60,483 bases of DNA from a virus. Lineage: Duplodnaviria > Caudoviricetes. This document shows positions 1 through 60,483 of the stretch, piece after piece. The translations under genes and the position numbers were made by a program. The number at the start of each line of letters is the position of its first letter. Within the stretch, counting starts at the first letter, position 1. The stretch lies in the IMG/VR virus record IMGVR_UViG_3300020045_006193, positions 1-60,483 of that record; one strand, 5' to 3'. A model generated the notes under the pieces. That model was given only the letters and a program-made list of their open reading frames with translations, made no database searches and had not been told where the DNA came from.

Positions 1-121
1 GATTATCCCTATATTTCAATAAGTTAGGAATACTTACCTGTATTCTTACTTCTGCCTTACCTATACCCTTACCTATACCCTTACCTATACCCTTACCTAT
101 ACCCTTACCTATACCCTTACC
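1..121. repeat. Terminal overlap, identical to 60363-60483 (circular assembly)
   Basis: Exact 121-bp match between the two ends; an ORF continues in frame across the join. Confidence 0.97.
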
Positions 122-382
122 CTCTTGTAACTCTACCGCTACCAATCCAGCTTCTTCGCATTTTTCCAGCAATTTATTGAATTTGTTGTAATGTATGTTT
201 AAAACATTCGCCCATTTTGCTAAAGAATAAGATAGTGAGCATTTGTCTTCTCCATCCATAGATTCAGCTATAACCTCTAATAGCTTAAAATAAAATCCAT
301 ACCCCTCTAACCCTGCCATTTGCTCAAGATAAGCTATTTTTTCATCGTTTCTAGCAACTGAATAATGCTTGAACCACTTCAT
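1..382 (-). CDS. Replication initiator, N-terminal part (continues at 60362 across the junction; about 325 aa in total)
   Basis: ATG at 382 overlaps the stop of 379..783 (ATGA). Reads MKWFKHYSVARNDEKIAYLEQMAGLEGYGFYFKLLEVIAE...(GKGI)5...IPNLLKYRDNH, in frame with 59767..60381. DUF4373-like N-terminus; lies upstream of loader and DnaB. Confidence 0.8.
   Translation of the reverse strand, partial: MKWFKHYSVARNDEKIAYLEQMAGLEGYGFYFKLLEVIAESMDGEDKCSLSYSLAKWANVLNIHYNKFNKLLEKCEEAGLVAVELQEGKGIGKGIGKGIGKGIGKGIGKAEVRIQVSIPNLLKYRDN
55..121. repeat. 12-bp tandem repeat CCTTACCTATAC x5.6 inside the initiator gene; probable origin iterons
   Basis: Units at 55, 67, 79, 91, 103 and a partial one at 115; encodes GKGI repeats. 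Lambdoid origins lie within the initiator gene. Confidence 0.75.
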
Positions 383-783
383 TTTTTGCACCTTCTAACA
401 GTCGCTTTTCTGACTAACTCGCCATCAATAACCCCTCCATCTTGCCTATACCCAATAAGACCTGCGTCAATAGCAATTAACGAAAAGAAGTACCCGTAAG
501 TAACTAATGGAATCTTACTTTGTAGCGAAAATGCTTTATAAGCACACTCAACCGTGTGGTCGAATCCTATTGTTCCAAAGGCTAATGATCCAATTTCATT
601 TCTCGCTTTTTCATTAAAAACATATCCAGTATTAATAAAAAATAAGTCTGAAATAGCATTCACGGCTTCATCTACATCTAAATCTTCTATTTCTTGAATC
701 CCTAATAACTCATCAATATCACAAGTTATTTCTTTAGGCTCTTCGTTTTGCAAATCAAAGTAAAGCCAACTTAAATCAACCAT
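379..783 (-). CDS. Hypothetical protein, first gene of the replication operon
   Basis: 134-aa ORF, AGGA RBS, ATGA coupling to the initiator. Confidence 0.7.
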   Translation of the reverse strand: MVDLSWLYFDLQNEEPKEITCDIDELLGIQEIEDLDVDEAVNAISDLFFINTGYVFNEKARNEIGSLAFGTIGFDHTVECAYKAFSLQSKIPLVTYGYFFSLIAIDAGLIGYRQDGGVIDGELVRKATVRRCKK

Positions 784-806
784 AAATAATTCCTAAAATT
801 AAGCAT

Positions 807-928
807 AAAAAAACCCGCTCGAATCGCGGTAGGAGGCGCGATAAGGCGGGTTCTTTCAAATAAAACTGATTGTCAGCTTTGAAATTAATCCTCCTACAGA
901 CAATTTCAAAGCCATGCAAAGTATAACA
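807..928 (-). promoter_or_regulatory. Extended -10 promoter plus two-hairpin kissing-loop/terminator leader
   Basis: TGTTATACT at 928-920. Hairpin 912-876 has loop GTAGGAGG; hairpin 852-811 has loop CCTCCTAC and is followed by a T-run. Confidence 0.7.
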
Positions 929-929
929 C

Positions 930-1154
930 CTAACTGCATTTAATCAACTTCTTAGCAGCCTTTAAAATATCGGCTTGCGTAGCAACAGCATTGTCATACG
1001 CGGCGTTTATTTTCCTGATAGTTGACTGCCTAAGGTCGAGACCGTCCCTAGCCTTAACAATCATTTTTCTATCCGTGTCAGCTAAATCAGCTATAGCGTC
1101 TATGCTGTAGCGCATTTTAATCAATACATTTATTTTTTCTTCTAATTTATCCAC
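930..1154 (-). CDS. Small HTH-like protein
   Basis: 74 aa, basic; YSIDAIADLADTDRKMIVKAR resembles an HTH. Confidence 0.5.
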   Translation of the reverse strand: MDKLEEKINVLIKMRYSIDAIADLADTDRKMIVKARDGLDLRQSTIRKINAAYDNAVATQADILKAAKKLIKCS

Positions 1155-1238
1155 TTTTAACCCCTTAAAAATCGTTCTTTACGCGGTTGTTTAGTACAAT
1201 ATACACTCACACAACAAAAACATCAACAGGTAAAAAAT

Positions 1239-1661
1239 ATGCTACCGCATGAAATAATCAAGAAGAAAAGTCAGGTGTTCAGAACCAACTGCCTAGCCCG
1301 TGCGAAAAAGTTAAACATACCCGTTCCTCTAGTCCCCATGCCGCGTGAATTTGCAGAATGGCTGACTAGCCAGCCCATCACGATAAAGAGAAGACGACTA
1401 TACCTGACCTGCTACCTCACTGGCGCGTTAGTGCCGTTGGCTAAAATCGAATTAGATCATCGGCTTCCTATTTCAAGAGGCGGTAGTTTTCAGGTGTACA
1501 ATCTTGGTATTACAGATAGCCGCTTAAACGGCTGCAAAGGGGGTCGCAGTGAGCAGGAATTTAGGCAGTTGCTGGACGTGATTAGCGAATGGGAAGAAGA
1601 AGCCAGAAAATCTTTACTGGCTGATTTACGCGCAGGAAGTTCACGCTTTCGTAAATTTTAG
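1239..1661 (+). CDS. HNH endonuclease
   Basis: CYLTG...ELDHRLPISRGG...NL...N..KG motif. Confidence 0.85.
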   Translation: MLPHEIIKKKSQVFRTNCLARAKKLNIPVPLVPMPREFAEWLTSQPITIKRRRLYLTCYLTGALVPLAKIELDHRLPISRGGSFQVYNLGITDSRLNGCKGGRSEQEFRQLLDVISEWEEEARKSLLADLRAGSSRFRKF

Positions 1662-1666
1662 GAAAT

Positions 1667-1699
1667 AAAAAAACCCGCTCCAACAACTAGCGGGTTTTT
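1667..1699. terminator. Bidirectional intrinsic terminator
   Basis: AAAAAAACCCGCT-loop-AGCGGGTTTTT between convergent genes. Confidence 0.8.
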
Positions 1700-1873
1700 A
1701 TTATCAACTGCTACGATGCCGATAAAGCGGCGTATGGTCTTCTCCGTCATCTTTCGGCTTTTCTTTATAAAGCACCGCTACCCCGTCCAGTTCTTTTTTA
1801 GCCGCCTTTTCAGTTATCAAGGCTTCTTTGTTTAGCCTGTCGGTTCGTTGTTTGTTCGTTTCTATTTTCATAA

Positions 1874-2125
1874 TTAATCCCCTACCACAAAATCATACCG
1901 ACCAGAAAAACGCTTGCAGACCCTAACCTCGTCAGCCAAAAACTCGCAATTAGAATACAGCGAATCACCGCCTAACTGCTCACGATAAAACAGGGCATTC
2001 TGCTGAACAGAAACGCCTTGCTTGATTTGCTTATCCCACTCTGAACAATCACCGCCGCCGCCATCTACAGGACAGGGCGTGAAGTGTTGGCAGGTGAAAC
2101 AGGTTACTTTGATTGAATTGGTCAT
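1874..2125 (-). CDS. Small Cys-rich hypothetical protein
   Basis: CxxCxxF...C pattern; in a chain of overlapping minus-strand ORFs. Confidence 0.6.
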   Translation of the reverse strand: MTNSIKVTCFTCQHFTPCPVDGGGGDCSEWDKQIKQGVSVQQNALFYREQLGGDSLYSNCEFLADEVRVCKRFSGRYDFVVGD

Positions 2126-2225
2126 ACCGAACCATCACTAATCAAGCACGACCAACTCCAGTCGTCATGCTTGTACGAAAAAATGCAATCATGATACTTA
2201 GTCGAAACGATTACTTTTTCAGTTT

Positions 2226-2432
2226 TCATAAAACACTTCGTCTAACTTGCAGGGCATGAGCCGAAAACAAATTAACTCTACCCGTTTCGCGCATTGTCAT
2301 TTTAGATAGCTCAATGCCCATTTCTAGCCTTACGACGTGCTTTAAGACCTTGACTACCTTTATCCATTTTCTATCCGACGAAAATGCACATAGCACCTCG
2401 TCACCGACTTTTACATCATCAAGTAAGTTCAT
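2226..2432 (-). CDS. Hypothetical protein
   Basis: ATGA-coupled to the upstream gene. Confidence 0.6.
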   Translation of the reverse strand: MNLLDDVKVGDEVLCAFSSDRKWIKVVKVLKHVVRLEMGIELSKMTMRETGRVNLFSAHALQVRRSVL

Positions 2433-2653
2433 AAATCACCCCTGAATGAAAACTCATCCACATCCCACCCCTTAGCTTGTGCAGCCTCGACAAGCGTGGC
2501 TCGGTATTTCGATGGTACGTTATTATTGCGCCATGCCCTACAAGTTGTTTTTTTTAAATTAACAACTTTTCCCATGTTTTCCCACGTTTCAAAAATAAAA
2601 TATGCTAACGCCTTGCCCCTTGTTAATATCGGCGGCTTCTTTAGTTCTGTCAT
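2429..2653 (-). CDS. Cro-like HTH regulator (start revised to MTELKKPP)
   Basis: AAGGAAA RBS before ATG 2653; first gene of the leftward unit; TCRAWRNNNVPSKY resembles Cro/YdaS-type W..xxVP. Confidence 0.55.
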   Translation of the reverse strand: MTELKKPPILTRGKALAYFIFETWENMGKVVNLKKTTCRAWRNNNVPSKYRATLVEAAQAKGWDVDEFSFRGDL

Positions 2654-2701
2654 TGCTTTTCCTTTTTTATAAATAAAGGTATATGATACATTAAAACGAA
2701 A

Positions 2702-2734
2702 AAAATAAAAACAAAATAAAAACAAAATAAAAAC
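2702..2734. repeat. AAAATAAAAAC x3 (11-bp phased A-tracts)
   Basis: Exact units at 2702, 2713, 2724, abutting a -35 box. Confidence 0.9.
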
Positions 2735-2762
2735 TTTACAAGTCTAAAAAAAGGCGTATATT
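2735..2762 (+). promoter_or_regulatory. Probable sigma70 early promoter
   Basis: TTTACA-16 bp-TATATT upstream of the rightward early operon. Confidence 0.6.
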
Positions 2763-2855
2763 ACTTAGCCAAGGAAGCAAGAAAAACACGGATAACGCAC
2801 AAAACGTGCAAAGCTAAGTGGGCGGCTGAAATGCCTGCAATAACTGGAGAGTGTC

Positions 2856-3902
2856 ATGAGTAAATTTATTGTGGTGAATGTTCGTAACAGTGTTGTATCT
2901 AGCACACATAGCACGCAAATTTTAGCCGAAAAGGCGGCTATAAAGCTTCATGGTTGCGGTCGCATCATCGAAACATCGAAATCAGTTGTTAAAAAAGGCG
3001 ATTTGTGGATGGATTTAGATGGTCATGTTGCGCAAATGGAAGCAGAACAAGAGCTGGCTGAATGTGATGAAGCGGCAAGTCACAATCTCATGGCATACGG
3101 CACTGTTGATTGCTGTTACCCAGAGCCTGTTTCTAGTGACTCGCTGGAGAGTGTCATGATCGAATTGCTAAATGCAAAAGCGAGAAATGAAGGCAAAAAA
3201 GTTTTTGCAGATTTTGATGTCTCTGGTGTTTTTAATAGCGGCGTTAGGCAGTCTGCCACGGTCGGGTATTCAATATGCGACGGCGTACTAAACGCCAATG
3301 AAACATGGTCATTTCGCGTCAAAGAAGACTATCATCATCCGCACGCAACGTATCAAGGGCGTGGTATCGATAATCTTATTTTGCAAATAAACGAAAGAAC
3401 ACAAAAACCAAGCACTGTTCATTTTTACATCACAGTAAATGAAACAGCGATTAAAACCATGAATTATTTATCAGTGGCTGAAAAAGAGACTGATATACAG
3501 CAACAATCCGTAACATACATCGCAAAACCCAGCGACAACCGTTGCTCTTGGTGGTGCGTACAAGTGCCTGAAAACCAAGAGCTAGATGGCAAAAGAATCA
3601 ATGCGCCATATCTGCGAAATGGCGAAGATTTGGAGCTAAGAATCGGTGATATGCTAATTGACAGCGAAGCGTTTCATCACAGAAAACAACGCGGTTTTGA
3701 TGTGGTTTTAAAGGCATTTGATAGCGAAAAACCACAATTACTACACGCAACAGCGACACGCAAGGCATTTATCAAAGCCCATGGCGGACAGGATTTGATG
3801 CGCGAAAGCGGCGACGTGAACGGGTGCATCAGGATGGCAGTGTGGTTGCGTAGACAGCCAGATTTTAAGAACGCAGTTGCTCAATTGCTAGAGTGCCGTT
3901 AA
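2856..3902 (+). CDS. First early protein, apparently multi-module, with an in-frame internal start at 3156
   Basis: 348-aa ORF; CTGGAGAGTGTCATGA precedes both ATG 2856 and ATG 3156. Confidence 0.7.
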   Translation: MSKFIVVNVRNSVVSSTHSTQILAEKAAIKLHGCGRIIETSKSVVKKGDLWMDLDGHVAQMEAEQELAECDEAASHNLMAYGTVDCCYPEPVSSDSLESVMIELLNAKARNEGKKVFADFDVSGVFNSGVRQSATVGYSICDGVLNANETWSFRVKEDYHHPHATYQGRGIDNLILQINERTQKPSTVHFYITVNETAIKTMNYLSVAEKETDIQQQSVTYIAKPSDNRCSWWCVQVPENQELDGKRINAPYLRNGEDLELRIGDMLIDSEAFHHRKQRGFDVVLKAFDSEKPQLLHATATRKAFIKAHGGQDLMRESGDVNGCIRMAVWLRRQPDFKNAVAQLLECR

Positions 3903-3937
3903 TTTAAAAATTCAGCGGATGCGCCGCTGCTTACCTA

Positions 3938-3964
3938 GCCCACTGGCAACGGTGGGCGTTTTTT
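3938..3964 (+). terminator. Intrinsic terminator with GCAA tetraloop
   Basis: GCCCACTG-GCAA-CGGTGGGC-GTTTTTT. Confidence 0.7.
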
Positions 3965-3982
3965 AAAAACTGGAGAATTGTT

Positions 3983-4237
3983 ATGATGCTAGGCAATCTG
4001 TCAATTAATGAAATCGAAAAAAGAATGGGCGTAGTAATGCCCGATGATACAAAAGAGTTCATGGCGAAGTCGCACCAATCCCGCGCAGAGAATATAAGTG
4101 CTGGTAAATGGCACTGTTTTGATATTCCCTTTGTGCTGCTGTGCGGAGACGTGGAAACGGCGCAAAATATTTATGACGGAATAAAGCACCTTAGCAGTGA
4201 CATTAAGTGTCAGTTGCAAATTTCAATACAAGGTTGA
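3983..4237 (+). CDS. Hypothetical protein
   Basis: CTGGAGA RBS; 84 aa. Confidence 0.7.
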   Translation: MMLGNLSINEIEKRMGVVMPDDTKEFMAKSHQSRAENISAGKWHCFDIPFVLLCGDVETAQNIYDGIKHLSSDIKCQLQISIQG

Positions 4238-4475
4238 TGGTATTTTTACAAACTGGAGCAGGTCATGAAAAACCAAAGAAAACAAAACCGCCTAAGCTGT
4301 CATGAGGCGATAAAATCAGGTCTTAGTTTTTGGCTGAGTCATTTAATGAACTGCGGTCAATGGGGTCGGATGTCATGAAAGCACTAATCAAAGCAATTAA
4401 AGAAATGTTAGAATTCGATTTGCACCTTTGCGCAATTGAATCGGTGTCGCCGTTTTATCATCGTGGGACGCACAA

Positions 4476-4673
4476 ATGAAACAAATAATTATCCATCCTT
4501 GCAAAAATCAAGCACAAATTATTGATATTGCAAAAAACTATGTGAGCGACACACCGCTATTAAAATGTAAATCAATCGGCTATCACGGTTTAATTGCAAT
4601 CATGAAAGATAGTAAATTTGTTGGCACTGTATCTGAGTCAACAAAATCAATTATTTTCAAAGGTGTCGAATGA
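4476..4673 (+). CDS. Hypothetical protein
   Basis: 65-aa ORF within the early run of small ORFs. Confidence 0.5.
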   Translation: MKQIIIHPCKNQAQIIDIAKNYVSDTPLLKCKSIGYHGLIAIMKDSKFVGTVSESTKSIIFKGVE

Positions 4674-4973
4674 AAACACCAGCCCAAATCGCGGCAGATA
4701 AACGCCACAAAGCATTATCACTGCCAACAAACCGTAAACCGCCCACGCAGGTGCAAAAGACTTTTATCATCGCGCCGCGTGAAGACCAAATGATTGATTG
4801 GAGAAAAAGAACATGAAGAGCAATAAAGTGGGGCAAGATTTTAACTGCACGGGCATTAAATACCCGATGGCAATCGACAGCAAGCCATACCCGCGCTGGA
4901 CACCAGTTGCTTTTTGGGTGTCGGTCTCTGCGGTTATTGCCGTGTCAGTTTTTGGATTTATTAATTTTTAGGA

Positions 4974-5159
4974 GTGAACATGATGCTATTTATCGTAATG
5001 GTAGCAATCCGCTACCCAGCAGGCGTAACGTACAACTACGAAGGAAAAGTATTTGCCGCCAGCCGCCGAGAAGCGATTCGCAAAATGATTGATTTTGAAA
5101 TGATAACGCCAACGATGATTTGCGAATCACAGGCAGTAGAAATTGAAGTCGGGGCGTGA
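4974..5159 (+). CDS. Hypothetical protein
   Basis: AGGAG RBS (start probably ATG 4980). Confidence 0.5.
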   Translation: MNMMLFIVMVAIRYPAGVTYNYEGKVFAASRREAIRKMIDFEMITPTMICESQAVEIEVGA

Positions 5160-5260
5160 TGTACTGCGATCAAGCGAGCTATGACGGCGCAAACCCGTAT
5201 GACGACGAGCCAGAGCCGCAAGACTCTGAAAATGATGATTTTAACGAAGAGGAATAAGAT

Positions 5261-6301
5261 ATGAATGCAATAACGGTACAAGAAAATTTTAACGGAAACA
5301 GTCAGCAAATTGCAACTGTTGAAACCGCATCATCAGCGTTAGCCGCGCAGTCAAAAGCGATGGTAGAGTCTCGCTATGTCATGGCAATGCGTAATCCGCG
5401 TGATATGGATCAAGTGAGACTGGATTTAATGAAAGAGTGCAAACGCCCTTATTTCGCCCAGTCCGCTTATTACGTTAAACCCATTGGCAAGGGTGTCGAA
5501 GGCTTGAGTATTAGATTTGTTGAGGCGGCGTTACGTTGCATGAAGAACGTACTGATTGAGTCCAGTATGATTTTTGAGGACGCAGACAAAGAAATTCACC
5601 GCGTATCAGTCACCGATTTGGAAACGAACGTGACATACCCGATGGACGTAAAAATGACGAAAACCGTTGAGCGGGCAAAGCCTCTCGATGACGGGAGCTA
5701 TGTATCGGTGCGAAAAAACAGCTATGGGAAATTAACGTATACTATTGTTGGTAGTGATGATGACTTACTTAATAAGCGTGGCGCATTGATTTCTAAAGCC
5801 GTTCGTACACTTGGATTAAGAATTATACCCGGTGACCTGTGTGACGAAGCCGAAGAAATTATTAAGAAAATGCGTCTTTCTGGTGCGAAAAACGACCCTG
5901 ACGCAGAGCGTAAGAAAATTATCGACGCTTTCTCTGGCATCGGTGTTTCTGCCAAAAATCTTGCTGATTATCTTGGTCATGCAATCGCCCAATGCTCACC
6001 TGAGCAGATTGTTAATTTACGCGGATTGTATGCGGCAGTAAAAGACGGCGAGGCGACGTGGAAAGAAATTGTTGATAGTAAAAAGCTATCGGAATCTGGG
6101 CAAGATGACGCGCCGACTGCGCCAGTTACACAAAAACCTGCTGATAAATTCACCGAAGCATTCGCGTCATGCGCAGATTTTGACGCGCTGGACGAAAAGC
6201 TAAACGAACTAACGGCGGCTAACTCTGCTATGAATAAGCCTAAAATTACTGCCGCTTATAATGCAAAATTAGCTGAACTAGAAAAAGAAATGGGTGTATA
6301 A
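5261..6301 (+). CDS. Conserved phage protein, probable ssDNA-annealing/recombination protein
   Basis: 346 aa, GAGGA RBS, PRD...Y..P.G..VEGLSIRF motif; directly upstream of a YqaJ exonuclease, the usual position of an annealing protein. Function inferred from context. Confidence 0.5.
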   Translation: MNAITVQENFNGNSQQIATVETASSALAAQSKAMVESRYVMAMRNPRDMDQVRLDLMKECKRPYFAQSAYYVKPIGKGVEGLSIRFVEAALRCMKNVLIESSMIFEDADKEIHRVSVTDLETNVTYPMDVKMTKTVERAKPLDDGSYVSVRKNSYGKLTYTIVGSDDDLLNKRGALISKAVRTLGLRIIPGDLCDEAEEIIKKMRLSGAKNDPDAERKKIIDAFSGIGVSAKNLADYLGHAIAQCSPEQIVNLRGLYAAVKDGEATWKEIVDSKKLSESGQDDAPTAPVTQKPADKFTEAFASCADFDALDEKLNELTAANSAMNKPKITAAYNAKLAELEKEMGV

Positions 6302-6311
6302 TTAATTCAGT

Positions 6312-6406
6312 TTTTGAGTGAATCGCTGGCACGGTCTAATCAAAAGCCTATGTTTTACGTTGAAGCCGCCTCTGTTGATATGCCAGTATCAATACGCGGC
6401 TTCTTT
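6312..6406 (+). promoter_or_regulatory. Two-hairpin kissing-loop/attenuator leader
   Basis: Hairpin 6312-6345 with loop CTGGCA; hairpin 6362-6403 with loop TGCCAG, then TTT. Confidence 0.6.
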
Positions 6407-6420
6407 GTGGGAAAAATAAA

Positions 6421-8442
6421 ATGTCAGACAATATAAATCAAGCTCACCGCCTAACAATAGGCGCGAGTCAAGTGTCAAAAATCATGTCGTATCTACAACA
6501 CGACAACCTACCAAAGGGCGCGGTCTCCCTGATTTCCACCATGTGTCGCGGCACAGACGAAGACCTTGAAAACGCTTACGAACTAAATACCCCTGCGGTG
6601 CTTTGGGGTCGTGACCACGAAGTTGAAGCTGTTGATTTAACCGCTATAACTTTTCAAGCCGAAATGCAATTTTTTGGTGACGCTCAAAAACGATTCTACG
6701 CGGGTGCTGAATACGCCGACTTCATCAGCGCGTTGCCCGACGCTATCATGCAATTTAACGACGGCTCGATTATTACTGTAGAGGTCAAATGCCTCGACAC
6801 TCATAATCACGACTACATTATTGCCGCCGTTGGTGATAGCGCGGAGGCATTAAAACGCGAGGATTGGGCTAAATACTGCCAAGTTCACACGCAAAACATT
6901 TGCGCTGAGTCGTACTATAAGAAGCCCGTATCATCGATTATTGTGTTTTATGATCCACGGTCAACTGCAATAAAACTGCATTACGTTATCGTGATTGATG
7001 CCGATGACCCGGCAACCATTGACCACGAGTTCAGAGAAAAACTCCAGCAACGGGCAAAACTGGCGCGTAACCTTTACGACTCCATTAAAGCCGAACCTGA
7101 CCGCGCCGCATTGATTTATGACGGTGTAATGCCAGAAACGAAGCTTGTTCAAGCATCAACAGAAATTGTAACCGCTGAATTGCTTGAATTAGGTCTTGAT
7201 GCAGTTGTTTCTACAGTTGCTGAAAGTTTTGGAATTAAAGTGGTAAACGGCGCGTTGGTCGGCGGGGAGGTGTTCGACTGCCAGACATTAGAAGGACGCG
7301 ACCTAGCCAAGGCTTTTAAAAACAAGGTCACAAAAATACGCACATCGGCTGAAAAACTTGTTGACCCATTTTATCGTGAGCGATACGAAAAATATCAATC
7401 GGCAATGAAAATAAAGCAGGGTATCACGAAAGGCATTAATGCTATCCGTGACCACGGTCTGCAAACTTTTAACGAATGGGAAGCTGAACAAAAGCGCATT
7501 CAAGATGAAATTTTAGCCGCCGAAGCTGAAAAAAAGCGATTAGCAGATGAAAAAGCTGAACAGGTACGTCAGGCTATTTTAGCGAAAATCGAGACTTTTA
7601 CGGTATCACCGCAAGATGTATCGAGCCTTGAGTTAATTGCGGCAAAGCGGTTGCAGGTTGAAAGCGTAGTTATTGATGTGATGTTTGGGGAGTTTGAACA
7701 GCAAGCCAGTTACGACAAAGAAAGCGCATTAGCTTCACTGGAAGCTGCCGAAGCTGGTTTAAAACAAGCCATCGCCGAAGCAGAAAAACAGGCGCGTTCA
7801 GATGCGTTTAACGTATTTAAAGCCAAGTGTGCGGCGTTAAGTGACCCGACACACAGCTTTGAGTATTTGCAATCACAGTTAGCCAAGCTTACAGTGGCTA
7901 CTCTGCCAGATGATGAGTATCTTGTTGCCGCTAGTGACCTTAGAATTGATGTTATTGCCATGCTTAACGGCTCATTAATTCCAGCGGCAAAACAAAGGGC
8001 CATTGATTTAGCCGAAAAGTTGAAAGCCGAAGCCGCAGAATTAGCGGCAAAGGAAGTCAAAGATTCTGCGGTTTTAGTTGTCAATGACTCGCCTGTGTTT
8101 ATTGATGCAAGTGTTAATTTAACGCCTGAAAAAATAGAGGAAGTTAAAGTTTTTCTTGCTTCTTGTGATGATGAAACCCCTCTTGTGCCAGCGATTAATC
8201 TGCCCGATGCACCTGAAATTATCGAAAGAATAGAGCGCGAAAACTCGATAGAGCATGACATTATCGCAATGTACGCCGCGCTAAATCCAGTCCTTCACGC
8301 AAAAGTTGTCGAAGCCGCTGGCAAAGTCATGGAGTTTCAAAATACCCCGCAAAACAGCCGTTCGAGTTTTTTGCATAACTTGTTTGATGCTGACAAGCAG
8401 GGCAAGGCACTAAGGGCCGCGTTTTGCTTAATAATTAAATAA
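6421..8442 (+). CDS. YqaJ/lambda-type exonuclease fused to a long coiled-coil region
   Basis: IGAS, WG..HE, SALPDA, VEVKC and YCQVHTQ motifs in the first ~200 aa; Ala/Glu/Lys-rich helical remainder. Confidence 0.8.
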   Translation: MSDNINQAHRLTIGASQVSKIMSYLQHDNLPKGAVSLISTMCRGTDEDLENAYELNTPAVLWGRDHEVEAVDLTAITFQAEMQFFGDAQKRFYAGAEYADFISALPDAIMQFNDGSIITVEVKCLDTHNHDYIIAAVGDSAEALKREDWAKYCQVHTQNICAESYYKKPVSSIIVFYDPRSTAIKLHYVIVIDADDPATIDHEFREKLQQRAKLARNLYDSIKAEPDRAALIYDGVMPETKLVQASTEIVTAELLELGLDAVVSTVAESFGIKVVNGALVGGEVFDCQTLEGRDLAKAFKNKVTKIRTSAEKLVDPFYRERYEKYQSAMKIKQGITKGINAIRDHGLQTFNEWEAEQKRIQDEILAAEAEKKRLADEKAEQVRQAILAKIETFTVSPQDVSSLELIAAKRLQVESVVIDVMFGEFEQQASYDKESALASLEAAEAGLKQAIAEAEKQARSDAFNVFKAKCAALSDPTHSFEYLQSQLAKLTVATLPDDEYLVAASDLRIDVIAMLNGSLIPAAKQRAIDLAEKLKAEAAELAAKEVKDSAVLVVNDSPVFIDASVNLTPEKIEEVKVFLASCDDETPLVPAINLPDAPEIIERIERENSIEHDIIAMYAALNPVLHAKVVEAAGKVMEFQNTPQNSRSSFLHNLFDADKQGKALRAAFCLIIK

Positions 8443-8484
8443 TCAATCAGCCCCGTAGACGCGGGACGTAACTTGGAAAATATC

Positions 8485-9354
8485 ATGAACGACAAAACAA
8501 AAGCAGTGCTACACATTTCCGCGCCAGATAATCAAGAGTTCTCTGAAAAAGGCGTGATAGTGAATCAATCAAATGCGTTAAACGGCGTGTGTGTCGAGAT
8601 TTATCTGCCCACAAAGCCTATTGAATTAGTCAGTACGTTACAGGACTTGATAGATCAAGCCGAAGCCGATAAAAAGGCTTATCCGTTGACTTGGACTTAT
8701 GGTTGGGAGATGACGACATTATATGATACAAGCCGAAGATGGATTAGAGTCGGCGAGGTAAAAGAAGATGGTCGCCAATACAGACGCAAGCCACACGCCG
8801 ACATTATCATGCAAGTCGAGCAGGATAAAATCGATTATCCTGAGTTTTGGTGGGAGTTGGTGCAATATAAGTCTATTTTCGGCGGTGGATTTCAGGCTTT
8901 TTCTGACAAATCTTTTTATAAGAAATTGGAAGAACATAGTGGATACATTGTCCGCCAACACCCACACCGCGAGTCAATAATCGAGTGGCACAAGTGCAGT
9001 GAGGCGGATAAAAAGCGGTGGGAAGAAAAACAAGACTCAGTAAAGCTGTCATGGGGAAACTCACCAAACCCAAAATGGTTGGAGTACAGAGAGTACCGTC
9101 TACGCACCCGCACCTGCAAAGTAACTCTGCAAGACGGCACGGTACTGGAATACCCAGAGCCAGTGCGCGGTGATTTAGAGGTTGGTCGCGTGTATTTTTC
9201 GGTTTGCATTAGAGTAGCCCGTCATATTTATCAGCCAAATAATGCGCGATATTTAATTGACTTGAGAGATGAAGGTGCTTTACATCCAACAGAAGAAAAC
9301 GCATTGCATCACCTAGCCGCCCTGCAAGCGGTTAACTCGCAGGTGTCGGTATAA
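8485..9354 (+). CDS. Hypothetical phage protein with repeated Trp-rich PH...YR(R/L) modules
   Basis: YRRKPHADII, VRQHPHRESII and EYRLR segments; start set to ATG 8485. Confidence 0.7.
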   Translation: MNDKTKAVLHISAPDNQEFSEKGVIVNQSNALNGVCVEIYLPTKPIELVSTLQDLIDQAEADKKAYPLTWTYGWEMTTLYDTSRRWIRVGEVKEDGRQYRRKPHADIIMQVEQDKIDYPEFWWELVQYKSIFGGGFQAFSDKSFYKKLEEHSGYIVRQHPHRESIIEWHKCSEADKKRWEEKQDSVKLSWGNSPNPKWLEYREYRLRTRTCKVTLQDGTVLEYPEPVRGDLEVGRVYFSVCIRVARHIYQPNNARYLIDLRDEGALHPTEENALHHLAALQAVNSQVSV

Positions 9355-9431
9355 CCGACATCAGATACCCTGCCCTTTACTTAATAAAGGGCGGGTATAA
9401 CCCGCCCCGTTCGCGGGGCAATGGAGGATTT

Positions 9432-9962
9432 ATGAGCGAAATAGAAGAATTGGTAAAAAACGCGATTAATGAGTTTGGTGATAGGGCGTATGAAAGGTTT
9501 TTTGTTTCAAATAAAGGGCAAAAAGATGTCTTGCACTCAAACAGTGATATTGATTATTGGATTCAGCATTGTCATATTAAGTTAAAGCCAATGTCAGAAC
9601 TATTCGCCCACGGATGTGACGTGTACGGATTTGAGCAAGAAATTAAGATGTGGGAATGGCAAGACGATGATAATGTGTGGAATGATTTTTCACCCGAACT
9701 TTGTGCTTATGATGAAATTATTTATGGCATGACCGAATATGTCCGCCGACGCAAAACCTCAGTCGCCCGTGCATTTTGCTTGGAGGACGCTAAGGCGGGT
9801 GATGTGGTTGAGTTAAACTTAGGCGATAGAAAAGTGCTTAAATTTATTGGTGAAAGCAGGGTATACGCTGGATTTATTGCGGTCATGGATGAACAAGGTT
9901 TGCATCATGTTAATCCTGAGTCGCTGTGTATGAAATACCCAAAAAAGCTGGTGCAATCATGA
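9432..9962 (+). CDS. Hypothetical protein
   Basis: GGAGG RBS; 176 aa. Confidence 0.75.
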   Translation: MSEIEELVKNAINEFGDRAYERFFVSNKGQKDVLHSNSDIDYWIQHCHIKLKPMSELFAHGCDVYGFEQEIKMWEWQDDDNVWNDFSPELCAYDEIIYGMTEYVRRRKTSVARAFCLEDAKAGDVVELNLGDRKVLKFIGESRVYAGFIAVMDEQGLHHVNPESLCMKYPKKLVQS

Positions 9963-10357
9963 GTAGACCTTTTGCGATTGGTGATTTAGTAACGCTTCCA
10001 GAAATCGGGAATAATCATATTGGGTTTGTTTGGTTTGTTACGATAAATTCAGTAATTATTATGTTTGACAAGCATACGGGGAGAAAAGCCACTTTTGATT
10101 TAAATGGATTTCATAAGGATGAAGATTATCAGCATTATCCGGCAATAAAGACTATCCGCACACAAAGAAAAGGATGCAAAGAGGCGAGGGATATTGTGGC
10201 GAGATGCTTACTAAAAGTCCGATGGCTGAGGAACACAAAAAAATTCACGCTAAAAAGCGAATCCATTGGTAGGCATGAAACTATTCAAAGCGCGTTGATT
10301 TTTGGACACGAGATTTATCGTTATCAAAAATCAATATTAGGGGGTCACAATGCCTAA
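9959..10357 (+). CDS. Hypothetical protein
   Basis: ATGA overlap with the upstream stop (start revised to 9959). Confidence 0.65.
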   Translation: MSRPFAIGDLVTLPEIGNNHIGFVWFVTINSVIIMFDKHTGRKATFDLNGFHKDEDYQHYPAIKTIRTQRKGCKEARDIVARCLLKVRWLRNTKKFTLKSESIGRHETIQSALIFGHEIYRYQKSILGGHNA

Positions 10358-10700
10358 AGTAAAGATAGAAGACCTAACCAACGAACAGCTTGACCATTTT
10401 TGTGCGATTGCGCAAGGGTGGTTTGCGTCAGAAGATGGTAGATGGTGGGATAAAAAAGAATCTACTGAGAGATATGCAATTAGATTTTATCATCCAACAA
10501 CTAACGCCGCCCAGTGCATGGAAATCATGGAGCGCGAGAAGTGGGCTGTTATGTTTGATAGAAATATAGATTTATGGGTATCGACAAGATCAGAACTTTA
10601 TAAATTTGACGAGGCAACAGGCGTAACCGCAAAACAAGCAATAATCCGCTGTTTTATTAAGTCAAAATTGGGGGATGAGGTGGGTTGTGAAAGCATCTAA
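10350..10700 (+). CDS. NinX/DUF2591-like protein
   Basis: LT.EQLD...A.AQG, YHPTTN.AQC..I.ERE and AI.RCF..SKLGDEV pattern. Confidence 0.7.
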   Translation: MPKVKIEDLTNEQLDHFCAIAQGWFASEDGRWWDKKESTERYAIRFYHPTTNAAQCMEIMEREKWAVMFDRNIDLWVSTRSELYKFDEATGVTAKQAIIRCFIKSKLGDEVGCESI

Positions 10701-10736
10701 AATAATCTAATTCCCTGCAATTCGATGGAATTAAAC

Positions 10737-10763
10737 AAAGGCCGCTAGTGATAGCGGCTTTTT
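10737..10763. terminator. Bidirectional terminator between the early operon and the tail fibre
   Basis: AAAGGCCGCTA-GTGA-TAGCGGCTTTTT. Confidence 0.8.
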
Positions 10764-10774
10764 ATTGCCTAAAA

Positions 10775-13102
10775 TTATGCTGCCTCATAAAAACCTTCTA
10801 AAACTATCCTGTCTGAGTCTTTCCATGTGTGTGGCGATGTTGCCGTTACTGGGGTTGATATAATCAAAGAACCTAAGACTTGTGTATGCGCTATGCCTAT
10901 GGTTGCGGTAGACACAAACCTAAACAATCCTTGGTAGTTAGAGATCCCGTTGTTTACAATCATACCAAAACCCAATGGATGAGATATATCTGCGTAATCA
11001 ATGCTAGTAACTGGGTTCGTAAAATAAGGACTCGTTCCCATGCTCGACGTTGAACCAAGGACTATTCGCACTCTGAAAAATACGGTTTTACCGATTTGCT
11101 TATACTTTGCGTCAACCGTACCGTTCCCAAGTGTAAAATTAGTAAAAGTCGGTGTCCAGCTAACCCATGCCGTATCAGTTATCCCTGTATCGATTGGCAG
11201 ACTTACCGCATTAGTTAGATTAACTGCGCTTGGAGTTCCCAATGCCGGCGTGACTAGCGTGCAATTAGTATCAAAAACATTTAATCCAGTGCCAGTTTTG
11301 TTGGTCAGTGCATCCGATAGGTTAGCAGATGAGAAACCGCCTGTAGTTAATGTTGTCGTGCCTGTCGCATTGCCAGCTATTGCACCCGTTAAATTTGGTA
11401 TATTGGTAGTATTGCCTGCCGTCAATCCGCTTGCTGTGCCTGATAAATTGCCGCCAAGTGTCAAGTTCCCTCCGCTTGTGACATTTCCTGTCAGCGTTAA
11501 TCCGTTTACCGTTCCGTTACCCTGTACATAAGTCACGTTGCTATTTGCCGCAGTCTGATTTAATACCGATAACTGAAAGTCACTAATATAATTTTTGTCG
11601 GTTGACGCTGAAATATTAGCCGTGGTTAAGGTGATATTTGACGATAAATTAACACCGTTAATAGTTGTTGATTTATCGGCTTTTGCGGTCAATGCAGCGG
11701 CAGTCAGGTTTGATATTGGAAGCTCTAATGATGTTACGTCACTAACATTACCAAGCCCAACAAAAGATTTATCATGCGTAACTTGCGAGTGATTGTAAGC
11801 GATTAACCCTCTATCACCTCGATATGCTGTTGCCGATGTTTCGCCTAATACTAAACTGCCATTCAGTTGTCCGTAAGTTGAACCTGTCCATCGGTAAAGT
11901 AATTCAGTATCTAAAGTGACATAAATCTTACTAACTTCACCCGTAACAGGCAAAGCCGCAAAATTCGCTACCTCAACAACATCATCAACGTAGCTTGGCA
12001 ATTGGCTTGCTGGCACTGCTCCACCCACCAATTCAGCTACGCCATTTGATGCGCCTTTTTGACTTGCATCAAGCTTTAAATCTAGCGCGGATTGAGTGGC
12101 ATTTGAAACAGGTAATTCGAGCGGGGTAACGTCGGTTACATTGGGCAATCCAATTTGAGTTTTAGTGACATTGTGCGGATTATTAGTTAATGACGTATGG
12201 TTGTATGCGGCTATCCCTAACGCGCCATCAAAAGCTGTCCCAGTTGTATTACCTGCCGTTAAATTAGACGTGCCTTTAGATGCCAGTCCACTTGTTAAGT
12301 TGGTAACATTGCCTTGCAAGGTCGTAATGTTCGATGTTGCGCCGCTAAGGATGCCATTAGTCGTATTGGCATCACTTGATAATATAGTCGTCAGGTTTTG
12401 CAACCCGGTAACATTGCCCTGTATTACACTAATATTAGAGACTGCATCCGCACCTAAATCACCCGCAAAAGCAGTAATATTAGTCGAGCCGATTGTTAAA
12501 TTAGACGTGCCTTTAGCAGAAAATTCGTTGAACTTATCGGCTGTTAATTGACCATCTTGCGTAGCATTGGCATATTGCATAGCAAGAGACAGGCTGTTGT
12601 TTGTAACCGTTCCAGTAAAGCCGCCGCCGTCCGTAAACCCAGCAATACCACTAACATTGCCGCCTGTGATGACCATATCACCGCTACCCAATATCGATAC
12701 ACCGTTGATAGTCTTAATATTGGTAGCTGAAACCAGCGTGGCTTGTTTGCCACTTAAAGCTGTTTGCAGGGTCGAAATATCGCTTGTGGCATTGCCAATC
12801 TCGACGAACTTAGTTGATGTTAGTTGTCCGTTTTGAGTAGCATTAGCGTTCTGTAGCATCAGTGATAGGTTATTGTTGGTGACATTTCCAGTGAAACCGC
12901 CGCCATCGGTAAAATCAACTATACCAGTGAAATTGCTGCTAATGTTGGCAACCTCATTTTGTAGTGCTGTAATCTCAGTTGCCGCAGTCTGCAATCCGTT
13001 CTTTATTGCTACTCGACTTCCTCTTTCATCGGATGCTGAATAGCGAGTCCCGACAACTGGGGTAGTGACGTTTATTGCTGAAACATTGATATTTGAGGTC
13101 AT
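10775..13102 (-). CDS. Tail fibre / receptor-binding protein, very rich in N-X-S/T
   Basis: G/T/S/N-rich; fibre motifs NPHNVTKTQIGL, VPASQLPSYVDDV, LGETSATAYRGDRG; C-terminal SWTPT...KYKQIGKTV domain; internal duplications FTDGGGFTG x2 and KGTSNLT x2. Confidence 0.85.
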   Translation of the reverse strand: MTSNINVSAINVTTPVVGTRYSASDERGSRVAIKNGLQTAATEITALQNEVANISSNFTGIVDFTDGGGFTGNVTNNNLSLMLQNANATQNGQLTSTKFVEIGNATSDISTLQTALSGKQATLVSATNIKTINGVSILGSGDMVITGGNVSGIAGFTDGGGFTGTVTNNSLSLAMQYANATQDGQLTADKFNEFSAKGTSNLTIGSTNITAFAGDLGADAVSNISVIQGNVTGLQNLTTILSSDANTTNGILSGATSNITTLQGNVTNLTSGLASKGTSNLTAGNTTGTAFDGALGIAAYNHTSLTNNPHNVTKTQIGLPNVTDVTPLELPVSNATQSALDLKLDASQKGASNGVAELVGGAVPASQLPSYVDDVVEVANFAALPVTGEVSKIYVTLDTELLYRWTGSTYGQLNGSLVLGETSATAYRGDRGLIAYNHSQVTHDKSFVGLGNVSDVTSLELPISNLTAAALTAKADKSTTINGVNLSSNITLTTANISASTDKNYISDFQLSVLNQTAANSNVTYVQGNGTVNGLTLTGNVTSGGNLTLGGNLSGTASGLTAGNTTNIPNLTGAIAGNATGTTTLTTGGFSSANLSDALTNKTGTGLNVFDTNCTLVTPALGTPSAVNLTNAVSLPIDTGITDTAWVSWTPTFTNFTLGNGTVDAKYKQIGKTVFFRVRIVLGSTSSMGTSPYFTNPVTSIDYADISHPLGFGMIVNNGISNYQGLFRFVSTATIGIAHTQVLGSLIISTPVTATSPHTWKDSDRIVLEGFYEAA

Positions 13103-13162
13103 GACTGTGCGCTGGAGTAATATTGTAATTATTCCAGATTATACCCTTTTTCTTTAGGCAAT

Positions 13163-13192
13163 AAAAAACCCCGTTCTTGCGTTCGGGGTTTT
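13163..13192 (-). terminator. Intrinsic terminator upstream of the tail fibre gene
   Basis: Minus strand AAAACCCCG...CGGGGTTTTTT, followed by a TATAAT at 13143-13138. Confidence 0.7.
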
Positions 13193-13212
13193 CTGTGTTA
13201 CTCACTAGCCTT

Positions 13213-13872
13213 TTACCGACTCGTTATCTCCCACACAAATACAATTAAATCATTGTCGCTATTGCCATCTAGCGACCTTCCCAAAGAATCGACATAAATA
13301 ATATCAAAATTACCTGTTGTTTTTGCTAAATATCTTGGGGTATAACTTCCTTTTTCTGGGTGAGTTTCTCCAAACGAATATACTAGAGCGCCCTGTGTAT
13401 TTCTAATTTCATTTTTTGTATTTCTATCGGACATGATTGCTAGTGCTGTCCTAATATCAAACGGTTTTTGCACAAGTGTTGACTGTTTTTGAAGGCTGGT
13501 TGTTTTTTCTCGATCTGCTTTATCTGCAATTCCTTTCACTATCTCGCCGTACATCTTTGCATCAAAGAATTGATTATTGGTAACGCCTACACCAGTTGAT
13601 AACATATTCTGAATTGCGGATAGTGGGTTATTTCTATTCGGCTGGTCTGACGCTGGCTGTTGCCAGTCTTTGCCGATAGGATTTAATTTATCTATGCGCT
13701 TTAGACTTTGCCATATCGCAAATATAGCAAATAACTCATGATAATCACTTGTTATACCATCACTACGAACCCATAGCCGATAGCTCAAAGGACTAACACA
13801 ACTCCAATGCCCAAGCCCATTATCACGGGCTAATTCATCCATAGCTGGATTAATTCCTAGTTGCTCACTCAT
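13213..13872 (-). CDS. Hypothetical protein
   Basis: Start revised to ATG 13872, which overlaps the upstream stop. Confidence 0.65.
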   Translation of the reverse strand: MSEQLGINPAMDELARDNGLGHWSCVSPLSYRLWVRSDGITSDYHELFAIFAIWQSLKRIDKLNPIGKDWQQPASDQPNRNNPLSAIQNMLSTGVGVTNNQFFDAKMYGEIVKGIADKADREKTTSLQKQSTLVQKPFDIRTALAIMSDRNTKNEIRNTQGALVYSFGETHPEKGSYTPRYLAKTTGNFDIIYVDSLGRSLDGNSDNDLIVFVWEITSR

Positions 13873-14215
13873 AACTAATTCCATTGTCGCGTAGAAGTTG
13901 TTTAAGACGTTCGTTTTCAACTACAGGGCTGTTTGCCCCGTACTTTTCCAGTGTCAAAATACCAATTGGTTCGCCAGTATCTTGCCTTGAAAATGACATT
14001 GACTTGTAATTTTTAGCATCATGCAAATGCGCTGCAATTATCCCAAAAAAACGATTAACAAACCGTTCGCTAACACCAATATTGCCAGACAATACACCAT
14101 CTTCTTTTGCATTATCAGTCGCGCTTAAAAACGTATCCATGTCTCTAAAAAACTCTAATTCCTCACGCCATGCAAAGGCGGTTAATATTTTGAACATTAC
14201 CCTTAATTTACTCAT
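13865..14215 (-). CDS. Hypothetical protein
   Basis: ATGA-coupled to the Rha-like gene. Confidence 0.7.
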   Translation of the reverse strand: MSKLRVMFKILTAFAWREELEFFRDMDTFLSATDNAKEDGVLSGNIGVSERFVNRFFGIIAAHLHDAKNYKSMSFSRQDTGEPIGILTLEKYGANSPVVENERLKQLLRDNGISYE

Positions 14216-14952
14216 GATTGCACCAACTGTTTAGATGATTTATTTTCCAACTCAGTAATCATGCTTTTGCCGATGATGCTTGAGAACTGAATAACACGGT
14301 CTTTTGCCAGTAAGTAAATGTCCTTATAGTGAAGTTTTTGACTCATACCGTCATATAAAGCCTTTTCAATTATCTGGTCGGCGGTAGCTACTTGCATCAA
14401 TTGCCTAATAGACATTACCTCTCTCATGTTTGGGTACTTTTGCTCAAATATGAATAGCGCGGCGTTTTCCATTTTTGCTATTGACTGATAATACATATTT
14501 GCTGACTTGCTACCCTGCTCCATAGCATATTCAACAAAGGTTTTAATCACGTCCGTTTTTTGAAAGTACACCTGTTTTCCGTCTTTTCGCGCACTTAGCC
14601 AGTCTTGATTATTTCTGTTTGCAGTGACCTTAGCTAAAGCGGCTCGCATTCTCATGAACTCATCAATAATGCGCATCTTTAGATCAATACTTTTAGGCGT
14701 GGTTTTTGAGATGGTAACTAAAAGCATGAATTGTTCTTCATTTAAAAAGAAGCTTTTTTCCTGACCACCTTTCTTTTTATTCGCATCGTTTTGAAACGCT
14801 TCGAATACCTTGCCGTATTTTTCAAAACTATGTAAATTTTTTGATACCAGTAACTTAAAGTTTCGATGCTCCGCATAACCAAACCCAGCGAAAATTCCAA
14901 ACGTACTAACACGCGCCTCTTTGCCTTGGTAAAGGCTAACTAACTTTTCCAT
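14212..14952 (-). CDS. Rha-family phage regulatory protein
   Basis: RVST..I...F...H, GG..K.F.LNEEQ..LL.T and K..I..EF..MR pattern. Confidence 0.75.
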   Translation of the reverse strand: MEKLVSLYQGKEARVSTFGIFAGFGYAEHRNFKLLVSKNLHSFEKYGKVFEAFQNDANKKKGGQEKSFFLNEEQFMLLVTISKTTPKSIDLKMRIIDEFMRMRAALAKVTANRNNQDWLSARKDGKQVYFQKTDVIKTFVEYAMEQGSKSANMYYQSIAKMENAALFIFEQKYPNMREVMSIRQLMQVATADQIIEKALYDGMSQKLHYKDIYLLAKDRVIQFSSIIGKSMITELENKSSKQLVQS

Positions 14953-15121
14953 AATGTAATCTCGTTCATTGAAGGAATTTACATTATATACTATTTTTTG
15001 TAAAAATAATCATTAAATAATATTTGATGCTAATCTCTAGCCAAGCTATTTATTAAGCTGTTCAAGTATAGTAATTTCATGTTTTTCAGGGCTATCAAAC
15101 GCTGTCTTGTCGTTAGGTCGG

Positions 15122-18100
15122 CTATCTCAAGCTATTAAAAACACTATCATTCAACACCTTCATTCTCTGGGCAATGCGATCATCAATGCCTCTAATCACC
15201 GAAGAATCAGCATTTTTAGCCATCAACTCTTTACGCCGCTTAGTCAGATTATTAACTATTTTTTCAAAGCCTTTCGCCTTATTAACCATCTTTGCATCTG
15301 GGTTTTCAGATAGGTATTCGGCAATCTTAACCCTGCCGCTCGGCTCTTTCTTCAAGCCATTAATCTCATTTTCGTGTTCATTCAATCGTCTCAGATTATC
15401 ATAATACGCGCCACGCTCAACAGCATTGCCCGAAGTTTCACCGTACAGTTTACCCAGCAATGGTACTTTACGCACTGGCAATTCTTCATTATTAAATGGT
15501 GTTGCTGCTGCCTGTGCTGCATTGGCTAACTCGCGGTATGTTCCTCCGCCGAATTGTCCGAACACATAATCGAGCTGGTCAGGCGTTGGACTCCATGCGC
15601 CTTGCTTATAATCCGTGCCGCCTGTTAGCTTATTGATTGCTTCGGCTGCCAGTTTAGACGCACCTGTAGCCGTGTCTTTTTTACGGGTAAATCCTGCCGT
15701 TGGATTCAGTGAACTAAAATCTTCCTTGTAAATAGTTTTACCAGTCCAATCTTTATTGCGCCACAATGCAACAATAGGGTCAGCTACCGTAGGCGTGATA
15801 GTTTGCCCGATGTCTTTACCGCCCAATGGGTTAAAGTTATCGATAACCGAAGTTAGCAACTCCCCGAAGCGTTGAGTTTTAGAAACCTTGTTACTGCCGA
15901 ATATCATTTCAACAGACTTTCGCCCGATGTTTGGTATCACGTTAAAGCCTAAAGGCATAGGGATTGCAAAGTATTTTCCTTTGTTGGCAAAATCAGGAAT
16001 GATTAAATTACGTTCACGGATAAACTCAGGTATTTTATCCCAATCATCCGCGCCCATTGCTGTAATACCAAGTAATGCCGCCGCCGCGCCTAATGCTACG
16101 CCACTGGCAAGTAACTTTTTACCCGCTGGACTGCGTAGGGTTTCAAACATACGGGTATTGCCTTGCACCGAGGCATTAAAAAACGCATAAAACGCACCTA
16201 TTTTAGTGGTTGCCGCGCCTTTGCGGTTGAAGTTCACCGTGATGTTTTTTGCAATACTGGCTGATTTATCAATTGATAGACCATTGTCACGCGCCACTTT
16301 GTAAGCGGCTAAACGCACAGAATTTTCCATTGCAGTATTAAAGTCAGATAGCCATTTAAAGGTCGCTGATAAAGCTAATCTAGCTTGACTGTCGCCGTGC
16401 TTGTCAAATTCCCGCTGAATAGCTTTGTGTCGTTGGTTCACATCGGCAAACAAATCACGAAAACCAGTTGTACCACCTGCTAATGAATATTCGCGGTATA
16501 AATCTGCCATTGCCCCAGTTGTGGCATTGCCGCGTTCTGCGCCATAAATCGCCTTTAAAGCGGGTGCGATAGCTTTCATTACTGAGGCTTGCTTACCTGC
16601 TAACGGTGTGCTGGCTAAGTTAATTAATCCACCTTGAGCATCACGCATTAAGTTCATGATACCGAAGACAAGGTTATATTGCGTATTCACCGAAGCAAAC
16701 CAGCGCGTACCTTTGGCAATTATGTTTTCCACCATATCTAAATCTGCGCCGTCCATGTTTTTTAGTGCCAATGCTAGACGCGCCGCGCTTTCGTTGCGTG
16801 GATTAAACTCAATGCCAATGTCTTTGCCGTTGTGGCGTGTCATCACATAATTGTCTTTGTTGCGATAAGATGGGTCAATATGGGTTTCAACGAAACCATT
16901 AACCAGTGAATCAACTGTAGGCACTTTACCGACTACTGCAAAATCAGGATCAGGATGTGCGGTTAAGAAGTTTATCAAGGCAGTATCAACACGCGCCTTT
17001 TCGCCACGAGTTAAAGCTTGTTCCCGTGCCATAGCGATATGAGACAGAATGTTAGTTACTTCTGAATTTGAACCAGTAGCATTTTTAAAGGCTGACCCCT
17101 GAACGCTAAAACCACTACCTACAGGGTGGCTGTTTTGTTCGGGGTGCGCCTCATCACGGTGCAAAGGAACATAGTTTTCCCAGGCCGCATTTAAGTCGTC
17201 AATGGTTTGCTGTGTTTCAAGTCCGTATTCGACTTGTAAATCCAGTGTCTTTTGATTGATTGCGTAAACCTTATTGGCTAACGCTTGCATCTTGGCTTTA
17301 TCGGTAGGCGATAGCGCGTCAATAACAGCCTGTGCATCAGCATCACTAATTCCAGACAGTGACAAGCGTTCTTCCTCAGTACCTTTAAACGGTCTGGCGC
17401 GTTTCCACCGTGCCAATTCTTTGTCATCACCATTAGCAGTGTGTAAGGCGATAGCGTCATCAATCATTTGCTGATTAGGGTTACGCTCTGCCATGACCGC
17501 GTTACGGCTTGGTGCGTGTTTAGCGTGTAAGAACTTTTGAAAGCTATCCATACTTAGTCCAGCATCATGCAATCCTTTCAGGATAGGATTAAGCTCATCT
17601 TTCAGGAAGTCATCAACCCGTTGTGATAAACGCTTATGGTAAAGTTCTTCTGCCATACGCGGGTCTTGGTCTTCGGTGATAATACCGCCATTTTTAACCA
17701 CGTCCTGCATACGGCGTTTTAAGTCGATGTATTTGTCTTGCAGCAGGTAGATGGCGTTGTCTTTGGCTTTCTGGCTAAAGGTAGATTTAATGCTATCGGT
17801 AGCCGCACTAGCCATTGAATACCGAATATCAGGCGATTGCGTAGGTTCTTCATTGCTGGTCAACTTAGCTTGATTTGATTCAAAGACAATGGCGTATTTA
17901 GCATCTTTCAGGTAAATAGCATCAAACCCTTGCGCCTTGAGCTTATCGGCATAAGCCTTGGCTTCTTCAATGCTGTCAAACTGCGGCAATTGATCAACAG
18001 TCATGTCCTTAACTTTCTGCGCTGACAAATAGAACTCTCGCACATCAGAACCGTAATTCGTAGCAGTTTCGCGTTGTGGAGAGAAAAAGAATCCTAACCC

Positions 18101-21100
18101 ACTGGTTGAGTGGTTCGGTGTGCCAGTGCCTATTTTGGCATGACTGAACTCGTAAAATGTGCTGTTTGAACCGTGATAAAACTTAACGGGTTGACCATTT
18201 TTGTCTGAGAACTTAGAACCATTCCACCAGTCAAAGAATGCGCGCGACCATCGCTTAGGGGCTACTGAGAATTTACTGGCTAGTAAGTTAGGGCTATCTG
18301 CGAAGTCTGGGTCGAATGCAGCGTTTATGCTGCGGATTTGGTTGGAGTTAAACACGCCTATTGTTTCTATCTGGGTTCTATCGTATTGACTGGTCGGCTC
18401 TTTTAGGGTGAAACTATCAAAACCATGACCTTTTAAATAATAAAGGAAGTAAGCTGTACCGTAATCCTCATATGTCTCCCAATGCGCCGCTTTAACCTCT
18501 GCAATTACTAATTCCCACGGATACCCTTGATCCCAAAGAAACTGATTGCCCTCGTCATAGAAGCCATACACTGCTTTTTCAGCATCTTCTTTAGTAAATT
18601 GGCGACCTTTATTTAAAAAGACTTCATAAACATCTCGTGTATCCCCCTCTTTATACTTACTCTCTTTTATCTCATTAAAATCCTCATAAGCAAATTTCTC
18701 GGCTAAAGCTTTTGATTCAGTAAAGAAAAATATATTTTTAAATCTTGATTTAGAAAACTCATTAAATCCAGCGTTTGTTGTGCCGTGGTAATACGGTGTG
18801 TCAACATCAAACCCCATAGCCTTAGCTCTAGCCATCCTAGCCTCTTTCGACATATCCAATCCTTTAGCAACAGCGCGTAACCATTCCTCAGATTCGCCTA
18901 TATCGTTGCCTTTGTAGCCTTGTTGCTGGGCAAGCTTTATGCTGTCGCCACTTCTACCAACAGAATCAAACAACAAATCATTCGGTGCTTGCTTCAACGC
19001 ACTAATAGCCATACCGACTAAATCACTTTCAGTCATAGCGGTAACTTTTCTAAACCACTCAGTACGCTGTACGGGTGGCAATGCTTTACCGATAGCGCGT
19101 AGTTTGTTTCTGAACCATGTTAGGAATTTTTGAACTAGGGTAAGGCGTGGATGGTTCTCAACCAGATAGGCTAACACTTCCTCGGTAACGTGTTCAGCCT
19201 TGGTATTAGCTTCTTTCGCCCGTGCCAGTGCTGTGCGTATTGCTTTGCTGGAATTGGACGCAATCATGCGATCAACTTCTGACAGGATAGCCTTGAAGTT
19301 TTTATCATCTTTTCCAAGCTGTAGAGCGTGTACGCCTAACTCATGCGCAGCTAACCCTAACAGGTCTTTGTTTTTGTCGATGTTGTCTGCGGCAAAGTAG
19401 GTGGTGTCGTTTGCTGGATTGTAGAAGGCTTGGACTTTGCCGTTTTTGCTGTATTGCGCATCAATATCAGACTCAAAGAAATAAGGCTTGTTTACATCAA
19501 AAGGTGTAAACTCAACTGCATCATCAACGTATATTTCTGCACCAGCCGCCGCGCTTCCCAATAAGTCTTTTTTGATTCTAACTTTTAGTATTACTGGGTT
19601 TTTTATTCTACCTGTGACGTGTTTCAAAGTGGAGTTTGCATTAGGCTCAAAAAAAGAACCCGCTTGAAATTTCCCTGATTTTAATATCTTGTTAGCATTG
19701 GCTTTACTGGTTGCGTGGTAAACAATAGCATTGCCGTCTTTATCTATTTCATACAGTGCAGTTTCTTCGTTTTCATCATCTGAGTAAATAGCTTGTTGGG
19801 ATGGTTTTTTCTTTTTTATTGCTGCCAACAATTCAGGCAAGTCATCACTATCTGCATTTATTCCTACCCAGTCTCTTTCGATACCAATCTCATCAGTATT
19901 AAACCATTTTTCACCTTTTCCAGTATCTACAAGTATTCGGCTTTTATCGTCATTATGGTCAATTATCACTGGCTTGAAGCTAAACAACTCCCCACCACTA
20001 ATAATCCTATCCGCTTCCTCGCTACTAACCACCTTAACCTTACCCGTAGCCATCAACAACTTAGTCCAGCCTTGACCGAACTGTTTATCAAGCTGTGAGG
20101 TGAATGCTTGGGTGAATGAGGTTAGGGTGTGGGCGTTGGTTGGTTTATCGCCACGCGATTCAAACACACCTGTTCTATCTTGTAACTCAGGGTAATCAGC
20201 AAGGACATTATCGGGAACGGATAACCCCTCTTTCAGTGCATCATTAACTAATGCCCTATGCAGAAAGTCAACTGAAAAATTGGCATGGTCAAAATCCTTG
20301 AATGTTGCTTTTCCACCTTGGTCAGGATTTGAAGTAGGCTTATGCCCGTCTTTTTTTCCTCTTGCATAGTCAATAGCGTGTTCTATTTCATGACGAAGTA
20401 TTGATGGTGTGGATAAATCAACGCCACCGCCTTTTACATCCCAGTCTTTTAGCTGCTGTTCTGAAAACTTTGAGAACAGCCATATTGTTTTTTTTGTAAC
20501 AACTTCGCCAGTCTTGGTATTTACTCCAGTTTCTACGTCAAACCATGACCTTGTTGGGCGTGGAGTCGGTACTATTTCAACATTAACATCGCTTAATTCA
20601 CTAGGATAAAGCCCTTGGTAGTATTCAAATATCTTTTTCGGGTCATTGCTTCCAGCCTTTTCAATAATCCTTTTATCAAGGTCTGGATTTGTTGCAACCC
20701 TATGTAGCACGTCAGGGTATAACTCTCTAAACTCAGATTGAGTTAGCAAGTGTGGCTGGGTGTTGGTTGAGGGGGTGGATTTTGAGGGCTTGATTTCAGT
20801 ATCAGGTTCTTTATTCTCATCCTTAGCCTGTAACAACCGATTAACCTCTTTGTGTTTATCGGCAACCTCTTTTAATTTATCAGCATCCTTGAAAGGCTTG
20901 ATTTGTTCTTTCAGCTTTGGCAATTCTGATTGAGCGGCTTTAATCGATTTCTCAAATCTAGGCACAAGGTCAATAATAGAATCAACCTTGTTTTCTATGC
21001 GCTGTGACAACCCAAGCGGTGATTGCTGTTGCCCGCTTTCTTCTTCTGCATTAGGTGTAATGTAGTCAGTATGAAAACTTAAATCATAATAATCTGCTTT

Positions 21101-24100
21101 AGTTTTTACCGTAAGTTTTAAGTATGGATCACTAAATCCTGTTTTTTTCTCAACGATAATATTAAATCCAGCATAAGAAATAGTTTTCTCCTCGCCTAAC
21201 GCCATCTTCTGCCCGATGCTGATAATTTCGGCACCTGCTTTTTTCTTGTCGGAAAACAGCTTGCCATTTACCGTTATGGAAAACTTCTCAGGTGCGTTAC
21301 TCGCTTGTTCAGCATCCGCTTTTAAGTCAGAAAGAATATCATTGGATTCATCTAAAAACTTTTCATTCTTGGCAATGTCGCGCTCAATATCAAACTGCTG
21401 TCTTTTATGTGACTTCTCCAGTGATTGCAGTTTTTTAACGTCAGCACGGAGTTTTATTTCTTCCAAAATATAAGGGTTGCCACTCGCTGCCGCTTTCATT
21501 TCAGCCGCGTTACTGGCTTCCCCTGCCACGTCTTCAACTTCGCGTGAGGTTATATCGCCCTTGCGTAACTGCTCAATGAAGTTAGCTTTACCCTCAATGG
21601 TTTGCCACATCCGACTATCAAGGGTTTTGCTGGTGGCATAGCGTAGGATTTGCACCTCAAAGTTGGGGTTCTCGTTAAAGAACTCATTACCTTGTCGAAT
21701 AATTCTACCCTCGCGCTGTTCCAAGTCAGAAGGTCGCCACGGCGCATCTATGTGATGCAAGGCGACAAGTTTATTCTGTACATTCATACCCGCGCCCATC
21801 TTGCTGGTCGATCCAAACAAAATACGCACCGAACCACTACGAACCCTACCGAACAGCTTACCCTTTTTAATATCGGTGTTGGCATCATGGATAAAGGCGA
21901 TTTCATTCAATGGAATGCCTAGCGCAACCAATTTAGACCGCATATCATCGTACATACTGAACTTTTGATTAAGTGCTGATATATCATCGGGTGATAGCTT
22001 GTCAAGCGCATCCTGTGCGGTTTCATCACCTTGTTCAGCTTTTACTACCAACTCATCATAAGCCGCTTTTTCTTTGGCAACTGCGCCCGATGGTATCGAC
22101 ATATCCAAAAATACCAACTGAGTACCATTAACTGAATGGGTATCTTTATAGATTTCATTAATACGGCGTACCGCATCATTAGTTTTTCCCTCTGGATTAT
22201 CGCCATAAGTCGGGTTGATTAAGCGCATATCTAACGCCGCTTTTCTGGCATCAGACATAATGGCAAGCATATTGTCATCGCCTTTCTTTAGCTTGCCCTT
22301 GGGCAAGTTTTCAGAGCGTTCAATTAACTTATTAACATAGCTTTCTTGGTCATCGCTTATTTCAACCACCACGTTATTAGGCTTGCCGCCTGTCACCTTA
22401 GGCACTGGTAAGGCAATACCCATTTTGGCAATGTCTTCACGGGTGATGGTATCGGAAAATTGCCGATACATCGCCATGAGTTCAGGCATATTGTAGAACT
22501 TGGCAAGGCGGGTATTCTGTTTGTACTTGCCCGATGGCGATAATTCCCAGTCTGTGACTATTTCGGCAAACTGACGAACCCACGCATCAAATACATTCAC
22601 TCCCTCTTTTTTAAGTGCATCACCCGACATATAGCGCATCATGGTGAACATTTCGGCAATGGCATTGCTGATTGGTGTGCCTGTTAAGAACACCAGATTA
22701 TTTCCCCCTGTTTTATCAAGCAGGAACTGTGTTTTGATAAATAGGTCAAAGGCTTTCTTTGACCCGACTGGATTGCCTAAACCTGCTACGCGCTCTAAGC
22801 CTGTGGTGTATTGCAGGTTTTTAAACTCGTGCGCTTCGTCAACTACTAGCGCATCAATGCCCAGCTGCTCAAAATCAAGGTTATCATCACGCTCCATATC
22901 AATAAGAGCCTGTAATTTAGACTCCATTGCATCCTTGGCTTTTTCGGCTTGCTTAACGGTGCGTGACTTTTTGCCCTCGGTAGTGCGTGACATTTCATTG
23001 ATAGCCGCTTGCACCTCGTTTATTTGCCAGCGGATAAAATCCTGTTCAAACTCTGCGGGGTTTTCAATCTTGGTAAGCTGTGAATGCCCGATAACAATCG
23101 CGTCATAATCGCCCGATGCAATTCGGGCCATCAATAACTTTCTACGTTTCGCGCTAAAGTCGTTTTTAGTTGGCACAAGGATATTGGCATTAGGGTACAA
23201 CTGCATGAAGTCACTGCCCCATTGGTCAACCAAATGGTTAGGCACAACAACCAGCGGCTTATTAGCTTTGCCAGTACGCTTTAATTCCATCACAGCGGCT
23301 ATAGCGGTTGCTGTTTTGCCAGTGCCTACCGTGTGGTCAAATAGAACACTTCCACCCTGTAGAACGCGCCACACTGCATTAAATTGATGTGGTCTTAATT
23401 TGAAAATGCTATCACTGACTTTGCCGACAAACTTTAAATGACTGCCATCATAGTTACGGCTTGCGTACACGTTAAAGGTATCGTTGTAAATCTTGGCTAA
23501 TCGATCACGTCTTACTGAATCGCTCCATATCCAATCATCAAATTCTGTTTTAATTTCACCCAGCTTTTCATTTGCCGCGTTAGTTTCATCGGTATTGAGT
23601 ACGCGAGACTCCGAACCATCAGGGTTCTTGTGCGTGTCGTAAATACTCGCTTGCCCATTGTTAAAGGCTTGGGTTAGCAGATAGGATAAATCAGCGCGTG
23701 ACGTTCCCCATCCAACCGCTTGGCTACCAGCAACCGAACCCGTGTTAATCGTCCACTTCGAGTTATAACTTGAATAAACGGCTACCGCATTGCTACCACC
23801 TGTGATATGGGCAATAAAAGCGTCTGAAACATCTTTAGGCAACCATGCCGCGCCCGACTTAACGGTGATGTCGATAGCTTGAACATCTTTAGGAATAACG
23901 GGTAACAGCGCGTCTATGTTTTCCTGTTTAGTGGCTTTCGCCAACTTCTCTTTAACATTGCCGCTTAGGTATTCTTCTTTTGATACCCAGCCTTTATCAG
24001 CATCTTCATAAATCAAGCCATGCAGGTCTTTGGTAATTTCATCAACGGATAAGCCTGTTAGCTCCTGCATATACTTAATATCAACGCCGCCTTTTTCGGA

Positions 24101-27100
24101 CATTGAGATAGTCAGTGCATCCTTGGAATTATCGGCTCTGGTCGGTGATGAATAAGGTTGTTGTGTACGCTTGGTGAAGATGTCAGCTTTTACCGCGCTT
24201 TCTTTTCGTGCGGGTTCGCCTGTACTTTTAGAGACTGCCACCGATACACCAGCGTCATAATTCTTTTCAAGCGATTGTAGGAACGGGGCATTAACATCAT
24301 TTTCAAACAGTCTGATATTCGCCGCATTATTCATGAAGCCGATTTTCTTAACTGCTGAATCATAGACCGCGTTCAGGATTGCCCGTGCCGATGCTATTTC
24401 AGAATTGCCAATATCGGTTTTAAGCTGTAAATCGCGTAGTTTTATCGCCACATCAGACACCTCTACCATTTGCAGTATGCGATTCTTTTCGGTAAGTGTA
24501 AGCGGTACTTCTTCGCCTTTTGAGTTTATGCGGGCTTTTACTTCTTCAATATATCCGTAGGCATCCTTAAAAAATAATCTATCTTTTATTTTAATATAGG
24601 TATTTTTGCGAGCATTCGCTACATCCTGTCTAGTTTTATCAAACTCATCCTCAGTAAAGCCACTGGAGTTAAGCGCGTCCTCATAGTTCTGGTTTGGCAC
24701 ATATTGATAAAGAGGATTGCCGTCACCATCAAACGCTATAGGCTGTTGGGCAGTAGGCATAATGTCTTTAGGTAGCCGCGCAATTGCTTCAGCTAACAGC
24801 TTGTTAGTGTCCTGTCCGTCTTTAGCGACTAACGCGGGTTCATCACCACGGAACATTGAATCAAACGCGCCCCATTCGCCTAACAGGTTTTCAGGATGAT
24901 CAATAAAATACTGGTTAATCGGTACTCCGTTAATCTCACCAATGTCATGCCATGTATCAGGGTTTGATGTTTCATTGGGCATTAACTTCTGTAAGAAAAT
25001 AATATCAGTCGTTACCGTGGTGTTAGCATTTTTGCTAAACGCATTATTAGGCAAACGTATCGCACCGATTAACTTAGCCTTACGACCGAATATCTCACGC
25101 GCATTAGCGTTATTGGAATCCATTAAGCTATTGGAAACCACCATAGCCAATACACCGCCATCCTTTAGAGCATCTAAACTTTTGGCAAAAAAGAAGTTGT
25201 GAATGGATAGGTGATTAAGGTCTTTGTTTTCTTTGTCGAATAGCTTTTGCTGACCGAATGGTGGATTGCCTATCGCTAAATCAAAGCTACCTTTTCTAAT
25301 GCGGTAATCTTGAAAGCCTGAGTTTGATATTCTGGCTTTAGGGTAAAGTGCCGAAGCAATAGCACTGGTGATTTTGTCTAGTTCGATACCGACTAACTTC
25401 GCGTAAGGCTTTAACTGGGCTGGCATAAAGCCGAAGAAGTTACCCACGCCCACCGATGGCTCTAATACCTGACCACCGTTAAAGCCGAATTGCTCAACAG
25501 CTTTCCAGATACCCGTGATAATTTCTTTTGAGGTGTAGTGAGCATCTTGTGTGCTACGTCTAGCAGAATCGTATTCTTCGGGTGTTAGCGTGGATTTTAA
25601 CTCCTCAGCTTCACGTTCCCAGCCTTTGGCAATCGTACCATCTGGTTTAGCAAAGGCTTGAGGAATACCACCCCAGCCTACATACTTGGACAAGTCTTTT
25701 TTGTCATCCAGCGTTAAGGCTTCACCATTGGCTAATTTTCTAATCGCACCAATGGCTTTAATGTTGTTCTTGAACTTGGTTTTTTGCCCACCTTCGGCAA
25801 TAGGTGAATCAATGGTGAAGTTATCATTTAGAACGAGGTCATCACGTCCTCTCTGATTATCTCCATTGCCTCTAGTTCCTGATACCCTGCTTTCGTCAGT
25901 TGACCCAGTTGCATCATTGCCGATTCCGTTTTCTCTTTTAGAAGTGGTTGTAGTTGGTTTGTTTGTTCCAGTTGTCGGTACGTCTTGGGGTTTAACGCCT
26001 TTAGCCGTTTCGCTATCTGGGTTTGCATTGATCCGTAGGTTATCATTGGGTTCACCTTGTTGTTTTGCCAGTCTAATTACTTCACTTGCTAGGTAGTTAA
26101 AGATACCGTCATCATCTATGTATTCATCTTCGTAAAGTTCGTTAAAGGCTCTATTATCTTCATAATACTTCCTGATACTCGCCTTAGCTTGCGCGTACAT
26201 CCTTTCGTCTAGGATAGCCCTATCTTTGAGATAAAAAATATCCGCCCCGTTAGTTTTTAGTGAACTATCCATTGCTTGCTTTGCAAAATCCTTTTGCTCT
26301 GGAGTAATATTAAATTTATCTAATCCTGATTCTTTAACGCTTTCGACAACAGGCTTTGCGGTTGGTTCATTTTCCAACTTAGCAATTTCGCCCTTTAAAT
26401 AATCAATTCTATCGGCTGTTCTGGCATTTTTTACCCTGCCTTGATTTGCGTATTCATTCTCTAAAACCGATAAATCAGCCTTTAATTCTTCAATAGTTGG
26501 CGGCTTTTCTTCTTGCTCAACTCTAACAGCTTTTTCAACAAAGCTACCAGTTGCAGAATCCATGCTTGCGTGTTGCGATACCAGTTTTCCATCACGATAC
26601 ACAGAATAAAGGTTATCGTTCACCTTGGTTATCTTGTAATCACTGCCATTCATCGGTGACTTTGCAGTTAATCCACCGCGAAGTGCTTTGTTAAACTCAA
26701 AAAGCTGTTGAGGCGTAACGGAGTTTTCAACTGTTGGTTCATTACCCCTTTCAGCAACCCATCTATCAATGGCTATTTTTGCCGCGTCTTTTCCAAAAAT
26801 ACTGCCTACATATAATTTAACATCCTTTGCTGCACCATTTATATAATCAAACGCGGCAAGAATAGTGCCTCCTTTCATAGATGAAACAGTGTAATTATTA
26901 GTTTTAGTGCCATTGGTGTTTTTACTAATCACATAGCTTTTTGCCGCTCTTTCTTCACTTGTTTCAGCGGGTGATTTATCAAACCCAACCGTACCCACAA
27001 CCAACTTATCACCAAGAGCTTGACCGATTGAACTGTTTTTAATGCCGTCTATGACTTGTTGCTGTCCAGACTGTTTGCCCTGCGCATCCATCAACAGATT

Positions 27101-30100
27101 ATCCCCAATCATCAGCAAAGCTGATAACGCGGTTTCCTGTTCAGTATTAAGCTCAATCCCCAATAACTTAGCAATCGCATGAACAAATTGTGTCCACGCG
27201 GTCTTATCCTTGCCCATTTTAATATCGGCAAGCATTTTTTGGAATACGGGGTCAGTTAATCCATAGGTGATAAGTTCGCGTAAGTTTTCGGTAGCTAATC
27301 CTGATACTTTCTTTAAATCGCCTGTAATACCATTCTTTTCAACGTGCTTAGTAATTAGGTTAGCAATCAATTTAAGCTGAGTCCGCGCTATTTTTTCATC
27401 TCTAGTTAGCGTGGATTCATTCGTATTACCCATGATGGCATTAATCTTTTCGCCAGTTACCGCGTGAATCAGCTCATGAATAAATCCTTTCTCTACTGCG
27501 CTTTCTTTTAACTTGGGGGTAACTGCTAAATTAACCGATATGGCCCTAGTGCCATAGTCATAATTCATGACTCCCTCAGTGCCGCGCTTATTTTTTAGCG
27601 TATCGGCAATGACTATGTTTATGCCATCTGGAAGTTGACCGATTAGCTTATTGGCTAGGATTTGGTGTAGCGGAATTGCACTATTAGCTATGATGTGCTC
27701 TAGGACTGCGTTTACGTTCCCGCTGGATATAAGTGAATGCAGTGTTTGTTTTTTTGCTTGCGCGTTCCTTGGAGTAGCTGGCTGTTGATCGGCTTCCTGC
27801 AATCGCTTAATAGCTAATTCCGCATATTCTCTTAAATGATTAATTACTGATTTTTTAGCACTAAAATCATACGATTCCCGTGTTACAGGATTAAGCAGCA
27901 GGTAATGAGGGATATTTGTTTTTGACTTATTGAAAACTTGGTTAAATCCTGCCGCAATAGCATCATCAATAAATTTCTTTCCAGATACGCCGTTTATTTT
28001 ATTGCCATTTTCAGCCGACTCATCTATCCATTGCTCATTACGCGCTTTAGATTCTGCCTCGCTTATCTCTTTTGCTTTTGCTTTCCCATCAACAAGCCTT
28101 TGCTCTTGTTCAGCGCGTTCCTGCTCCGTAAGACCAGCAAAGTCATAAACCTTTTGACGCTTTTCGTTCATTGGAAGACGTAGATACGACCGTCCAAGTC
28201 CTGCTATTTTTGCAAACCCTAACTGACTACCTTCGTTAAAATCAGACGAGTTCACAAAGAAGCTCAACATCTCAGGAATATCTTTATTTATAAGTGCCGA
28301 TATTCTCTTATTGTAAAATTCATCGTTCCATCTATTATCGGTTTTTGCTTGCTCTATCCTGTCTTCGGCTTCTTTTTCTAGTTGCCCGATATATCTATTA
28401 TCAACTCCTGTATTTGTGTATTTCTTATGGCTTCTAATAGACTCTGAAAGGTTGCGCTTAATAGCAGTTATCAATCCATCGGTCATTCCTTCTGCTAATA
28501 AGCTACGGTATTTTTGCTCATCGGTTTCCGCACTCAAGTTTTCGTTGAATTGCGCCTTGCCCTGTTTAGCGGGTTCGGCTTTGTCGGTAGCAGGTTGTGA
28601 TAGCAGGTCTTCAAGTGATTTAATCTCACTCATACCAATAAAATCTTTACCTCCTGCCGAAGCATACCCGCCTAGCAAATGCTCAAGGGTGAATTTATCG
28701 GCGGTTTCTTTGTCGGCAAGCTCTCTAATCTGCCCCATTACATAACTGGCAGTTTCTTTGAATTTAACAAAGCCCATTTTTGCGGCAATGCGGAATATCT
28801 TAGCCATGATAGGAACAAGTTTGGTTTCTTCTTCCTCGGTCATGTTCATCTTTCCACCAAGCAAGGATACCGCCTCGCCTATGGCTTGCCCCATTTGTGC
28901 CTTGAGTTCTTCCATTTCGCTCAATGGCTTGGTTGCTACCTTGCTTTCAATAGGTTCAGCATCATAGCCCTGATACTCGGTTTTATCCTGAGACTCCCAG
29001 ACACCATTTTCATTTTGTGCCACTGCCACAATATCACCGTCGTCATTAACGGTATGTGTAGGGTTAAATTGTGTAGCGGGTTCAGCCTTAGCCCCACCCG
29101 CTTCATTTAGCACTTCGGTTTTGGTGGACGTTTCTTTGCCGTTGTTGCCTACTGTTGTGGTTGATTGCCCTGGGAGTGGAAATTTTCCACTACGAGAATT
29201 TACCGCTTGCGTGTCGGTTTCTTTCGGGGTTGGGTTCGTGCTTTTGCCATTGGGGGCTTCCTGTGTTGGTTGTGAGAATGGCTTTAAAAATGATTTTCTT
29301 TGTGGGATTACTTCGCCAAATAAATATTCTTCTGCATGGTCTTTTGTAGCGGCGGCATAACCATACTTTCTATTCTTATTTTTCTTGTCGTTGTACCTAT
29401 CATAATCAGTTTGGAATATTCTTTGCGTTAAGTCATCGCCCCTAGATTCAGCTTCTAAAATAGCATTTTCAATAAGCCAGTTATTTGTTTTTGTTACGTC
29501 ACGCCCAAAAATCTGAGTTCTATCAGGATTGTCTTTATGTTCATAAAGATTGAATTTAGGGTATGGCGTTGTTTTTCTGCCTGTTGATGTTAGAGCAACT
29601 TGCCCAGAAGCCATTTCTCCACCAACAACACCCGCCTTTGCTTCCTGTGCGCCAGTGCTATCAGCTGCGGGTGAGTTAGAATCTGCTCCTTGTGTTGCTT
29701 GTTGTGCTTTAGCTGTTGATGTATTTGTTTTTGTATCATTGGTTAATGGCGTTTGATTTCTAATTACTAAGCCGCGTGATTGTGCTTTGGCTATGGCTTC
29801 GTTATGCGCTTCACGGGAATTGTCCGATGGTTGCAGTGGTGCGCTAAATTCCTCAAGCGTTAGCCCGTGGTCTGGGACTTCGGTTTTTGCACTTAACTTC
29901 TCGCCATTATTTAGCGCGGTCACGATACGGTTATCGTATTCATCCTGTGCTTGTCTGGTAAAACCTGCCGTGTCCTTGCTTATTTCAGTAGCAGTTCTAG
30001 TTTTTTTACCAGCTTTTCTGTTTTCAGTATTTACCCATGCCTTAACGAAAGCATCTTTATTGCCTTTAGGTGTTTTACCGCTAGGTTTTACCGCCGCTGT

Positions 30101-32374
30101 CTGCGTAGAAACCGTAGCATTACTGGCTTGAACACTCGGTACTTCTGCCTGTTGTTGTGCGCCAGTGTTCGTATTCTGTCCTGCACGAACTTTGGAAACC
30201 TTAGTTGGCTCGTCCTGCGTAACAGTTGATGCTTTAGTTGGTTCTGTGGGTATGTTTGCAACATCAACACCAACAGTCTGAGCGATACGAAGTAAATCAT
30301 CAGCGTGCTTGGGGTTAAGTGTTTTTTCTTCGATTGCCTTATCGATTTCTGCCAGTGTAACCGCCGCTTGCTGTACATCTTCTGGCTTTGGTGCTGGCAA
30401 TAGTTTTTGATTGCCAATCCTGCCACGGACAACCTCACCATTAATCGCATCACTGCCTAGCAATTTCCGATTTACTGGGTTGCTAACTTCCTTGTTATCA
30501 ACTAATTCACCCTCAATTGCTGGGCTAGATAACTGTGCGTTTTTTGCAGTCTGACCATTTAGAGCATTACCTCCAATTGGTTGCAATGTCGGCGCAGTGT
30601 CAAGATTCACATTGTTTGGCTGTGCGCCTTGTGCTACTCCGTACTGGCTTGATTGTTGTGTTGGCTGTGGCGTAGCATTATTGTTACCACCCGCGCCACC
30701 TGCATTGCCACCAGAGCCGCCGCCAGCATTAGAAGCATTGGCTGTAGATGCTGGATTAATTGTAGGTGTAACACTAGCAGGTTGCGCCATTGCTCCAGCC
30801 GCTAAAGCCGCTTGCAAAATATCACCACGCGCTTTTGCATCAGAAAACGCCTTAGCCTGTGTTGCCGCTTTCGCGGTATTGGCGTTATCAATAATAAGCT
30901 GGTTAGCCTGTTCAGTTTCTAGTGATGGACGTGTGGCTTTATCGTAAGCTCTACCAGCACCGCCACCAACACCACCACTAAGCAAGCCCATTGCTCCGCC
31001 GCTTGCCGCTTGTTCGACAACGCCTTTCATTGGATCAACATCCGTGTAAGGCTGCATAGATACGTTTTGGGCATATTGACCACTCGCGCCCTGCATTGTT
31101 TCTTCAATACCTTCCCCTGCTGCGCCTTTTACTACGCCACCAGCAACCGCTTTTAATGTTGGAACTACCCCGCTTGCAATTGCATTAGTACCCGCTTTAC
31201 CAGCTAAGCGATTAAATAACGCACCCTCTAAGCCGCCACCTGTCACCAGTGACGCACCTGCACCAAGTGCCGCCGCTGGTGCAAACGCGGTATTACCAGC
31301 CATTTCCGCTGTAATTCGTACCGCTTCATCAAACCCTTTTTCATTCGCCAATTGTGCGAATTGCGGGTTTTTCATTAACTGGTCTGGGCTATTTTTAGCT
31401 AACCCTAAAAACTCATCACGCGCCGAATTAGACGCACCCGCACCCTCAAGTGTAGCGTTGCCTAAACCCATGATTGCTGCGTTTTGAAACTTATCGGCTT
31501 TAGCCGCTTTTGCTGCCAGTGCTTCAGCTTCTACTGCCTTTGTCGCACCAAATGCTTTTGCTTTCGTTGCACTGTCGATTAGGTTATCAGCTTCTTTAGA
31601 TGCTTTTGTTGCCAGTTTTGGCAATCCATCAGCCGCTAGTCTTTCGCCATTAGCTGCCGCTATATTTGCGCTGGCTATCCGCGCTTCTGCTTTAGCCGCT
31701 TCTTGCGCTGCTCTTGATGTTGCGTTAGCCGCTTTAGCAGTTAATTCTTCAGCTTTACCAACACCAGCTAACCCCTCGGCAACTTTCGCACCTTTCAATA
31801 AAGCCGATCCCGCTACGAATTGAGGAATAGATTCAATTAATGATGGCACTGTGCCGCGCGGGTTTTCAATAGTCGCGCCGAATGCCTTACCTGCTTTCTG
31901 CCCAGTGCTTAAGTTACTGTCATTGGTTATTGCCTCAAGGTCTGTACCAAGCTTAGTCTGTGCGTCCTGCGTACCTTGTGAATAAGGCATTGCTTCTTCT
32001 GCCAAATCAGCAAGTGGGCGAGTTGTAGCATCTCTGGCAATTCCCACTCCAGAATTTACAGTGTTTTCAATCGCACCACCTTGACCAGCGTTTTCATTAC
32101 CTGCTACCAAGTCTGCTATTTTTGCGTAACCACCTAACGCAGTTTGTGCGGTCGAGGCTACAGCATCGGGTAAGCTGATTAAGCCACGCACTACGCCTTT
32201 TGGTAGATCAAGATAACCGCTTGCTGTGTTGGCTAATTGCGGGGCTTGAGGCTTTGCTTGCAAAAACTCATCAAACATTCCAGTTCCAGTGCGTTCCTCC
32301 TTAGCTGGAATAACAGGCGGCTTATTCGTTTTATCGCTCGTTTGTTTTGGTAAAAACTCATCAAACATACCCAT
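15122..32374 (-). CDS. 5750-aa DarB-like polyvalent virion protein (N6-adenine MTase, SNF2 helicase, zincin motifs, ADP-ribosyltransferase-like domains, LPD38-like C-terminus)
   Basis: LEPSVGVG (~25450) and GNPPFG (~25260); HTVGTGKT (~23320), DEAH (~22835), TGTPISN, QREGRIIRQG (~21700); HELIH (~27470), HEIEH (~20385), HELGVH (~19335); YHAT, YHGT, YHGS (~19715, 18785, 18175); WDKIPEFIRERNL...IPMPLGF near the C-terminus. Confidence 0.9.
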   Translation of the reverse strand: MGMFDEFLPKQTSDKTNKPPVIPAKEERTGTGMFDEFLQAKPQAPQLANTASGYLDLPKGVVRGLISLPDAVASTAQTALGGYAKIADLVAGNENAGQGGAIENTVNSGVGIARDATTRPLADLAEEAMPYSQGTQDAQTKLGTDLEAITNDSNLSTGQKAGKAFGATIENPRGTVPSLIESIPQFVAGSALLKGAKVAEGLAGVGKAEELTAKAANATSRAAQEAAKAEARIASANIAAANGERLAADGLPKLATKASKEADNLIDSATKAKAFGATKAVEAEALAAKAAKADKFQNAAIMGLGNATLEGAGASNSARDEFLGLAKNSPDQLMKNPQFAQLANEKGFDEAVRITAEMAGNTAFAPAAALGAGASLVTGGGLEGALFNRLAGKAGTNAIASGVVPTLKAVAGGVVKGAAGEGIEETMQGASGQYAQNVSMQPYTDVDPMKGVVEQAASGGAMGLLSGGVGGGAGRAYDKATRPSLETEQANQLIIDNANTAKAATQAKAFSDAKARGDILQAALAAGAMAQPASVTPTINPASTANASNAGGGSGGNAGGAGGNNNATPQPTQQSSQYGVAQGAQPNNVNLDTAPTLQPIGGNALNGQTAKNAQLSSPAIEGELVDNKEVSNPVNRKLLGSDAINGEVVRGRIGNQKLLPAPKPEDVQQAAVTLAEIDKAIEEKTLNPKHADDLLRIAQTVGVDVANIPTEPTKASTVTQDEPTKVSKVRAGQNTNTGAQQQAEVPSVQASNATVSTQTAAVKPSGKTPKGNKDAFVKAWVNTENRKAGKKTRTATEISKDTAGFTRQAQDEYDNRIVTALNNGEKLSAKTEVPDHGLTLEEFSAPLQPSDNSREAHNEAIAKAQSRGLVIRNQTPLTNDTKTNTSTAKAQQATQGADSNSPAADSTGAQEAKAGVVGGEMASGQVALTSTGRKTTPYPKFNLYEHKDNPDRTQIFGRDVTKTNNWLIENAILEAESRGDDLTQRIFQTDYDRYNDKKNKNRKYGYAAATKDHAEEYLFGEVIPQRKSFLKPFSQPTQEAPNGKSTNPTPKETDTQAVNSRSGKFPLPGQSTTTVGNNGKETSTKTEVLNEAGGAKAEPATQFNPTHTVNDDGDIVAVAQNENGVWESQDKTEYQGYDAEPIESKVATKPLSEMEELKAQMGQAIGEAVSLLGGKMNMTEEEETKLVPIMAKIFRIAAKMGFVKFKETASYVMGQIRELADKETADKFTLEHLLGGYASAGGKDFIGMSEIKSLEDLLSQPATDKAEPAKQGKAQFNENLSAETDEQKYRSLLAEGMTDGLITAIKRNLSESIRSHKKYTNTGVDNRYIGQLEKEAEDRIEQAKTDNRWNDEFYNKRISALINKDIPEMLSFFVNSSDFNEGSQLGFAKIAGLGRSYLRLPMNEKRQKVYDFAGLTEQERAEQEQRLVDGKAKAKEISEAESKARNEQWIDESAENGNKINGVSGKKFIDDAIAAGFNQVFNKSKTNIPHYLLLNPVTRESYDFSAKKSVINHLREYAELAIKRLQEADQQPATPRNAQAKKQTLHSLISSGNVNAVLEHIIANSAIPLHQILANKLIGQLPDGINIVIADTLKNKRGTEGVMNYDYGTRAISVNLAVTPKLKESAVEKGFIHELIHAVTGEKINAIMGNTNESTLTRDEKIARTQLKLIANLITKHVEKNGITGDLKKVSGLATENLRELITYGLTDPVFQKMLADIKMGKDKTAWTQFVHAIAKLLGIELNTEQETALSALLMIGDNLLMDAQGKQSGQQQVIDGIKNSSIGQALGDKLVVGTVGFDKSPAETSEERAAKSYVISKNTNGTKTNNYTVSSMKGGTILAAFDYINGAAKDVKLYVGSIFGKDAAKIAIDRWVAERGNEPTVENSVTPQQLFEFNKALRGGLTAKSPMNGSDYKITKVNDNLYSVYRDGKLVSQHASMDSATGSFVEKAVRVEQEEKPPTIEELKADLSVLENEYANQGRVKNARTADRIDYLKGEIAKLENEPTAKPVVESVKESGLDKFNITPEQKDFAKQAMDSSLKTNGADIFYLKDRAILDERMYAQAKASIRKYYEDNRAFNELYEDEYIDDDGIFNYLASEVIRLAKQQGEPNDNLRINANPDSETAKGVKPQDVPTTGTNKPTTTTSKRENGIGNDATGSTDESRVSGTRGNGDNQRGRDDLVLNDNFTIDSPIAEGGQKTKFKNNIKAIGAIRKLANGEALTLDDKKDLSKYVGWGGIPQAFAKPDGTIAKGWEREAEELKSTLTPEEYDSARRSTQDAHYTSKEIITGIWKAVEQFGFNGGQVLEPSVGVGNFFGFMPAQLKPYAKLVGIELDKITSAIASALYPKARISNSGFQDYRIRKGSFDLAIGNPPFGQQKLFDKENKDLNHLSIHNFFFAKSLDALKDGGVLAMVVSNSLMDSNNANAREIFGRKAKLIGAIRLPNNAFSKNANTTVTTDIIFLQKLMPNETSNPDTWHDIGEINGVPINQYFIDHPENLLGEWGAFDSMFRGDEPALVAKDGQDTNKLLAEAIARLPKDIMPTAQQPIAFDGDGNPLYQYVPNQNYEDALNSSGFTEDEFDKTRQDVANARKNTYIKIKDRLFFKDAYGYIEEVKARINSKGEEVPLTLTEKNRILQMVEVSDVAIKLRDLQLKTDIGNSEIASARAILNAVYDSAVKKIGFMNNAANIRLFENDVNAPFLQSLEKNYDAGVSVAVSKSTGEPARKESAVKADIFTKRTQQPYSSPTRADNSKDALTISMSEKGGVDIKYMQELTGLSVDEITKDLHGLIYEDADKGWVSKEEYLSGNVKEKLAKATKQENIDALLPVIPKDVQAIDITVKSGAAWLPKDVSDAFIAHITGGSNAVAVYSSYNSKWTINTGSVAGSQAVGWGTSRADLSYLLTQAFNNGQASIYDTHKNPDGSESRVLNTDETNAANEKLGEIKTEFDDWIWSDSVRRDRLAKIYNDTFNVYASRNYDGSHLKFVGKVSDSIFKLRPHQFNAVWRVLQGGSVLFDHTVGTGKTATAIAAVMELKRTGKANKPLVVVPNHLVDQWGSDFMQLYPNANILVPTKNDFSAKRRKLLMARIASGDYDAIVIGHSQLTKIENPAEFEQDFIRWQINEVQAAINEMSRTTEGKKSRTVKQAEKAKDAMESKLQALIDMERDDNLDFEQLGIDALVVDEAHEFKNLQYTTGLERVAGLGNPVGSKKAFDLFIKTQFLLDKTGGNNLVFLTGTPISNAIAEMFTMMRYMSGDALKKEGVNVFDAWVRQFAEIVTDWELSPSGKYKQNTRLAKFYNMPELMAMYRQFSDTITREDIAKMGIALPVPKVTGGKPNNVVVEISDDQESYVNKLIERSENLPKGKLKKGDDNMLAIMSDARKAALDMRLINPTYGDNPEGKTNDAVRRINEIYKDTHSVNGTQLVFLDMSIPSGAVAKEKAAYDELVVKAEQGDETAQDALDKLSPDDISALNQKFSMYDDMRSKLVALGIPLNEIAFIHDANTDIKKGKLFGRVRSGSVRILFGSTSKMGAGMNVQNKLVALHHIDAPWRPSDLEQREGRIIRQGNEFFNENPNFEVQILRYATSKTLDSRMWQTIEGKANFIEQLRKGDITSREVEDVAGEASNAAEMKAAASGNPYILEEIKLRADVKKLQSLEKSHKRQQFDIERDIAKNEKFLDESNDILSDLKADAEQASNAPEKFSITVNGKLFSDKKKAGAEIISIGQKMALGEEKTISYAGFNIIVEKKTGFSDPYLKLTVKTKADYYDLSFHTDYITPNAEEESGQQQSPLGLSQRIENKVDSIIDLVPRFEKSIKAAQSELPKLKEQIKPFKDADKLKEVADKHKEVNRLLQAKDENKEPDTEIKPSKSTPSTNTQPHLLTQSEFRELYPDVLHRVATNPDLDKRIIEKAGSNDPKKIFEYYQGLYPSELSDVNVEIVPTPRPTRSWFDVETGVNTKTGEVVTKKTIWLFSKFSEQQLKDWDVKGGGVDLSTPSILRHEIEHAIDYARGKKDGHKPTSNPDQGGKATFKDFDHANFSVDFLHRALVNDALKEGLSVPDNVLADYPELQDRTGVFESRGDKPTNAHTLTSFTQAFTSQLDKQFGQGWTKLLMATGKVKVVSSEEADRIISGGELFSFKPVIIDHNDDKSRILVDTGKGEKWFNTDEIGIERDWVGINADSDDLPELLAAIKKKKPSQQAIYSDDENEETALYEIDKDGNAIVYHATSKANANKILKSGKFQAGSFFEPNANSTLKHVTGRIKNPVILKVRIKKDLLGSAAAGAEIYVDDAVEFTPFDVNKPYFFESDIDAQYSKNGKVQAFYNPANDTTYFAADNIDKNKDLLGLAAHELGVHALQLGKDDKNFKAILSEVDRMIASNSSKAIRTALARAKEANTKAEHVTEEVLAYLVENHPRLTLVQKFLTWFRNKLRAIGKALPPVQRTEWFRKVTAMTESDLVGMAISALKQAPNDLLFDSVGRSGDSIKLAQQQGYKGNDIGESEEWLRAVAKGLDMSKEARMARAKAMGFDVDTPYYHGTTNAGFNEFSKSRFKNIFFFTESKALAEKFAYEDFNEIKESKYKEGDTRDVYEVFLNKGRQFTKEDAEKAVYGFYDEGNQFLWDQGYPWELVIAEVKAAHWETYEDYGTAYFLYYLKGHGFDSFTLKEPTSQYDRTQIETIGVFNSNQIRSINAAFDPDFADSPNLLASKFSVAPKRWSRAFFDWWNGSKFSDKNGQPVKFYHGSNSTFYEFSHAKIGTGTPNHSTSGLGFFFSPQRETATNYGSDVREFYLSAQKVKDMTVDQLPQFDSIEEAKAYADKLKAQGFDAIYLKDAKYAIVFESNQAKLTSNEEPTQSPDIRYSMASAATDSIKSTFSQKAKDNAIYLLQDKYIDLKRRMQDVVKNGGIITEDQDPRMAEELYHKRLSQRVDDFLKDELNPILKGLHDAGLSMDSFQKFLHAKHAPSRNAVMAERNPNQQMIDDAIALHTANGDDKELARWKRARPFKGTEEERLSLSGISDADAQAVIDALSPTDKAKMQALANKVYAINQKTLDLQVEYGLETQQTIDDLNAAWENYVPLHRDEAHPEQNSHPVGSGFSVQGSAFKNATGSNSEVTNILSHIAMAREQALTRGEKARVDTALINFLTAHPDPDFAVVGKVPTVDSLVNGFVETHIDPSYRNKDNYVMTRHNGKDIGIEFNPRNESAARLALALKNMDGADLDMVENIIAKGTRWFASVNTQYNLVFGIMNLMRDAQGGLINLASTPLAGKQASVMKAIAPALKAIYGAERGNATTGAMADLYREYSLAGGTTGFRDLFADVNQRHKAIQREFDKHGDSQARLALSATFKWLSDFNTAMENSVRLAAYKVARDNGLSIDKSASIAKNITVNFNRKGAATTKIGAFYAFFNASVQGNTRMFETLRSPAGKKLLASGVALGAAAALLGITAMGADDWDKIPEFIRERNLIIPDFANKGKYFAIPMPLGFNVIPNIGRKSVEMIFGSNKVSKTQRFGELLTSVIDNFNPLGGKDIGQTITPTVADPIVALWRNKDWTGKTIYKEDFSSLNPTAGFTRKKDTATGASKLAAEAINKLTGGTDYKQGAWSPTPDQLDYVFGQFGGGTYRELANAAQAAATPFNNEELPVRKVPLLGKLYGETSGNAVERGAYYDNLRRLNEHENEINGLKKEPSGRVKIAEYLSENPDAKMVNKAKGFEKIVNNLTKRRKELMAKNADSSVIRGIDDRIAQRMKVLNDSVFNSLR

Positions 32375-34254
32375 TAGTTAAACCCTCTTAAAGCCATTTT
32401 TTCTTTTATTTTAGCTATCATCTCTGGATTGTCCTTGTGTATCTCTAAGGCTCTCAGTGCATCGTTATAATCAGACTCATACGATTTTAGTTGTTTAGGT
32501 GTCATCGTTCTTGATCGCTGTTCGCCAGATTCATTAATCGATTTATAGTCAACAGGTGCATTTTCTTTTTGAGCTTGTTCGCGTTCAAAGTTAGCTTGTT
32601 TTTGCGCTTCTTTTACCGCATCAAACTCTAATTGTCTTTTTCCTGTAGCTAGTGATTGCTGGTCTTTAAGCTTGCCATAATTAGACGCATCAGACTGTAA
32701 TATCTGATTCCACGCTTCTTCACTCTGCTTCTGTTTTGCAGTGCGCTGGTATTGGCTTTCATCCTGCGCTTGGTTGTTGTTCGCCTGAGCTGCCGAACGG
32801 TCTTGCGTATCTTTACCTAAAATAGTGTCCATGCTCTTTTGAGCGTACTTTGTTGCAAGGGCATCACTCATATTGCCAGTGCCTCGATTCATAGTAAGAA
32901 GATTACGCGATACCTGCTCATTCAATGCCGCCTGATTTTCTGGGCTAAGAATCCCTTGTATTTGCGGGGCAACAAAGCCGCGTTGATTAGGCTGTGGTGC
33001 TGGAGGCGTTAATAGCTGTGGCGCGGGTTGTTGCACAAGTCTTCCATTATTGATAGATGGAGGCGGTGCTTCGGTTTGCTGTGCTTGCGGGTTCTTGGCT
33101 TGCTGTGATGCTGCTTTGTTTTCGGCGTTTCGTATATCGATAGAACTCGCATTAGGATTTGCTTGCACTACCGATTCCGCAACGGTTTGTTGGGCTTGTG
33201 GTTGTGGCGCAGGTACTTCTGACTTACCTGCTAAGGTTGGAATTGGTTGACCCTCTCCGCCCATGCCAGTATCATCAAATGACCGCAAGCCATCATAGCC
33301 AGATTGTTGGGGCACATAGCGTGACTGTGGCGTAGAGTTGTTTGCGCCCAATAACGGCACAGGTGCACCCTCTGTTGTCATCGGTCTGTCGCTATATGAT
33401 ATGTTGCCGTTTTTCTGAACCTGCTTAGTAAATCCCGCTGGCATAGTTTCATAATCCAACTTGCTTGGGTTGTTTATTTTTGCCGCTGGTAATAATGACG
33501 GTGCTGTGTTTGCCGCTGGTTGTTCGCCTGTTGCTACATTTGACCGCGCTCCGCCTGTAGGAGTAAATTCTGGAACATTAATTACAGGATTGGGCAGTCC
33601 GCGCACCATATTCGCAACTTCTTCATTGGTCGCTTCTGGCTTGGGTGCGCTTATTTGATTTGTTGATGGCAAAATTGAGGGCGCAGTTGCATTAAAATCA
33701 GGATGAGAAGCAATTTCAGGTATATTTGGAATGTCCAGTGACGGCTTGTTATCTTTGCCGAATAAAAGCTTTCCTGTTCCTTCCATTGCTCCGCTAGACA
33801 AGGTTTTTACCGCTTCATGACCAGTAGAAAGGGCATCTCCAATGTTGACTGCCATTTTACCGATATTTTCTCCAGCTACACCTAATACGCCTTGGTTTTT
33901 AAATGTGGCATCTGGACTTAAATTAGCCGTGTTATCAACTGGCAAAGACGGTGTCTTTTCGCCCATTAGCGTTTCAATACCAACAGGCTTCTTGGCATAA
34001 GGGCTAAACGCACCAGCCGCCGCATGAACCACGCCATCAACTACCTTAGTCTCAGCCCCCTTAGGCGCATAAATACCATTAAATTCATTAATACTCATAC
34101 CCATGAGTTTTGCAAATGCCTCTGCTGCACCTGCATTAAGGATCGCCTCTTTATTGGCTACCAGCGCGGGGTATTTATCCTTAGTCACAGAACCGCTACC
34201 GTCAATAGTGCCTGTGCGTGAGGTTGCCAGTTGTGGTGCGCGTTGAGTTTTCAT
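32374..34254 (-). CDS. Probable internal virion / DNA-ejection protein
   Basis: 626 aa, P/Q/A-rich low complexity; TAATG coupling to the giant gene. Confidence 0.6.
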   Translation of the reverse strand: MKTQRAPQLATSRTGTIDGSGSVTKDKYPALVANKEAILNAGAAEAFAKLMGMSINEFNGIYAPKGAETKVVDGVVHAAAGAFSPYAKKPVGIETLMGEKTPSLPVDNTANLSPDATFKNQGVLGVAGENIGKMAVNIGDALSTGHEAVKTLSSGAMEGTGKLLFGKDNKPSLDIPNIPEIASHPDFNATAPSILPSTNQISAPKPEATNEEVANMVRGLPNPVINVPEFTPTGGARSNVATGEQPAANTAPSLLPAAKINNPSKLDYETMPAGFTKQVQKNGNISYSDRPMTTEGAPVPLLGANNSTPQSRYVPQQSGYDGLRSFDDTGMGGEGQPIPTLAGKSEVPAPQPQAQQTVAESVVQANPNASSIDIRNAENKAASQQAKNPQAQQTEAPPPSINNGRLVQQPAPQLLTPPAPQPNQRGFVAPQIQGILSPENQAALNEQVSRNLLTMNRGTGNMSDALATKYAQKSMDTILGKDTQDRSAAQANNNQAQDESQYQRTAKQKQSEEAWNQILQSDASNYGKLKDQQSLATGKRQLEFDAVKEAQKQANFEREQAQKENAPVDYKSINESGEQRSRTMTPKQLKSYESDYNDALRALEIHKDNPEMIAKIKEKMALRGFN

Positions 34255-34316
34255 TGCTAAATTCCAGTGTTTATTTTACCTTTGATTTTATCACTGTTCG
34301 TGATACGACGGACAAT

Positions 34317-34347
34317 AAAAAACCAGCGTTCTTTCGATTGCTGGTTT
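34317..34347 (-). terminator. Terminator of the tRNA transcript
   Basis: Minus strand AAACCAGC...GCTGGTTTTTT. Confidence 0.75.
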
Positions 34348-34441
34348 CCTGTAGTCTTCCCTGCCGCCATTATCGGTTGTCTTTCAGTGCAGCGCATGGG
34401 GGCATCCCCTGCCTTCTCTACGATAATCACACTCTTGCTCG

Positions 34442-34512
34442 TGGAGAGAATAGCGGTGCTCGAAACCGCATGACCGACTTGGAAGGACGGCTAACAACCT
34501 TTGTGTATTCTC
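34442..34512 (-). tRNA. tRNA-Gly(TCC)-like with shrunken D arm
   Basis: Acceptor GAGAATA/TATTCTC-T-CCA; anticodon loop CTTCCAA; T arm GCGGT-TTCGAGC-ACCGC; D arm only ACAA-AGG-TTGT. Confidence 0.65.
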
Positions 34513-34517
34513 AAAAT

Positions 34518-34594
34518 TGGCGTTCCCAGTCGGACTTGAACCGAACATCAGCGATTTGAAAGACCGCTATCCTAAACCTTTAGACGATGAGAAC
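34518..34594 (-). tRNA. tRNA-Glu(TTC)
   Basis: Full cloverleaf; GCGGT-CTTTCAA-ATCGC; GGTTCAAGTCC T arm; CCA end. Confidence 0.9.
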
Positions 34595-34603
34595 ATTTAA
34601 AAC

Positions 34604-34677
34604 TGGCAGTTCCAAGACGATTTGAACGTCTGATTTCACAGTCAAAGTGTGATGTGTTGCCGCTACACTATGGAACA
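34604..34677 (-). tRNA. tRNA-Gln(TTG)
   Basis: TCACA-CTTTGAC-TGTGA; T arm AGACG-TTCAAAT-CGTCT; unpaired 1:72; CCA end. Confidence 0.88.
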
Positions 34678-34684
34678 TTAATTT

Positions 34685-34759
34685 TGGTAGCGAAGGCTGG
34701 AGTTGAACCAGCTACATTAGGCTTATGAGACCCACAATCTACCGTTGATATACTTCGCT
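34685..34759 (-). tRNA. tRNA with CAT anticodon (Met or Ile2)
   Basis: AGCGAAG/CTTCGCT-A-CCA; TGGGT-CTCATAA-GCCTA; GCTGG-TTCAACT-CCAGC. Confidence 0.85.
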
Positions 34760-34771
34760 AAATTATTATTA

Positions 34772-34844
34772 TCAGGGTGGAGAGGCTCGAACTCCCGACC
34801 GAACACTTCCAAGGTGTTCATTCTACCAACTGAAATACACTCTG
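34772..34844 (-). tRNA. tRNA-Pro(TGG), CCA not encoded
   Basis: CAGAGTG/CACCCTG-A; AACAC-CTTGGAA-GTGTT; GGGAG-TTCGAGC-CTCTC. Confidence 0.85.
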
Positions 34845-34863
34845 ATAATAATAACTAAAAAAC

Positions 34864-34933
34864 ACTGTGCAGTAGGATTCGAACCTACAACTTTGGTTAT
34901 GAATCAATGTTCAGCCATTTGAACTATACACAG
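34864..34933 (-). tRNA. Degenerate tRNA-like gene (CAT in a poorly paired anticodon arm)
   Basis: Acceptor CTGTGTA/TGCACAG, D arm GTTC/GAAC and T arm GTAGG-TTCGAAT-CCTAC are intact; anticodon stem short and mismatched; no CCA. Confidence 0.6.
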
Positions 34934-34982
34934 TTTACTGCATCAAACACACCCAATCAGCAGTCTTTCCCGCTGTCTAAAC

Positions 34983-35035
34983 TGGTGCGCCCTCTTGGGA
35001 GTCGAACCCTAGTAACAATTGACTAGAAGCAGGGC
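34983..35035 (-). ncRNA. 53-nt mini-tRNA-like element
   Basis: GCCCTgCTT/AAGAGGGC stem, CTAGT/ACTAG hairpin, GG-TTCGACT-CC T loop, ends GCACCA. Confidence 0.5.
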
Positions 35036-35092
35036 TTTATAAAATTTGTGTTAGCGGCTCAGTGTTACAGCACATTCCGATAACGTGAGTTC

Positions 35093-35101
35093 AGTATAGC
35101 A
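35093..35101 (-). promoter_or_regulatory. Extended -10 promoter for the tRNA cluster
   Basis: TGCTATACT just upstream of the cluster. Confidence 0.55.
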
Positions 35102-35108
35102 GGATAAA

Positions 35109-35729
35109 TTAGTCTGTCCAGTTTTGTTGCTCAGGGAACAAGTCTCTAACCGATTCACTGAATAATAATGTATCGCCTTTCTTGCCAACGATACAGGTAC
35201 TTTTATCGGTTGCTTCAAATATCCGTTTTGGTGGTTGTGGCACTAATCGGCTTTTAACCTGCCCTTGATATTCCAGCTCATCATAAAACTGGTTCACTTG
35301 GAAAGGTGTGCAGTTCATTAGCACCTGCAAACAGTTTTTATCACGCGGCTGTTGTGCCACTGCGAATATGTCTTGTTGGAGTGCGTTGTCTAACTGGAAT
35401 TTTAAATCAATTACTTCTTGTGTGGTGATTGCATTCAGCAATGAGTCGAATGTATCAATTACTAAATCATGAAAATCATCGCTTACCCACATTGCAAATC
35501 TGTATACCAAGTGCTTATTAACGAAAGTATCGCCGTTTCGACCCTGTGTTTTTCTAATTGTCAACTCATTTAAAACGGGAGATTTGTGCAGGTATCGCTT
35601 GATAGATGGCTGGCGCAAAAAATCGTAGGGTCTATTCTTTTCATAATTGCCTGCCGCCGCGCATAATGCTTTTAGCGAGTAAAGACCGTCATCGGTAGGA
35701 TTATTAAGGGTTTCTATCAGGGTTTTCAT
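35109..35729 (-). CDS. KilA-N domain protein
   Basis: DGLYSL..L..AAG...RP..FLR...GRNGDTFV...LVYRFAMWVS..FH..V...FD. Confidence 0.85.
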   Translation of the reverse strand: MKTLIETLNNPTDDGLYSLKALCAAAGNYEKNRPYDFLRQPSIKRYLHKSPVLNELTIRKTQGRNGDTFVNKHLVYRFAMWVSDDFHDLVIDTFDSLLNAITTQEVIDLKFQLDNALQQDIFAVAQQPRDKNCLQVLMNCTPFQVNQFYDELEYQGQVKSRLVPQPPKRIFEATDKSTCIVGKKGDTLLFSESVRDLFPEQQNWTD

Positions 35730-35826
35730 GTTGTTGCCTTTTTAGATAAGGATTAGATGGTGCGGAGCTACTTTCTAAAGGTAGCGTCTCGGTTACGTTT
35801 ACCTACCCGCGCGGATATTATAACAC
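35730..35826 (-). promoter_or_regulatory. Extended -10 promoter and structured leader whose loop can pair with the RBS region
   Basis: TGTGTTATAAT; GCTAC-CTTTAGAAA-GTAGC hairpin; TCTAAA overlaps the AAAAAGG RBS. Confidence 0.55.
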
Positions 35827-35853
35827 AAAAAAGCCCACGTCTAAGGTGGGCTT
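35827..35853 (-). terminator. Intrinsic terminator
   Basis: AAGCCCAC-CTTAGAC-GTGGGCTTTTTT. Confidence 0.8.
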
Positions 35854-35965
35854 AAGAGTTCATCACGCTGTTGTTCGGTTATCGCGCCTTGGATAAAAGC
35901 ATTCTCTACCGCTTCTTGGTAGCAGGGGTGGTTTCTGAGTTCTGGCATTATTCCTATTGCTTACT

Positions 35966-36241
35966 TTAATTCCAACAATTCATCGCGCCATTAACAACCT
36001 GACACCATTGCCCAGTAGACGGCACATATTGCGGTACGGTATTAATTTGCTGTGGATCTGATTCTTGTTGTTGAACCTGACTGCCGCCGTTGCACTGGGA
36101 ATTGTACAAATCAGCGGCGTAGTTGCGCTCCTGTTTGTCCGTGATTCCCTGTACTTGCGTGGACAGAAGGTCGCAGTCTACCTCTGCGATAGCTGGCATT
36201 GATAGCAGGGTTAGTGAGGCGATTAAAAATAGCTTTTTCAT
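35966..36241 (-). CDS. Small exported protein with 4 Cys
   Basis: Sec-type signal peptide MKKLFLIASLTLLSMPAIA; Gln-rich linker. Confidence 0.75.
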   Translation of the reverse strand: MKKLFLIASLTLLSMPAIAEVDCDLLSTQVQGITDKQERNYAADLYNSQCNGGSQVQQQESDPQQINTVPQYVPSTGQWCQVVNGAMNCWN

Positions 36242-36293
36242 TTTGATTGTCCTGTTCGTAATTAAAAAATACTACCTTCGATGAAAGCTATTA

Positions 36294-36929
36294 TTAAATA
36301 TTACCCATAAACCATTGTTTTGCTTTTTTAGATAAAATCCCGCCTACATCTTTCATGGTCAAATTATTATCAGTAAGAACATCAGCTTCTTCTTTTGAAA
36401 CATCTTGAGATACCCATTTTATGAATGATCCTATCAACTTAATATCTGGCTCAACATTGGTTTTCTCAAACAACTCGTTCCACGCTTGATTTAATCGACT
36501 TTCAGTTACTGCGTAAGCGACAAAATCAGCGATGCTATTCATTTTTTCAGTATCAACCTCGGCAAGAACTTTTACCCCAAAAATGAAAAACGACCTTTCA
36601 ATTTCAGAAATTCCAACGCCGCGCTGTATTCCTTTTCCAGCCCATTCACCATAAATAACAATTGGTAAATCGGTGTTTATTTGACTGTAGAAATCCAGAA
36701 AAACGAGTGATTTTTCATTGTGGAATCTAGCGAATCCAGCATTATCGTTTTCAACTGTAATAATATTGTTTCTTGATTGTGCATAATTTTCAGGCAAAAC
36801 AACACTGGCATTTGTGCCGTGAATTTTCACTGTACCTTGAAATTCAAGAATTGGCATTGAATCTTTAAATGCAAATCCAATATCTTTTATGACGTTTCTG
36901 AATTGCTCTATTGAGTGGTATTTATACAT
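36294..36929 (-). CDS. Rnl2-type RNA ligase, apparently with an internal deletion
   Basis: Motif I KIHGTN, QSR, DNAGFA, motif III IYGEWAG and IIIa FFIFGV are present; no EGxV (IV) or KxK (V) motif is visible. Confidence 0.7.
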   Translation of the reverse strand: MYKYHSIEQFRNVIKDIGFAFKDSMPILEFQGTVKIHGTNASVVLPENYAQSRNNIITVENDNAGFARFHNEKSLVFLDFYSQINTDLPIVIYGEWAGKGIQRGVGISEIERSFFIFGVKVLAEVDTEKMNSIADFVAYAVTESRLNQAWNELFEKTNVEPDIKLIGSFIKWVSQDVSKEEADVLTDNNLTMKDVGGILSKKAKQWFMGNI

Positions 36930-37030
36930 TTTGATTGTCCTAATTTACGTTAATAAAATAGGCTAATAAGGTTCTATGCGTTTGTTTGTGCCGCCTAAGC
37001 CAACAGGCGACAATGTAATTATACATCTTT

Positions 37031-38092
37031 TTAAGCAGAAAGCGACTCGCCATAGCTCCAAGATTTACCCGTACTAAACGACTGACTAAGATTAATACCG
37101 TTCATCCAGTTTGCACCGACCTGACCATTAACGGCTGCAATAGATTTTATCTTCTCAATGCCAAGCTGTGCGTTGCTTGTGTAATGCGCTTCAATCAGTT
37201 TGATTTTTTCCAGTGAGATATTGGTTAGCTGGATATTCATCTCATTAACCTGTCGGTACTGCTCCATCCTGAACTTAGCTTCTTCGATAGTGACACCAGT
37301 CAATGATGAATACGCCTGAATCTCGCTTGCGTATATATCAATAAAACCCCTATTAATATCGATGTAAAGCATTGCCGTATCGATAACAGTTTTTTTCTGT
37401 GAGTCATACAGACTTAGTTCGTTGCCTTCACTGGCTTGTTTTAAGTCAAGCAATCTGGCGTTGAGCGATAACAATTGATCCAATGCCTTTTGCTTAATAG
37501 CCAGCTCAACATCAATCTGCTTAATCATGATGTCTCGGTTAATGTCCGATAGCTTACCCTTCTTTTCCAGTTCAAACCGCATGAATGCCGCTTGGTCTTG
37601 ACCGCTTGCCGCTTCAAATCCCATTGATAAACTACTGGCTAAGTAGGTTTGATAACCTGCACGCTGTAATTTTGTTTCACGGTCAACACCCTTGGCATAA
37701 ATAGCATCAAACATCACCCCCATTACACCGTAAGGGTTTGCTAGTAGCGATTCAATCTCGGATATTAATCGATTGATGACCCCGATAATCATGTCCTTAT
37801 CAGCAATTACCGTAGTCCATAAATAAGGCGCGGCTGGCATAGCACCAATTGGCACATCTAGCAATAGCGGCTTTGTTGGGATAGCAGGTAAAGCCCCTAG
37901 TGCAATGTCAGAAGGATTTATCAGCGCGGTAGTAAGTCCTGAAAAGTCAGGAAAAGGCGTTAATGCCGTCGACATACCATTGACTGCATTTGTCGCGGCT
38001 GTAAGAGCTTTTACCGCCTCATCGAATAACCGATTAAGATATGAATCGTTTACCGATGTTATAGAATTTAAAAATTGATGTTGTGCTGACAT
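37031..38092 (-). CDS. Probable internal virion / ejection protein
   Basis: 353 aa, helical/coiled-coil; last gene of the tail module. Confidence 0.55.
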   Translation of the reverse strand: MSAQHQFLNSITSVNDSYLNRLFDEAVKALTAATNAVNGMSTALTPFPDFSGLTTALINPSDIALGALPAIPTKPLLLDVPIGAMPAAPYLWTTVIADKDMIIGVINRLISEIESLLANPYGVMGVMFDAIYAKGVDRETKLQRAGYQTYLASSLSMGFEAASGQDQAAFMRFELEKKGKLSDINRDIMIKQIDVELAIKQKALDQLLSLNARLLDLKQASEGNELSLYDSQKKTVIDTAMLYIDINRGFIDIYASEIQAYSSLTGVTIEEAKFRMEQYRQVNEMNIQLTNISLEKIKLIEAHYTSNAQLGIEKIKSIAAVNGQVGANWMNGINLSQSFSTGKSWSYGESLSA

Positions 38093-39405
38093 TACCGCTC
38101 ACTCCTAACATTTTCAACAGGGTTATATTCAATAGAGCTAATATCAAGATGTGCGCATCCTGTGCCAACTACTTCAAGCTGAACATAGTTAAATTTTATA
38201 CCTCGCCCTATTGGTACGCGGTGAGTGGCAAAACCACTATGACTGATTGCATTTGCGTATGATAAAGGCGCGTTTTCGTCCTCTGTGACATTTACCGTCA
38301 CTTTTCCGCCTGATTTGTCGCAATCAATGACAATTTTTGCATCGGGTATGCGCTTAATTTTGTTGCTTGGGTAAACGCCATTCTTGCCCGGTACACCATT
38401 CATCTTACCAGTCTTCATGCTGGCAACTATCGCTATTCCGTTATCGGACTCACCGCCATACTCAAACACCCCGGTATCATTTATAAGCAAAGTTTTTCCG
38501 TTAAACACGCACGACCCAGTAAAGTTAAAATTACTGTAATTGGTTATAGCTTTTGTTTCTGTACCGTAGGCATAGCCTAGGTAGTTTGCATCATTAACTG
38601 TAAGACTGGGCGTACTGTAAAGCGGGTAGACACCGACAACATTAATCACGCCCACGCTTGGGTTATTAACAGTAGGTGTAGAAAACAGCGGCACAGCATC
38701 AACGCGCTGTATCGACATTGCAGTAGGGTTGTTTAGCGTTGGTGTTGCCGTTAATGCGGTTACTGGTGTTTTTGCTATTATGCCAACAGTGGGCGCGCTT
38801 AATGTAGGCGTGGACGTTAGCGCGGTTGCTGTTATGTTTTGCGGATAGTTTACCGCTGGATTGTTTAGTGTTGGTATTGAGGCTAGTGCGGTTGCTGACG
38901 CATTAGCTATGACGTAAGCAGTGGGATTATTTAGTGTTGATTCAGCGGTTAGTGGTGTTGCTGGAATATCTACTGGGCCTATATTAAAGATCTGTGTAGT
39001 CGCAGAAAAAACAATACCAGTTCGTGTCTCTGCCGTTGTCCAAGTCACGCCATCATCAGAATAAAGGATATTCCAACTCTTAGGGTTTTCATTAGTACCG
39101 ACACCATACACTGTTAGCGAATAGAAAATAACATCAACAGCCGTGGCAAAGTGATAAATCAGCTTTTGCGAAGAAGATAAAGGATTGACTGAACTCCAAT
39201 AAAGGGCGGTGGAGTCAAAAGCATAAGCCGCCACATATCCAGAACTAAGCTCAGAAGTAGCAGAAGCCGTGCCGCCAGTGCATAAGTCAGCACCTCCGCC
39301 AGTGTCAAACATCTTAAGCTCATTAATAAGCGTCCCGTAAGTTAATGGATCGCCTAGTACATCTGTAACTTCTATTGCCCAATATGCGTGTGTAGCCATG
39401 ACCAT
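38092..39405 (-). CDS. Virion protein with N-terminal discoidin (F5/8C)-like domain and ~22-aa repeats
   Basis: GGTASATSE..AYAFD...W.S...PKSW.I.YSDDG.TWT; six T/P-rich repeats of the ATALTSTPTLNNP type. Confidence 0.7.
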   Translation of the reverse strand: MVMATHAYWAIEVTDVLGDPLTYGTLINELKMFDTGGGADLCTGGTASATSELSSGYVAAYAFDSTALYWSSVNPLSSSQKLIYHFATAVDVIFYSLTVYGVGTNENPKSWNILYSDDGVTWTTAETRTGIVFSATTQIFNIGPVDIPATPLTAESTLNNPTAYVIANASATALASIPTLNNPAVNYPQNITATALTSTPTLSAPTVGIIAKTPVTALTATPTLNNPTAMSIQRVDAVPLFSTPTVNNPSVGVINVVGVYPLYSTPSLTVNDANYLGYAYGTETKAITNYSNFNFTGSCVFNGKTLLINDTGVFEYGGESDNGIAIVASMKTGKMNGVPGKNGVYPSNKIKRIPDAKIVIDCDKSGGKVTVNVTEDENAPLSYANAISHSGFATHRVPIGRGIKFNYVQLEVVGTGCAHLDISSIEYNPVENVRSER

Positions 39406-39500
39406 TCCTTAAATTTCTAGTAATTATCGCACTAATGGCGATAAATTATAACTATTTTAAATATAAGCCATTGATTTTGCTATAGCATATAATTACGCGC

Positions 39501-39529
39501 TTGCGTAAAGGCGAAAAAAGGCGAATACT
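39501..39529 (+). promoter_or_regulatory. Probable promoter of the pilin cassette
   Basis: TTGCGT-17 bp-AATACT; AAAAAAGGCG before the -10, as at 2747-2756. Confidence 0.55.
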
Positions 39530-39567
39530 TTAATCGTAGTTTTATTTCAATCCATTTGGAGAGTGTC

Positions 39568-39744
39568 ATGAGTGCAATTTATTTATTATTAGCTTTGTCA
39601 ATCGCTGGATTCCTAGTCCTGTCTTTTAACTTTCGTACTGCGCTGGTTTTGCATCACTTTCGCATCAAAGAAATGCACATATCGCCGCTGTTCTTTGCGT
39701 GGATTTTGTGCCTGTCCTACTTGATCGCGTATGTGCAATCATGA
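39568..39744 (+). CDS. Small two-TM membrane protein
   Basis: GGAGAG RBS; two hydrophobic stretches; ATGA-coupled to the pilin gene. Confidence 0.7.
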   Translation: MSAIYLLLALSIAGFLVLSFNFRTALVLHHFRIKEMHISPLFFAWILCLSYLIAYVQS

Positions 39745-40325
39745 AAGGTCACAACGGCTTTACGTTACTTGAGCTTACGGTGGCAATTGGAATTACCGCC
39801 GCTTTGGCAATCATTGCCGCGCCGTCATTTTTTGATATGCTTAGTAACAGTCGAATGACCGCTAATAATAATGAACTTGTTGGCGCGTTAAATCTGACTC
39901 GTAGCGAGGCGATTAAGCGCGGTACTCCAGTTGGAGCATATCTTAATCAGCAATACCTTGATAAGGATGGAGTGACTACTAAGGAAGCGTACCTTATCGT
40001 GAAACAGACCGACTGCAATAACGTAGGCTGTTTTTTGAGGATTTACGACAAACTGCCTGAACATTTCACGGTATCGGCGGTTAAATTACAGGGCATAAAC
40101 GAAAATAATATCAATTCTGTCGCTATTAATTTCATTGAGTTTTCTAATCAGGGGGTAACAGGTGCTTTTGAGTATGTGAAAATATGCTCACAAGGTAACA
40201 TCAAAGCGGTGTCGATTAATTATCTTGGCAGGATTTCATCTGCAAAAGATACTAATAATAATGGCACTCTTGATATTAAGATAAACGAAACCGTGATAGA
40301 AGTACCGCTATGCCCGATACGGTAA
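39741..40325 (+). CDS. GspH/FimT/FimU-family type IV minor pilin
   Basis: Prepilin site MKGHNG|FTLLEL (Glu+5), hydrophobic helix ending AAPSF, then N.LVGALNLTRSEAIKRG; paired Cys. Confidence 0.92.
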   Translation: MKGHNGFTLLELTVAIGITAALAIIAAPSFFDMLSNSRMTANNNELVGALNLTRSEAIKRGTPVGAYLNQQYLDKDGVTTKEAYLIVKQTDCNNVGCFLRIYDKLPEHFTVSAVKLQGINENNINSVAINFIEFSNQGVTGAFEYVKICSQGNIKAVSINYLGRISSAKDTNNNGTLDIKINETVIEVPLCPIR

Positions 40326-40489
40326 ACATAGGTAGGTCGCTTGCGGGTATGAGGAAGATTGTTTCCCATACCTGCAATAACCCAGAATGCCTAAAACCCT
40401 ATTTTGGATTCACCAATAAGAAGTATTGTTGCGGCAAGTGCAAAGACAGGGGCGGGTATCTAACTAGGCTTAGGGAGCTTGGTAAGTGA
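40310..40489 (+). CDS. 59-aa zinc-finger protein (below the ORF-track cutoff)
   Basis: MPDTVNIGRSLAGMRKIVSHTCNNPECLKPYFGFTNKKYCCGKCKDRGGYLTRLRELGK; overlaps the pilin stop. Confidence 0.6.
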   Translation: MPDTVNIGRSLAGMRKIVSHTCNNPECLKPYFGFTNKKYCCGKCKDRGGYLTRLRELGK

Positions 40490-42148
40490 TATGCAGGTCG
40501 TTGACTGCTCTACTATCTTGCGCTTTTTATCTTTAAAATCTGCAATAAGCGTAAATGATTTGTCTATCGAATCACCATCAACAACGTCATAGGTATTAAT
40601 TGTGGCTACCATTGTATTTTTTGTGTATGAATAGTCGTCAACAAATGCCTCTGTTAATGCCTTGTCACTCGTGTATAGCACTCCTGATTTTTTTGAAATC
40701 ACAGATAACGCAGTAGTAGTGATGGATGTCTCGCTTATAACCCCATAATCACCACTTGGCAAAGTGCCCTCTTCTTTCATACTTGTGTGCTGCTGGGATA
40801 CGTCGGAATAAATGCACTCACTTACCTTTTTTAGAAATAAAGCAATGTATGTCCATGTCGCGTCCGAGACTACAGATGTAATTAATCCAGTATCTCCGCT
40901 TGTTAAAGTCTGGGTCGATTGCCAATTACTGGAAGATGTCGCAAGCAAATCCCGATTCAATCCATCTTTTTTTGACCATGAGACCAGATAATATTCACTA
41001 GCCCCTACTTTAGTTTGGAGCGGGTAATAAGTAAAATATGGGGCTGTTGCTTCTGTGATAGTTTGAACATCAGAAGCGGTCTTTTCTACAGCAAAAGAAA
41101 CTACCCCGCCCCTAATATCAACGTAGTCACAGGAGATATTCTCAGTTGGCACTATTAGTGTCGTGACTCCATCACTTGATGCTTCGTTATAGCCGTCTGA
41201 TACCCAAGGTTGTGACTCATAAATAATCTCATCAGTTAAAATACCGTCGTAAGCTGGATTAAACTCAAGGGTATTTATCGTAGGAACGTGAATGGTAATT
41301 CCATAGGGGTGATCGGCTGGATAATAAATTCTATCAACAGTGCCATGTATAGCCAGTCGTTTAGCGTCTCCAAAAAAACCAATTAGCTCATTTTCACTAT
41401 ATCCAAGTGCTGTAAAGTCGGATTCGATAATCTCTGTAAGCACAATGTCAGAGGCATTAAAATCCAGTTCGTAACCAAAAACACCGATGTACCGATTTAA
41501 CCCTGTTTCAGCATAATCAACCCTATCATGATAAATAATAACTATTTGCTCAACAGCCGTACCGTCGCTATCTTCCTCTATTAATGCACACGCCAATGGC
41601 TCTAAAAACTTACCCCAAAGTAAGCCAGTTTCGATACCGTTTATCGCTATTTTCCCGTACTTTCTTTTTCTGTTTATGTGACCGACAGGGAAACTTGTAT
41701 CTAAATACTCGACATAATCCCAGCTAACAGTGGCATTTTCCTTGTCATTTACCCAGTAATTTGTTCGTGCGCTGTAGGTCGGCGTGGGTAGCACTAAGTA
41801 ATTCGGATTATCATCGGCTAAAATCAAATCACCTTGTTTTTTGGCAGGGTATGGAGCTTTATAGATTTGAGTACCTAAGTCGGTATCATTAAATGACGTA
41901 GGAAAAAGAACTGCCTCGCCCTCACTGCCAACAGGAGCTACATAAATCTTAACGACACCGCGTTTTTCACCATACGCAGTCCAAATAGTGGCTTGCATGA
42001 CGGTAGTATCGTTGCGCTTCTCGCGCTGAATAGATTGCGCCTCACCCATTGAACTACAGACGAACTGATAAAAAGCCAGTGCCGCACCTTTGAGCGTACT
42101 GGCTTTTTCAATATCCCCATAATACTCAAGGCGAGGCGGTGCAAGCAT
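40460..42148 (-). CDS. Acidic tail-associated virion protein
   Basis: 562 aa, beta-rich composition, coupled within the tail operon. Confidence 0.55.
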   Translation of the reverse strand: MLAPPRLEYYGDIEKASTLKGAALAFYQFVCSSMGEAQSIQREKRNDTTVMQATIWTAYGEKRGVVKIYVAPVGSEGEAVLFPTSFNDTDLGTQIYKAPYPAKKQGDLILADDNPNYLVLPTPTYSARTNYWVNDKENATVSWDYVEYLDTSFPVGHINRKRKYGKIAINGIETGLLWGKFLEPLACALIEEDSDGTAVEQIVIIYHDRVDYAETGLNRYIGVFGYELDFNASDIVLTEIIESDFTALGYSENELIGFFGDAKRLAIHGTVDRIYYPADHPYGITIHVPTINTLEFNPAYDGILTDEIIYESQPWVSDGYNEASSDGVTTLIVPTENISCDYVDIRGGVVSFAVEKTASDVQTITEATAPYFTYYPLQTKVGASEYYLVSWSKKDGLNRDLLATSSSNWQSTQTLTSGDTGLITSVVSDATWTYIALFLKKVSECIYSDVSQQHTSMKEEGTLPSGDYGVISETSITTTALSVISKKSGVLYTSDKALTEAFVDDYSYTKNTMVATINTYDVVDGDSIDKSFTLIADFKDKKRKIVEQSTTCISLTKLPKPS

Positions 42149-42570
42149 TAGCCTGTAGGTTGATTCATGTTAAAAATTAAATCAGGAAATAGCACTGGGT
42201 CTCCTGAAATAATAACGCGATCAACAGACACATCCCAAACTGCCAACACCTCAGAACCAACAGTATCAAGGGCTGCATATTTCAGGTAACCCGCACTACC
42301 ACTTGATGTCTTGACTGCGGTAGGGTTTGAAGCTGGCGCGGCAATGGTAGCCTTGCGCCCATTTGTGCCTTGTGCCGCTAGTGTAGTATCCGTTGATACA
42401 ATGCCAGTGCGCTCCGCAATGATATTCACGTCCGCTGTGCCGCGCACAGCCGCATAGCTGTCACCCGCTGCATAGACATAATCGACTAATACAACACTGT
42501 TACACTTTGTTTTGAGATACGCTAAACCATTGTCTAGCGCGTTTGTTGAAGACCATACCGGTGCTGTCAT
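42148..42570 (-). CDS. Virion structural protein
   Basis: 140 aa in the tail operon; AGGA RBS. Confidence 0.6.
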   Translation of the reverse strand: MTAPVWSSTNALDNGLAYLKTKCNSVVLVDYVYAAGDSYAAVRGTADVNIIAERTGIVSTDTTLAAQGTNGRKATIAAPASNPTAVKTSSGSAGYLKYAALDTVGSEVLAVWDVSVDRVIISGDPVLFPDLIFNMNQPTG

Positions 42571-42597
42571 TGTTATGTCCTGTTAATAAAATAATTG

Positions 42598-43878
42598 TTA
42601 CTCACCCCAAACACCATTATCCCACACTGGTACATACGACTGTAATTCATAGCCACGCGCTGGAACTTTCGCCCCTGACACGATGGCCACATAATTGAAA
42701 GAGTCTTGATGCTTTATGACTGCGCTTGCGCAGGAGGTGAACTCTGGCAATAACACGTTTTGCTGTGAAACATTAGCGAACTGCCCCCTGTCCATGAGTA
42801 AAATCATGCCGTCATGCGCTGTTACCATGTAGCCGTATTGACCATTGCCGCCGACAATGAACTCTGCGGGTATCATTTGTTGGCTACCAAGCAAGGGGCA
42901 TGAAGTGTGCTGTTTTTTAGCTTGTAAAAAATCGCCCAGTGCCTCTGCACCGTGGCTTGGTTGTCTGCCGCTAATCCAGAATAAACCATCTTTTTCTGTA
43001 CCCACCCACATTCCAGACTCGCACGGACATAGTGCCGTGATGTTGCTTGGGTATTGGTAATTATCGAATGGATTCCAGCGTTCGTACTGCTTTGGTAGTG
43101 AGTAAAACAGGGTTTTGCCTTGGGCAATGAATAAATGGCTGTAATGATGTGCTATTAGCTGTCCTGTAGGCGCAGGAAAAATACCTACAGTATCCAGCGG
43201 CTTGGTATGCGCATCAACTTCATAAATCGTCACTTCTGACGTACCAGTGGCAATAATGCCCTGCCTGAATAATTCGCTACCGTCTCGCTGGCTAGCGTAT
43301 ATTGCTAGATAAGTTGACCGTGCATCATGTGGAACAAACAAATCAGTGAGCCTAATTGCTTTATTGTCTGCCGATAGCGTGATTAAACGCGGCTCTGCCG
43401 TGCCAGACTCCATGCCATTATCATCTAATAGCGTGACTGCTACCAGATAATTGCCTGATAACAATGCACCGCCGTTAGCTTCGGTTAGCGTTGGTTGTCG
43501 CGTGACTATTTCTTGCCCGAATGAACGCGCCACGTTTCCAGCAATAACCCCACAAACTGAGTCACCGCAATAATAATAATTGCCATTAACACGAGTGAAG
43601 TCAAGGCGTATCCGCCCAATTCCAGCGCGTAGTGTTGATACCGTGTAATCACTGAACACCTCTTTTAAATCGCCATCTATCACTGCAAAACAACGTAAAT
43701 TATCGCTCCAGATAGTGGTCACTTCACCCACTATCACCAAACCAAACCCATCGCGCTGACTAGCAATGCCCGAACTATCGATATTCAGGTTAGTTGCTTC
43801 GCGCACAAAACCATCTGGCAATCGTTCAAGACGCGCCGTGTTGTTTATGCCCTTTGTGAATGGGATGGTGATAGGCAT
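42598..43878 (-). CDS. Podovirus-type tail nozzle / stabilisation protein
   Basis: F..GINN......LP.G.VREA.N.NID..G....R.G N-terminus; beta-propeller-like repeats; follows the adaptor. Confidence 0.6.
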   Translation of the reverse strand: MPITIPFTKGINNTARLERLPDGFVREATNLNIDSSGIASQRDGFGLVIVGEVTTIWSDNLRCFAVIDGDLKEVFSDYTVSTLRAGIGRIRLDFTRVNGNYYYCGDSVCGVIAGNVARSFGQEIVTRQPTLTEANGGALLSGNYLVAVTLLDDNGMESGTAEPRLITLSADNKAIRLTDLFVPHDARSTYLAIYASQRDGSELFRQGIIATGTSEVTIYEVDAHTKPLDTVGIFPAPTGQLIAHHYSHLFIAQGKTLFYSLPKQYERWNPFDNYQYPSNITALCPCESGMWVGTEKDGLFWISGRQPSHGAEALGDFLQAKKQHTSCPLLGSQQMIPAEFIVGGNGQYGYMVTAHDGMILLMDRGQFANVSQQNVLLPEFTSCASAVIKHQDSFNYVAIVSGAKVPARGYELQSYVPVWDNGVWGE

Positions 43879-43906
43879 GGTTAATTACGGTTGAGTTTGT
43901 TCATTT

Positions 43907-44560
43907 TTAATCAAACTCTGTGATACAAGCCGTTGCTGTTCCGCTGTCTGCTAATACAGCGATATTGGTTGCTCCAGCGGTTACTCCAAACAAAGAGCCT
44001 TGAGCTTGAACCGTCAATAATGTACTCCCACTTGCGGCTGCCGCTGTTCCATTGACACCAATATTTACCCACAATGAAGCATTCCCAGTAATCATCACTT
44101 TATTGGTCGCATTACCAACCACGCTGCTTAATTGTGAAGTGGCATTAGCAACCAAGACTTGACTATTTAAAATGGTACTCGGCTTGATTGAAGCGGTTAA
44201 ATTACCGTTTAAAACCGATACCGGCTGCGTGTGATTAGCTGCCGTATTAATAGCTGCTGTGGTTAAATTAATGGCGGTTAATTGGGCATCTTGTTTAGCA
44301 TGAGTGGCTAAGGTGCTGATATTTACATCGGTTGCCACTGTACCATTTATTTGCTGTGTAAGATTAGGCAGGGCTTGAATTGCCGCTGTAACATTATTAA
44401 CCGCTGTATCACTAGCCAAACCTGATACGTTGCCAGTCAGTGTGATATTGCCAGACGCGCCTTTTACGACAACATTCAATGCGGACTCAGTATCATCACC
44501 GCCGACAGGTAGCATTGCCCCTGTTACATTCGTATAGTGCAAAAAAACATTATCACTCAT
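43907..44560 (-). CDS. Small fibre/decoration-type virion protein rich in N-X-S/T
   Basis: A/T/N/V-rich; 14 of 23 Asn in sequons by hand count. Confidence 0.65.
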   Translation of the reverse strand: MSDNVFLHYTNVTGAMLPVGGDDTESALNVVVKGASGNITLTGNVSGLASDTAVNNVTAAIQALPNLTQQINGTVATDVNISTLATHAKQDAQLTAINLTTAAINTAANHTQPVSVLNGNLTASIKPSTILNSQVLVANATSQLSSVVGNATNKVMITGNASLWVNIGVNGTAAAASGSTLLTVQAQGSLFGVTAGATNIAVLADSGTATACITEFD

Positions 44561-44563
44561 AGT

Positions 44564-45214
44564 CTATCTCTGGTTAGTTTCAAATTGATGCTGACGTACA
44601 TTGGCAGGAACAGGTTTTCCGAATGCTTGATTAAACAAAGCAAGGTGATCTGCCGCCCTACGTTCATCCTTAGCTGCCATGTGTTCATCAGATGCTACCT
44701 CATTACTGTAGGCTTTATGACAAACCCAGTGAATAAGCTTTTCATGGTATTCAATTGGGAGAACAGGCGTATCTGTGGTAAGAGTAAAGTCCGTCGATGG
44801 ATAGATAAACCCCTCAATGTAGACCTTTAGCCCCGTATCAGTAGCATTAGGCTTGGGCGTAAAGGTAACTAAGTTTCCGCGCACAATGTAATTTCTGTCG
44901 TTGCTCTCGCTAAATCCTGAGCGTGTACGCCAATCTTCGGGCAATTGTTCTGGTAATGATTTTTTTAATTCTCTGTCATCGAAAGTTAAAAAAAGCAATC
45001 GCGTTAAATTTATTGGTAAAACGTAACTCCCTGTATCAGCCGCAAGGGTTAAATACAGGGAATCGGTAAAAATAAAGTCTGTGCGATTGCAAGCTTGACG
45101 CTGCGCTTCGGAAAAATTACGCAGAAACCACGCATCATCCCAAGATTCGCCTTGGGCAATAGTGTCGTTAAGGTAATCACGTCTAGCGATAGTTATCAGG
45201 CTTGCAATGTTCAT
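44564..45214 (-). CDS. Head-tail adaptor protein
   Basis: LI..AR..YLND...W.D......EAQ..AC.R and P.LP.EYH..L..W..HKAY pattern; follows the capsid genes. Confidence 0.7.
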   Translation of the reverse strand: MNIASLITIARRDYLNDTIAQGESWDDAWFLRNFSEAQRQACNRTDFIFTDSLYLTLAADTGSYVLPINLTRLLFLTFDDRELKKSLPEQLPEDWRTRSGFSESNDRNYIVRGNLVTFTPKPNATDTGLKVYIEGFIYPSTDFTLTTDTPVLPIEYHEKLIHWVCHKAYSNEVASDEHMAAKDERRAADHLALFNQAFGKPVPANVRQHQFETNQR

Positions 45215-45879
45215 TAAACGCCGACCATATTTGCATTGGTAGACGCATCAACAGCCATCCACACAATGACTTCCGAGCCGTCTAACGCACTGGTAAACGC
45301 AATAGTTCCGCGCTTATCAGCATCAGCACTGGTTGACCCGACGACCACAGTTAAACCGCCGCCGTCCAGAACCAAGCCAAGCCACGCTTGCAATAAGTCG
45401 GGCCTAGCATTTAGTTTCACGGGTAAGCCAAGTTTTGAACCAGTACCAACAGTTAGGTCGGTTGCACCTAAGTCAGAACCGCCAGCGGGCGTGATTGATG
45501 TGATTGTCTTGAACGCTTTAACGCCTTGAATGGTCGCCGTGCCGTTTAATGTAATGGTTTCGGTGATGACATTGCCATACACGTCCGTACCAATAACATT
45601 AAGAACTGCATCCGCGCCAGTTGCGCCCGTTGCTGTGATGTTACGCGGTACGTCAAGTGTGGTATGTGCCAATGTTAAAGCGGTCACTGCTGCGTCTACG
45701 ATAGCCTGAGACTCGGCAATATAGTTCACATCAGCTACGACAGGGCTGCCTAAGCTGATTTTGCTAATTAGGTTTACTGGATAACCAGCTACACCGTCTT
45801 TATTGTCATTGATAGGCGCGTAGTAAGCATCACCGAACATCAGCGTGACTAATCTACCTAGAGATTGAAAAAGTGCCAT
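45214..45879 (-). CDS. Probable capsid decoration protein (start revised to MALFQ)
   Basis: AGGA RBS before ATG 45879; LDVPRNIT...GTDVYG...TETIT...G.KAFKTITSI pattern. Confidence 0.6.
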   Translation of the reverse strand: MALFQSLGRLVTLMFGDAYYAPINDNKDGVAGYPVNLISKISLGSPVVADVNYIAESQAIVDAAVTALTLAHTTLDVPRNITATGATGADAVLNVIGTDVYGNVITETITLNGTATIQGVKAFKTITSITPAGGSDLGATDLTVGTGSKLGLPVKLNARPDLLQAWLGLVLDGGGLTVVVGSTSADADKRGTIAFTSALDGSEVIVWMAVDASTNANMVGV

Positions 45880-45903
45880 TTGTATTTTCCTATTTAAAGT
45901 TCC

Positions 45904-45927
45904 CAAGGTGGAATATATTCCACCTTG
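45904..45927. other. Perfect 24-bp palindrome after the capsid stop (probable mRNA-stabilising hairpin)
   Basis: CAAGGTGGAATATATTCCACCTTG; no adjoining U-tract. Confidence 0.7.
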
Positions 45928-45939
45928 AGTAAGACCAGC

Positions 45940-46854
45940 TTACGCACCCAAACTGCCGAAAATTGCCCGTGGGTTGAAGTGACCGAAGCTGTACCGTTCA
46001 CTTGCATAACCTTGGAATGAACGGGTGTTAGCGTCAAACTCAGTCTCAAAACTAAACGCACGGCGTTTGTAGTGAATCAATCCTTTAGGTGCATCCGTTT
46101 TAATAAACCAAGCATCAGGGTCGATGATACGGTTCATTTTGATAGGAGGCTTACCGAACAATCCCATGTCTTTCATCCAGTTGGCATCATTGTTGTTTGT
46201 ACCCGGTCTAAGCGTACTTTGTAACAAACGATGTGCAACTGTGACTAAATCAGGGGGGATAATCAGGTCTTGAGGATTCAACGCAATCTGCAAACCTTTT
46301 TCATCCACTGCACGTTCAATCATAATACGCGCGGTGTCCAATGATGTTTCGGATAACTGCATACCAGAAAGGAAATTGCTGAATGACGAACCATTTGCCA
46401 AAGGATGTGAAGCCGATAACAACGCTACACCATCGCCGCCTTTAAAATCACGCGCTGTGGATGTGGCATTATTGAATAAAGCCGCGCCTTGAATCTCTTT
46501 AGTTTCCCAAAAAGAGTTAGACAACTGCTTACCTGAATCTTTGCCAATGTCTTCATACTGCCCATCTTCAATAGCGATACGGGAAATAGAGAATCCTAGC
46601 GCGTACTCTTTATGGATAAATTGCTTTAACCACTCATCTTTACCGCCGTCCATCGGTGTAGCTGCTGATTCGCTGACCTGATACGCTGTACCCATGCCAG
46701 AAGTCATCAACATTTCTTCTTTGTATTTTGTAGAATTGCGCGTTTCGTACACTTGTTGCCATTGAATAGGCTTTTTCGCGTACTCCGCGCTCATGACAAA
46801 ATCAATACCAACACGCAGTCTATGCTGTTGGGCTGTACTTAATAAAATAGCCAT
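45940..46854 (-). CDS. Major capsid protein
   Basis: 304 aa; H..YALGFSI....IED..Y, GGDGVAL.S.SHPL, P..LIIPP.L, DPDAWFIKTD, ERYSFG...PR..FGS.GA. Confidence 0.85.
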   Translation of the reverse strand: MAILLSTAQQHRLRVGIDFVMSAEYAKKPIQWQQVYETRNSTKYKEEMLMTSGMGTAYQVSESAATPMDGGKDEWLKQFIHKEYALGFSISRIAIEDGQYEDIGKDSGKQLSNSFWETKEIQGAALFNNATSTARDFKGGDGVALLSASHPLANGSSFSNFLSGMQLSETSLDTARIMIERAVDEKGLQIALNPQDLIIPPDLVTVAHRLLQSTLRPGTNNNDANWMKDMGLFGKPPIKMNRIIDPDAWFIKTDAPKGLIHYKRRAFSFETEFDANTRSFQGYASERYSFGHFNPRAIFGSLGA

Positions 46855-47393
46855 TAGATACCACCTACGCCAGCGGAAACACCGCGTAATGCGTGTTCAA
46901 CGAAAATACCAGTGACAATGCGAGCATTATCACCAACTCGTTTTGATAAGCCAGTCATACGAAAAGCCTTATCAGTTGTTGCTAATGACGAAATACCAAG
47001 AGTTACGCCGCTTGTACCACTAACTGCACTACCTGCTGCATAAACAAAATCGTATAACGCGCCTAAGTTGGCTTCGGTAACAGCATCATCCGCCAAAACC
47101 TCAAACACGATATTTGGATCATCGAATACCAGTGCCTTAATGTCTGACTCACCGCTAGGCGCGTCATAGTTTGGCACAACCTGATACAAACCTTTCGCGT
47201 CCGTATAACTGCAACCTGCAAAAATGCCAATAATCAAATCACCTGCCGCCGCTACCGTAATACTGCCGTCCGTCACTTGCTTGACTGGATCGCCGTAATA
47301 GATGGCTGCCGCCGATGTGCCTACGCTGTACTCATTGGGCGAGATACACTCATCCTGCGAGACAGTTCTTAATGGTTTAAATCCAAAAGCCAT
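46854..47393 (-). CDS. Capsid-associated protein
   Basis: FGFKP...IYYGDPV...GIF.GC.YTD...DDPNIVFEV; directly upstream of the capsid gene. Confidence 0.65.
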   Translation of the reverse strand: MAFGFKPLRTVSQDECISPNEYSVGTSAAAIYYGDPVKQVTDGSITVAAAGDLIIGIFAGCSYTDAKGLYQVVPNYDAPSGESDIKALVFDDPNIVFEVLADDAVTEANLGALYDFVYAAGSAVSGTSGVTLGISSLATTDKAFRMTGLSKRVGDNARIVTGIFVEHALRGVSAGVGGI

Positions 47394-47410
47394 GATGGCT
47401 CTCCTTAAAA

Positions 47411-47932
47411 TTAATCGTCAATAATCGGAATGTCACCGCGCTTCATGGGCGAGACAAATGCCGATGGAATGTTTTTGTTGAGACTATCATTAAAGATTGT
47501 CTCCTGTGATTGCTGCTGTAAATCAACACGTTTTTGCAATGAACGCTTGTAAGCATCGAAGTGTGATTGCGGTATTGCCATTAGAATAAGGTCATGCGTA
47601 CCTACAACGCCCTCTTGTTCGCTAAATTTAGTGGTCGGTAAGTACGGCGTATCGAAGCCGTTTTCTTTTGCCGCCTGATTTAGCGTATCAATCATCACGG
47701 GTCGCCAGCCTTTGCTGATTGATTTCATGACATTTTTAGTGTCATCTTCGCCCATATTCTTGACGCGATGCCACTGTAAAACCATGCCCTCTAGTTTGGG
47801 CAGTTTTTCAATTGCATACGGATTCATGTCATCAAAAAATTCGTTAATCTTTTCGATGCTACGGGTATCAACATGGGCTTCTCTTTGTCCGCGAGTATCA
47901 GGTGATGATACTGCTGTTTTATGCTCTGCCAT
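47411..47932 (-). CDS. Conserved head-module protein
   Basis: W.R....G..D..N.......GW.PV pattern; between scaffold and capsid genes. Confidence 0.6.
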   Translation of the reverse strand: MAEHKTAVSSPDTRGQREAHVDTRSIEKINEFFDDMNPYAIEKLPKLEGMVLQWHRVKNMGEDDTKNVMKSISKGWRPVMIDTLNQAAKENGFDTPYLPTTKFSEQEGVVGTHDLILMAIPQSHFDAYKRSLQKRVDLQQQSQETIFNDSLNKNIPSAFVSPMKRGDIPIIDD

Positions 47933-48704
47933 TTGCCGCACTCCGTTTTGATTTTAAATAGTTTTGTTGAACAGCTTTGTCTTTGTAGTCGTAGCCAAGT
48001 TCTTTAATGTGTTCCATGTCCGCACGGGTTAAACCCTGCGTAGAGATATTGCCGTCACCACTCCCAACACCATTACCCGCTTGAGAAGGAGGTCTAACGC
48101 GATGAATGTTTTTGTCTAATTGCTTCCACAACGCTTCGTCTCTAAATCCGTTGTCGTGCAATTGCTTAATGATTCTATCGGTTTTTGCCACTTTATCAGG
48201 GTCACTTAGGATGTCCTGATTCTTAGCCATCCAAGCTGCTTGTGCAGGTGGTATTTCTGGCTGTGCTGGTTGTTGCGCTACTGGTTGTTGTACTTGCTGT
48301 GCTGGCTGCCGTTGACTATTAAGCCTAGCATCCATAAGAGCGTCATCAATTTCAGTTACGCGGTCATAATCGCCAATTTCCAATGCTTCTTTCTTTTCAG
48401 CGCGTAATGCTGCGACTTGCTCAGTGTTTTTAGCTTCGTTTATTTCAGCTAAACGCCGCGCTAATTCTGCGTTTGTGGCTCGTTCAGCCGCCAACTGTTC
48501 TTCTACCGTTTTAGCTTTCCACGTTAATTCATTAATCCGCTTTTCAGCGCGTGTGGGCTTTTTGGCTTCGGCTTGCGTAACCTCACTAACAACTTGAATG
48601 CCTAAGTCATCATCGTACTGGTCTTGGTCTTGGTCTTCGTCCGATGAATCAACCGACAGATCTAGGTCTGCCAAATCGTCATCGTAGTCTTCGTTAAAAC
48701 TCAT
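47919..48704 (-). CDS. Scaffolding protein
   Basis: Acidic N-terminus, KRINELT coiled coil, typical position. Confidence 0.7.
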   Translation of the reverse strand: MSFNEDYDDDLADLDLSVDSSDEDQDQDQYDDDLGIQVVSEVTQAEAKKPTRAEKRINELTWKAKTVEEQLAAERATNAELARRLAEINEAKNTEQVAALRAEKKEALEIGDYDRVTEIDDALMDARLNSQRQPAQQVQQPVAQQPAQPEIPPAQAAWMAKNQDILSDPDKVAKTDRIIKQLHDNGFRDEALWKQLDKNIHRVRPPSQAGNGVGSGDGNISTQGLTRADMEHIKELGYDYKDKAVQQNYLKSKRSAANGRA

Positions 48705-49015
48705 GGAATCAATCCTTTTAAGTTAATCTGCGGATATGTTGCGACTCTAAATGAACCAGTATAAGTCGTTGCGTCTCCTACAGTATGCGCTTCAAATCCA
48801 ATCGACGGCTTCTTGCGCCAATAGATAATACGATGCTCGTCATCTTCTACATTTGATTCATTCAATAAATTTCTTATCGACTGAATATCGGATGCAAGTT
48901 TTTGAGCGACTTCAAATTGACTATCTGACCGATAAACGAAATTTACATACTCAGTAATATTTCCATTTTTATCGTGAAAATCTCCTTTAGACGCGCCATC
49001 TATTTCCGTTATCAT
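48701..49015 (-). CDS. Hypothetical protein
   Basis: ATGA overlaps on both sides. Confidence 0.65.
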   Translation of the reverse strand: MITEIDGASKGDFHDKNGNITEYVNFVYRSDSQFEVAQKLASDIQSIRNLLNESNVEDDEHRIIYWRKKPSIGFEAHTVGDATTYTGSFRVATYPQINLKGLIP

Positions 49016-49410
49016 AACAGTACCTCGATAACCGCAGTATCAGTAATCACACTCACTACGTTGCGGTCATTGATAAACCGTAGTTTGTGCTGTTCTTTGT
49101 TATGACTAATTGTCAGATTAACGCCATCGTGACATTGATAATGAATAATATCGCCAACTTTACACCATGCTTGTGATGTTCCAAATTCACGACCACCACG
49201 AAAAGACGGGTCGTCATAAGCAGAATCACCCATTGCAATTACTTTGCCGATGTTTCTAAAATACTCAGCCGCTTTCACGCTATCATCCAATAATGCTATG
49301 CCGCCCTCGCTTTCTTTACGCATTTTCACGGGCGCGATCAATACCCGCCAGCCCGTAGGCTTGGGTAACAATTCAACTGGTACGCCGTCCGCTTCAAAAT
49401 TTAAAGCCAT
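49012..49410 (-). CDS. groES: GroES-like co-chaperonin
   Basis: PKPTGWRVLI...SEGGIAL...GKVIAMG..AY...WCKVGD...RFIND. Confidence 0.85.
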   Translation of the reverse strand: MALNFEADGVPVELLPKPTGWRVLIAPVKMRKESEGGIALLDDSVKAAEYFRNIGKVIAMGDSAYDDPSFRGGREFGTSQAWCKVGDIIHYQCHDGVNLTISHNKEQHKLRFINDRNVVSVITDTAVIEVLL

Positions 49411-49413
49411 TTT

Positions 49414-49614
49414 TTAATCCCTCGTTTGGATTGTTTTCAAACATTTTCCGATAATTTCAAGGGAATCATCGTAACCCTTTATCTTACCTGTCTCACGCTT
49501 GTAGTTGTCAAAAGATGAACAGCTACCATTTGACAGGGAGGCAACGCACTCAGAACGTAGTTTTTTAATCTCATTTGCCGCTAGTAATAGCGCGTCTTCG
49601 GTGTCGTCACGCAT
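49414..49614 (-). CDS. Small conserved head-module protein
   Basis: L..G....F..Y....G.I.G pattern between portal and GroES. Confidence 0.6.
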   Translation of the reverse strand: MRDDTEDALLLAANEIKKLRSECVASLSNGSCSSFDNYKRETGKIKGYDDSLEIIGKCLKTIQTRD

Positions 49615-49628
49615 GATTATAATCCAAT

Positions 49629-49648
49629 TGTTACGTTATAACATAACA
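49629..49648. promoter_or_regulatory. 20-bp near-palindrome (copy 1), downstream of portal
   Basis: TGTTACGTTATAACATAACA; 18/20 identical to 51898-51917. Confidence 0.6.
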
Positions 49649-51877
49649 TTATTGTAGTTGTTCGTTTTGCATGGTTTCAATACCTGCTCTTGGCGTTTCC
49701 ATTTGTGGCGGCACTTGTTCTGGTTGTGGTTGTTCTGGCATTGCTTCTGCTGGTTGTTGTGGTATCGGGGGGAATTGTGGGCTGGTGTTTTGGTCGGGCA
49801 TTCCATTTGAGTCTATCTGCGTACCAAGCTCAGAACCGCTAAATGTGGTAATTGGATATTTATTTGCATCAACAAAATTTGCTGTTTTAAGTAATTCATC
49901 CACCATTGCAATGATTCCACTATTAACTCCATTTAACCTAAGTGCATTTAAAATCGACTCTCCCGCTTGTACGCCGCTAAATACAGTTGATATGTTTTTG
50001 TTAGCAACATTAGCTACTGACTCATTAGCCAATCCCTCAAGACGTTTAACCTCGGCTTCCAATTTAGCAACCTGAGCATCACGCAACGGATCTGATTTAT
50101 TCTGCTCAATCCATTTATCTTCTGGAACAGTAACGCGCATTGCATTAAGCACTTGCTCAAGAACCCAGCGTGGATCAACCAATCCCTGATATTTCCCCGT
50201 AATCTCAGCCAGTGCGTTTGCTTGCATAATCCTATGTGACTTACTTGCCGCATCGGGCGTACTAACTGGCACAATGTCCACGCGCTCATCGAAATCACTC
50301 GCCATAATTACCGCGCTCTTGCCTTCCATGCGGTAAGGATAGCCCTCATCTGGGATATTTTCAGCAATCACATCGGCTAAAATCCTGAACTCTTGAGTCT
50401 GTGCGTTATGTAGTCTGGAATAAATCGCGCTGAATTGAATGCTTGCTTGCTCGACTAATGCCAACACCGTACCGACTGGCGCATTAGACATAGCCTTATC
50501 GCCTGTCAGTACGCCGCTTGTGCCAGCCATTGATTGACCGCGCCCATCTAAATACTCTAACGCCCTCATGAGTGCCGGGCTTGGTTCTTTAGTTGGAATG
50601 GGATAAAAGGCTTTTGCTAGGTCTTCTGGGGAACTATCTACCTCTTGCCATGTTCCTGCGGCAGGACTCTTGCTTTTTTTATTTAGATTTAGCTTATCGA
50701 CCGCCAGCTTTGCCTCACGCGATACGAACCCGCCGCCGCGAGTAGATATGTTGCCACCGTCAATGATAGTGCGCAGTATTTCTGTATTAGCATCAATACA
50801 GCCACTTAAAAGGTGATATATGCCATAGCCGTAAAAACCTAAACCTTGTGCATAGCGATAATGAACATCACGGACAATACGCCGCTGTTGTTCATCGTCT
50901 GGTTTCCAGTTCCGTTGCAATCTAACTACTTTCTGAGTTTCACGCTCTACCCATACCATGTAAGGCAGGGCATACGGATAGCCATCTTCTAACTCTAAAT
51001 CACAAGAGCATTTGTAAATTTGGTGTTGATGTGTGCCTTGTAATGAGTTTTCTTGACTGCCCTCAATCTCAATAATCGTTTTTTTAATATCGCTTATCAG
51101 TTCTTGACTTGGCTCTGAGATTTCATCATCAATGTAAAAACCGCTGGATTGATTGCGCTGAAATATTGAGCGTGATTCATAGTACCACTGGGTATAGCGT
51201 GATGTAGTTTCTAGGTCGGTAGCGTTCCAAGGTACAATAAACTGGCTTGGTTCGATAAACTTTGCATGAAATGTTTTAGTACGCTCACAATAAAACACTG
51301 TTTTGAAACAACTGCCCGATATTGGCAATCTGAACAGCAACCTGTCCATTTCGTTGAACTCATCGGGGATTGCTTGCGTGTACTGGTAATTCATGAAGCC
51401 CTCGACACGCTCGGCTTGATCGCGTACCCCTTGGTCTTCTTCGCCCATGATGATGGTCTTAACTATTTTCCCATTGGGCGGTCTTAGCTCTATTAATGCG
51501 CGGTTATGAACTTGTTCAACTGCTTCGATAAATAGCGGGTGTGTTGCGTTAGTCGCGCCATCATATTCCGTTTCATGAGCTTCCTTGCTGATACCCAACG
51601 CTTTTAACGCCTTCTTTTCCATATCAATCCACGGCTTACGCGCCGCTTCATCGTCACGCACCCATGTTAAAACGTCCTGGCCTAAGCGCGCTACTAATTG
51701 TTGGTCAATAGCTGTATTGCCAACAAGGTTATCATAATGCCCGCCGCCACTGGATAAATCCAACGCGACTAAATCAATCCCCATTGCTTCAAGTTCTGCG
51801 ATTTCGTCGGGCGTGAGAACCGTTAGCGGGTCGATGCCACCTTGCTGTGCCGCTTCTAGGATGTCGAGTGCGTTCAT
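49649..51877 (-). CDS. Portal protein
   Basis: 742 aa after TerL; HP...EA..Q, MNYQ, LP.SGS.FK.V, GLGFYGYG, P.KEPS, APVGT.LAL.E, SAI..RLH.AQ..EF motifs. Confidence 0.9.
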   Translation of the reverse strand: MNALDILEAAQQGGIDPLTVLTPDEIAELEAMGIDLVALDLSSGGGHYDNLVGNTAIDQQLVARLGQDVLTWVRDDEAARKPWIDMEKKALKALGISKEAHETEYDGATNATHPLFIEAVEQVHNRALIELRPPNGKIVKTIIMGEEDQGVRDQAERVEGFMNYQYTQAIPDEFNEMDRLLFRLPISGSCFKTVFYCERTKTFHAKFIEPSQFIVPWNATDLETTSRYTQWYYESRSIFQRNQSSGFYIDDEISEPSQELISDIKKTIIEIEGSQENSLQGTHQHQIYKCSCDLELEDGYPYALPYMVWVERETQKVVRLQRNWKPDDEQQRRIVRDVHYRYAQGLGFYGYGIYHLLSGCIDANTEILRTIIDGGNISTRGGGFVSREAKLAVDKLNLNKKSKSPAAGTWQEVDSSPEDLAKAFYPIPTKEPSPALMRALEYLDGRGQSMAGTSGVLTGDKAMSNAPVGTVLALVEQASIQFSAIYSRLHNAQTQEFRILADVIAENIPDEGYPYRMEGKSAVIMASDFDERVDIVPVSTPDAASKSHRIMQANALAEITGKYQGLVDPRWVLEQVLNAMRVTVPEDKWIEQNKSDPLRDAQVAKLEAEVKRLEGLANESVANVANKNISTVFSGVQAGESILNALRLNGVNSGIIAMVDELLKTANFVDANKYPITTFSGSELGTQIDSNGMPDQNTSPQFPPIPQQPAEAMPEQPQPEQVPPQMETPRAGIETMQNEQLQ

Positions 51878-51897
51878 TGTTTCTGCCGATGGGTAAA

Positions 51898-51917
51898 TGT
51901 TATGTTATATCATAACA
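51898..51917. promoter_or_regulatory. 20-bp near-palindrome (copy 2), upstream of portal
   Basis: TGTTATGTTATATCATAACA. Confidence 0.6.
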
Positions 51918-51921
51918 TAGG

Positions 51922-53463
51922 TTATGTTCTATTTTCTTCCGCGTATCGCTCACGCTCTTTGCGCTCGTTTTCCAGTGTTTCATCGTCATGGTTTTCAAAC
52001 CAACGGGCTTTGCGTAGGTAGATAAGGGCTTGGGTAACGGTGTCTGTTAAATCTGCCGATGGCGGCGCACCATGTGGAAACGATGCTACATAATCAATCA
52101 ATTCATTAGCCCACTTTTTAGGCGGAACATAGACTAGCCCCATTTCTAAAATAGGCGTGACTGAGTGCGCTCTGCTTATTTTATCCTCGCCTTTGCCCGG
52201 TGAATATGCTTTTAATTCGCCGTCTATCGCGTCCCGCAAATCCTGCAATAGACTAATTCCAGTAGCCTTTTTTTCAATTAAATTAACATCTGGTCTGTAC
52301 TTTTTATCAATCTCCTGTACCTTCTCGCGCAATTCTTTGTACGCCACTTGACCAAACCAGACGCCCAGCAACATCACACAATAACGCTCACGTTTTGAGT
52401 GCCAAAAAACACCCCAACGGGTACACGCACTAAAAGCTGTTTTATTGTTTTTGCTGTCTGCCTCGCTAAAAGCGGTGTCGTAACTGGTGAAAATATGCTG
52501 ACATTTTGGTAGAGGAACATCATCTGCCCAATGCCGCCATGTGTGTGTTTTTATGATTCCGCCGCCGATTGGGACGGGTCTTTGCTGGAGCTGTGCGCTT
52601 GTACCATGTTCACCCAAATCTTCTTCCAGCGACAAAACCGCCGAAGACGGAAACTTTTTGGGGAATAATAGCTCACCCTTTTTAGTACGCGGGTCGTTTA
52701 GCTCTGGTCTGCCAATGTCTGCTCCAGCATCAAACGATGGTGCGCCCTCGTAGCGCATTGGGATTGATAGCACCGTCCATTTGCTTTTAACTTTTTTGAG
52801 TAAATGCCCCGCTAAATCAGATTCATGAACGCGCTGCATGATAAGCAGTACGCCAGACTCGGTTAAATCGTTTAGTCGTGATGATAAAGACCTGTCCCAA
52901 GTATCATTAACTCCCTGTCGAATAACATCACTGTACGCTTGTGCCGCGTCAATCGGATCATCGATTAGAAGACACGATCCTCTTTTTCCAGTATTTGACG
53001 CACTTATGCCTTGTGATTGCCTAAAGCCCTGCTTTTCATTTACAAACAGGGTCTTTTCATTCTGCGATGCCTTAAGACCCAGCCCCCATTTTGACTGATG
53101 CCACTCGCTTGTAATAATATCTTTCATTCGTAGAGCGTCACGGATAGCTAAGCCCTGTTCATTTGTGATTGATAAGTATCTCTCGTTTGGGTGCTTTATC
53201 CAAGACCACGCGGGGTACATGACTGATACTAAAATTGATTTTAAAGTACCGGGGGGGATGCAGATTATTAATCGTCTATCTGGGAGTTGCCCAGCATCAA
53301 ACGCGGATAGGTAACCGCAGATTGTATCTAAGTGCCAGTTCCATTCCAGTTTTGTTGACGGCTCGATGATATGCCACGCGCTACGAACGAATTGCGCTAG
53401 TGATTGCTCACATAGTAATTTCTCTGTTTGCTGTAGAGTCGCTAAATCACGGGCAATTGTCAT
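51922..53463 (-). CDS. terL: Terminase large subunit
   Basis: Walker A PPGTLKS, Walker B LLIDD, IMQRVH, nuclease SYDTA and DLTDTVTQAL. Confidence 0.95.
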   Translation of the reverse strand: MTIARDLATLQQTEKLLCEQSLAQFVRSAWHIIEPSTKLEWNWHLDTICGYLSAFDAGQLPDRRLIICIPPGTLKSILVSVMYPAWSWIKHPNERYLSITNEQGLAIRDALRMKDIITSEWHQSKWGLGLKASQNEKTLFVNEKQGFRQSQGISASNTGKRGSCLLIDDPIDAAQAYSDVIRQGVNDTWDRSLSSRLNDLTESGVLLIMQRVHESDLAGHLLKKVKSKWTVLSIPMRYEGAPSFDAGADIGRPELNDPRTKKGELLFPKKFPSSAVLSLEEDLGEHGTSAQLQQRPVPIGGGIIKTHTWRHWADDVPLPKCQHIFTSYDTAFSEADSKNNKTAFSACTRWGVFWHSKRERYCVMLLGVWFGQVAYKELREKVQEIDKKYRPDVNLIEKKATGISLLQDLRDAIDGELKAYSPGKGEDKISRAHSVTPILEMGLVYVPPKKWANELIDYVASFPHGAPPSADLTDTVTQALIYLRKARWFENHDDETLENERKERERYAEENRT

Positions 53464-53972
53464 TGCATCACAAGTCTGCTTGCTATCGCCTTGGCTTCTG
53501 CAATCATGTCGTTTTCATCCATATCGGTTACTGAGCTTGATACGCCATTGTTATTTATTTGTATTGCGGTATCAGCTTGCTTTCCTATGACTGTTTCGCG
53601 CCCTTTGCTGATTGTCTCACTACGCGCTTTAAAGTCGCTTTGAGTAAGGCATGGGGCAAGCATAGCCTCATTGACGTTTTGTGCCGCACACATACTAAAA
53701 AACTCGATAGCTTTTACCCTATCATTTACAAGCTCCTTATGTACCATTAGAGCTGTTCCGTTTAGCGTTCCTTTTGCCGTCTCAACCCTTATCGCTTCTG
53801 ACACGAGCTGTTCCTTTCCAGTTTCTTTTGACCATCCGTCACGTTTTGACACAACGCATAAGCGCGTCTTACTTATACCTGTTTTTTTGACTATTTCGGA
53901 TAGCGATAATCCAGCTTCAAAATACTCTTTTGCCCTTTCCCACTCTTTATCAGTAGTTTTTATGTTCGCCAC
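53460..53972 (-). CDS. terS: Terminase small subunit
   Basis: N-terminal HTH (FEAGLSLSEI...GISK...GW); ATGA-coupled to TerL. Confidence 0.75.
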   Translation of the reverse strand: MANIKTTDKEWERAKEYFEAGLSLSEIVKKTGISKTRLCVVSKRDGWSKETGKEQLVSEAIRVETAKGTLNGTALMVHKELVNDRVKAIEFFSMCAAQNVNEAMLAPCLTQSDFKARSETISKGRETVIGKQADTAIQINNNGVSSSVTDMDENDMIAEAKAIASRLVMQ

Positions 53973-53994
53973 TACTGCCAGCTCCCATAATTAA

Positions 53995-54414
53995 TCACAT
54001 TATCCCGCCAGTCTCAATCAAAACCATATCCACAATAATACTAATAGCCCGCGCTAAATGCTGTCTGCGCTCTGGCAATCCACAGGTGTTCGCATAGACG
54101 ATGTGTCTCATTGCCTCGGCTTTTAGCGCATCGGGTTCGGCGGACAAAACCAAATTGAATTTATCGATTATCAGCGAGGGCTTTAAATGTATTGGCTGTT
54201 CAATCGTCAATTCCTTTTCAATCCATTTAACCGATTTTTCTAAATCCTGGACGCCGCCTTTATCGTCAAACCGCCAGACGTACTGCAATGCCTGACCCAG
54301 CGGGCAACTCATGTGACAACTAATATCCCAACACTCCACGCCGCTCTGGTGGCTTGCGTAGTGCGCGGGTTTTGCTACGTCGTCGTATTCGCTAAAAACT
54401 TGGTCGGTTGTCAT
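53995..54414 (-). CDS. DUF3310-family protein
   Basis: D.V..P.HY...SGVEC....G.A..Y.WR...KGG.QDLEK..W. Confidence 0.85.
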   Translation of the reverse strand: MTTDQVFSEYDDVAKPAHYASHQSGVECWDISCHMSCPLGQALQYVWRFDDKGGVQDLEKSVKWIEKELTIEQPIHLKPSLIIDKFNLVLSAEPDALKAEAMRHIVYANTCGLPERRQHLARAISIIVDMVLIETGGIM

Positions 54415-54728
54415 TTATCCTCACTACAAGCAATTGCTTGACCCCAATTACTAGGCAATTCAGCATCAAAAACGCTTCTTTGAGTTTCGTCAAGATAGCT
54501 ATCAATGTCTTTTATGATGTTAATCATATCAGAGAAAATAGGTGACATTTGCGGGCGTGGCTCTAGTGTTTTTTCTGCCCTTGGATAATCTGTTATCACA
54601 CAAGATAATTTACTAGCCGTGTCAAGACTCAATATTTCTGCGCGTTCGCGAAGTGCGGACAATAAAAACAGAATTTCTTCTGCGTCAGTTGTTTTTTTTG
54701 TTGCTGCCATTCCTATTTGGTTTTTCAT
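54411..54728 (-). CDS. Hypothetical protein
   Basis: ATGA-coupled on both sides. Confidence 0.65.
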   Translation of the reverse strand: MKNQIGMAATKKTTDAEEILFLLSALRERAEILSLDTASKLSCVITDYPRAEKTLEPRPQMSPIFSDMINIIKDIDSYLDETQRSVFDAELPSNWGQAIACSEDK

Positions 54729-55027
54729 TTATTTTCTCTCAATTCAATATGTCCACGTTTTTCCAGTGCGTTGCTGAAAACTTCACTCAGTTTATTAAAC
54801 GCCGCGCTCATTTCCTTCCTGTCCTGCGCCGCTAACTCGCTATTACGATTAAGCTGACAGACAAAAGTGGCGGTAAGTTCAGCAACGGCTTTGTCATGCG
54901 AAGCGTTTATGCGCTCGATTTGCTCAGTGTGCAAATTATTAGTTTGTTGATTGAGTTGATACATTCGCCAAATTACCCACGCCAAAACTAGCGCAAATAG
55001 GGCAAAAATACTGTCGGTCAGACTCAT
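54725..55027 (-). CDS. Single-TM coiled-coil protein, holin candidate (start revised to MSLTDS)
   Basis: IFALFALVLAWVIW TM followed by a helix; about 450 bp from the endolysin. Confidence 0.5.
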   Translation of the reverse strand: MSLTDSIFALFALVLAWVIWRMYQLNQQTNNLHTEQIERINASHDKAVAELTATFVCQLNRNSELAAQDRKEMSAAFNKLSEVFSNALEKRGHIELRENK

Positions 55028-55106
55028 TATTTGAGTTAAAGCGGGTTCATTTGGCACGATAAAATCTCGAAAATAAATTGATGGTATCACATCCTGAATT
55101 TTAGGC

Positions 55107-55143
55107 AAAAAAAAACCCGCTAACGTGAAAGTTATTAGCGGGT
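55107..55143 (-). terminator. Intrinsic terminator
   Basis: ACCCGCTAA...TTAGCGGGTTTTTTTTT. Confidence 0.85.
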
Positions 55144-55204
55144 CAATTCAGGAGAAGGTCTTATTATGGGCAAATCAAACAGGCTGGAGAACTGTTGAGG
55201 CTAT

Positions 55205-55471
55205 TTAAGCATTTCTAGCTTCGGGTGTCAACTCCCATGGACAATAATACTCAACACCATCAAACTCAAACGCACCACATTTACGGCACTGCTTTTCGTC
55301 TTCGCCGTGGACGTGAGTGTAGTGATGGTCAAGGCATTCAAAATGCTCACAGTCGTGAAATACGGTTTTCGGGTACAAAAATTCTACTTTTTGACCGTCA
55401 CGCATCAGCTGACCTTTTTTGCATTTGTCGCGGTCTTTGCAGTTTTGGTTTGTGCAGTGTGTTGTCATCAC
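55205..55471 (-). CDS. Cys/His-rich small protein
   Basis: Coupled to the endolysin stop; several Cys/His clusters. Confidence 0.6.
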   Translation of the reverse strand: MMTTHCTNQNCKDRDKCKKGQLMRDGQKVEFLYPKTVFHDCEHFECLDHHYTHVHGEDEKQCRKCGAFEFDGVEYYCPWELTPEARNA

Positions 55472-55932
55472 TCGTACTCCCTTACCAGTTCGCCACGCAC
55501 TAGGCGCACTAATCTCTCCACGCGGTTAGGCGTTTGCTTGTACCACTTACTTTGCTTCATGCCAACTACAACCGCGTCGGGTCTATCTTCTCGCATGGCT
55601 TTCATCGTGTTTTTAAACTCCAGTGCGCCGTCAATACCCATCTGAAAAACCATGCTAATTATCACTGGCTTATATTTTTCTTCAAGTGCGTCAAAAAATG
55701 GCATATTGCGCTTGATGCCAGCATAAACATTTTTTAAGTCACGCTCGAACAGTGCCGTGCATTCTTCCTCGGTTATTTTGTCGTGGAGTTTTACTTTGCG
55801 CTTTAAGATGTCTAATGCGCTATCCGCCTCAATGTTGTGACCGATACCCACGGTAAGAATGCCCTTGGTGTCTGGGTATGCGTCGAGCCGACGACCTTCT
55901 TCAAATGCAATCATTTTTTGAATATTAATCAT
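55468..55932 (-). CDS. T4-lysozyme-type endolysin (GH24)
   Basis: E-x8-D-x5-T triad in EEGRRLDAYPDTKGILTVGIGH; MVFQMG; SKWYKQTPNR. Confidence 0.93.
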   Translation of the reverse strand: MINIQKMIAFEEGRRLDAYPDTKGILTVGIGHNIEADSALDILKRKVKLHDKITEEECTALFERDLKNVYAGIKRNMPFFDALEEKYKPVIISMVFQMGIDGALEFKNTMKAMREDRPDAVVVGMKQSKWYKQTPNRVERLVRLVRGELVREYE

Positions 55933-55936
55933 AATC

Positions 55937-56170
55937 TTATCTCTGGTGTTTTATTTCTATCGAGTCATCGTTAAACGATTTTACAGCTCCGCAGTCATCA
56001 TTTAAGCATACCTTTATTTTTTTAGATGCTACTGTCATCCAAATATGGAGGCATTCATAGCAGTATGGTTTTACACCCAGTTGTGTGGCTGGCGGGTACA
56101 TTTCCCTCCCTTTGCCGTACTTGTTGCGGTTTGCGCACGTTTCAAAATGATTGCAGTTTGTGCATTTCAT
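55937..56170 (-). CDS. Small Cys-rich protein
   Basis: CxxC motifs; coupled chain. Confidence 0.6.
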   Translation of the reverse strand: MKCTNCNHFETCANRNKYGKGREMYPPATQLGVKPYCYECLHIWMTVASKKIKVCLNDDCGAVKSFNDDSIEIKHQR

Positions 56171-56664
56171 GGTTTTGCCCTGAATTTATCAAGATGTGCA
56201 TTACATTCTTTGATCGTTGCATTAGCCCACATTGCGTGATTTTTTAGAGATATGCAGTTGCCGTACAATTGCGTATGAGCAAATGATTTTATATAAATTC
56301 TCGCGCCGCGAAAAACAGCAAGGTATTTATCGTCAATGTGCCTAGCCAAACGAGTTGCTGACACACCCATAAACTCTGCTATCTCACTGACCGAAAAAAG
56401 CTCGCGCCCTTTTTTGTCTTTTAAAAACTCGTCTTTGCTTAGTAAAAAATCAGCAAATAGTTTTTTGTAGTAATGGTCGGTACTGATAAAAGCCGACGCT
56501 TGACTTGATTCATCTTTTTTGACTGCTATTTTTTGACCGCATAAATGCGCGATTGTCCCAGAGTAAATAGTGACTGGAAAATTACTTCCAGACTTGCCTC
56601 GTCTTGTTGTTTGTAGTGCTTGCATTATTTGATTTCCTGTTTTAGGGTCCGCTGTTTTTATCAA
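56167..56664 (-). CDS. Hypothetical protein with a possible HTH
   Basis: FSVSEIAEFMGVSATRL segment; TTG start uncertain. Confidence 0.5.
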   Translation of the reverse strand: MIKTADPKTGNQIMQALQTTRRGKSGSNFPVTIYSGTIAHLCGQKIAVKKDESSQASAFISTDHYYKKLFADFLLSKDEFLKDKKGRELFSVSEIAEFMGVSATRLARHIDDKYLAVFRGARIYIKSFAHTQLYGNCISLKNHAMWANATIKECNAHLDKFRAKP

Positions 56665-56697
56665 TCAACACCGCGCCGTTCGTGGTTTTAGGTTTTG

Positions 56698-56979
56698 CTA
56701 ATCAGTAATTTCATTGGTTTTCGGGCCCGCTTTTTTAGTCCCTAATCGAGTCCGTGAGCAATTGATTCCAACGCACTTGGGCGAACAAAATCGTTTCTGT
56801 TTTTTTCTATCCAGCGGATCACCGCATATTTCACAAAAACAGCCTTCAATGTCGCTAATAAAATCTTCTTCGGTGTCGTCGATAAATCTAATGCCCGTAT
56901 TTGCATCAATGATGATTGTGTAATTATTTCGCCATGATAAAAAGTGATTGATTGGTAGGCTCATTTCAATAAATCCCAT
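56698..56979 (-). CDS. Zinc-finger protein
   Basis: CEICG....KRFCSPKC. Confidence 0.6.
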   Translation of the reverse strand: MGFIEMSLPINHFLSWRNNYTIIIDANTGIRFIDDTEEDFISDIEGCFCEICGDPLDRKKQKRFCSPKCVGINCSRTRLGTKKAGPKTNEITD

Positions 56980-57248
56980 TCTTCAAAAGTCAAAAACTTA
57001 GGGTCATCAATATCGTAACTCCAGATAATCCACCCGCCAGCCTTATTCTTAGCCGCTTCCAACTCTTTGCGCTGCTCGGCTGTGATATTGCGATTTCCAT
57101 TATCCACGCCATTTAGCTGATTCCATAACCAATTTTCACAGCCACAAATCCAGCCAGCGAAATAATGTTCTTCTGATAACTCGGACATTAAGTCGTAAAG
57201 TGCTTGTTGGTCTTCGGTAAAGCTGCCGATTTTAAAAATATCACTCAT
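56961..57248 (-). CDS. Hypothetical Trp-rich protein
   Basis: MSELSEE..AGW...E..LW...GGWI.W; coupled chain. Confidence 0.65.
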   Translation of the reverse strand: MSDIFKIGSFTEDQQALYDLMSELSEEHYFAGWICGCENWLWNQLNGVDNGNRNITAEQRKELEAAKNKAGGWIIWSYDIDDPKFLTFEEWDLLK

Positions 57249-57475
57249 GATTTTGCACTAATTTTTCTAAGTCTAAACAGTTCTTTATATCCATCCCTAA
57301 CCCATAACCTCATACTAAACTCGCATCCTGCGCACAAGCTAATCCCGTTGGCTAGTCCAGTGTGAGTAATGGTTGTTCCACACCCGCAATCACAAATTCG
57401 CTTGCGCCCTCTGGTTTTTTTCACCACACCAAGTGTGCGCTGATCTTTTTCGGAATCTGATGATATTGCGTTCAC
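57245..57475 (-). CDS. Hypothetical protein
   Basis: CDCGC...THTGLANG...GC; coupled chain. Confidence 0.6.
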   Translation of the reverse strand: MNAISSDSEKDQRTLGVVKKTRGRKRICDCGCGTTITHTGLANGISLCAGCEFSMRLWVRDGYKELFRLRKISAKS

Positions 57476-57690
57476 ACCAAAGCCCCTTTATTACATCTCT
57501 TAATCGCCTTGCGTTTTTCAGCAAGCTCCTTTCTCTCTGCTTTCACGACATCGCGCTTTTTCACCGCAGCGTCAAGGGTGTCGAACGTCCCTAGGCAACA
57601 GCTACCAAAATACGGATAAAAACTCGTGCTGCCGTCTTGTTTTGTGTATTTGTAGACGTGTGCAACACCTGCTGATATTAAGCGGCTCAT
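57472..57690 (-). CDS. Small AP2-like DNA-binding protein
   Basis: LGTFDTLDAAV..R motif. Confidence 0.5.
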   Translation of the reverse strand: MSRLISAGVAHVYKYTKQDGSTSFYPYFGSCCLGTFDTLDAAVKKRDVVKAERKELAEKRKAIKRCNKGALV

Positions 57691-59054
57691 TCGTAGCCTC
57701 CCTGTCCATTATGAATATTATCTACACGGGTATATCTACCCTCGTAGTAAGCGCGTACCGTTCCTATTGACCCGTTGCGCTGCTTTCCAATAATAATTTC
57801 CATCACGCCCTTATCTGCGCTGTCTTTGTTGTAAACCTCATCCCTATACAAAAACATCACTAAATCCGCATCTTGCTCGATAGCCCCAGATTGCCTTAAA
57901 TCGCTTAACACTGGGCGTTTATCGGCCCTCGACTCAAGACCACGATTAAGTTGTGACAACGCGAGCATAGGAACGTCGAAATCTTTCGCTATGCGCTTCA
58001 AGCCTGTTGAAATTTTCCCGATTTTCAGTGTTTCGTTTTCGCCTGACTCAGTTATCAACTGCAAATAATCAACCGCCACAAGAGACAATTTTCCATGTTC
58101 GCGCTCAATTCGTCTAATCACAGTACGCATACCAGCCAGTGAGACTGATGATGTATCGCAGTAGTGGATTTCCGCGCTTGATAACAATACGGTTGCCGAT
58201 GTTAGTTTGGGCCAGTCATGATCTTCAAACTTTCCTGTACGCATTTTGTTGAGTTCAATGCGACCGATGGAAGCAGTCATGCGCTCAGTTAATGCAGATT
58301 CAGGCATTTCAATCGAAAATATCAGTACATTAGGTCTGGTATCTTGCAGTGCCACTGCCTCAACGATTCGCATCATTGCCGCCGTTTTCCCCATCGAAGG
58401 TCTTGCCGCTAAAATTACCAAGTCTTTACGTTGCAAGCCGTTGGTTAATTCGTCTAAGTCGATTAATCCAGTAGGCATACCCGTCATAGCCTCGCCGCTT
58501 TCAAATCGTTGCTCAATGCGCTCAACCATTGCCGCCAACGCTGGCTTTATGCCAATAATCTCAATATTATCCACAACTCTTTCTGTTAACTTACCAACAG
58601 CAATATCTATTTTCTCCAACAACTCATTGTTTTCAACACCTAAATCCATTGTCAGGCTATCAATATCAACTATCGACTGCCTGACGTTACGCCGTAGTGA
58701 TTTTTTAAGCAAAATATCAGCATACGCACCAATGTTAACTGCCGTAGGCGTATCCTCGTGAATCATGATTAGGTATGGCAATCCACCAATGCTATCAAGA
58801 ACCCCAAGCATTTTAAGCTCGTCTGACATAGTTACAATATCGGACGGTTTAGACTCATCTGATAGCCGTTTAATAACGCTAAACAGGGCTTTATGATTGT
58901 TGTGATAAAAATCATCCTCGCTAAGTTTATCCGCAATAACTGCCCATGAGTCGTTATCAAGCATCAAGCTACCTAGAACTGCTTGCTCGGCTTGCATTGA
59001 GCTAAACAGCGCGGCTTGTTTTCTGTTATCATCAAATTCATCATGGACATTCAT
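57687..59054 (-). CDS. dnaB: Replicative DNA helicase
   Basis: AEQAVLG, AARPSMGKT, FSIEM, VDYLQL, SQLNR, DLRQSGAIEQDAD, KQRNG. Confidence 0.97.
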   Translation of the reverse strand: MNVHDEFDDNRKQAALFSSMQAEQAVLGSLMLDNDSWAVIADKLSEDDFYHNNHKALFSVIKRLSDESKPSDIVTMSDELKMLGVLDSIGGLPYLIMIHEDTPTAVNIGAYADILLKKSLRRNVRQSIVDIDSLTMDLGVENNELLEKIDIAVGKLTERVVDNIEIIGIKPALAAMVERIEQRFESGEAMTGMPTGLIDLDELTNGLQRKDLVILAARPSMGKTAAMMRIVEAVALQDTRPNVLIFSIEMPESALTERMTASIGRIELNKMRTGKFEDHDWPKLTSATVLLSSAEIHYCDTSSVSLAGMRTVIRRIEREHGKLSLVAVDYLQLITESGENETLKIGKISTGLKRIAKDFDVPMLALSQLNRGLESRADKRPVLSDLRQSGAIEQDADLVMFLYRDEVYNKDSADKGVMEIIIGKQRNGSIGTVRAYYEGRYTRVDNIHNGQGGYE

Positions 59055-59770
59055 AAATCACCTCTTTCCATAAGAGTCTTTATCGCCCTGCTTGCCTCTT
59101 TTCTAAGTCTTTTCTGTCTTTGTGCTGATTGCTTGTGAACGGTCTTTACAAGAGAAACCCTATTAAGTGTTCGCTTTAATTCAGCCATCCTTAAATCAAA
59201 ATCTGCTGGTTTTTCCAATGGCTTAGTATCACAGCCAAGTAGAAGCGTATCCGCCTCGTCTTTTGCTATCAAATTAAGCCGCAATGCGGTATTAACAGCT
59301 GAAACACGCTTATCCTTGTCATACCCTAGGCTTACATAGTAATCAGGTCTAGAATCGCATTTTATGAGACTGGAGTATTTTTCTTTAAATGCGCGGGCGG
59401 ACGAGAATTTATCGCCTGCAAGATAAAGCGGCTCTGCTAGTGATAATGCCTCATTTATTTCTTTCGTGGTAATAAAACTATCATTGTCGTTACCAATCAT
59501 CGGCAACGCTTTTGCCCACGCTTCTTCTGCGCCGATATGCTTACTACCATGTGCGTTATTGATAATTTCAATAATGTCATTAACCGCTGGTGCTGCTTTA
59601 GCGGTTTTACGATGTTTAGCTAGTGCTTGCTTGATAACGTCTAGTGGATAGTTTTCTAAGTCCTCAAAAAACATAATCATGTGTTTTTGGGCAAAGACTT
59701 TTCCGAATGGCATTACATCATGTGTCGCTGTCCATACTTCACAGAATGGCACAAAATCGGTATCAATCAT
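59051..59770 (-). CDS. Probable helicase loader (lambda P positional analogue)
   Basis: Between initiator and DnaB; A..H......P...DII, AEEAW and VSLG.D...R motifs. Confidence 0.6.
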   Translation of the reverse strand: MIDTDFVPFCEVWTATHDVMPFGKVFAQKHMIMFFEDLENYPLDVIKQALAKHRKTAKAAPAVNDIIEIINNAHGSKHIGAEEAWAKALPMIGNDNDSFITTKEINEALSLAEPLYLAGDKFSSARAFKEKYSSLIKCDSRPDYYVSLGYDKDKRVSAVNTALRLNLIAKDEADTLLLGCDTKPLEKPADFDLRMAELKRTLNRVSLVKTVHKQSAQRQKRLRKEASRAIKTLMERGDL

Positions 59771-60483
59771 TGCAAGCCTCCATTATCATCAATGACGATT
59801 GCTGTTGAGTCGATAGCGTTCGAGTCGCCATGTCGATCAAGTGGATAAAACTCGTGTTGCGGCGGTTTTTTTGTGGCATAATTAATTCCTGATTTGTTGT
59901 TTGAAGAAGAACCCGTGTCTAGCGGGTTTTTTTGTGCCTGACGATTTCTTACCCAAGAAACCTCCATGCCTACCCATATCCCGTTATGCCCACCCTTAAT
60001 TGCCATAAGGAGAGCCGCGTTAGCGCACAAACCCTCTTTTTCAATTTCAACTAGCGTTTCCAGATGAGCGCGTATTACTGATTCTTTTTGCGATGCTTTT
60101 GGGTTCTCTGACTTTCTCCCGTTCATCCAATCAATCCATAATTTTTTATCAACGAAATCTGGCAGGTCTATGACGCTGTAATCGAATTCCTCTTTTGCCT
60201 TCTTTTCGCGCTTAGGATTTACAGTGCCAGCATTATTATTTTTCTGTTCAGGTGAGAGCAGGGGTTTTTCTACACTCTCTTTTTCTGTCTCTTTTTCTGT
60301 CTCTTTATCTTCTTTATATACCTCTTTATCTTGCTTACAAGTTGCTTGCAAGTTTTTAGTGTGATTATCCCTATATTTCAATAAGTTAGGAATACTTACC
60401 TGTATTCTTACTTCTGCCTTACCTATACCCTTACCTATACCCTTACCTATACCCTTACCTATACCCTTACCTATACCCTTACC
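59767..60483 (-). CDS. Replication initiator, C-terminal part (joins 1..382)
   Basis: In frame with ATG 382; charged EKETEKE linker; LPDFVD..LW..W...RK C-terminal domain. Confidence 0.8.
   Translation of the reverse strand, partial: GKGIGKGIGKGIGKGIGKGIGKAEVRIQVSIPNLLKYRDNHTKNLQATCKQDKEVYKEDKETEKETEKESVEKPLLSPEQKNNNAGTVNPKREKKAKEEFDYSVIDLPDFVDKKLWIDWMNGRKSENPKASQKESVIRAHLETLVEIEKEGLCANAALLMAIKGGHNGIWVGMEVSWVRNRQAQKNPLDTGSSSNNKSGINYATKKPPQHEFYPLDRHGDSNAIDSTAIVIDDNGGLQ
60363..60483. repeat. Terminal overlap, identical to 1-121
   Basis: Exact match. Confidence 0.97.

Follow-up and report, generated by a model that had tools for sequence, protein, structure and literature searches.

Why should a phage tail-fibre gene be crowded with N-X-S/T sequons, the acceptor motif of N-glycosylation? 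The question is raised by an open reading frame of 775 residues and 48 such sequons (10775..13102, minus strand) in a viral DNA stretch of 60,483 nucleotides, which was analysed at its full length and is called the window below. The frame, an ORF call, is a predicted phage tail fibre by homology to known fibre and tail modules: its residues 260–445 match PHROG families of minor tail proteins and tail collar fibres, and tblastn matches fall in genes whose annotation is tail fibre or minor tail protein. A comparison of the fibre with Pfam gave no family match, sequence and profile comparisons with the PDB gave no relative of solved structure, and cultured phages gave no homologue beyond the generic module.

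Sequon density and architecture of the fibre

By exact count, 48 of the 75 Asn residues of the fibre lie within N-[not P]-[ST] (35 NxT and 13 NxS), and Ser plus Thr make up 24.6% of all residues. These values agree with the hand count of a preliminary description of this locus (about 48 of 75, with S+T at roughly a quarter), and the varied sequon types that it listed (NHT, NHS, NQT, NKT, NCT and NAT) are all present. Whole-protein shuffles (n = 10,000) gave a mean of 18.0 sequons (sd 3.5, maximum 31), which places the fibre at a z of 8.6. The reverse and offset motifs are rarer, with [ST]-x-N occurring 20 times, N-[ST] 5 times and N-xx-[ST] 19 times, and residues other than Asn are followed by S/T at +2 in only 12–29% of cases; the excess is specific to Asn at position i and S/T at i+2. 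The enrichment, for which a shuffle test had been proposed, survives composition-, locality- and pattern-matched null models (z 7.6–8.7): shuffling within blocks of 15, 30 or 60 residues gave z values of 8.0–8.2, holding the hydrophobic positions gave 8.7 (8.2 when done inside 60-residue blocks), and removing the second copies of two duplicated modules left 43 of 68 Asn in sequons at a z of 7.6.

All 48 sequons lie in the shaft (residues 1–660; 11123..13102, minus strand), which is composed of 10.8% Asn, 15.6% Thr and 9.3% D+E+K+R and carries two to six sequons per 50-residue stretch, a globular insert excepted. This globular module (residues 346–416; 11855..12067, minus strand) is widely conserved, being the best-conserved stretch across phage and prophage homologues, and is sequon-free, with none in the 50-residue window 351–400. 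The C-terminal tip (residues 661–775; 10778..11122, minus strand), a putative receptor-binding domain, had also been described as free of sequons. The last sequon indeed falls at residue 660, but the tip's lack of sequons carries no statistical weight, since it holds merely 4 Asn. Atlas models of residues 622–775 and 586–775 match viral fibre-tip clusters (TM 0.83 and 0.71 for the matched row, low-score leads from predicted models), and G002, a phage that differs elsewhere, has a tip of about 70% identity. The fibre combines a modular shaft with a separate C-terminal tip, which phages exchange. Its gene looks like its own transcription unit: directly 3' of the stop codon lies a terminator-like hairpin (10741..10758, minus strand) with a 7-pair stem, 5 of the pairs G-C, followed by a T-rich tail, and upstream we read by eye a hairpin with a T-run and then a TATAAT (13138..13190, minus strand), which the scan passed over as a promoter for want of a -35 hexamer.

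Among the 45 window ORFs of at least 100 residues that were put through the sequon test, only one besides the fibre is clearly enriched. It encodes a 217-residue protein (43907..44560, minus strand) with 14 of 23 Asn in sequons (z 4.9) and sits between an adaptor gene and a 426-residue gene (42598–43878) that PHROG assigns to head closure Hc3 or internal virion protein. Searches with it gave no Pfam or PHROG match and no homologue among 5.8 billion clusters, over the range of lengths covered; its match to the fibre is marginal and composition-driven only, and it is missing from the close relative G001. The SU10-type adaptor (44564..45214, minus strand; Pfam PF24175) has a marginal excess, with 5 sequons against 1.8 expected (z 2.7), and its copy in G001 has 5 as well but is not an independent case, being 91% identical. 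The portal excess is likewise marginal (z 2.4). The two proteins previously chosen as unenriched controls bear out that choice, with 6 of 35 Asn in sequons for ORF 38092–39405 (z -0.3) and 3 of 14 for the capsid protein (45940–46854; z 0.9).

One sequon-rich lineage among ordinary homologues

Homologues of the fibre modules number 22,206 at E values up to 0.001. A z above 4 was reached by 23 of the 120 listed proteins (the query and 22 homologues), the median of the rest being near 1, by only 2 of 132 further representatives, and by none of 80 homologues in prokaryote genomes (maximum 3.3). The trait is lineage-specific, being found in about 22 close metagenomic homologues and lacking in 209 more distant ones with the same modules, and the fibre fold does not require sequons. 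Fibres with a z above 3.5 are encoded in at least five further phage records (G001–G005). As these phages share only 1–30 ORFs with the window phage or each other, the distribution fits a host-tied trait; the protein counts are nevertheless not independent events, because the rich fibres are related to one another.

The replacement can be followed site by site. Of the aligned cells under the 48 query sequons, 596 of 942 keep a sequon in the rich group and 431 of 4610 in the ordinary group, and the sequon share of the ordinary fibres is below 30% at each of the 38 sites with at least 10 ordinary cells. Rich homologues are more identical to the query in the sequon columns than on average (67.8% vs 58.0%), while ordinary homologues are less so (34.3% vs 46.4%). 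Both groups have a strong consensus in 158 columns; they differ in 19, and five of these differences create a sequon (D to T at 323, T to N at 334, D to N at 437, S to N at 613 and T to N at 628), three of them with no change of charge. A shift of homologous fibres towards N-X-S/T, for which an alignment had been suggested, is seen, and the motif changes named in the preliminary description are found in it (GNVD to NV[TS], STAT to SNAT and DHS to NHS). Charged residues make up 9.0% of the rich fibres vs 16.9% of the ordinary ones, and several consensus changes of the rich lineage run from K to L, T or A, so that the lineage is also losing charge in general.

The sequon grammar was pooled over 24 rich proteins, in which 1049 of 1954 Asn lie in sequons (53.7% vs 23.5% in ordinary fibres). 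N-P-[ST] occurs 3 times against 27.4 expected in the rich group and 104 times against 116.5 in the ordinary group, and Pro stands at +3 of a rich-group sequon only once. The T:S ratio at +2 is 3.0 in rich fibres, where composition predicts 1.69, and 1.35 in ordinary fibres, where it predicts 1.25. The ordinary fibres have the same modules, including the globular domain (residues 346–416) and the flanking motifs of the A-Y-x-H-S and G-N-V-D type, but they neither exclude Pro nor favour Thr, and charged residues are twice as frequent in them. In the rich group, X is mostly L, V or I (hydrophobic in 36 of the 48 query sequons) and position -1 is mostly G, A or S, with G enriched 2.5-fold. Acidic residues at -2 are not enriched (D 0.81-fold and E 0.31-fold of composition), and only 2 of the 48 query sequons have D there, so that the fibre does not show the acidic -2 of PglB-type acceptors.

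Possible origins of the sequon-rich shaft

With its excess of N-X-S/T, avoidance of Pro at X and preference for Thr, the fibre fits what would be expected of an NGT substrate; a study of ApNGT gives GGNWTT as the best peptide and a kcat/Km of 5.84 for NWT vs 0.32 for NWS (PMC10466321). The reading that we favour, tentatively and without calling it likely, is that evolution has made the shaft a substrate for an N-glycosyltransferase of the HMW1C/NGT (GT41) type in the cytoplasm of the host. The shaft would then be a dense acceptor array for a soluble enzyme of the host cytoplasm, which would put a hexose on the Asn of N-X-S/T before or during fibre assembly. The outcome would be an uncharged, sugar-coated shaft with a bare receptor-binding tip and a bare globular module, and the glycan might, in place of charged residues, support solubility or folding, or else act in shielding or in adhesion. 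On this reading, the 217-residue ORFan probably evolved likewise, as an acceptor-site array for the same kind of host enzyme. We give nearly an even chance to the wider picture of phages that share a host and whose fibres bear dozens of N-linked hexoses added by the host NGT, the sugar coat replacing the charge of the shaft.

The same sequon footprint is found in three proteins whose genes adjoin NGT-like genes, EtpA and two others. Of the 221 Asn of EtpA, whose gene neighbours that of the HMW1C-like EtpC, 96 lie in sequons (z 6.6), with a T:S of 73:23 and no N-P-[ST]; a Salmonella EtpA homologue with an EtpC-like neighbour has a z of 3.8, and an ORF beside an NGT homologue in G356 has 5.5. 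A Caballeronia NGT-linked adhesin locus, with a short gene, is not enriched. Four EtpA homologues without an EtpC-like gene within 15 kb gave z values of 0.2, -1.1, -1.8 and -1.3; taken over these TpsA adhesins, enrichment was seen at 2 of 3 loci with an NGT-like gene nearby vs 0 of 4 without. Mannheimia is a genus reported to carry HMW1C-like genes; the fibre of Mannheimia phage PHL101 is ordinary (z 0.5).

There is a substantial, though minority, chance that the motif is instead structural: an unmodified, uncharged beta-structure unit of the form G/S/A-N-hydrophobic-T, of which N-X-S/T is a by-product. In such a shaft, which we consider plausible rather than probable, surface charge would have been lost and Asn would serve as an Asx-turn cap ahead of the start of a hydrophobic-Thr strand. 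Beta-structure alone also explains the Pro exclusion and the Thr preference, and the hydrophobic X with G, A or S at -1 is as expected from a turn-plus-strand motif. D, N, S and T can each cap a turn (Asx and ST turns), and these four are what ordinary homologues mostly have at the query's Asn columns, with the +2 Thr already conserved at many sites, for example in columns 311, 334, 601, 613 and 628. The halved charge and the K to L, T or A changes point the same way, as do segments with a spacing of 6–7 residues, such as residues 520–580, which resemble a beta-helix, and the G-N-x-T units of the T4 gp5 beta-helix (4 of 6 repeat units) and of a VgrG (3 of 4), for which no glycosylation is known. 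However, the whole-protein z values of T4 gp5, gp12, wac and gp10 (at most 1.9) and of the VgrG (2.1) are far below 8.6, the 209 ordinary homologues keep the fold without sequons, and changes from S to N, T to N and V/T to N are not charge-driven. A general in-out pattern fails to explain the signal, because N-hydrophobic-[ST] accounts for 37 of 46 cases (80%) in the fibre, while with D, S, T, G, Q or A at the first position the share is 20–45%. The enrichment of TpsA adhesins, seen only with an NGT-like gene nearby, and that of the non-homologous 217-residue ORFan in the same phage also count against a structural motif.

Could the phage itself encode the enzyme? No glycosyltransferase family match was obtained with Pfam among the 42 ORFs and the giant ORF of the window phage, PF00535, PF00534 and PF13844 were not found in five phage records although control genomes responded, and the EtpC query matched nothing in the window, G001 or G002. 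No GT41, GT2 or GT1 gene was found in the window phage or in related phages with rich fibres, and a phage-encoded glycosyltransferase of the mycobacteriophage type thus appears to be lacking; the earlier statement that none is visible in this genome holds as far as Pfam reaches. A 626-residue ORF of NGT length (32374–34254) was rejected, as it had no PDB match and its Atlas model was poor (pLDDT 0.49) and had no GT-like neighbour, and ORFs of 562, 346, 293 and 348 residues without assigned function gave no PDB match. It is improbable, in our judgement, that the sites are read by a phage enzyme missed by all profiles, for which conserved genes such as 8473–9354 (293 residues) would be the candidates. 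G001, G003 and G006 have homologues of 8473–9354, 9432–9962 and 9926–10357, and G002 has homologues of the first and third; in G000 and G003, phages that otherwise share few genes, such genes directly adjoin the fibre gene, and 8473–9354 lies beside or near it in five phages. All three lack a Pfam, PDB or cultured-phage match, and neither 8473–9354 nor 6421–8442 gave a useful match in cultured phages. Yet the candidate genes share the early strand with replication genes, and G006 has them even though its fibre homologue stays below a z of 3.

Tailed virions assemble in the cytoplasm, and PglB- and AglB-type enzymes act outside the cytoplasmic membrane. Glycosylation by such a membrane oligosaccharyltransferase, bacterial or archaeal, is hardly credible: these enzymes use N-X-S/T too, and some archaeal viruses carry glycosylated proteins (PMC10384203), but the two compartments differ, the acidic -2 is not enriched, and the relatives of two phage genes point to Pseudomonadota. 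These are the terminase, at most 40% identical to those of Roseobacter and Rhizobium phages, and a FimT/GspH pseudopilin, whose named relatives are Pseudomonadota proteins about 30–56% identical over parts. The prokaryote genome scan returned 80 taxonomically scattered fibre-homologue loci, none sequon-rich, and a metagenome scan (80 loci, 610 ORFs) none truly so, its single ORF with a z above 3.5 having one sequon. Against the host-NGT reading, a sample of 400 genomes from a single class had EtpC-like genes in only 9, and these nine contained no fibre homologue. One sequencing run, labelled as a landfill metagenome, had a 0.06 share of words, which is no evidence of habitat. The NGT-substrate interpretation of the preliminary description is partly supported: of its three checkable points, two came out in its favour, the enrichment under matched shuffles and the shift of aligned homologues.

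Significance and comparison with known systems

A handful of bacterial adhesins are known to be N-glycosylated in the cytoplasm by NGT enzymes, and the virions of some mycobacteriophages are known to be glycosylated. Our search of a limited literature collection returned no paper on an N-glycosylated phage fibre, and host glycosylation of the shaft, if true, may be the first case of an N-glycosylated bacteriophage virion or fibre. Were the fibre such a substrate, protein glycosylation by the host would play a part in phage assembly, stability, host range and immune recognition, and the fibre would offer a natural, densely glycosylatable scaffold. The controls suggest that proteins whose genes adjoin NGT genes can be recognised by a simple shuffle test of sequon excess, and a database-wide search for new NGT substrates, phage or bacterial, is therefore directly possible; should the host-NGT reading hold, sequence would be all that the test needs to pick out further substrates of this kind.

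Freeman et al. (2023) reportedly found mycobacteriophage capsid and tail-tube proteins to be glycosylated by phage-encoded glycosyltransferases. The candidate fibre case is similar in that sugars would sit on phage structural proteins; it differs in that this phage has no recognisable glycosyltransferase gene and that what stands out is an N-linked sequon on the fibre. A phage that carries two putative glycosyltransferases has also been described (PMC11256854). In HMW1 of Haemophilus influenzae, hexoses are added in the cytoplasm at 31 Asn, all but one in sequons (PMC3012730). Like HMW1 and EtpA of ETEC, the fibre is long, fibrous, rich in Asn, Thr and Gly, low in charge and full of N-X-S/T, with a sequon density about equal to that of EtpA (48 in 775 vs 96 in 1539 residues). 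HMW1 and EtpA are, however, secreted bacterial adhesins often encoded beside their enzyme, whereas the fibre is a predicted virion protein for which no enzyme gene was found. The triple beta-helices of the gp5 C-terminus and VgrG, which are trimeric phage-type spikes, resemble it in their repeated units of small residue-Asn-x-Thr. There, N and T each share their positions with D, and the sequons are confined to one short repeat block; the fibre, by contrast, has no Pfam Gp5_C match, and its sequons fill every module of the shaft.

Sequon-rich proteins in a complete phage genome

The window is a complete phage genome, a single contig of 60,483 bp with direct terminal repeats (an exact 121-bp repeat at 1-121 and 60363-60483, found by script; the record is rated complete). 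The phage is podovirus-like, with an SU10-type adaptor and portal (PHROG, Pfam), and its terminase shares at most 40% identity with those of Roseobacter and Rhizobium phages. Its tail-fibre gene (10775-13102, minus strand; 775 aa) was assigned by PHROG and tblastn: PHROG profiles of the minor tail and tail collar fibre families match the middle of the protein, and tblastn locates the same module in many phages, in genes whose annotation is tail fibre or minor tail protein.

The preliminary description had counted by hand about 48 of 75 Asn of this fibre in varied sequons (N-X-S/T, X not P). The exact count is indeed 48 of 75, 35 with Thr and 13 with Ser, compared with 18.0 ± 3.5 (maximum 31) in 10,000 shuffles of the protein. 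The signal is directional (S/T-x-N occurs 20 times and N-xx-S/T 19 times) and Asn-specific: with D, Q, G, A, S, T, L, V, K or E as first residue, S/T stands at +2 in only 12–29% of cases. The enrichment, expressed as the excess over shuffled protein in standard deviations (z), survived nulls of the composition and periodicity type (z 7.6–8.7): it was 8.0–8.2 with shuffling inside 15- to 60-aa blocks, 8.7 with hydrophobic positions frozen and the rest shuffled (8.2 inside 60-aa blocks), and 7.6 after removal of the second copies of two duplicated modules. The proteins previously named as unenriched controls, a T-rich tail protein (z -0.3) and the capsid (z 0.9), were confirmed as such, and the giant 5750-aa ORF was likewise ordinary (z -0.3). 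The fibre tip does lack sequons, as described, though this is based on 4 Asn. The sequon excess of the fibre is thus a solid statistical observation, stronger than the preliminary description could know.

Among the 45 window ORFs of at least 100 aa, one other stood out: a 217-aa ORF (43907-44560) with 14 of its 23 Asn in sequons (z 4.9). It sits between the adaptor gene and a 426-aa gene (42598-43878) matching PHROGs named head closure Hc3 and internal virion protein. No family match (PHROG, Pfam) was found for it, nor any homologue in a large protein collection at the lengths covered by the search, and its match to the fibre was only marginal and composition-driven. In the closely related phage record G001, an unrelated ORF of ~128 aa occupies this slot (37610-38001, minus strand).

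Several further features were annotated. The T-rich tail protein (38092-39405, minus strand), of which G001 holds an 82% identical copy, carries an F5/8 type C (discoidin, sugar-binding) domain at aa 47-127 (Pfam) and may be a second receptor-binding protein. The giant ORF (15122-32374, minus strand) encodes a polyvalent protein with Eco57I-type methylase, ResIII/SNF2 helicase, ART-PolyVal ADP-ribosyltransferase and LPD38 domains, parts of which are conserved in the related records G001 and G003. A FimT/GspH-family pseudopilin gene with an N-terminal methylation motif (39699-40322, plus strand) lies moron-like on the opposite strand within the structural module; one 80%-identical copy is present on another metagenomic contig, and its named relatives belong to Pseudomonadota. 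Five tRNA genes (Glu, Gln, Met, Pro, Met) are clustered at 34518-34934 (minus strand).

Sequon richness as a trait of one fibre lineage

The modules that make up the fibre are very abundant (22,206 representatives at E ≤ 0.001). Among the best 120 matches of a word-indexed search, 23 (the query and 22 others) had z>4, essentially the closest ones, and the rest had a median of about 1. Only 2 of 132 further representatives reached z>4, as did none of 80 homologous ORFs of prokaryote genomes or MAGs (maximum 3.3). Fibre queries were also used to fetch viral loci (844 ORFs) and metagenomic loci (610 ORFs); clear cases there were limited to the fibres of L001 and L002, and L057 (z 4.4, with 4 sequons over 181 aa) and L050 (z 3.6) each held a marginal ORF. 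At least five other phage records (G001-G005; 24.9–94.9 kb, plus one 12.7-kb fragment) contain a fibre exceeding z 3.5; they have only 1–30 ORFs in common with the window phage or one another, and in each the fibre is the enriched protein, the median z of other ORFs being about 0. Sequon richness is therefore a lineage trait and not a property of the fold.

All retrieved homologues were aligned to the query with phmmer and examined under its 48 sequons. The shift toward N-X-S/T anticipated by the preliminary description was found: a sequon was present in 596 of 942 aligned cells of rich homologues (z>4.5, n=21) vs 431 of 4610 of ordinary ones (z<2.5, n=209), and its share was below 30% in ordinary homologues at each of the 38 sites where 10 or more ordinary cells were aligned. 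This difference does not merely reflect the closer kinship of the rich homologues, since identity to the query was higher at sequon columns than at others in the rich group (67.8% vs 58.0%) and lower in the ordinary group (34.3% vs 46.4%). The motif shifts given in the preliminary description (G-N-V-D to N-V-T/S, S-T-A-T to S-N-A-T and D-H-S to N-H-S) are visible in the alignment. A strong consensus exists in both groups at 158 columns; it differs between them at 19, and at five of those the change creates a sequon (D323T, T334N, D437N, S613N and T628N); several other changes are K to L, T or A. As a counter-example, an N-T-S sequon within the ordinary motif G-N-V-D-N-T-S was lost in the rich group (N324D). 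Because the rich fibres are kin, protein counts overstate the independent events, and it is the number of sites that counts as independent evidence.

Sequon grammar and competing readings

This site-by-site conversion in one fibre lineage, together with the same footprint in the unrelated 217-aa protein, argues for selection of the tripeptide as the acceptor site of a putative host cytoplasmic N-glycosyltransferase (NGT). We regard this as the most economical reading, with a chance that falls a little short of even; that the fibre Asn are modified by some enzyme, of whatever kind, is slightly favoured. A limited literature search found no publication on N-glycosylated phage fibres.

In a pool of 24 rich proteins (19,139 aa), 1049 of 1954 Asn lie in sequons. 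N-P-S/T occurred 3 times vs 27.4 expected (104 vs 116.5 in the ordinary group), N-P followed by other residues was not avoided (32 cases), and Pro at +3 of the sequon was seen once. The T:S ratio at +2 was 3.0 vs 1.69 in composition (1.35 vs 1.25 in the ordinary group). At -1, G was 2.5-fold enriched and K, E and R were nearly absent; L, I or V was enriched 2.4- to 2.7-fold at X, and the acidic -2 residue of the PglB sequon showed no enrichment. For ApNGT, the optimised acceptor is GGNWTT, and NWT is far better than NWS (kcat/Km 5.84 vs 0.32; PMC10466321).

This grammar is compatible with glycosylation but is not proof of it, because all these features would also be expected of a strand-start motif in beta structure. 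An unmodified structural, low-charge motif is a serious rival, possible if on the doubtful side. Triple beta-helices naturally contain G-N-x-T units (sequons in 4 of 6 units of T4 gp5 and in 3 of 4 of a VgrG), although the two proteins overall reach only z 1.6 and 2.1. Charged residues make up 9.0% of rich vs 16.9% of ordinary fibres, with N and T together up by 7.6 points, so that there is a genuine general drive toward an uncharged surface, which could be the primary cause.

That an unrecognised phage-encoded enzyme reads the sequons is very improbable: the gene at 8473-9354 and its neighbours accompany the fibre in five phages, but neither Pfam nor searches with EtpC, an HMW1C relative (PMC3012730), recovered a glycosyltransferase in the window phage. 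Pfam found none in 42 window ORFs of at least 100 aa or in the giant ORF, in agreement with the preliminary description; PF13844, PF00535 and PF00534 were absent from the window and the related phage records, while control genomes responded, and EtpC retrieved nothing from the window, G001 or G002 by tblastn or phmmer. The accompanying genes form a set of no assigned family (8473-10700, plus strand; no Pfam, PDB or cultured-phage match) converging on the fibre gene, which looks like a self-contained cassette because it has a terminator-like hairpin 3' and a hairpin with a T-run, then TATAAT (read by eye), 5'. Homologues of 8473-9354 (293 aa) and 9926-10357 occur in G001, G002, G003 and G006, of 9432-9962 in G001, G003 and G006, and of 10350-10700 in G001, G002 and G003. 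These phages otherwise have few genes in common, and in G003 three genes of the set directly adjoin the fibre gene.

Comparison with known N-glycosyltransferase systems

Some results count against a host enzyme. No host name was obtained for the window phage, and no fibre homologue was found in the nine genomes with an EtpC-like gene among 400 evenly drawn from one class. Mannheimia is listed among genera with HMW1C-like proteins (PMC3012730), and the fibre of Mannheimia phage PHL101 is ordinary (11 of 75 Asn in sequons, z 0.5), its host being linked to the enzyme at genus level only. A limited literature search found no publication on N-glycosylated phage fibres.

On the ETEC plasmid p948, the gene for the adhesin EtpA adjoins that for EtpC, through which EtpA is presumably glycosylated. 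EtpA has 96 of 221 Asn in sequons vs 55.8 expected (z 6.6; T:S 73:23; no N-P-S/T), and EtpB, EtpC and CfaC have z -0.5, -1.2 and 0.8. Homologues were sampled from 6 of the 40 plasmid records listed, out of 285 matching EtpA. The four lacking an EtpC-like gene within 15 kb had z 0.2, -1.1, -1.8 and -1.3, a short Caballeronia homologue with a partial EtpC-like gene had 0.0, and a Salmonella homologue with a 64%-identical EtpC-like neighbour had 3.8. On the Salmonella serovar India plasmid NZ_CP022016.1, a gene annotated 'cobalt ABC transporter permease' (19427-21451 of locus L229) adjoins a TpsA adhesin; its product matches EtpC at 64% identity over residues 18-626, and the gene probably encodes an HMW1C-like N-glycosyltransferase under a wrong name.

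One of the nine EtpC-like loci has a nearby ORF with z 5.5, and none was seen at the others within the stretch fetched. This ORF (6683-9589 of locus L260, genome G356) lies ~2.6 kb downstream of the EtpC-like gene and is truncated by the contig end; 43 of its 99 Asn are in sequons, and it is a candidate new NGT substrate. The EtpA, Salmonella and G356 results therefore indicate that the shuffle test flags products of genes neighbouring an NGT gene, while the TpsA-type controls indicate that a fibrous beta-helical fold alone gave no signal in the EtpA adhesin family. The footprint of these NGT neighbours is the same as that of the fibre, which further argues for the reading of its sequons as acceptor sites.

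Follow-up and report, generated by a model that had tools for sequence, protein, structure and literature searches.

Genes and features of the locus

The window analysed here, a complete phage record of 60,483 bp, carries three co-directional plus-strand open reading frames between minus-strand genes at 38092-39405 and 40460-42148, inside a virion block that also holds head-closure, capsid and portal genes. The features of the locus are listed below, where L002 denotes a second contig bearing the same cassette.

38092..39405, minus strand: left-flank virion gene, 437 aa (435 aa from the start shared with relatives, at 39399)
39409..39425, minus strand: relic of the 562/573-aa virion gene (its last five codons and stop), at the insert's left edge
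39426..39567, plus strand: conserved non-coding leader or regulatory region of the cassette, from alignment to L002
39488..39493, plus strand: perfect -10-like hexamer TATAAT, identical in L002, a candidate promoter element
39493..39508, plus strand: palindrome TTACGC-GCTT-GCGTAA, operator-like, directly after the -10 hexamer and invariant in L002
39507..39525, plus strand: two direct 9-nt repeats, AAAGGCGAA, with a start-to-start spacing of 10
39568..39744, plus strand: orphan two-TM membrane protein, 58 aa, ATG at 39568, with a copy in L002
39741..40325, plus strand: type IV minor prepilin of the FimU/FimT/GspH family, 194 aa, from Pfam, structure and PDB profile
40310..40489, plus strand: Cys4 zinc-finger-like ORF, 59 aa (C22/C27/C40/C44), from profile relatives
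40460..42148, minus strand: right-flank virion-block gene, 562 aa, the most divergent of the block, 60-64% identical to relatives

The initial annotation had described three mutually overlapping frames antisense to their flanking genes, and the coordinates and overlaps bear this out, with 4 nt (ATGA) shared by the membrane-protein and pilin genes, 16 nt by the pilin and zinc-finger-like genes, and 30 nt by the last of these and the convergent 562-aa gene. All three plus-strand genes are real, and between the window and L002 they evolve with dN/dS values of 0.11-0.27 (0.11 for the prepilin, 0.17 for the membrane protein and 0.27 for the Cys4 ORF). The presence of the same cassette, with the same junctions, on an independent contig argues against an assembly chimera. 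The GC content of the cassette, 0.38-0.45, is similar to that of its surroundings and thus gives no sign of recent import. Two related contigs were found, and the cassette is present in one (L002) and absent from the other (L004), which has a clean junction in its place; the cassette can therefore be regarded as a moron-like indel. The relic at 39409..39425 matches the genuine 3' terminus of the 573-aa gene as it stands at this cassette-free junction, with 18 of 20 bases in agreement in a local alignment (TCCTTAAATTT.T.GTAATT).

The left-hand neighbour, 76-82% identical to its relatives, carries a carbohydrate-binding F5/8 type C domain (6.6e-8) and matches both tail and virion-structural PHROGs and, in the PDB, the phage structural protein 26gp (2.6e-4). 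The 562-aa gene on the other side has no family in Pfam, PHROG or the PDB and lies in a block of which ten conserved genes are 87-98% identical to relatives; we regard its product as a candidate receptor-binding protein. The proposed tail operon is thus borne out in part, by the left flank, and the right flank lends it no family match. Nothing found indicates the pilus receptor that had been thought possible for this phage, or any use of pili by its kin, and the adjacent virion protein has a carbohydrate-binding domain.

The phage had also been described as showing no lysogeny genes, in keeping with which no integrase or resolvase family occurs in the complete record (no match to PF00589 or PF00239, a result that leaves room for other forms of lysogeny). 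Likewise, PF00589 has no match in a 94%-complete relative, and no recognisable repressor was seen among the ORFs scanned. The phage does carry Rha, KilA-N, NinX and O/DnaB-type genes, which are typical of temperate lambdoid phages.

A FimU-like minor prepilin

The prepilin starts at ATG 39741 with the leader MKGHNG followed by FTLLE, so that G-1, F+1 and E+5 form a class III (prepilin) signal. Three profiles recognise the protein above their cut-offs, namely Pfam GspH (PF12019; 32.1 bits, cut-off 21), Pfam N_methyl (24.6 bits, cut-off 21.2) and TIGR02532 (20.3 bits, cut-off 16.3), and GspH scores 32.7 bits in a six-frame search of the record. GspH/FimT-type domains are present in all 177 homologues of the prepilin. 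Its AF2 model (pLDDT 91.3) has the N-terminal helix and two beta-sheets of the GspH-type fold seen in FimU, EpsH and GspH, and superposes best on FimU of P. aeruginosa (4IPU; VIA-align Z 14.8, rmsd 2.5 over 119 residues), followed by EpsH (Z 11.6), XcpH (10.5), GspH (9.1) and Legionella FimT (8.7), the next unrelated structure lying below 6. FimU is also the top Foldseek match of the model (E 2.5e-5) and the best match in a PDB profile search with the sequence (4.6e-12). The claim of an intact FimU/FimT-like prepilin is thus well founded. A search of the viral structure library BFVD gave no match at E<=1e-3.

Like cellular FimU and FimT (4IPU; 7QYI), the phage pilin combines a prepilin signal and a GspH-family fold with the cysteine pair of the D-region, here C149 and C191, which may form a disulphide as in FimU-type pilins; C191 is conserved in every one of 39 aligned sequences and C149 in all members of a set of seven. 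Unlike them, it is encoded away from pilV/W/X/Y1 and has a long branch in the tree; the W..GW.VF.D stretch of the consensus is missing from it, and it has its own insert at about residues 115-127 together with a CNNVGC loop. No pilV, pilW, pilX or pilY1 gene neighbours the phage pilin gene, which accordingly does not head such an operon as fimU does. The C-terminal GRxR motif that marks FimT (PMC8897410) is incomplete (GRIS) in the copies of both the window and L002; G[RH]xR is kept by 22 of 40 relatives in the Methylococcales. The DTNNNGT stretch, which the initial annotation had likened to a calcium loop, spans residues 170-176, and the loop is indeed present as D-x-N-x-N-G-x-x-D, a form common to 27 of 76 cellular relatives. 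The proposal that all loop-bearing sequences form one clade was rejected in an AU test (p 1.7e-81), which is a poor test here since the loop-bearing cellular sequences are themselves scattered.

Relatives of the pilin and clues to the host

The cellular comparison used 76 sequences from the best 80 cellular matches, four incomplete ones having been dropped; duplicate loci of one contig and nine other viral loci were also left out of the pilin tree. The phage pilin is 28-40% identical to cellular FimU/FimT, and 40 of the 76 cellular sequences belong to the Methylococcales. In all four of the nearest cellular loci checked, the homologue is the first gene of a type IVa minor-pilin operon, PilV-PilW-PilX(-PilY1). 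The pilins of the window and L002 form a pair on a branch of 2.0 substitutions per site, at a node that the tree does not resolve, and a repeat run minus five long sequences did not settle the placement either.

A piliated proteobacterial host had been proposed, and with the Methylococcales so prominent among the cellular relatives a gammaproteobacterial host is plausible. A capsid search confined to the order on which the relatives centre, the Methylococcales, gave a match in 2 of 301 genomes (34-37% identity); the head-closure protein was sought in these two genomes and not found. Confined as it was to this one order, the search is uninformative as to the host.

A conserved leader upstream of the cassette genes

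Positions 39400-39575 align to L002 positions 9651-9832 with a mean column identity of 93%, while dS in the cassette genes is 0.36-0.94. The initial annotation had assigned the cassette its own promoter, which could not be confirmed: between 39200 and 40800 there are four consensus sigma-70 sites, against 4.5 +/- 1.8 in shuffled sequence, and none of them lies in the spacer (39406-39567). The conserved TATAAT lacks a good -35 partner, and since the best -35-like hexamer (TTGATT, 39471-39476) is just 11 nt upstream, the promoter is a candidate. No terminator was found.

The palindrome that follows the hexamer pairs as a 5-bp hairpin in a fold prediction and, from its sequence, may serve as an operator. 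Both copies of the 9-nt repeat share one C-to-A change in L002, which with two copies is suggestive only. As an RNA, the leader folds no better than shuffles (z 0.52), and a search against Rfam gave no family at E<=0.1.

Two companion genes

The ATG of the membrane-protein gene is preceded by GGAGAG (39558-39563), 5 nt upstream of it, and two hydrophobic segments lie at the two ends of the protein (19-residue Kyte-Doolittle windows >1.6). Among 5.8 billion proteins, its sole match is the L002 copy, 76% identical; in Pfam, DUF4014 appears at E 0.055, below the cut-off, and the ESM Atlas offers unnamed clusters with scores of at most 0.89.

The Cys4 ORF had been called unannotated, and even its own sequence is missing from the protein collection. 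Run against 1.84 billion proteins, a profile retrieved 24 at E<=1e-3, the best of them at 1.8e-10, and the four cysteines are invariant across 23 aligned members of the family. Codons 1-16 carry three synonymous changes and no non-synonymous ones relative to L002. The AF2 model has a pLDDT of 55.9. In Pfam the window ORF matches no family at E<=10; the 23 family members gave weak matches throughout, to DUF2256 in eight cases (best E 6.8e-4), DUF2116 in five, zf-MYND in four and zf-CGNR in one, and none of these was accepted as a name for the ORF, the gathering threshold not being reached. PDB profiles gave nothing below E 0.7, tblastn against phages gave chance-level matches only, and a cluster look-up of ten relatives returned no names. 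The ESM Atlas places the ORF near unnamed small phage clusters (0.92-0.93), one of which bears the name NinG on 14% of its members; these are leads only.

Loci of Cys4 relatives were searched with a single relative (P0122) as query. Relatives occur in 13 other viral contigs, and in all five of those examined the gene lies within a block between helicase genes and polynucleotide kinase, with no pilin; in one representative, three fingers in tandem are joined to an HNH nuclease. A search of 91 further loci, the 80 cellular fimU/fimT loci among them, turned up neither companion. Thus, with the Cys4 family found elsewhere without a pilin neighbour and the membrane protein an orphan, a joint function of the three genes is unproven. 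The three-gene module of the initial annotation is weaker than proposed: the genes overlap and are gained or lost together, but the Cys4 gene has no pilin beside it in the five other contigs examined, and the membrane protein is known from the sister phage only.

Comparison with known phage pilus systems

The precedent that the initial annotation invoked does exist, in the form of P-FimU from the F10-like P. aeruginosa prophages JBD68, F10, LES2 and LES3 (Sztanko et al., Cell Rep 2026, PMC12952977). According to that study, P-FimU enters the pilus and blocks tip-binding phages, its gene lies inside the tail cluster behind conserved promoters, and the diverse tail protein PTP4 sets sensitivity to it; P-FimU is described there solely from F10-like P. 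aeruginosa prophages, and every P-FimU protein tested supported normal pilus function (PMC12952977). Its authors also point out that non-temperate phages can carry pilin genes and that exclusion is practised by virulent phages as well (PMC12952977).

The cassette pilin resembles P-FimU in being a phage-encoded, full-length minor pilin of the FimU family, in the place of its gene within a virion or tail block beside a highly variable tail gene, in its distance from cellular counterparts (28-40% identity here, 28% to host FimU there) and in its conserved upstream region (93% identity here, conserved p-fimU promoters there); the divergence of the 562-aa gene likewise parallels that of PTP4 (PMC12952977). 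However, the phage group is different and so probably is the host, for there is no Pseudomonas signal, and the cassette gene runs opposite to the virion genes, accompanied by two small overlapping genes. Moreover, the F10-like phages are prophages, whereas neither this record nor the 94%-complete relative yielded an integrase or recombinase family, so the prophage-defence setting of P-FimU does not apply (PMC12952977). A tblastn search with the pilin of 50,697 phage records, among which the presence of F10-like phages is unconfirmed, gave no match at E<=1e-3 and chance-level ones at E<=10, which we take to suggest independent acquisition. We therefore consider P-FimU the closest precedent and read the cassette pilin as a further, independently acquired case in a phage in which no integrase was found. 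Further phage genes target type IV pili and thereby keep rival phages out. PilA-like genes, also known from virulent phages (PMC12952977), mimic the major pilin, and Zip and Aqs1 are cytoplasmic inhibitors of PilZ/PilB, whereas the cassette encodes a predicted minor pilin of the tip.

A model of pilus-tip exclusion and its alternatives

These data allow a model to be proposed in which the cassette most likely alters host pili such that rival phages can no longer attach. Upon infection, the host prepilin peptidase would process the phage prepilin, which would then enter the pilus-priming (tip) complex and displace host FimU. The strongly diverged globular face of the phage pilin, apparent from its branch of 2 substitutions per site and its own loops, may alter the tip, so that tip-recognising phages, above all kin, would no longer adsorb to the infected cell or its remains. 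Such a mechanism would be that of P-FimU, arrived at independently. Late read-through of the virion genes would run against the cassette, which lies antisense to them, and we propose that its products are synthesised ahead of virion production or separately from it. The Cys4 protein would most likely act as a small regulator that binds nucleic acid, possibly at the conserved palindrome and repeats upstream, and the membrane protein may be an accessory that adds a second layer of exclusion or assists the pilin. Overall, that the cassette is a moron-like insert around a FimU/FimT-type minor pilin (type IVa) made by the phage, and that this pilin replaces FimU at the tip and thereby prevents adsorption of tip-recognising phages, is a reading to which we assign a probability of about 0.5.

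How far the companions belong to this function is a separate matter, and it is quite possible, if short of probable, that there is no single module and that the pilin is a stand-alone moron whose insert it shares with two unrelated small genes. The pilin-free Cys4 loci beside helicase and polynucleotide kinase genes, the HNH fusion and the failure to find either companion in the other loci searched all favour such a view, as does L006, another phage contig, in which a FimT-like pilin beside an integrase has no such partners. On the other hand, the three genes have been gained or lost together across three related phages, and they overlap behind a single conserved leader. It may also be that the cassette shuts pili down rather than re-tipping them, an excess of phage pilin, perhaps with the membrane protein, poisoning priming or assembly until the infected cell loses functional pili; pilus-dependent phages would then be excluded and progeny would not be wasted on infected cells. 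FimU over-expressed alone does disrupt pilus assembly (PMC12952977, in its Discussion), a pilin on so long a branch and only 28-40% identical to its cellular counterparts could be a poor partner, the upstream membrane-protein gene is translationally coupled through the ATGA overlap, and, as no lysogeny genes were found, high expression in the lytic cycle is plausible. We nevertheless consider shutdown unlikely, as purifying selection has preserved all the features of a working pilin, the D-region cysteines and the globular domain among them, whereas a mere poison would need just the N-terminal helix. The P-FimU study describes truncated PilA-like genes of this sort in other phages and normal pilus function with every P-FimU protein tested (PMC12952977).

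Tip exclusion also has to be set against readings in which other phages play no part. The pilin could benefit the host through adhesion, twitching or DNA uptake, since pilins of the FimT type are DNA-binding and aid natural transformation (PMC8897410), and the Rha, KilA-N, NinX and O/DnaB-type genes fit such a conversion. However, the GRxR DNA-binding motif is incomplete in both phage copies while many Methylococcales relatives keep it, neither an integrase or resolvase family nor a repressor was recognised, and the structure is nearer to FimU than to Legionella FimT, which together leave host benefit improbable. Finally, the protein could mimic a pseudopilin (GspH) and act on the type II secreton of the host instead of its pili. 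The Pfam family is named GspH, GspH is the top NCBIfam entry, and EpsH, XcpH and GspH structures align at Z 9-12. However, the NCBIfam equivalog for T2SS GspH (TIGR01708) reaches 24.9 bits against a cut-off of 80, with a match limited to residues 4-70, FimU is the best match in both structure and PDB sequence, and all four nearest cellular loci lie in PilV/W/X/Y1 and not gsp operons, so that this last reading is very improbable indeed.

The tip-exclusion reading can be carried further, to a portable three-part unit for pilus-tip replacement by which a virulent phage edits a receptor against its own kin within the lytic cycle, although we hold this extension to be doubtful. In such a unit, the Cys4 regulator would time expression via the palindrome and repeats, the membrane protein would load the phage pilin or block host FimU, and the pilin would re-label tips so that sibling virions ignore infected cells, co-evolving with the neighbouring hypervariable virion protein.

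To our knowledge, P-FimU is the only studied case of a phage exchanging a receptor component for its own working copy. The cassette and L006 suggest that environmental phages, probably ones infecting methanotroph-like Gammaproteobacteria, came upon this trick independently, that it is not tied to lysogeny, and that it tends to adjoin fast-evolving receptor-binding genes. If the model is correct, the cassette would help to trace the host of an uncultured phage group, offer a second system in which to follow phage-versus-phage evolution at the pilus tip, and give the small phage Cys4 proteins, so far uncharacterised as a family, a first context. The L006 gene resembles that of the cassette in that it is a phage gene for a GspH/N_methyl pilin with tail-fibre-like genes as neighbours, whereas its integrase neighbour and the absence of the membrane-protein and zinc-finger companions set it apart as a moron of a temperate phage. 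The two pilins are distant relatives, their match being confined to residues 6-65 at 48% identity.

Organization and coding status of the cassette

The window record is complete (60,483 bp, with direct terminal repeats at its ends), and its cassette lies antisense between two genes of the virion block, laid out as follows:

38092-39405, - strand: left flanking gene, 437 aa
39493-39508: palindrome TTACGC-GCTT-GCGTAA in the leader
39568 (ATG), + strand: TM ORF, 58 aa, with two hydrophobic segments and GGAGAG at 39558-39563
39741 (ATG), + strand: pilin ORF, 194 aa, its start overlapping the TM ORF stop as ATGA
40310-40489, + strand: Cys4 ORF, 59 aa
40460-42148, - strand: right flanking gene, 562 aa, convergent with the Cys4 ORF

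The Cys4 ORF shares 16 nt with the pilin gene and 30 nt with the 3' end of the 562-aa gene. The pilin begins MKGHNG, then FTLLE, and exceeds the Pfam cut-offs for both GspH (32.1 bits, cut-off 21) and N_methyl (24.6 bits, cut-off 21.2). As ORF layout and Pfam scores agree, the description of three overlapping genes including an intact prepilin was correct, and the initial annotation as a whole is sound in what it observed, its promoter excepted. Two related IMG/VR contigs were found: L002, which carries all three genes in identical arrangement, and L004, in which the cassette is absent and genes of 573 aa and 435 aa are separated by 8 nt. Since the L004 junction has no cassette, and since the window and L002 both retain, at the cassette's left edge, a remnant of the closing codons and stop codon of the 562/573-aa gene, its presence or absence is, judged from these junctions, a clean indel of ~1.05 kb; the short duplicated target would fit an insertion and, equally, a deletion between repeats. 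Identical junctions on two independent contigs (window and L002) speak against an assembly chimera, and the cassette's GC is similar to that of its surroundings. Between the window and L002, the only two sequences compared, amino acid identity and dN/dS were 76% and 0.17 for the TM ORF, 80% and 0.11 for the pilin, and 83% and 0.27 for the Cys4 ORF, whose codons 1-16 hold three synonymous and no non-synonymous changes; by these measures all three ORFs behave as coding genes. L004 has another small insert at 11038-11241 (+), a 67-aa ORF between its 435-aa and 353-aa genes, which abut in the window.

Leader region

The promoter attributed to the cassette was not established: a consensus scan returned no site in the 39406-39567 spacer and a site count for the region not above shuffles, and a perfect TATAAT at 39488-39493 has no properly spaced -35. 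The same scan of the cassette region found no terminator. Aligned with L002, the leader (39400-39575) has a mean column identity of 93%, beside a dS of 0.36-0.94 for the cassette genes. In addition to the palindrome, it holds two copies of a 9-nt direct repeat at a start-to-start spacing of 10 nt, both bearing the identical base change in L002; neither a significant RNA fold nor an Rfam match was obtained for it. The leader may be a protein-bound control region.

Identity and cellular relatives of the pilin

A homologue search recovered 177 proteins, every one with GspH/FimT-type domains, the top cellular one being 40% identical. For an AF2 model (pLDDT 91.3) derived from a 39-sequence alignment, Foldseek returned Pseudomonas aeruginosa FimU as the top solved structure (E 2.5e-5), and VIA-align gave a Z of 14.8 (rmsd 2.5 over 119 residues), as against 11.6 for EpsH, 10.5 for XcpH, 9.1 for GspH and 8.7 for Legionella FimT. 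FimU was likewise first in a PDB profile search (4.6e-12), and the score against the NCBIfam GspH equivalog (24.9 bits) lay far under its cut-off of 80. C149 and C191 line up with the conserved D-region cysteines; unlike the family consensus, the phage protein is without the W..GW.VF.D stretch and has its own insert at about residues 115-127 and a CNNVGC loop. The DTNNNGT motif, which had been likened to a calcium loop, is real and belongs to a D-x-N-x-N-G-x-x-D loop, a type that can bind calcium, but it is also present in 27 of 76 cellular relatives (20 of these among the 40 Methylococcales rows) and hence is not phage-specific. The GRxR motif, given in PMC8897410 as a mark of DNA-binding FimT, is incomplete in both phage copies (GRIS).

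A cellular scan with one genome per species yielded 532 pilin relatives, and the 80 most similar to the phage protein were retained; Methylococcales account for 40 of the 76 usable rows and for all of the top five matches, with identities between the phage pilin and its cellular relatives of only 28-40%. Because the homologue heads an operon continuing with PilV-like, PilW and PilX genes in all four of the closest loci examined (PilY1 being next wherever the locus extends far enough), the cellular relatives are, by operon context, type IVa pilus fimU/fimT genes and not T2SS genes. As to the host, which the pilin phylogeny was proposed to predict, Methylococcales are the richest group among the 76 rows, but the tree leaves the phage pair unplaced, on a branch of 2.0 substitutions that joins an unresolved node; a Methylococcales-like gammaproteobacterial host is therefore a lead and not a result. 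A capsid search over 301 Methylococcales genomes was uninformative about host. In a minor-pilin operon of Methylomonas rivi (L019, 6996-8805), pilV and pilW are separated by a HEPN gene together with a nucleotidyltransferase domain, which is read as fused to the PilW ORF.

Companion genes

A synteny search for the companions found neither in the other 91 loci searched, the 80 cellular fimU/fimT loci among them. For the TM protein, the L002 copy was the sole relative among 5.8 billion proteins. The Cys4 ORF matched no Pfam or PHROG family; a two-sequence profile retrieved 24 proteins at E<=1e-3 among 1.84 billion (best E 1.8e-10), mostly of 54-127 aa (two longer, 343 and 383 aa), with a common layout and four invariant cysteines, and members match DUF2256, DUF2116, zf-MYND and zf-CGNR, all weakly. 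In the top match, three copies in tandem are joined to an HNH nuclease domain, suggesting nucleic-acid binding. Relatives of one member occur on 13 viral contigs (IMG/VR, L104-L116) of another phage group than the window's; in all five examined the gene follows helicase genes and immediately precedes polynucleotide kinase, with no pilin nearby (24/50 ORFs scanned). Because of this setting, the family is, as far as gene neighbourhood tells, a general small phage gene and not a dedicated pilin partner.

Genomic context and the virion block

Scans of 40, 23 and 19 ORFs against PHROG and Pfam identified terminase, portal, capsid and head-closure genes, a DnaB-type helicase and O-like initiator, Rha, KilA-N and NinX, an RNA ligase, an endolysin and a DarB-like giant protein. 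The last is a single ORF of 5,750 aa (15122-32374, -), parts of which match a DarB-like antirestriction PHROG in methyltransferase and helicase segments (E 0 and 1.9e-223), with a weak match to a virion RNA polymerase PHROG (3.7e-16); this giant product is probably injected. The impression that lysogeny genes are lacking fits the scans, with no integrase or resolvase family match in the window record and no recognisable repressor in the scanned ORFs; a 94%-complete relative likewise had no integrase family match. Within the structural block, ten conserved genes share 87-98% identity with those of L002 and L004. The genes of 562 aa (60-64%), 437 aa (76-82%; F5/8-type-C carbohydrate-binding domain) and 626 aa (66%) have diverged more, so that the cassette adjoins the fastest-evolving virion genes. 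With the 67-aa ORF of L004 counted as well, the block looks like a preferred site for small morons.

Five clustered tRNA genes (Glu-TTC, Gln-TTG, two Met-CAT, Pro-TGG; 34518-34934, -) separate the giant-protein block from the virion genes. An RNA-ligase-like gene (36294-36929, -; PF09414, 5.4e-10) flanks the virion block, and a match to a GroES-like co-chaperonin PHROG (49012-49410, -; 1.4e-13) adjoins the portal region.

Comparison with phage-borne pilins

The prophage precedent invoked in the initial annotation exists. According to Sztanko et al. (PMC12952977), F10-like P. aeruginosa prophages carry within their tail cluster a FimU-like gene, P-FimU, with conserved promoters; its product enters the pilus tip, keeps normal pilus function and stops adsorption of tip-binding kin phages, a hypervariable tail protein setting the specificity, and PilA-like genes occur in non-temperate phages too. 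Set against that account, the cassette is alike in gene kind, virion-block location beside a variable gene, divergence from host versions and conserved leader, whereas its phage group, probable host, apparent lack of lysogeny, antisense orientation and two companion genes set it apart. By this analogy it belongs to the recently described P-FimU kind as a further case, its function being predicted. The favoured reading, given a probability of about one half, is of a pilus-tip replacement like P-FimU but acquired independently, which would exclude pilus-dependent, probably kin, phages. The main mechanistic rival to tip replacement, in which excess phage pilin shuts down pili, appears rather unlikely.

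A phage-collection search with the window pilin gave no sequence match. A second phage with a pilin, unrelated to the window phage, is the 86.5-kb IMG/VR contig L006 (DTR), whose 196-aa GspH/N_methyl FimT-like pilin (locus 1878-4030) has an integrase neighbour: it directly follows a tyrosine integrase and faces, in convergent orientation, a 567-aa gene and a 360-aa gene bearing CBM_4_9, with tail-fibre-like genes alongside.
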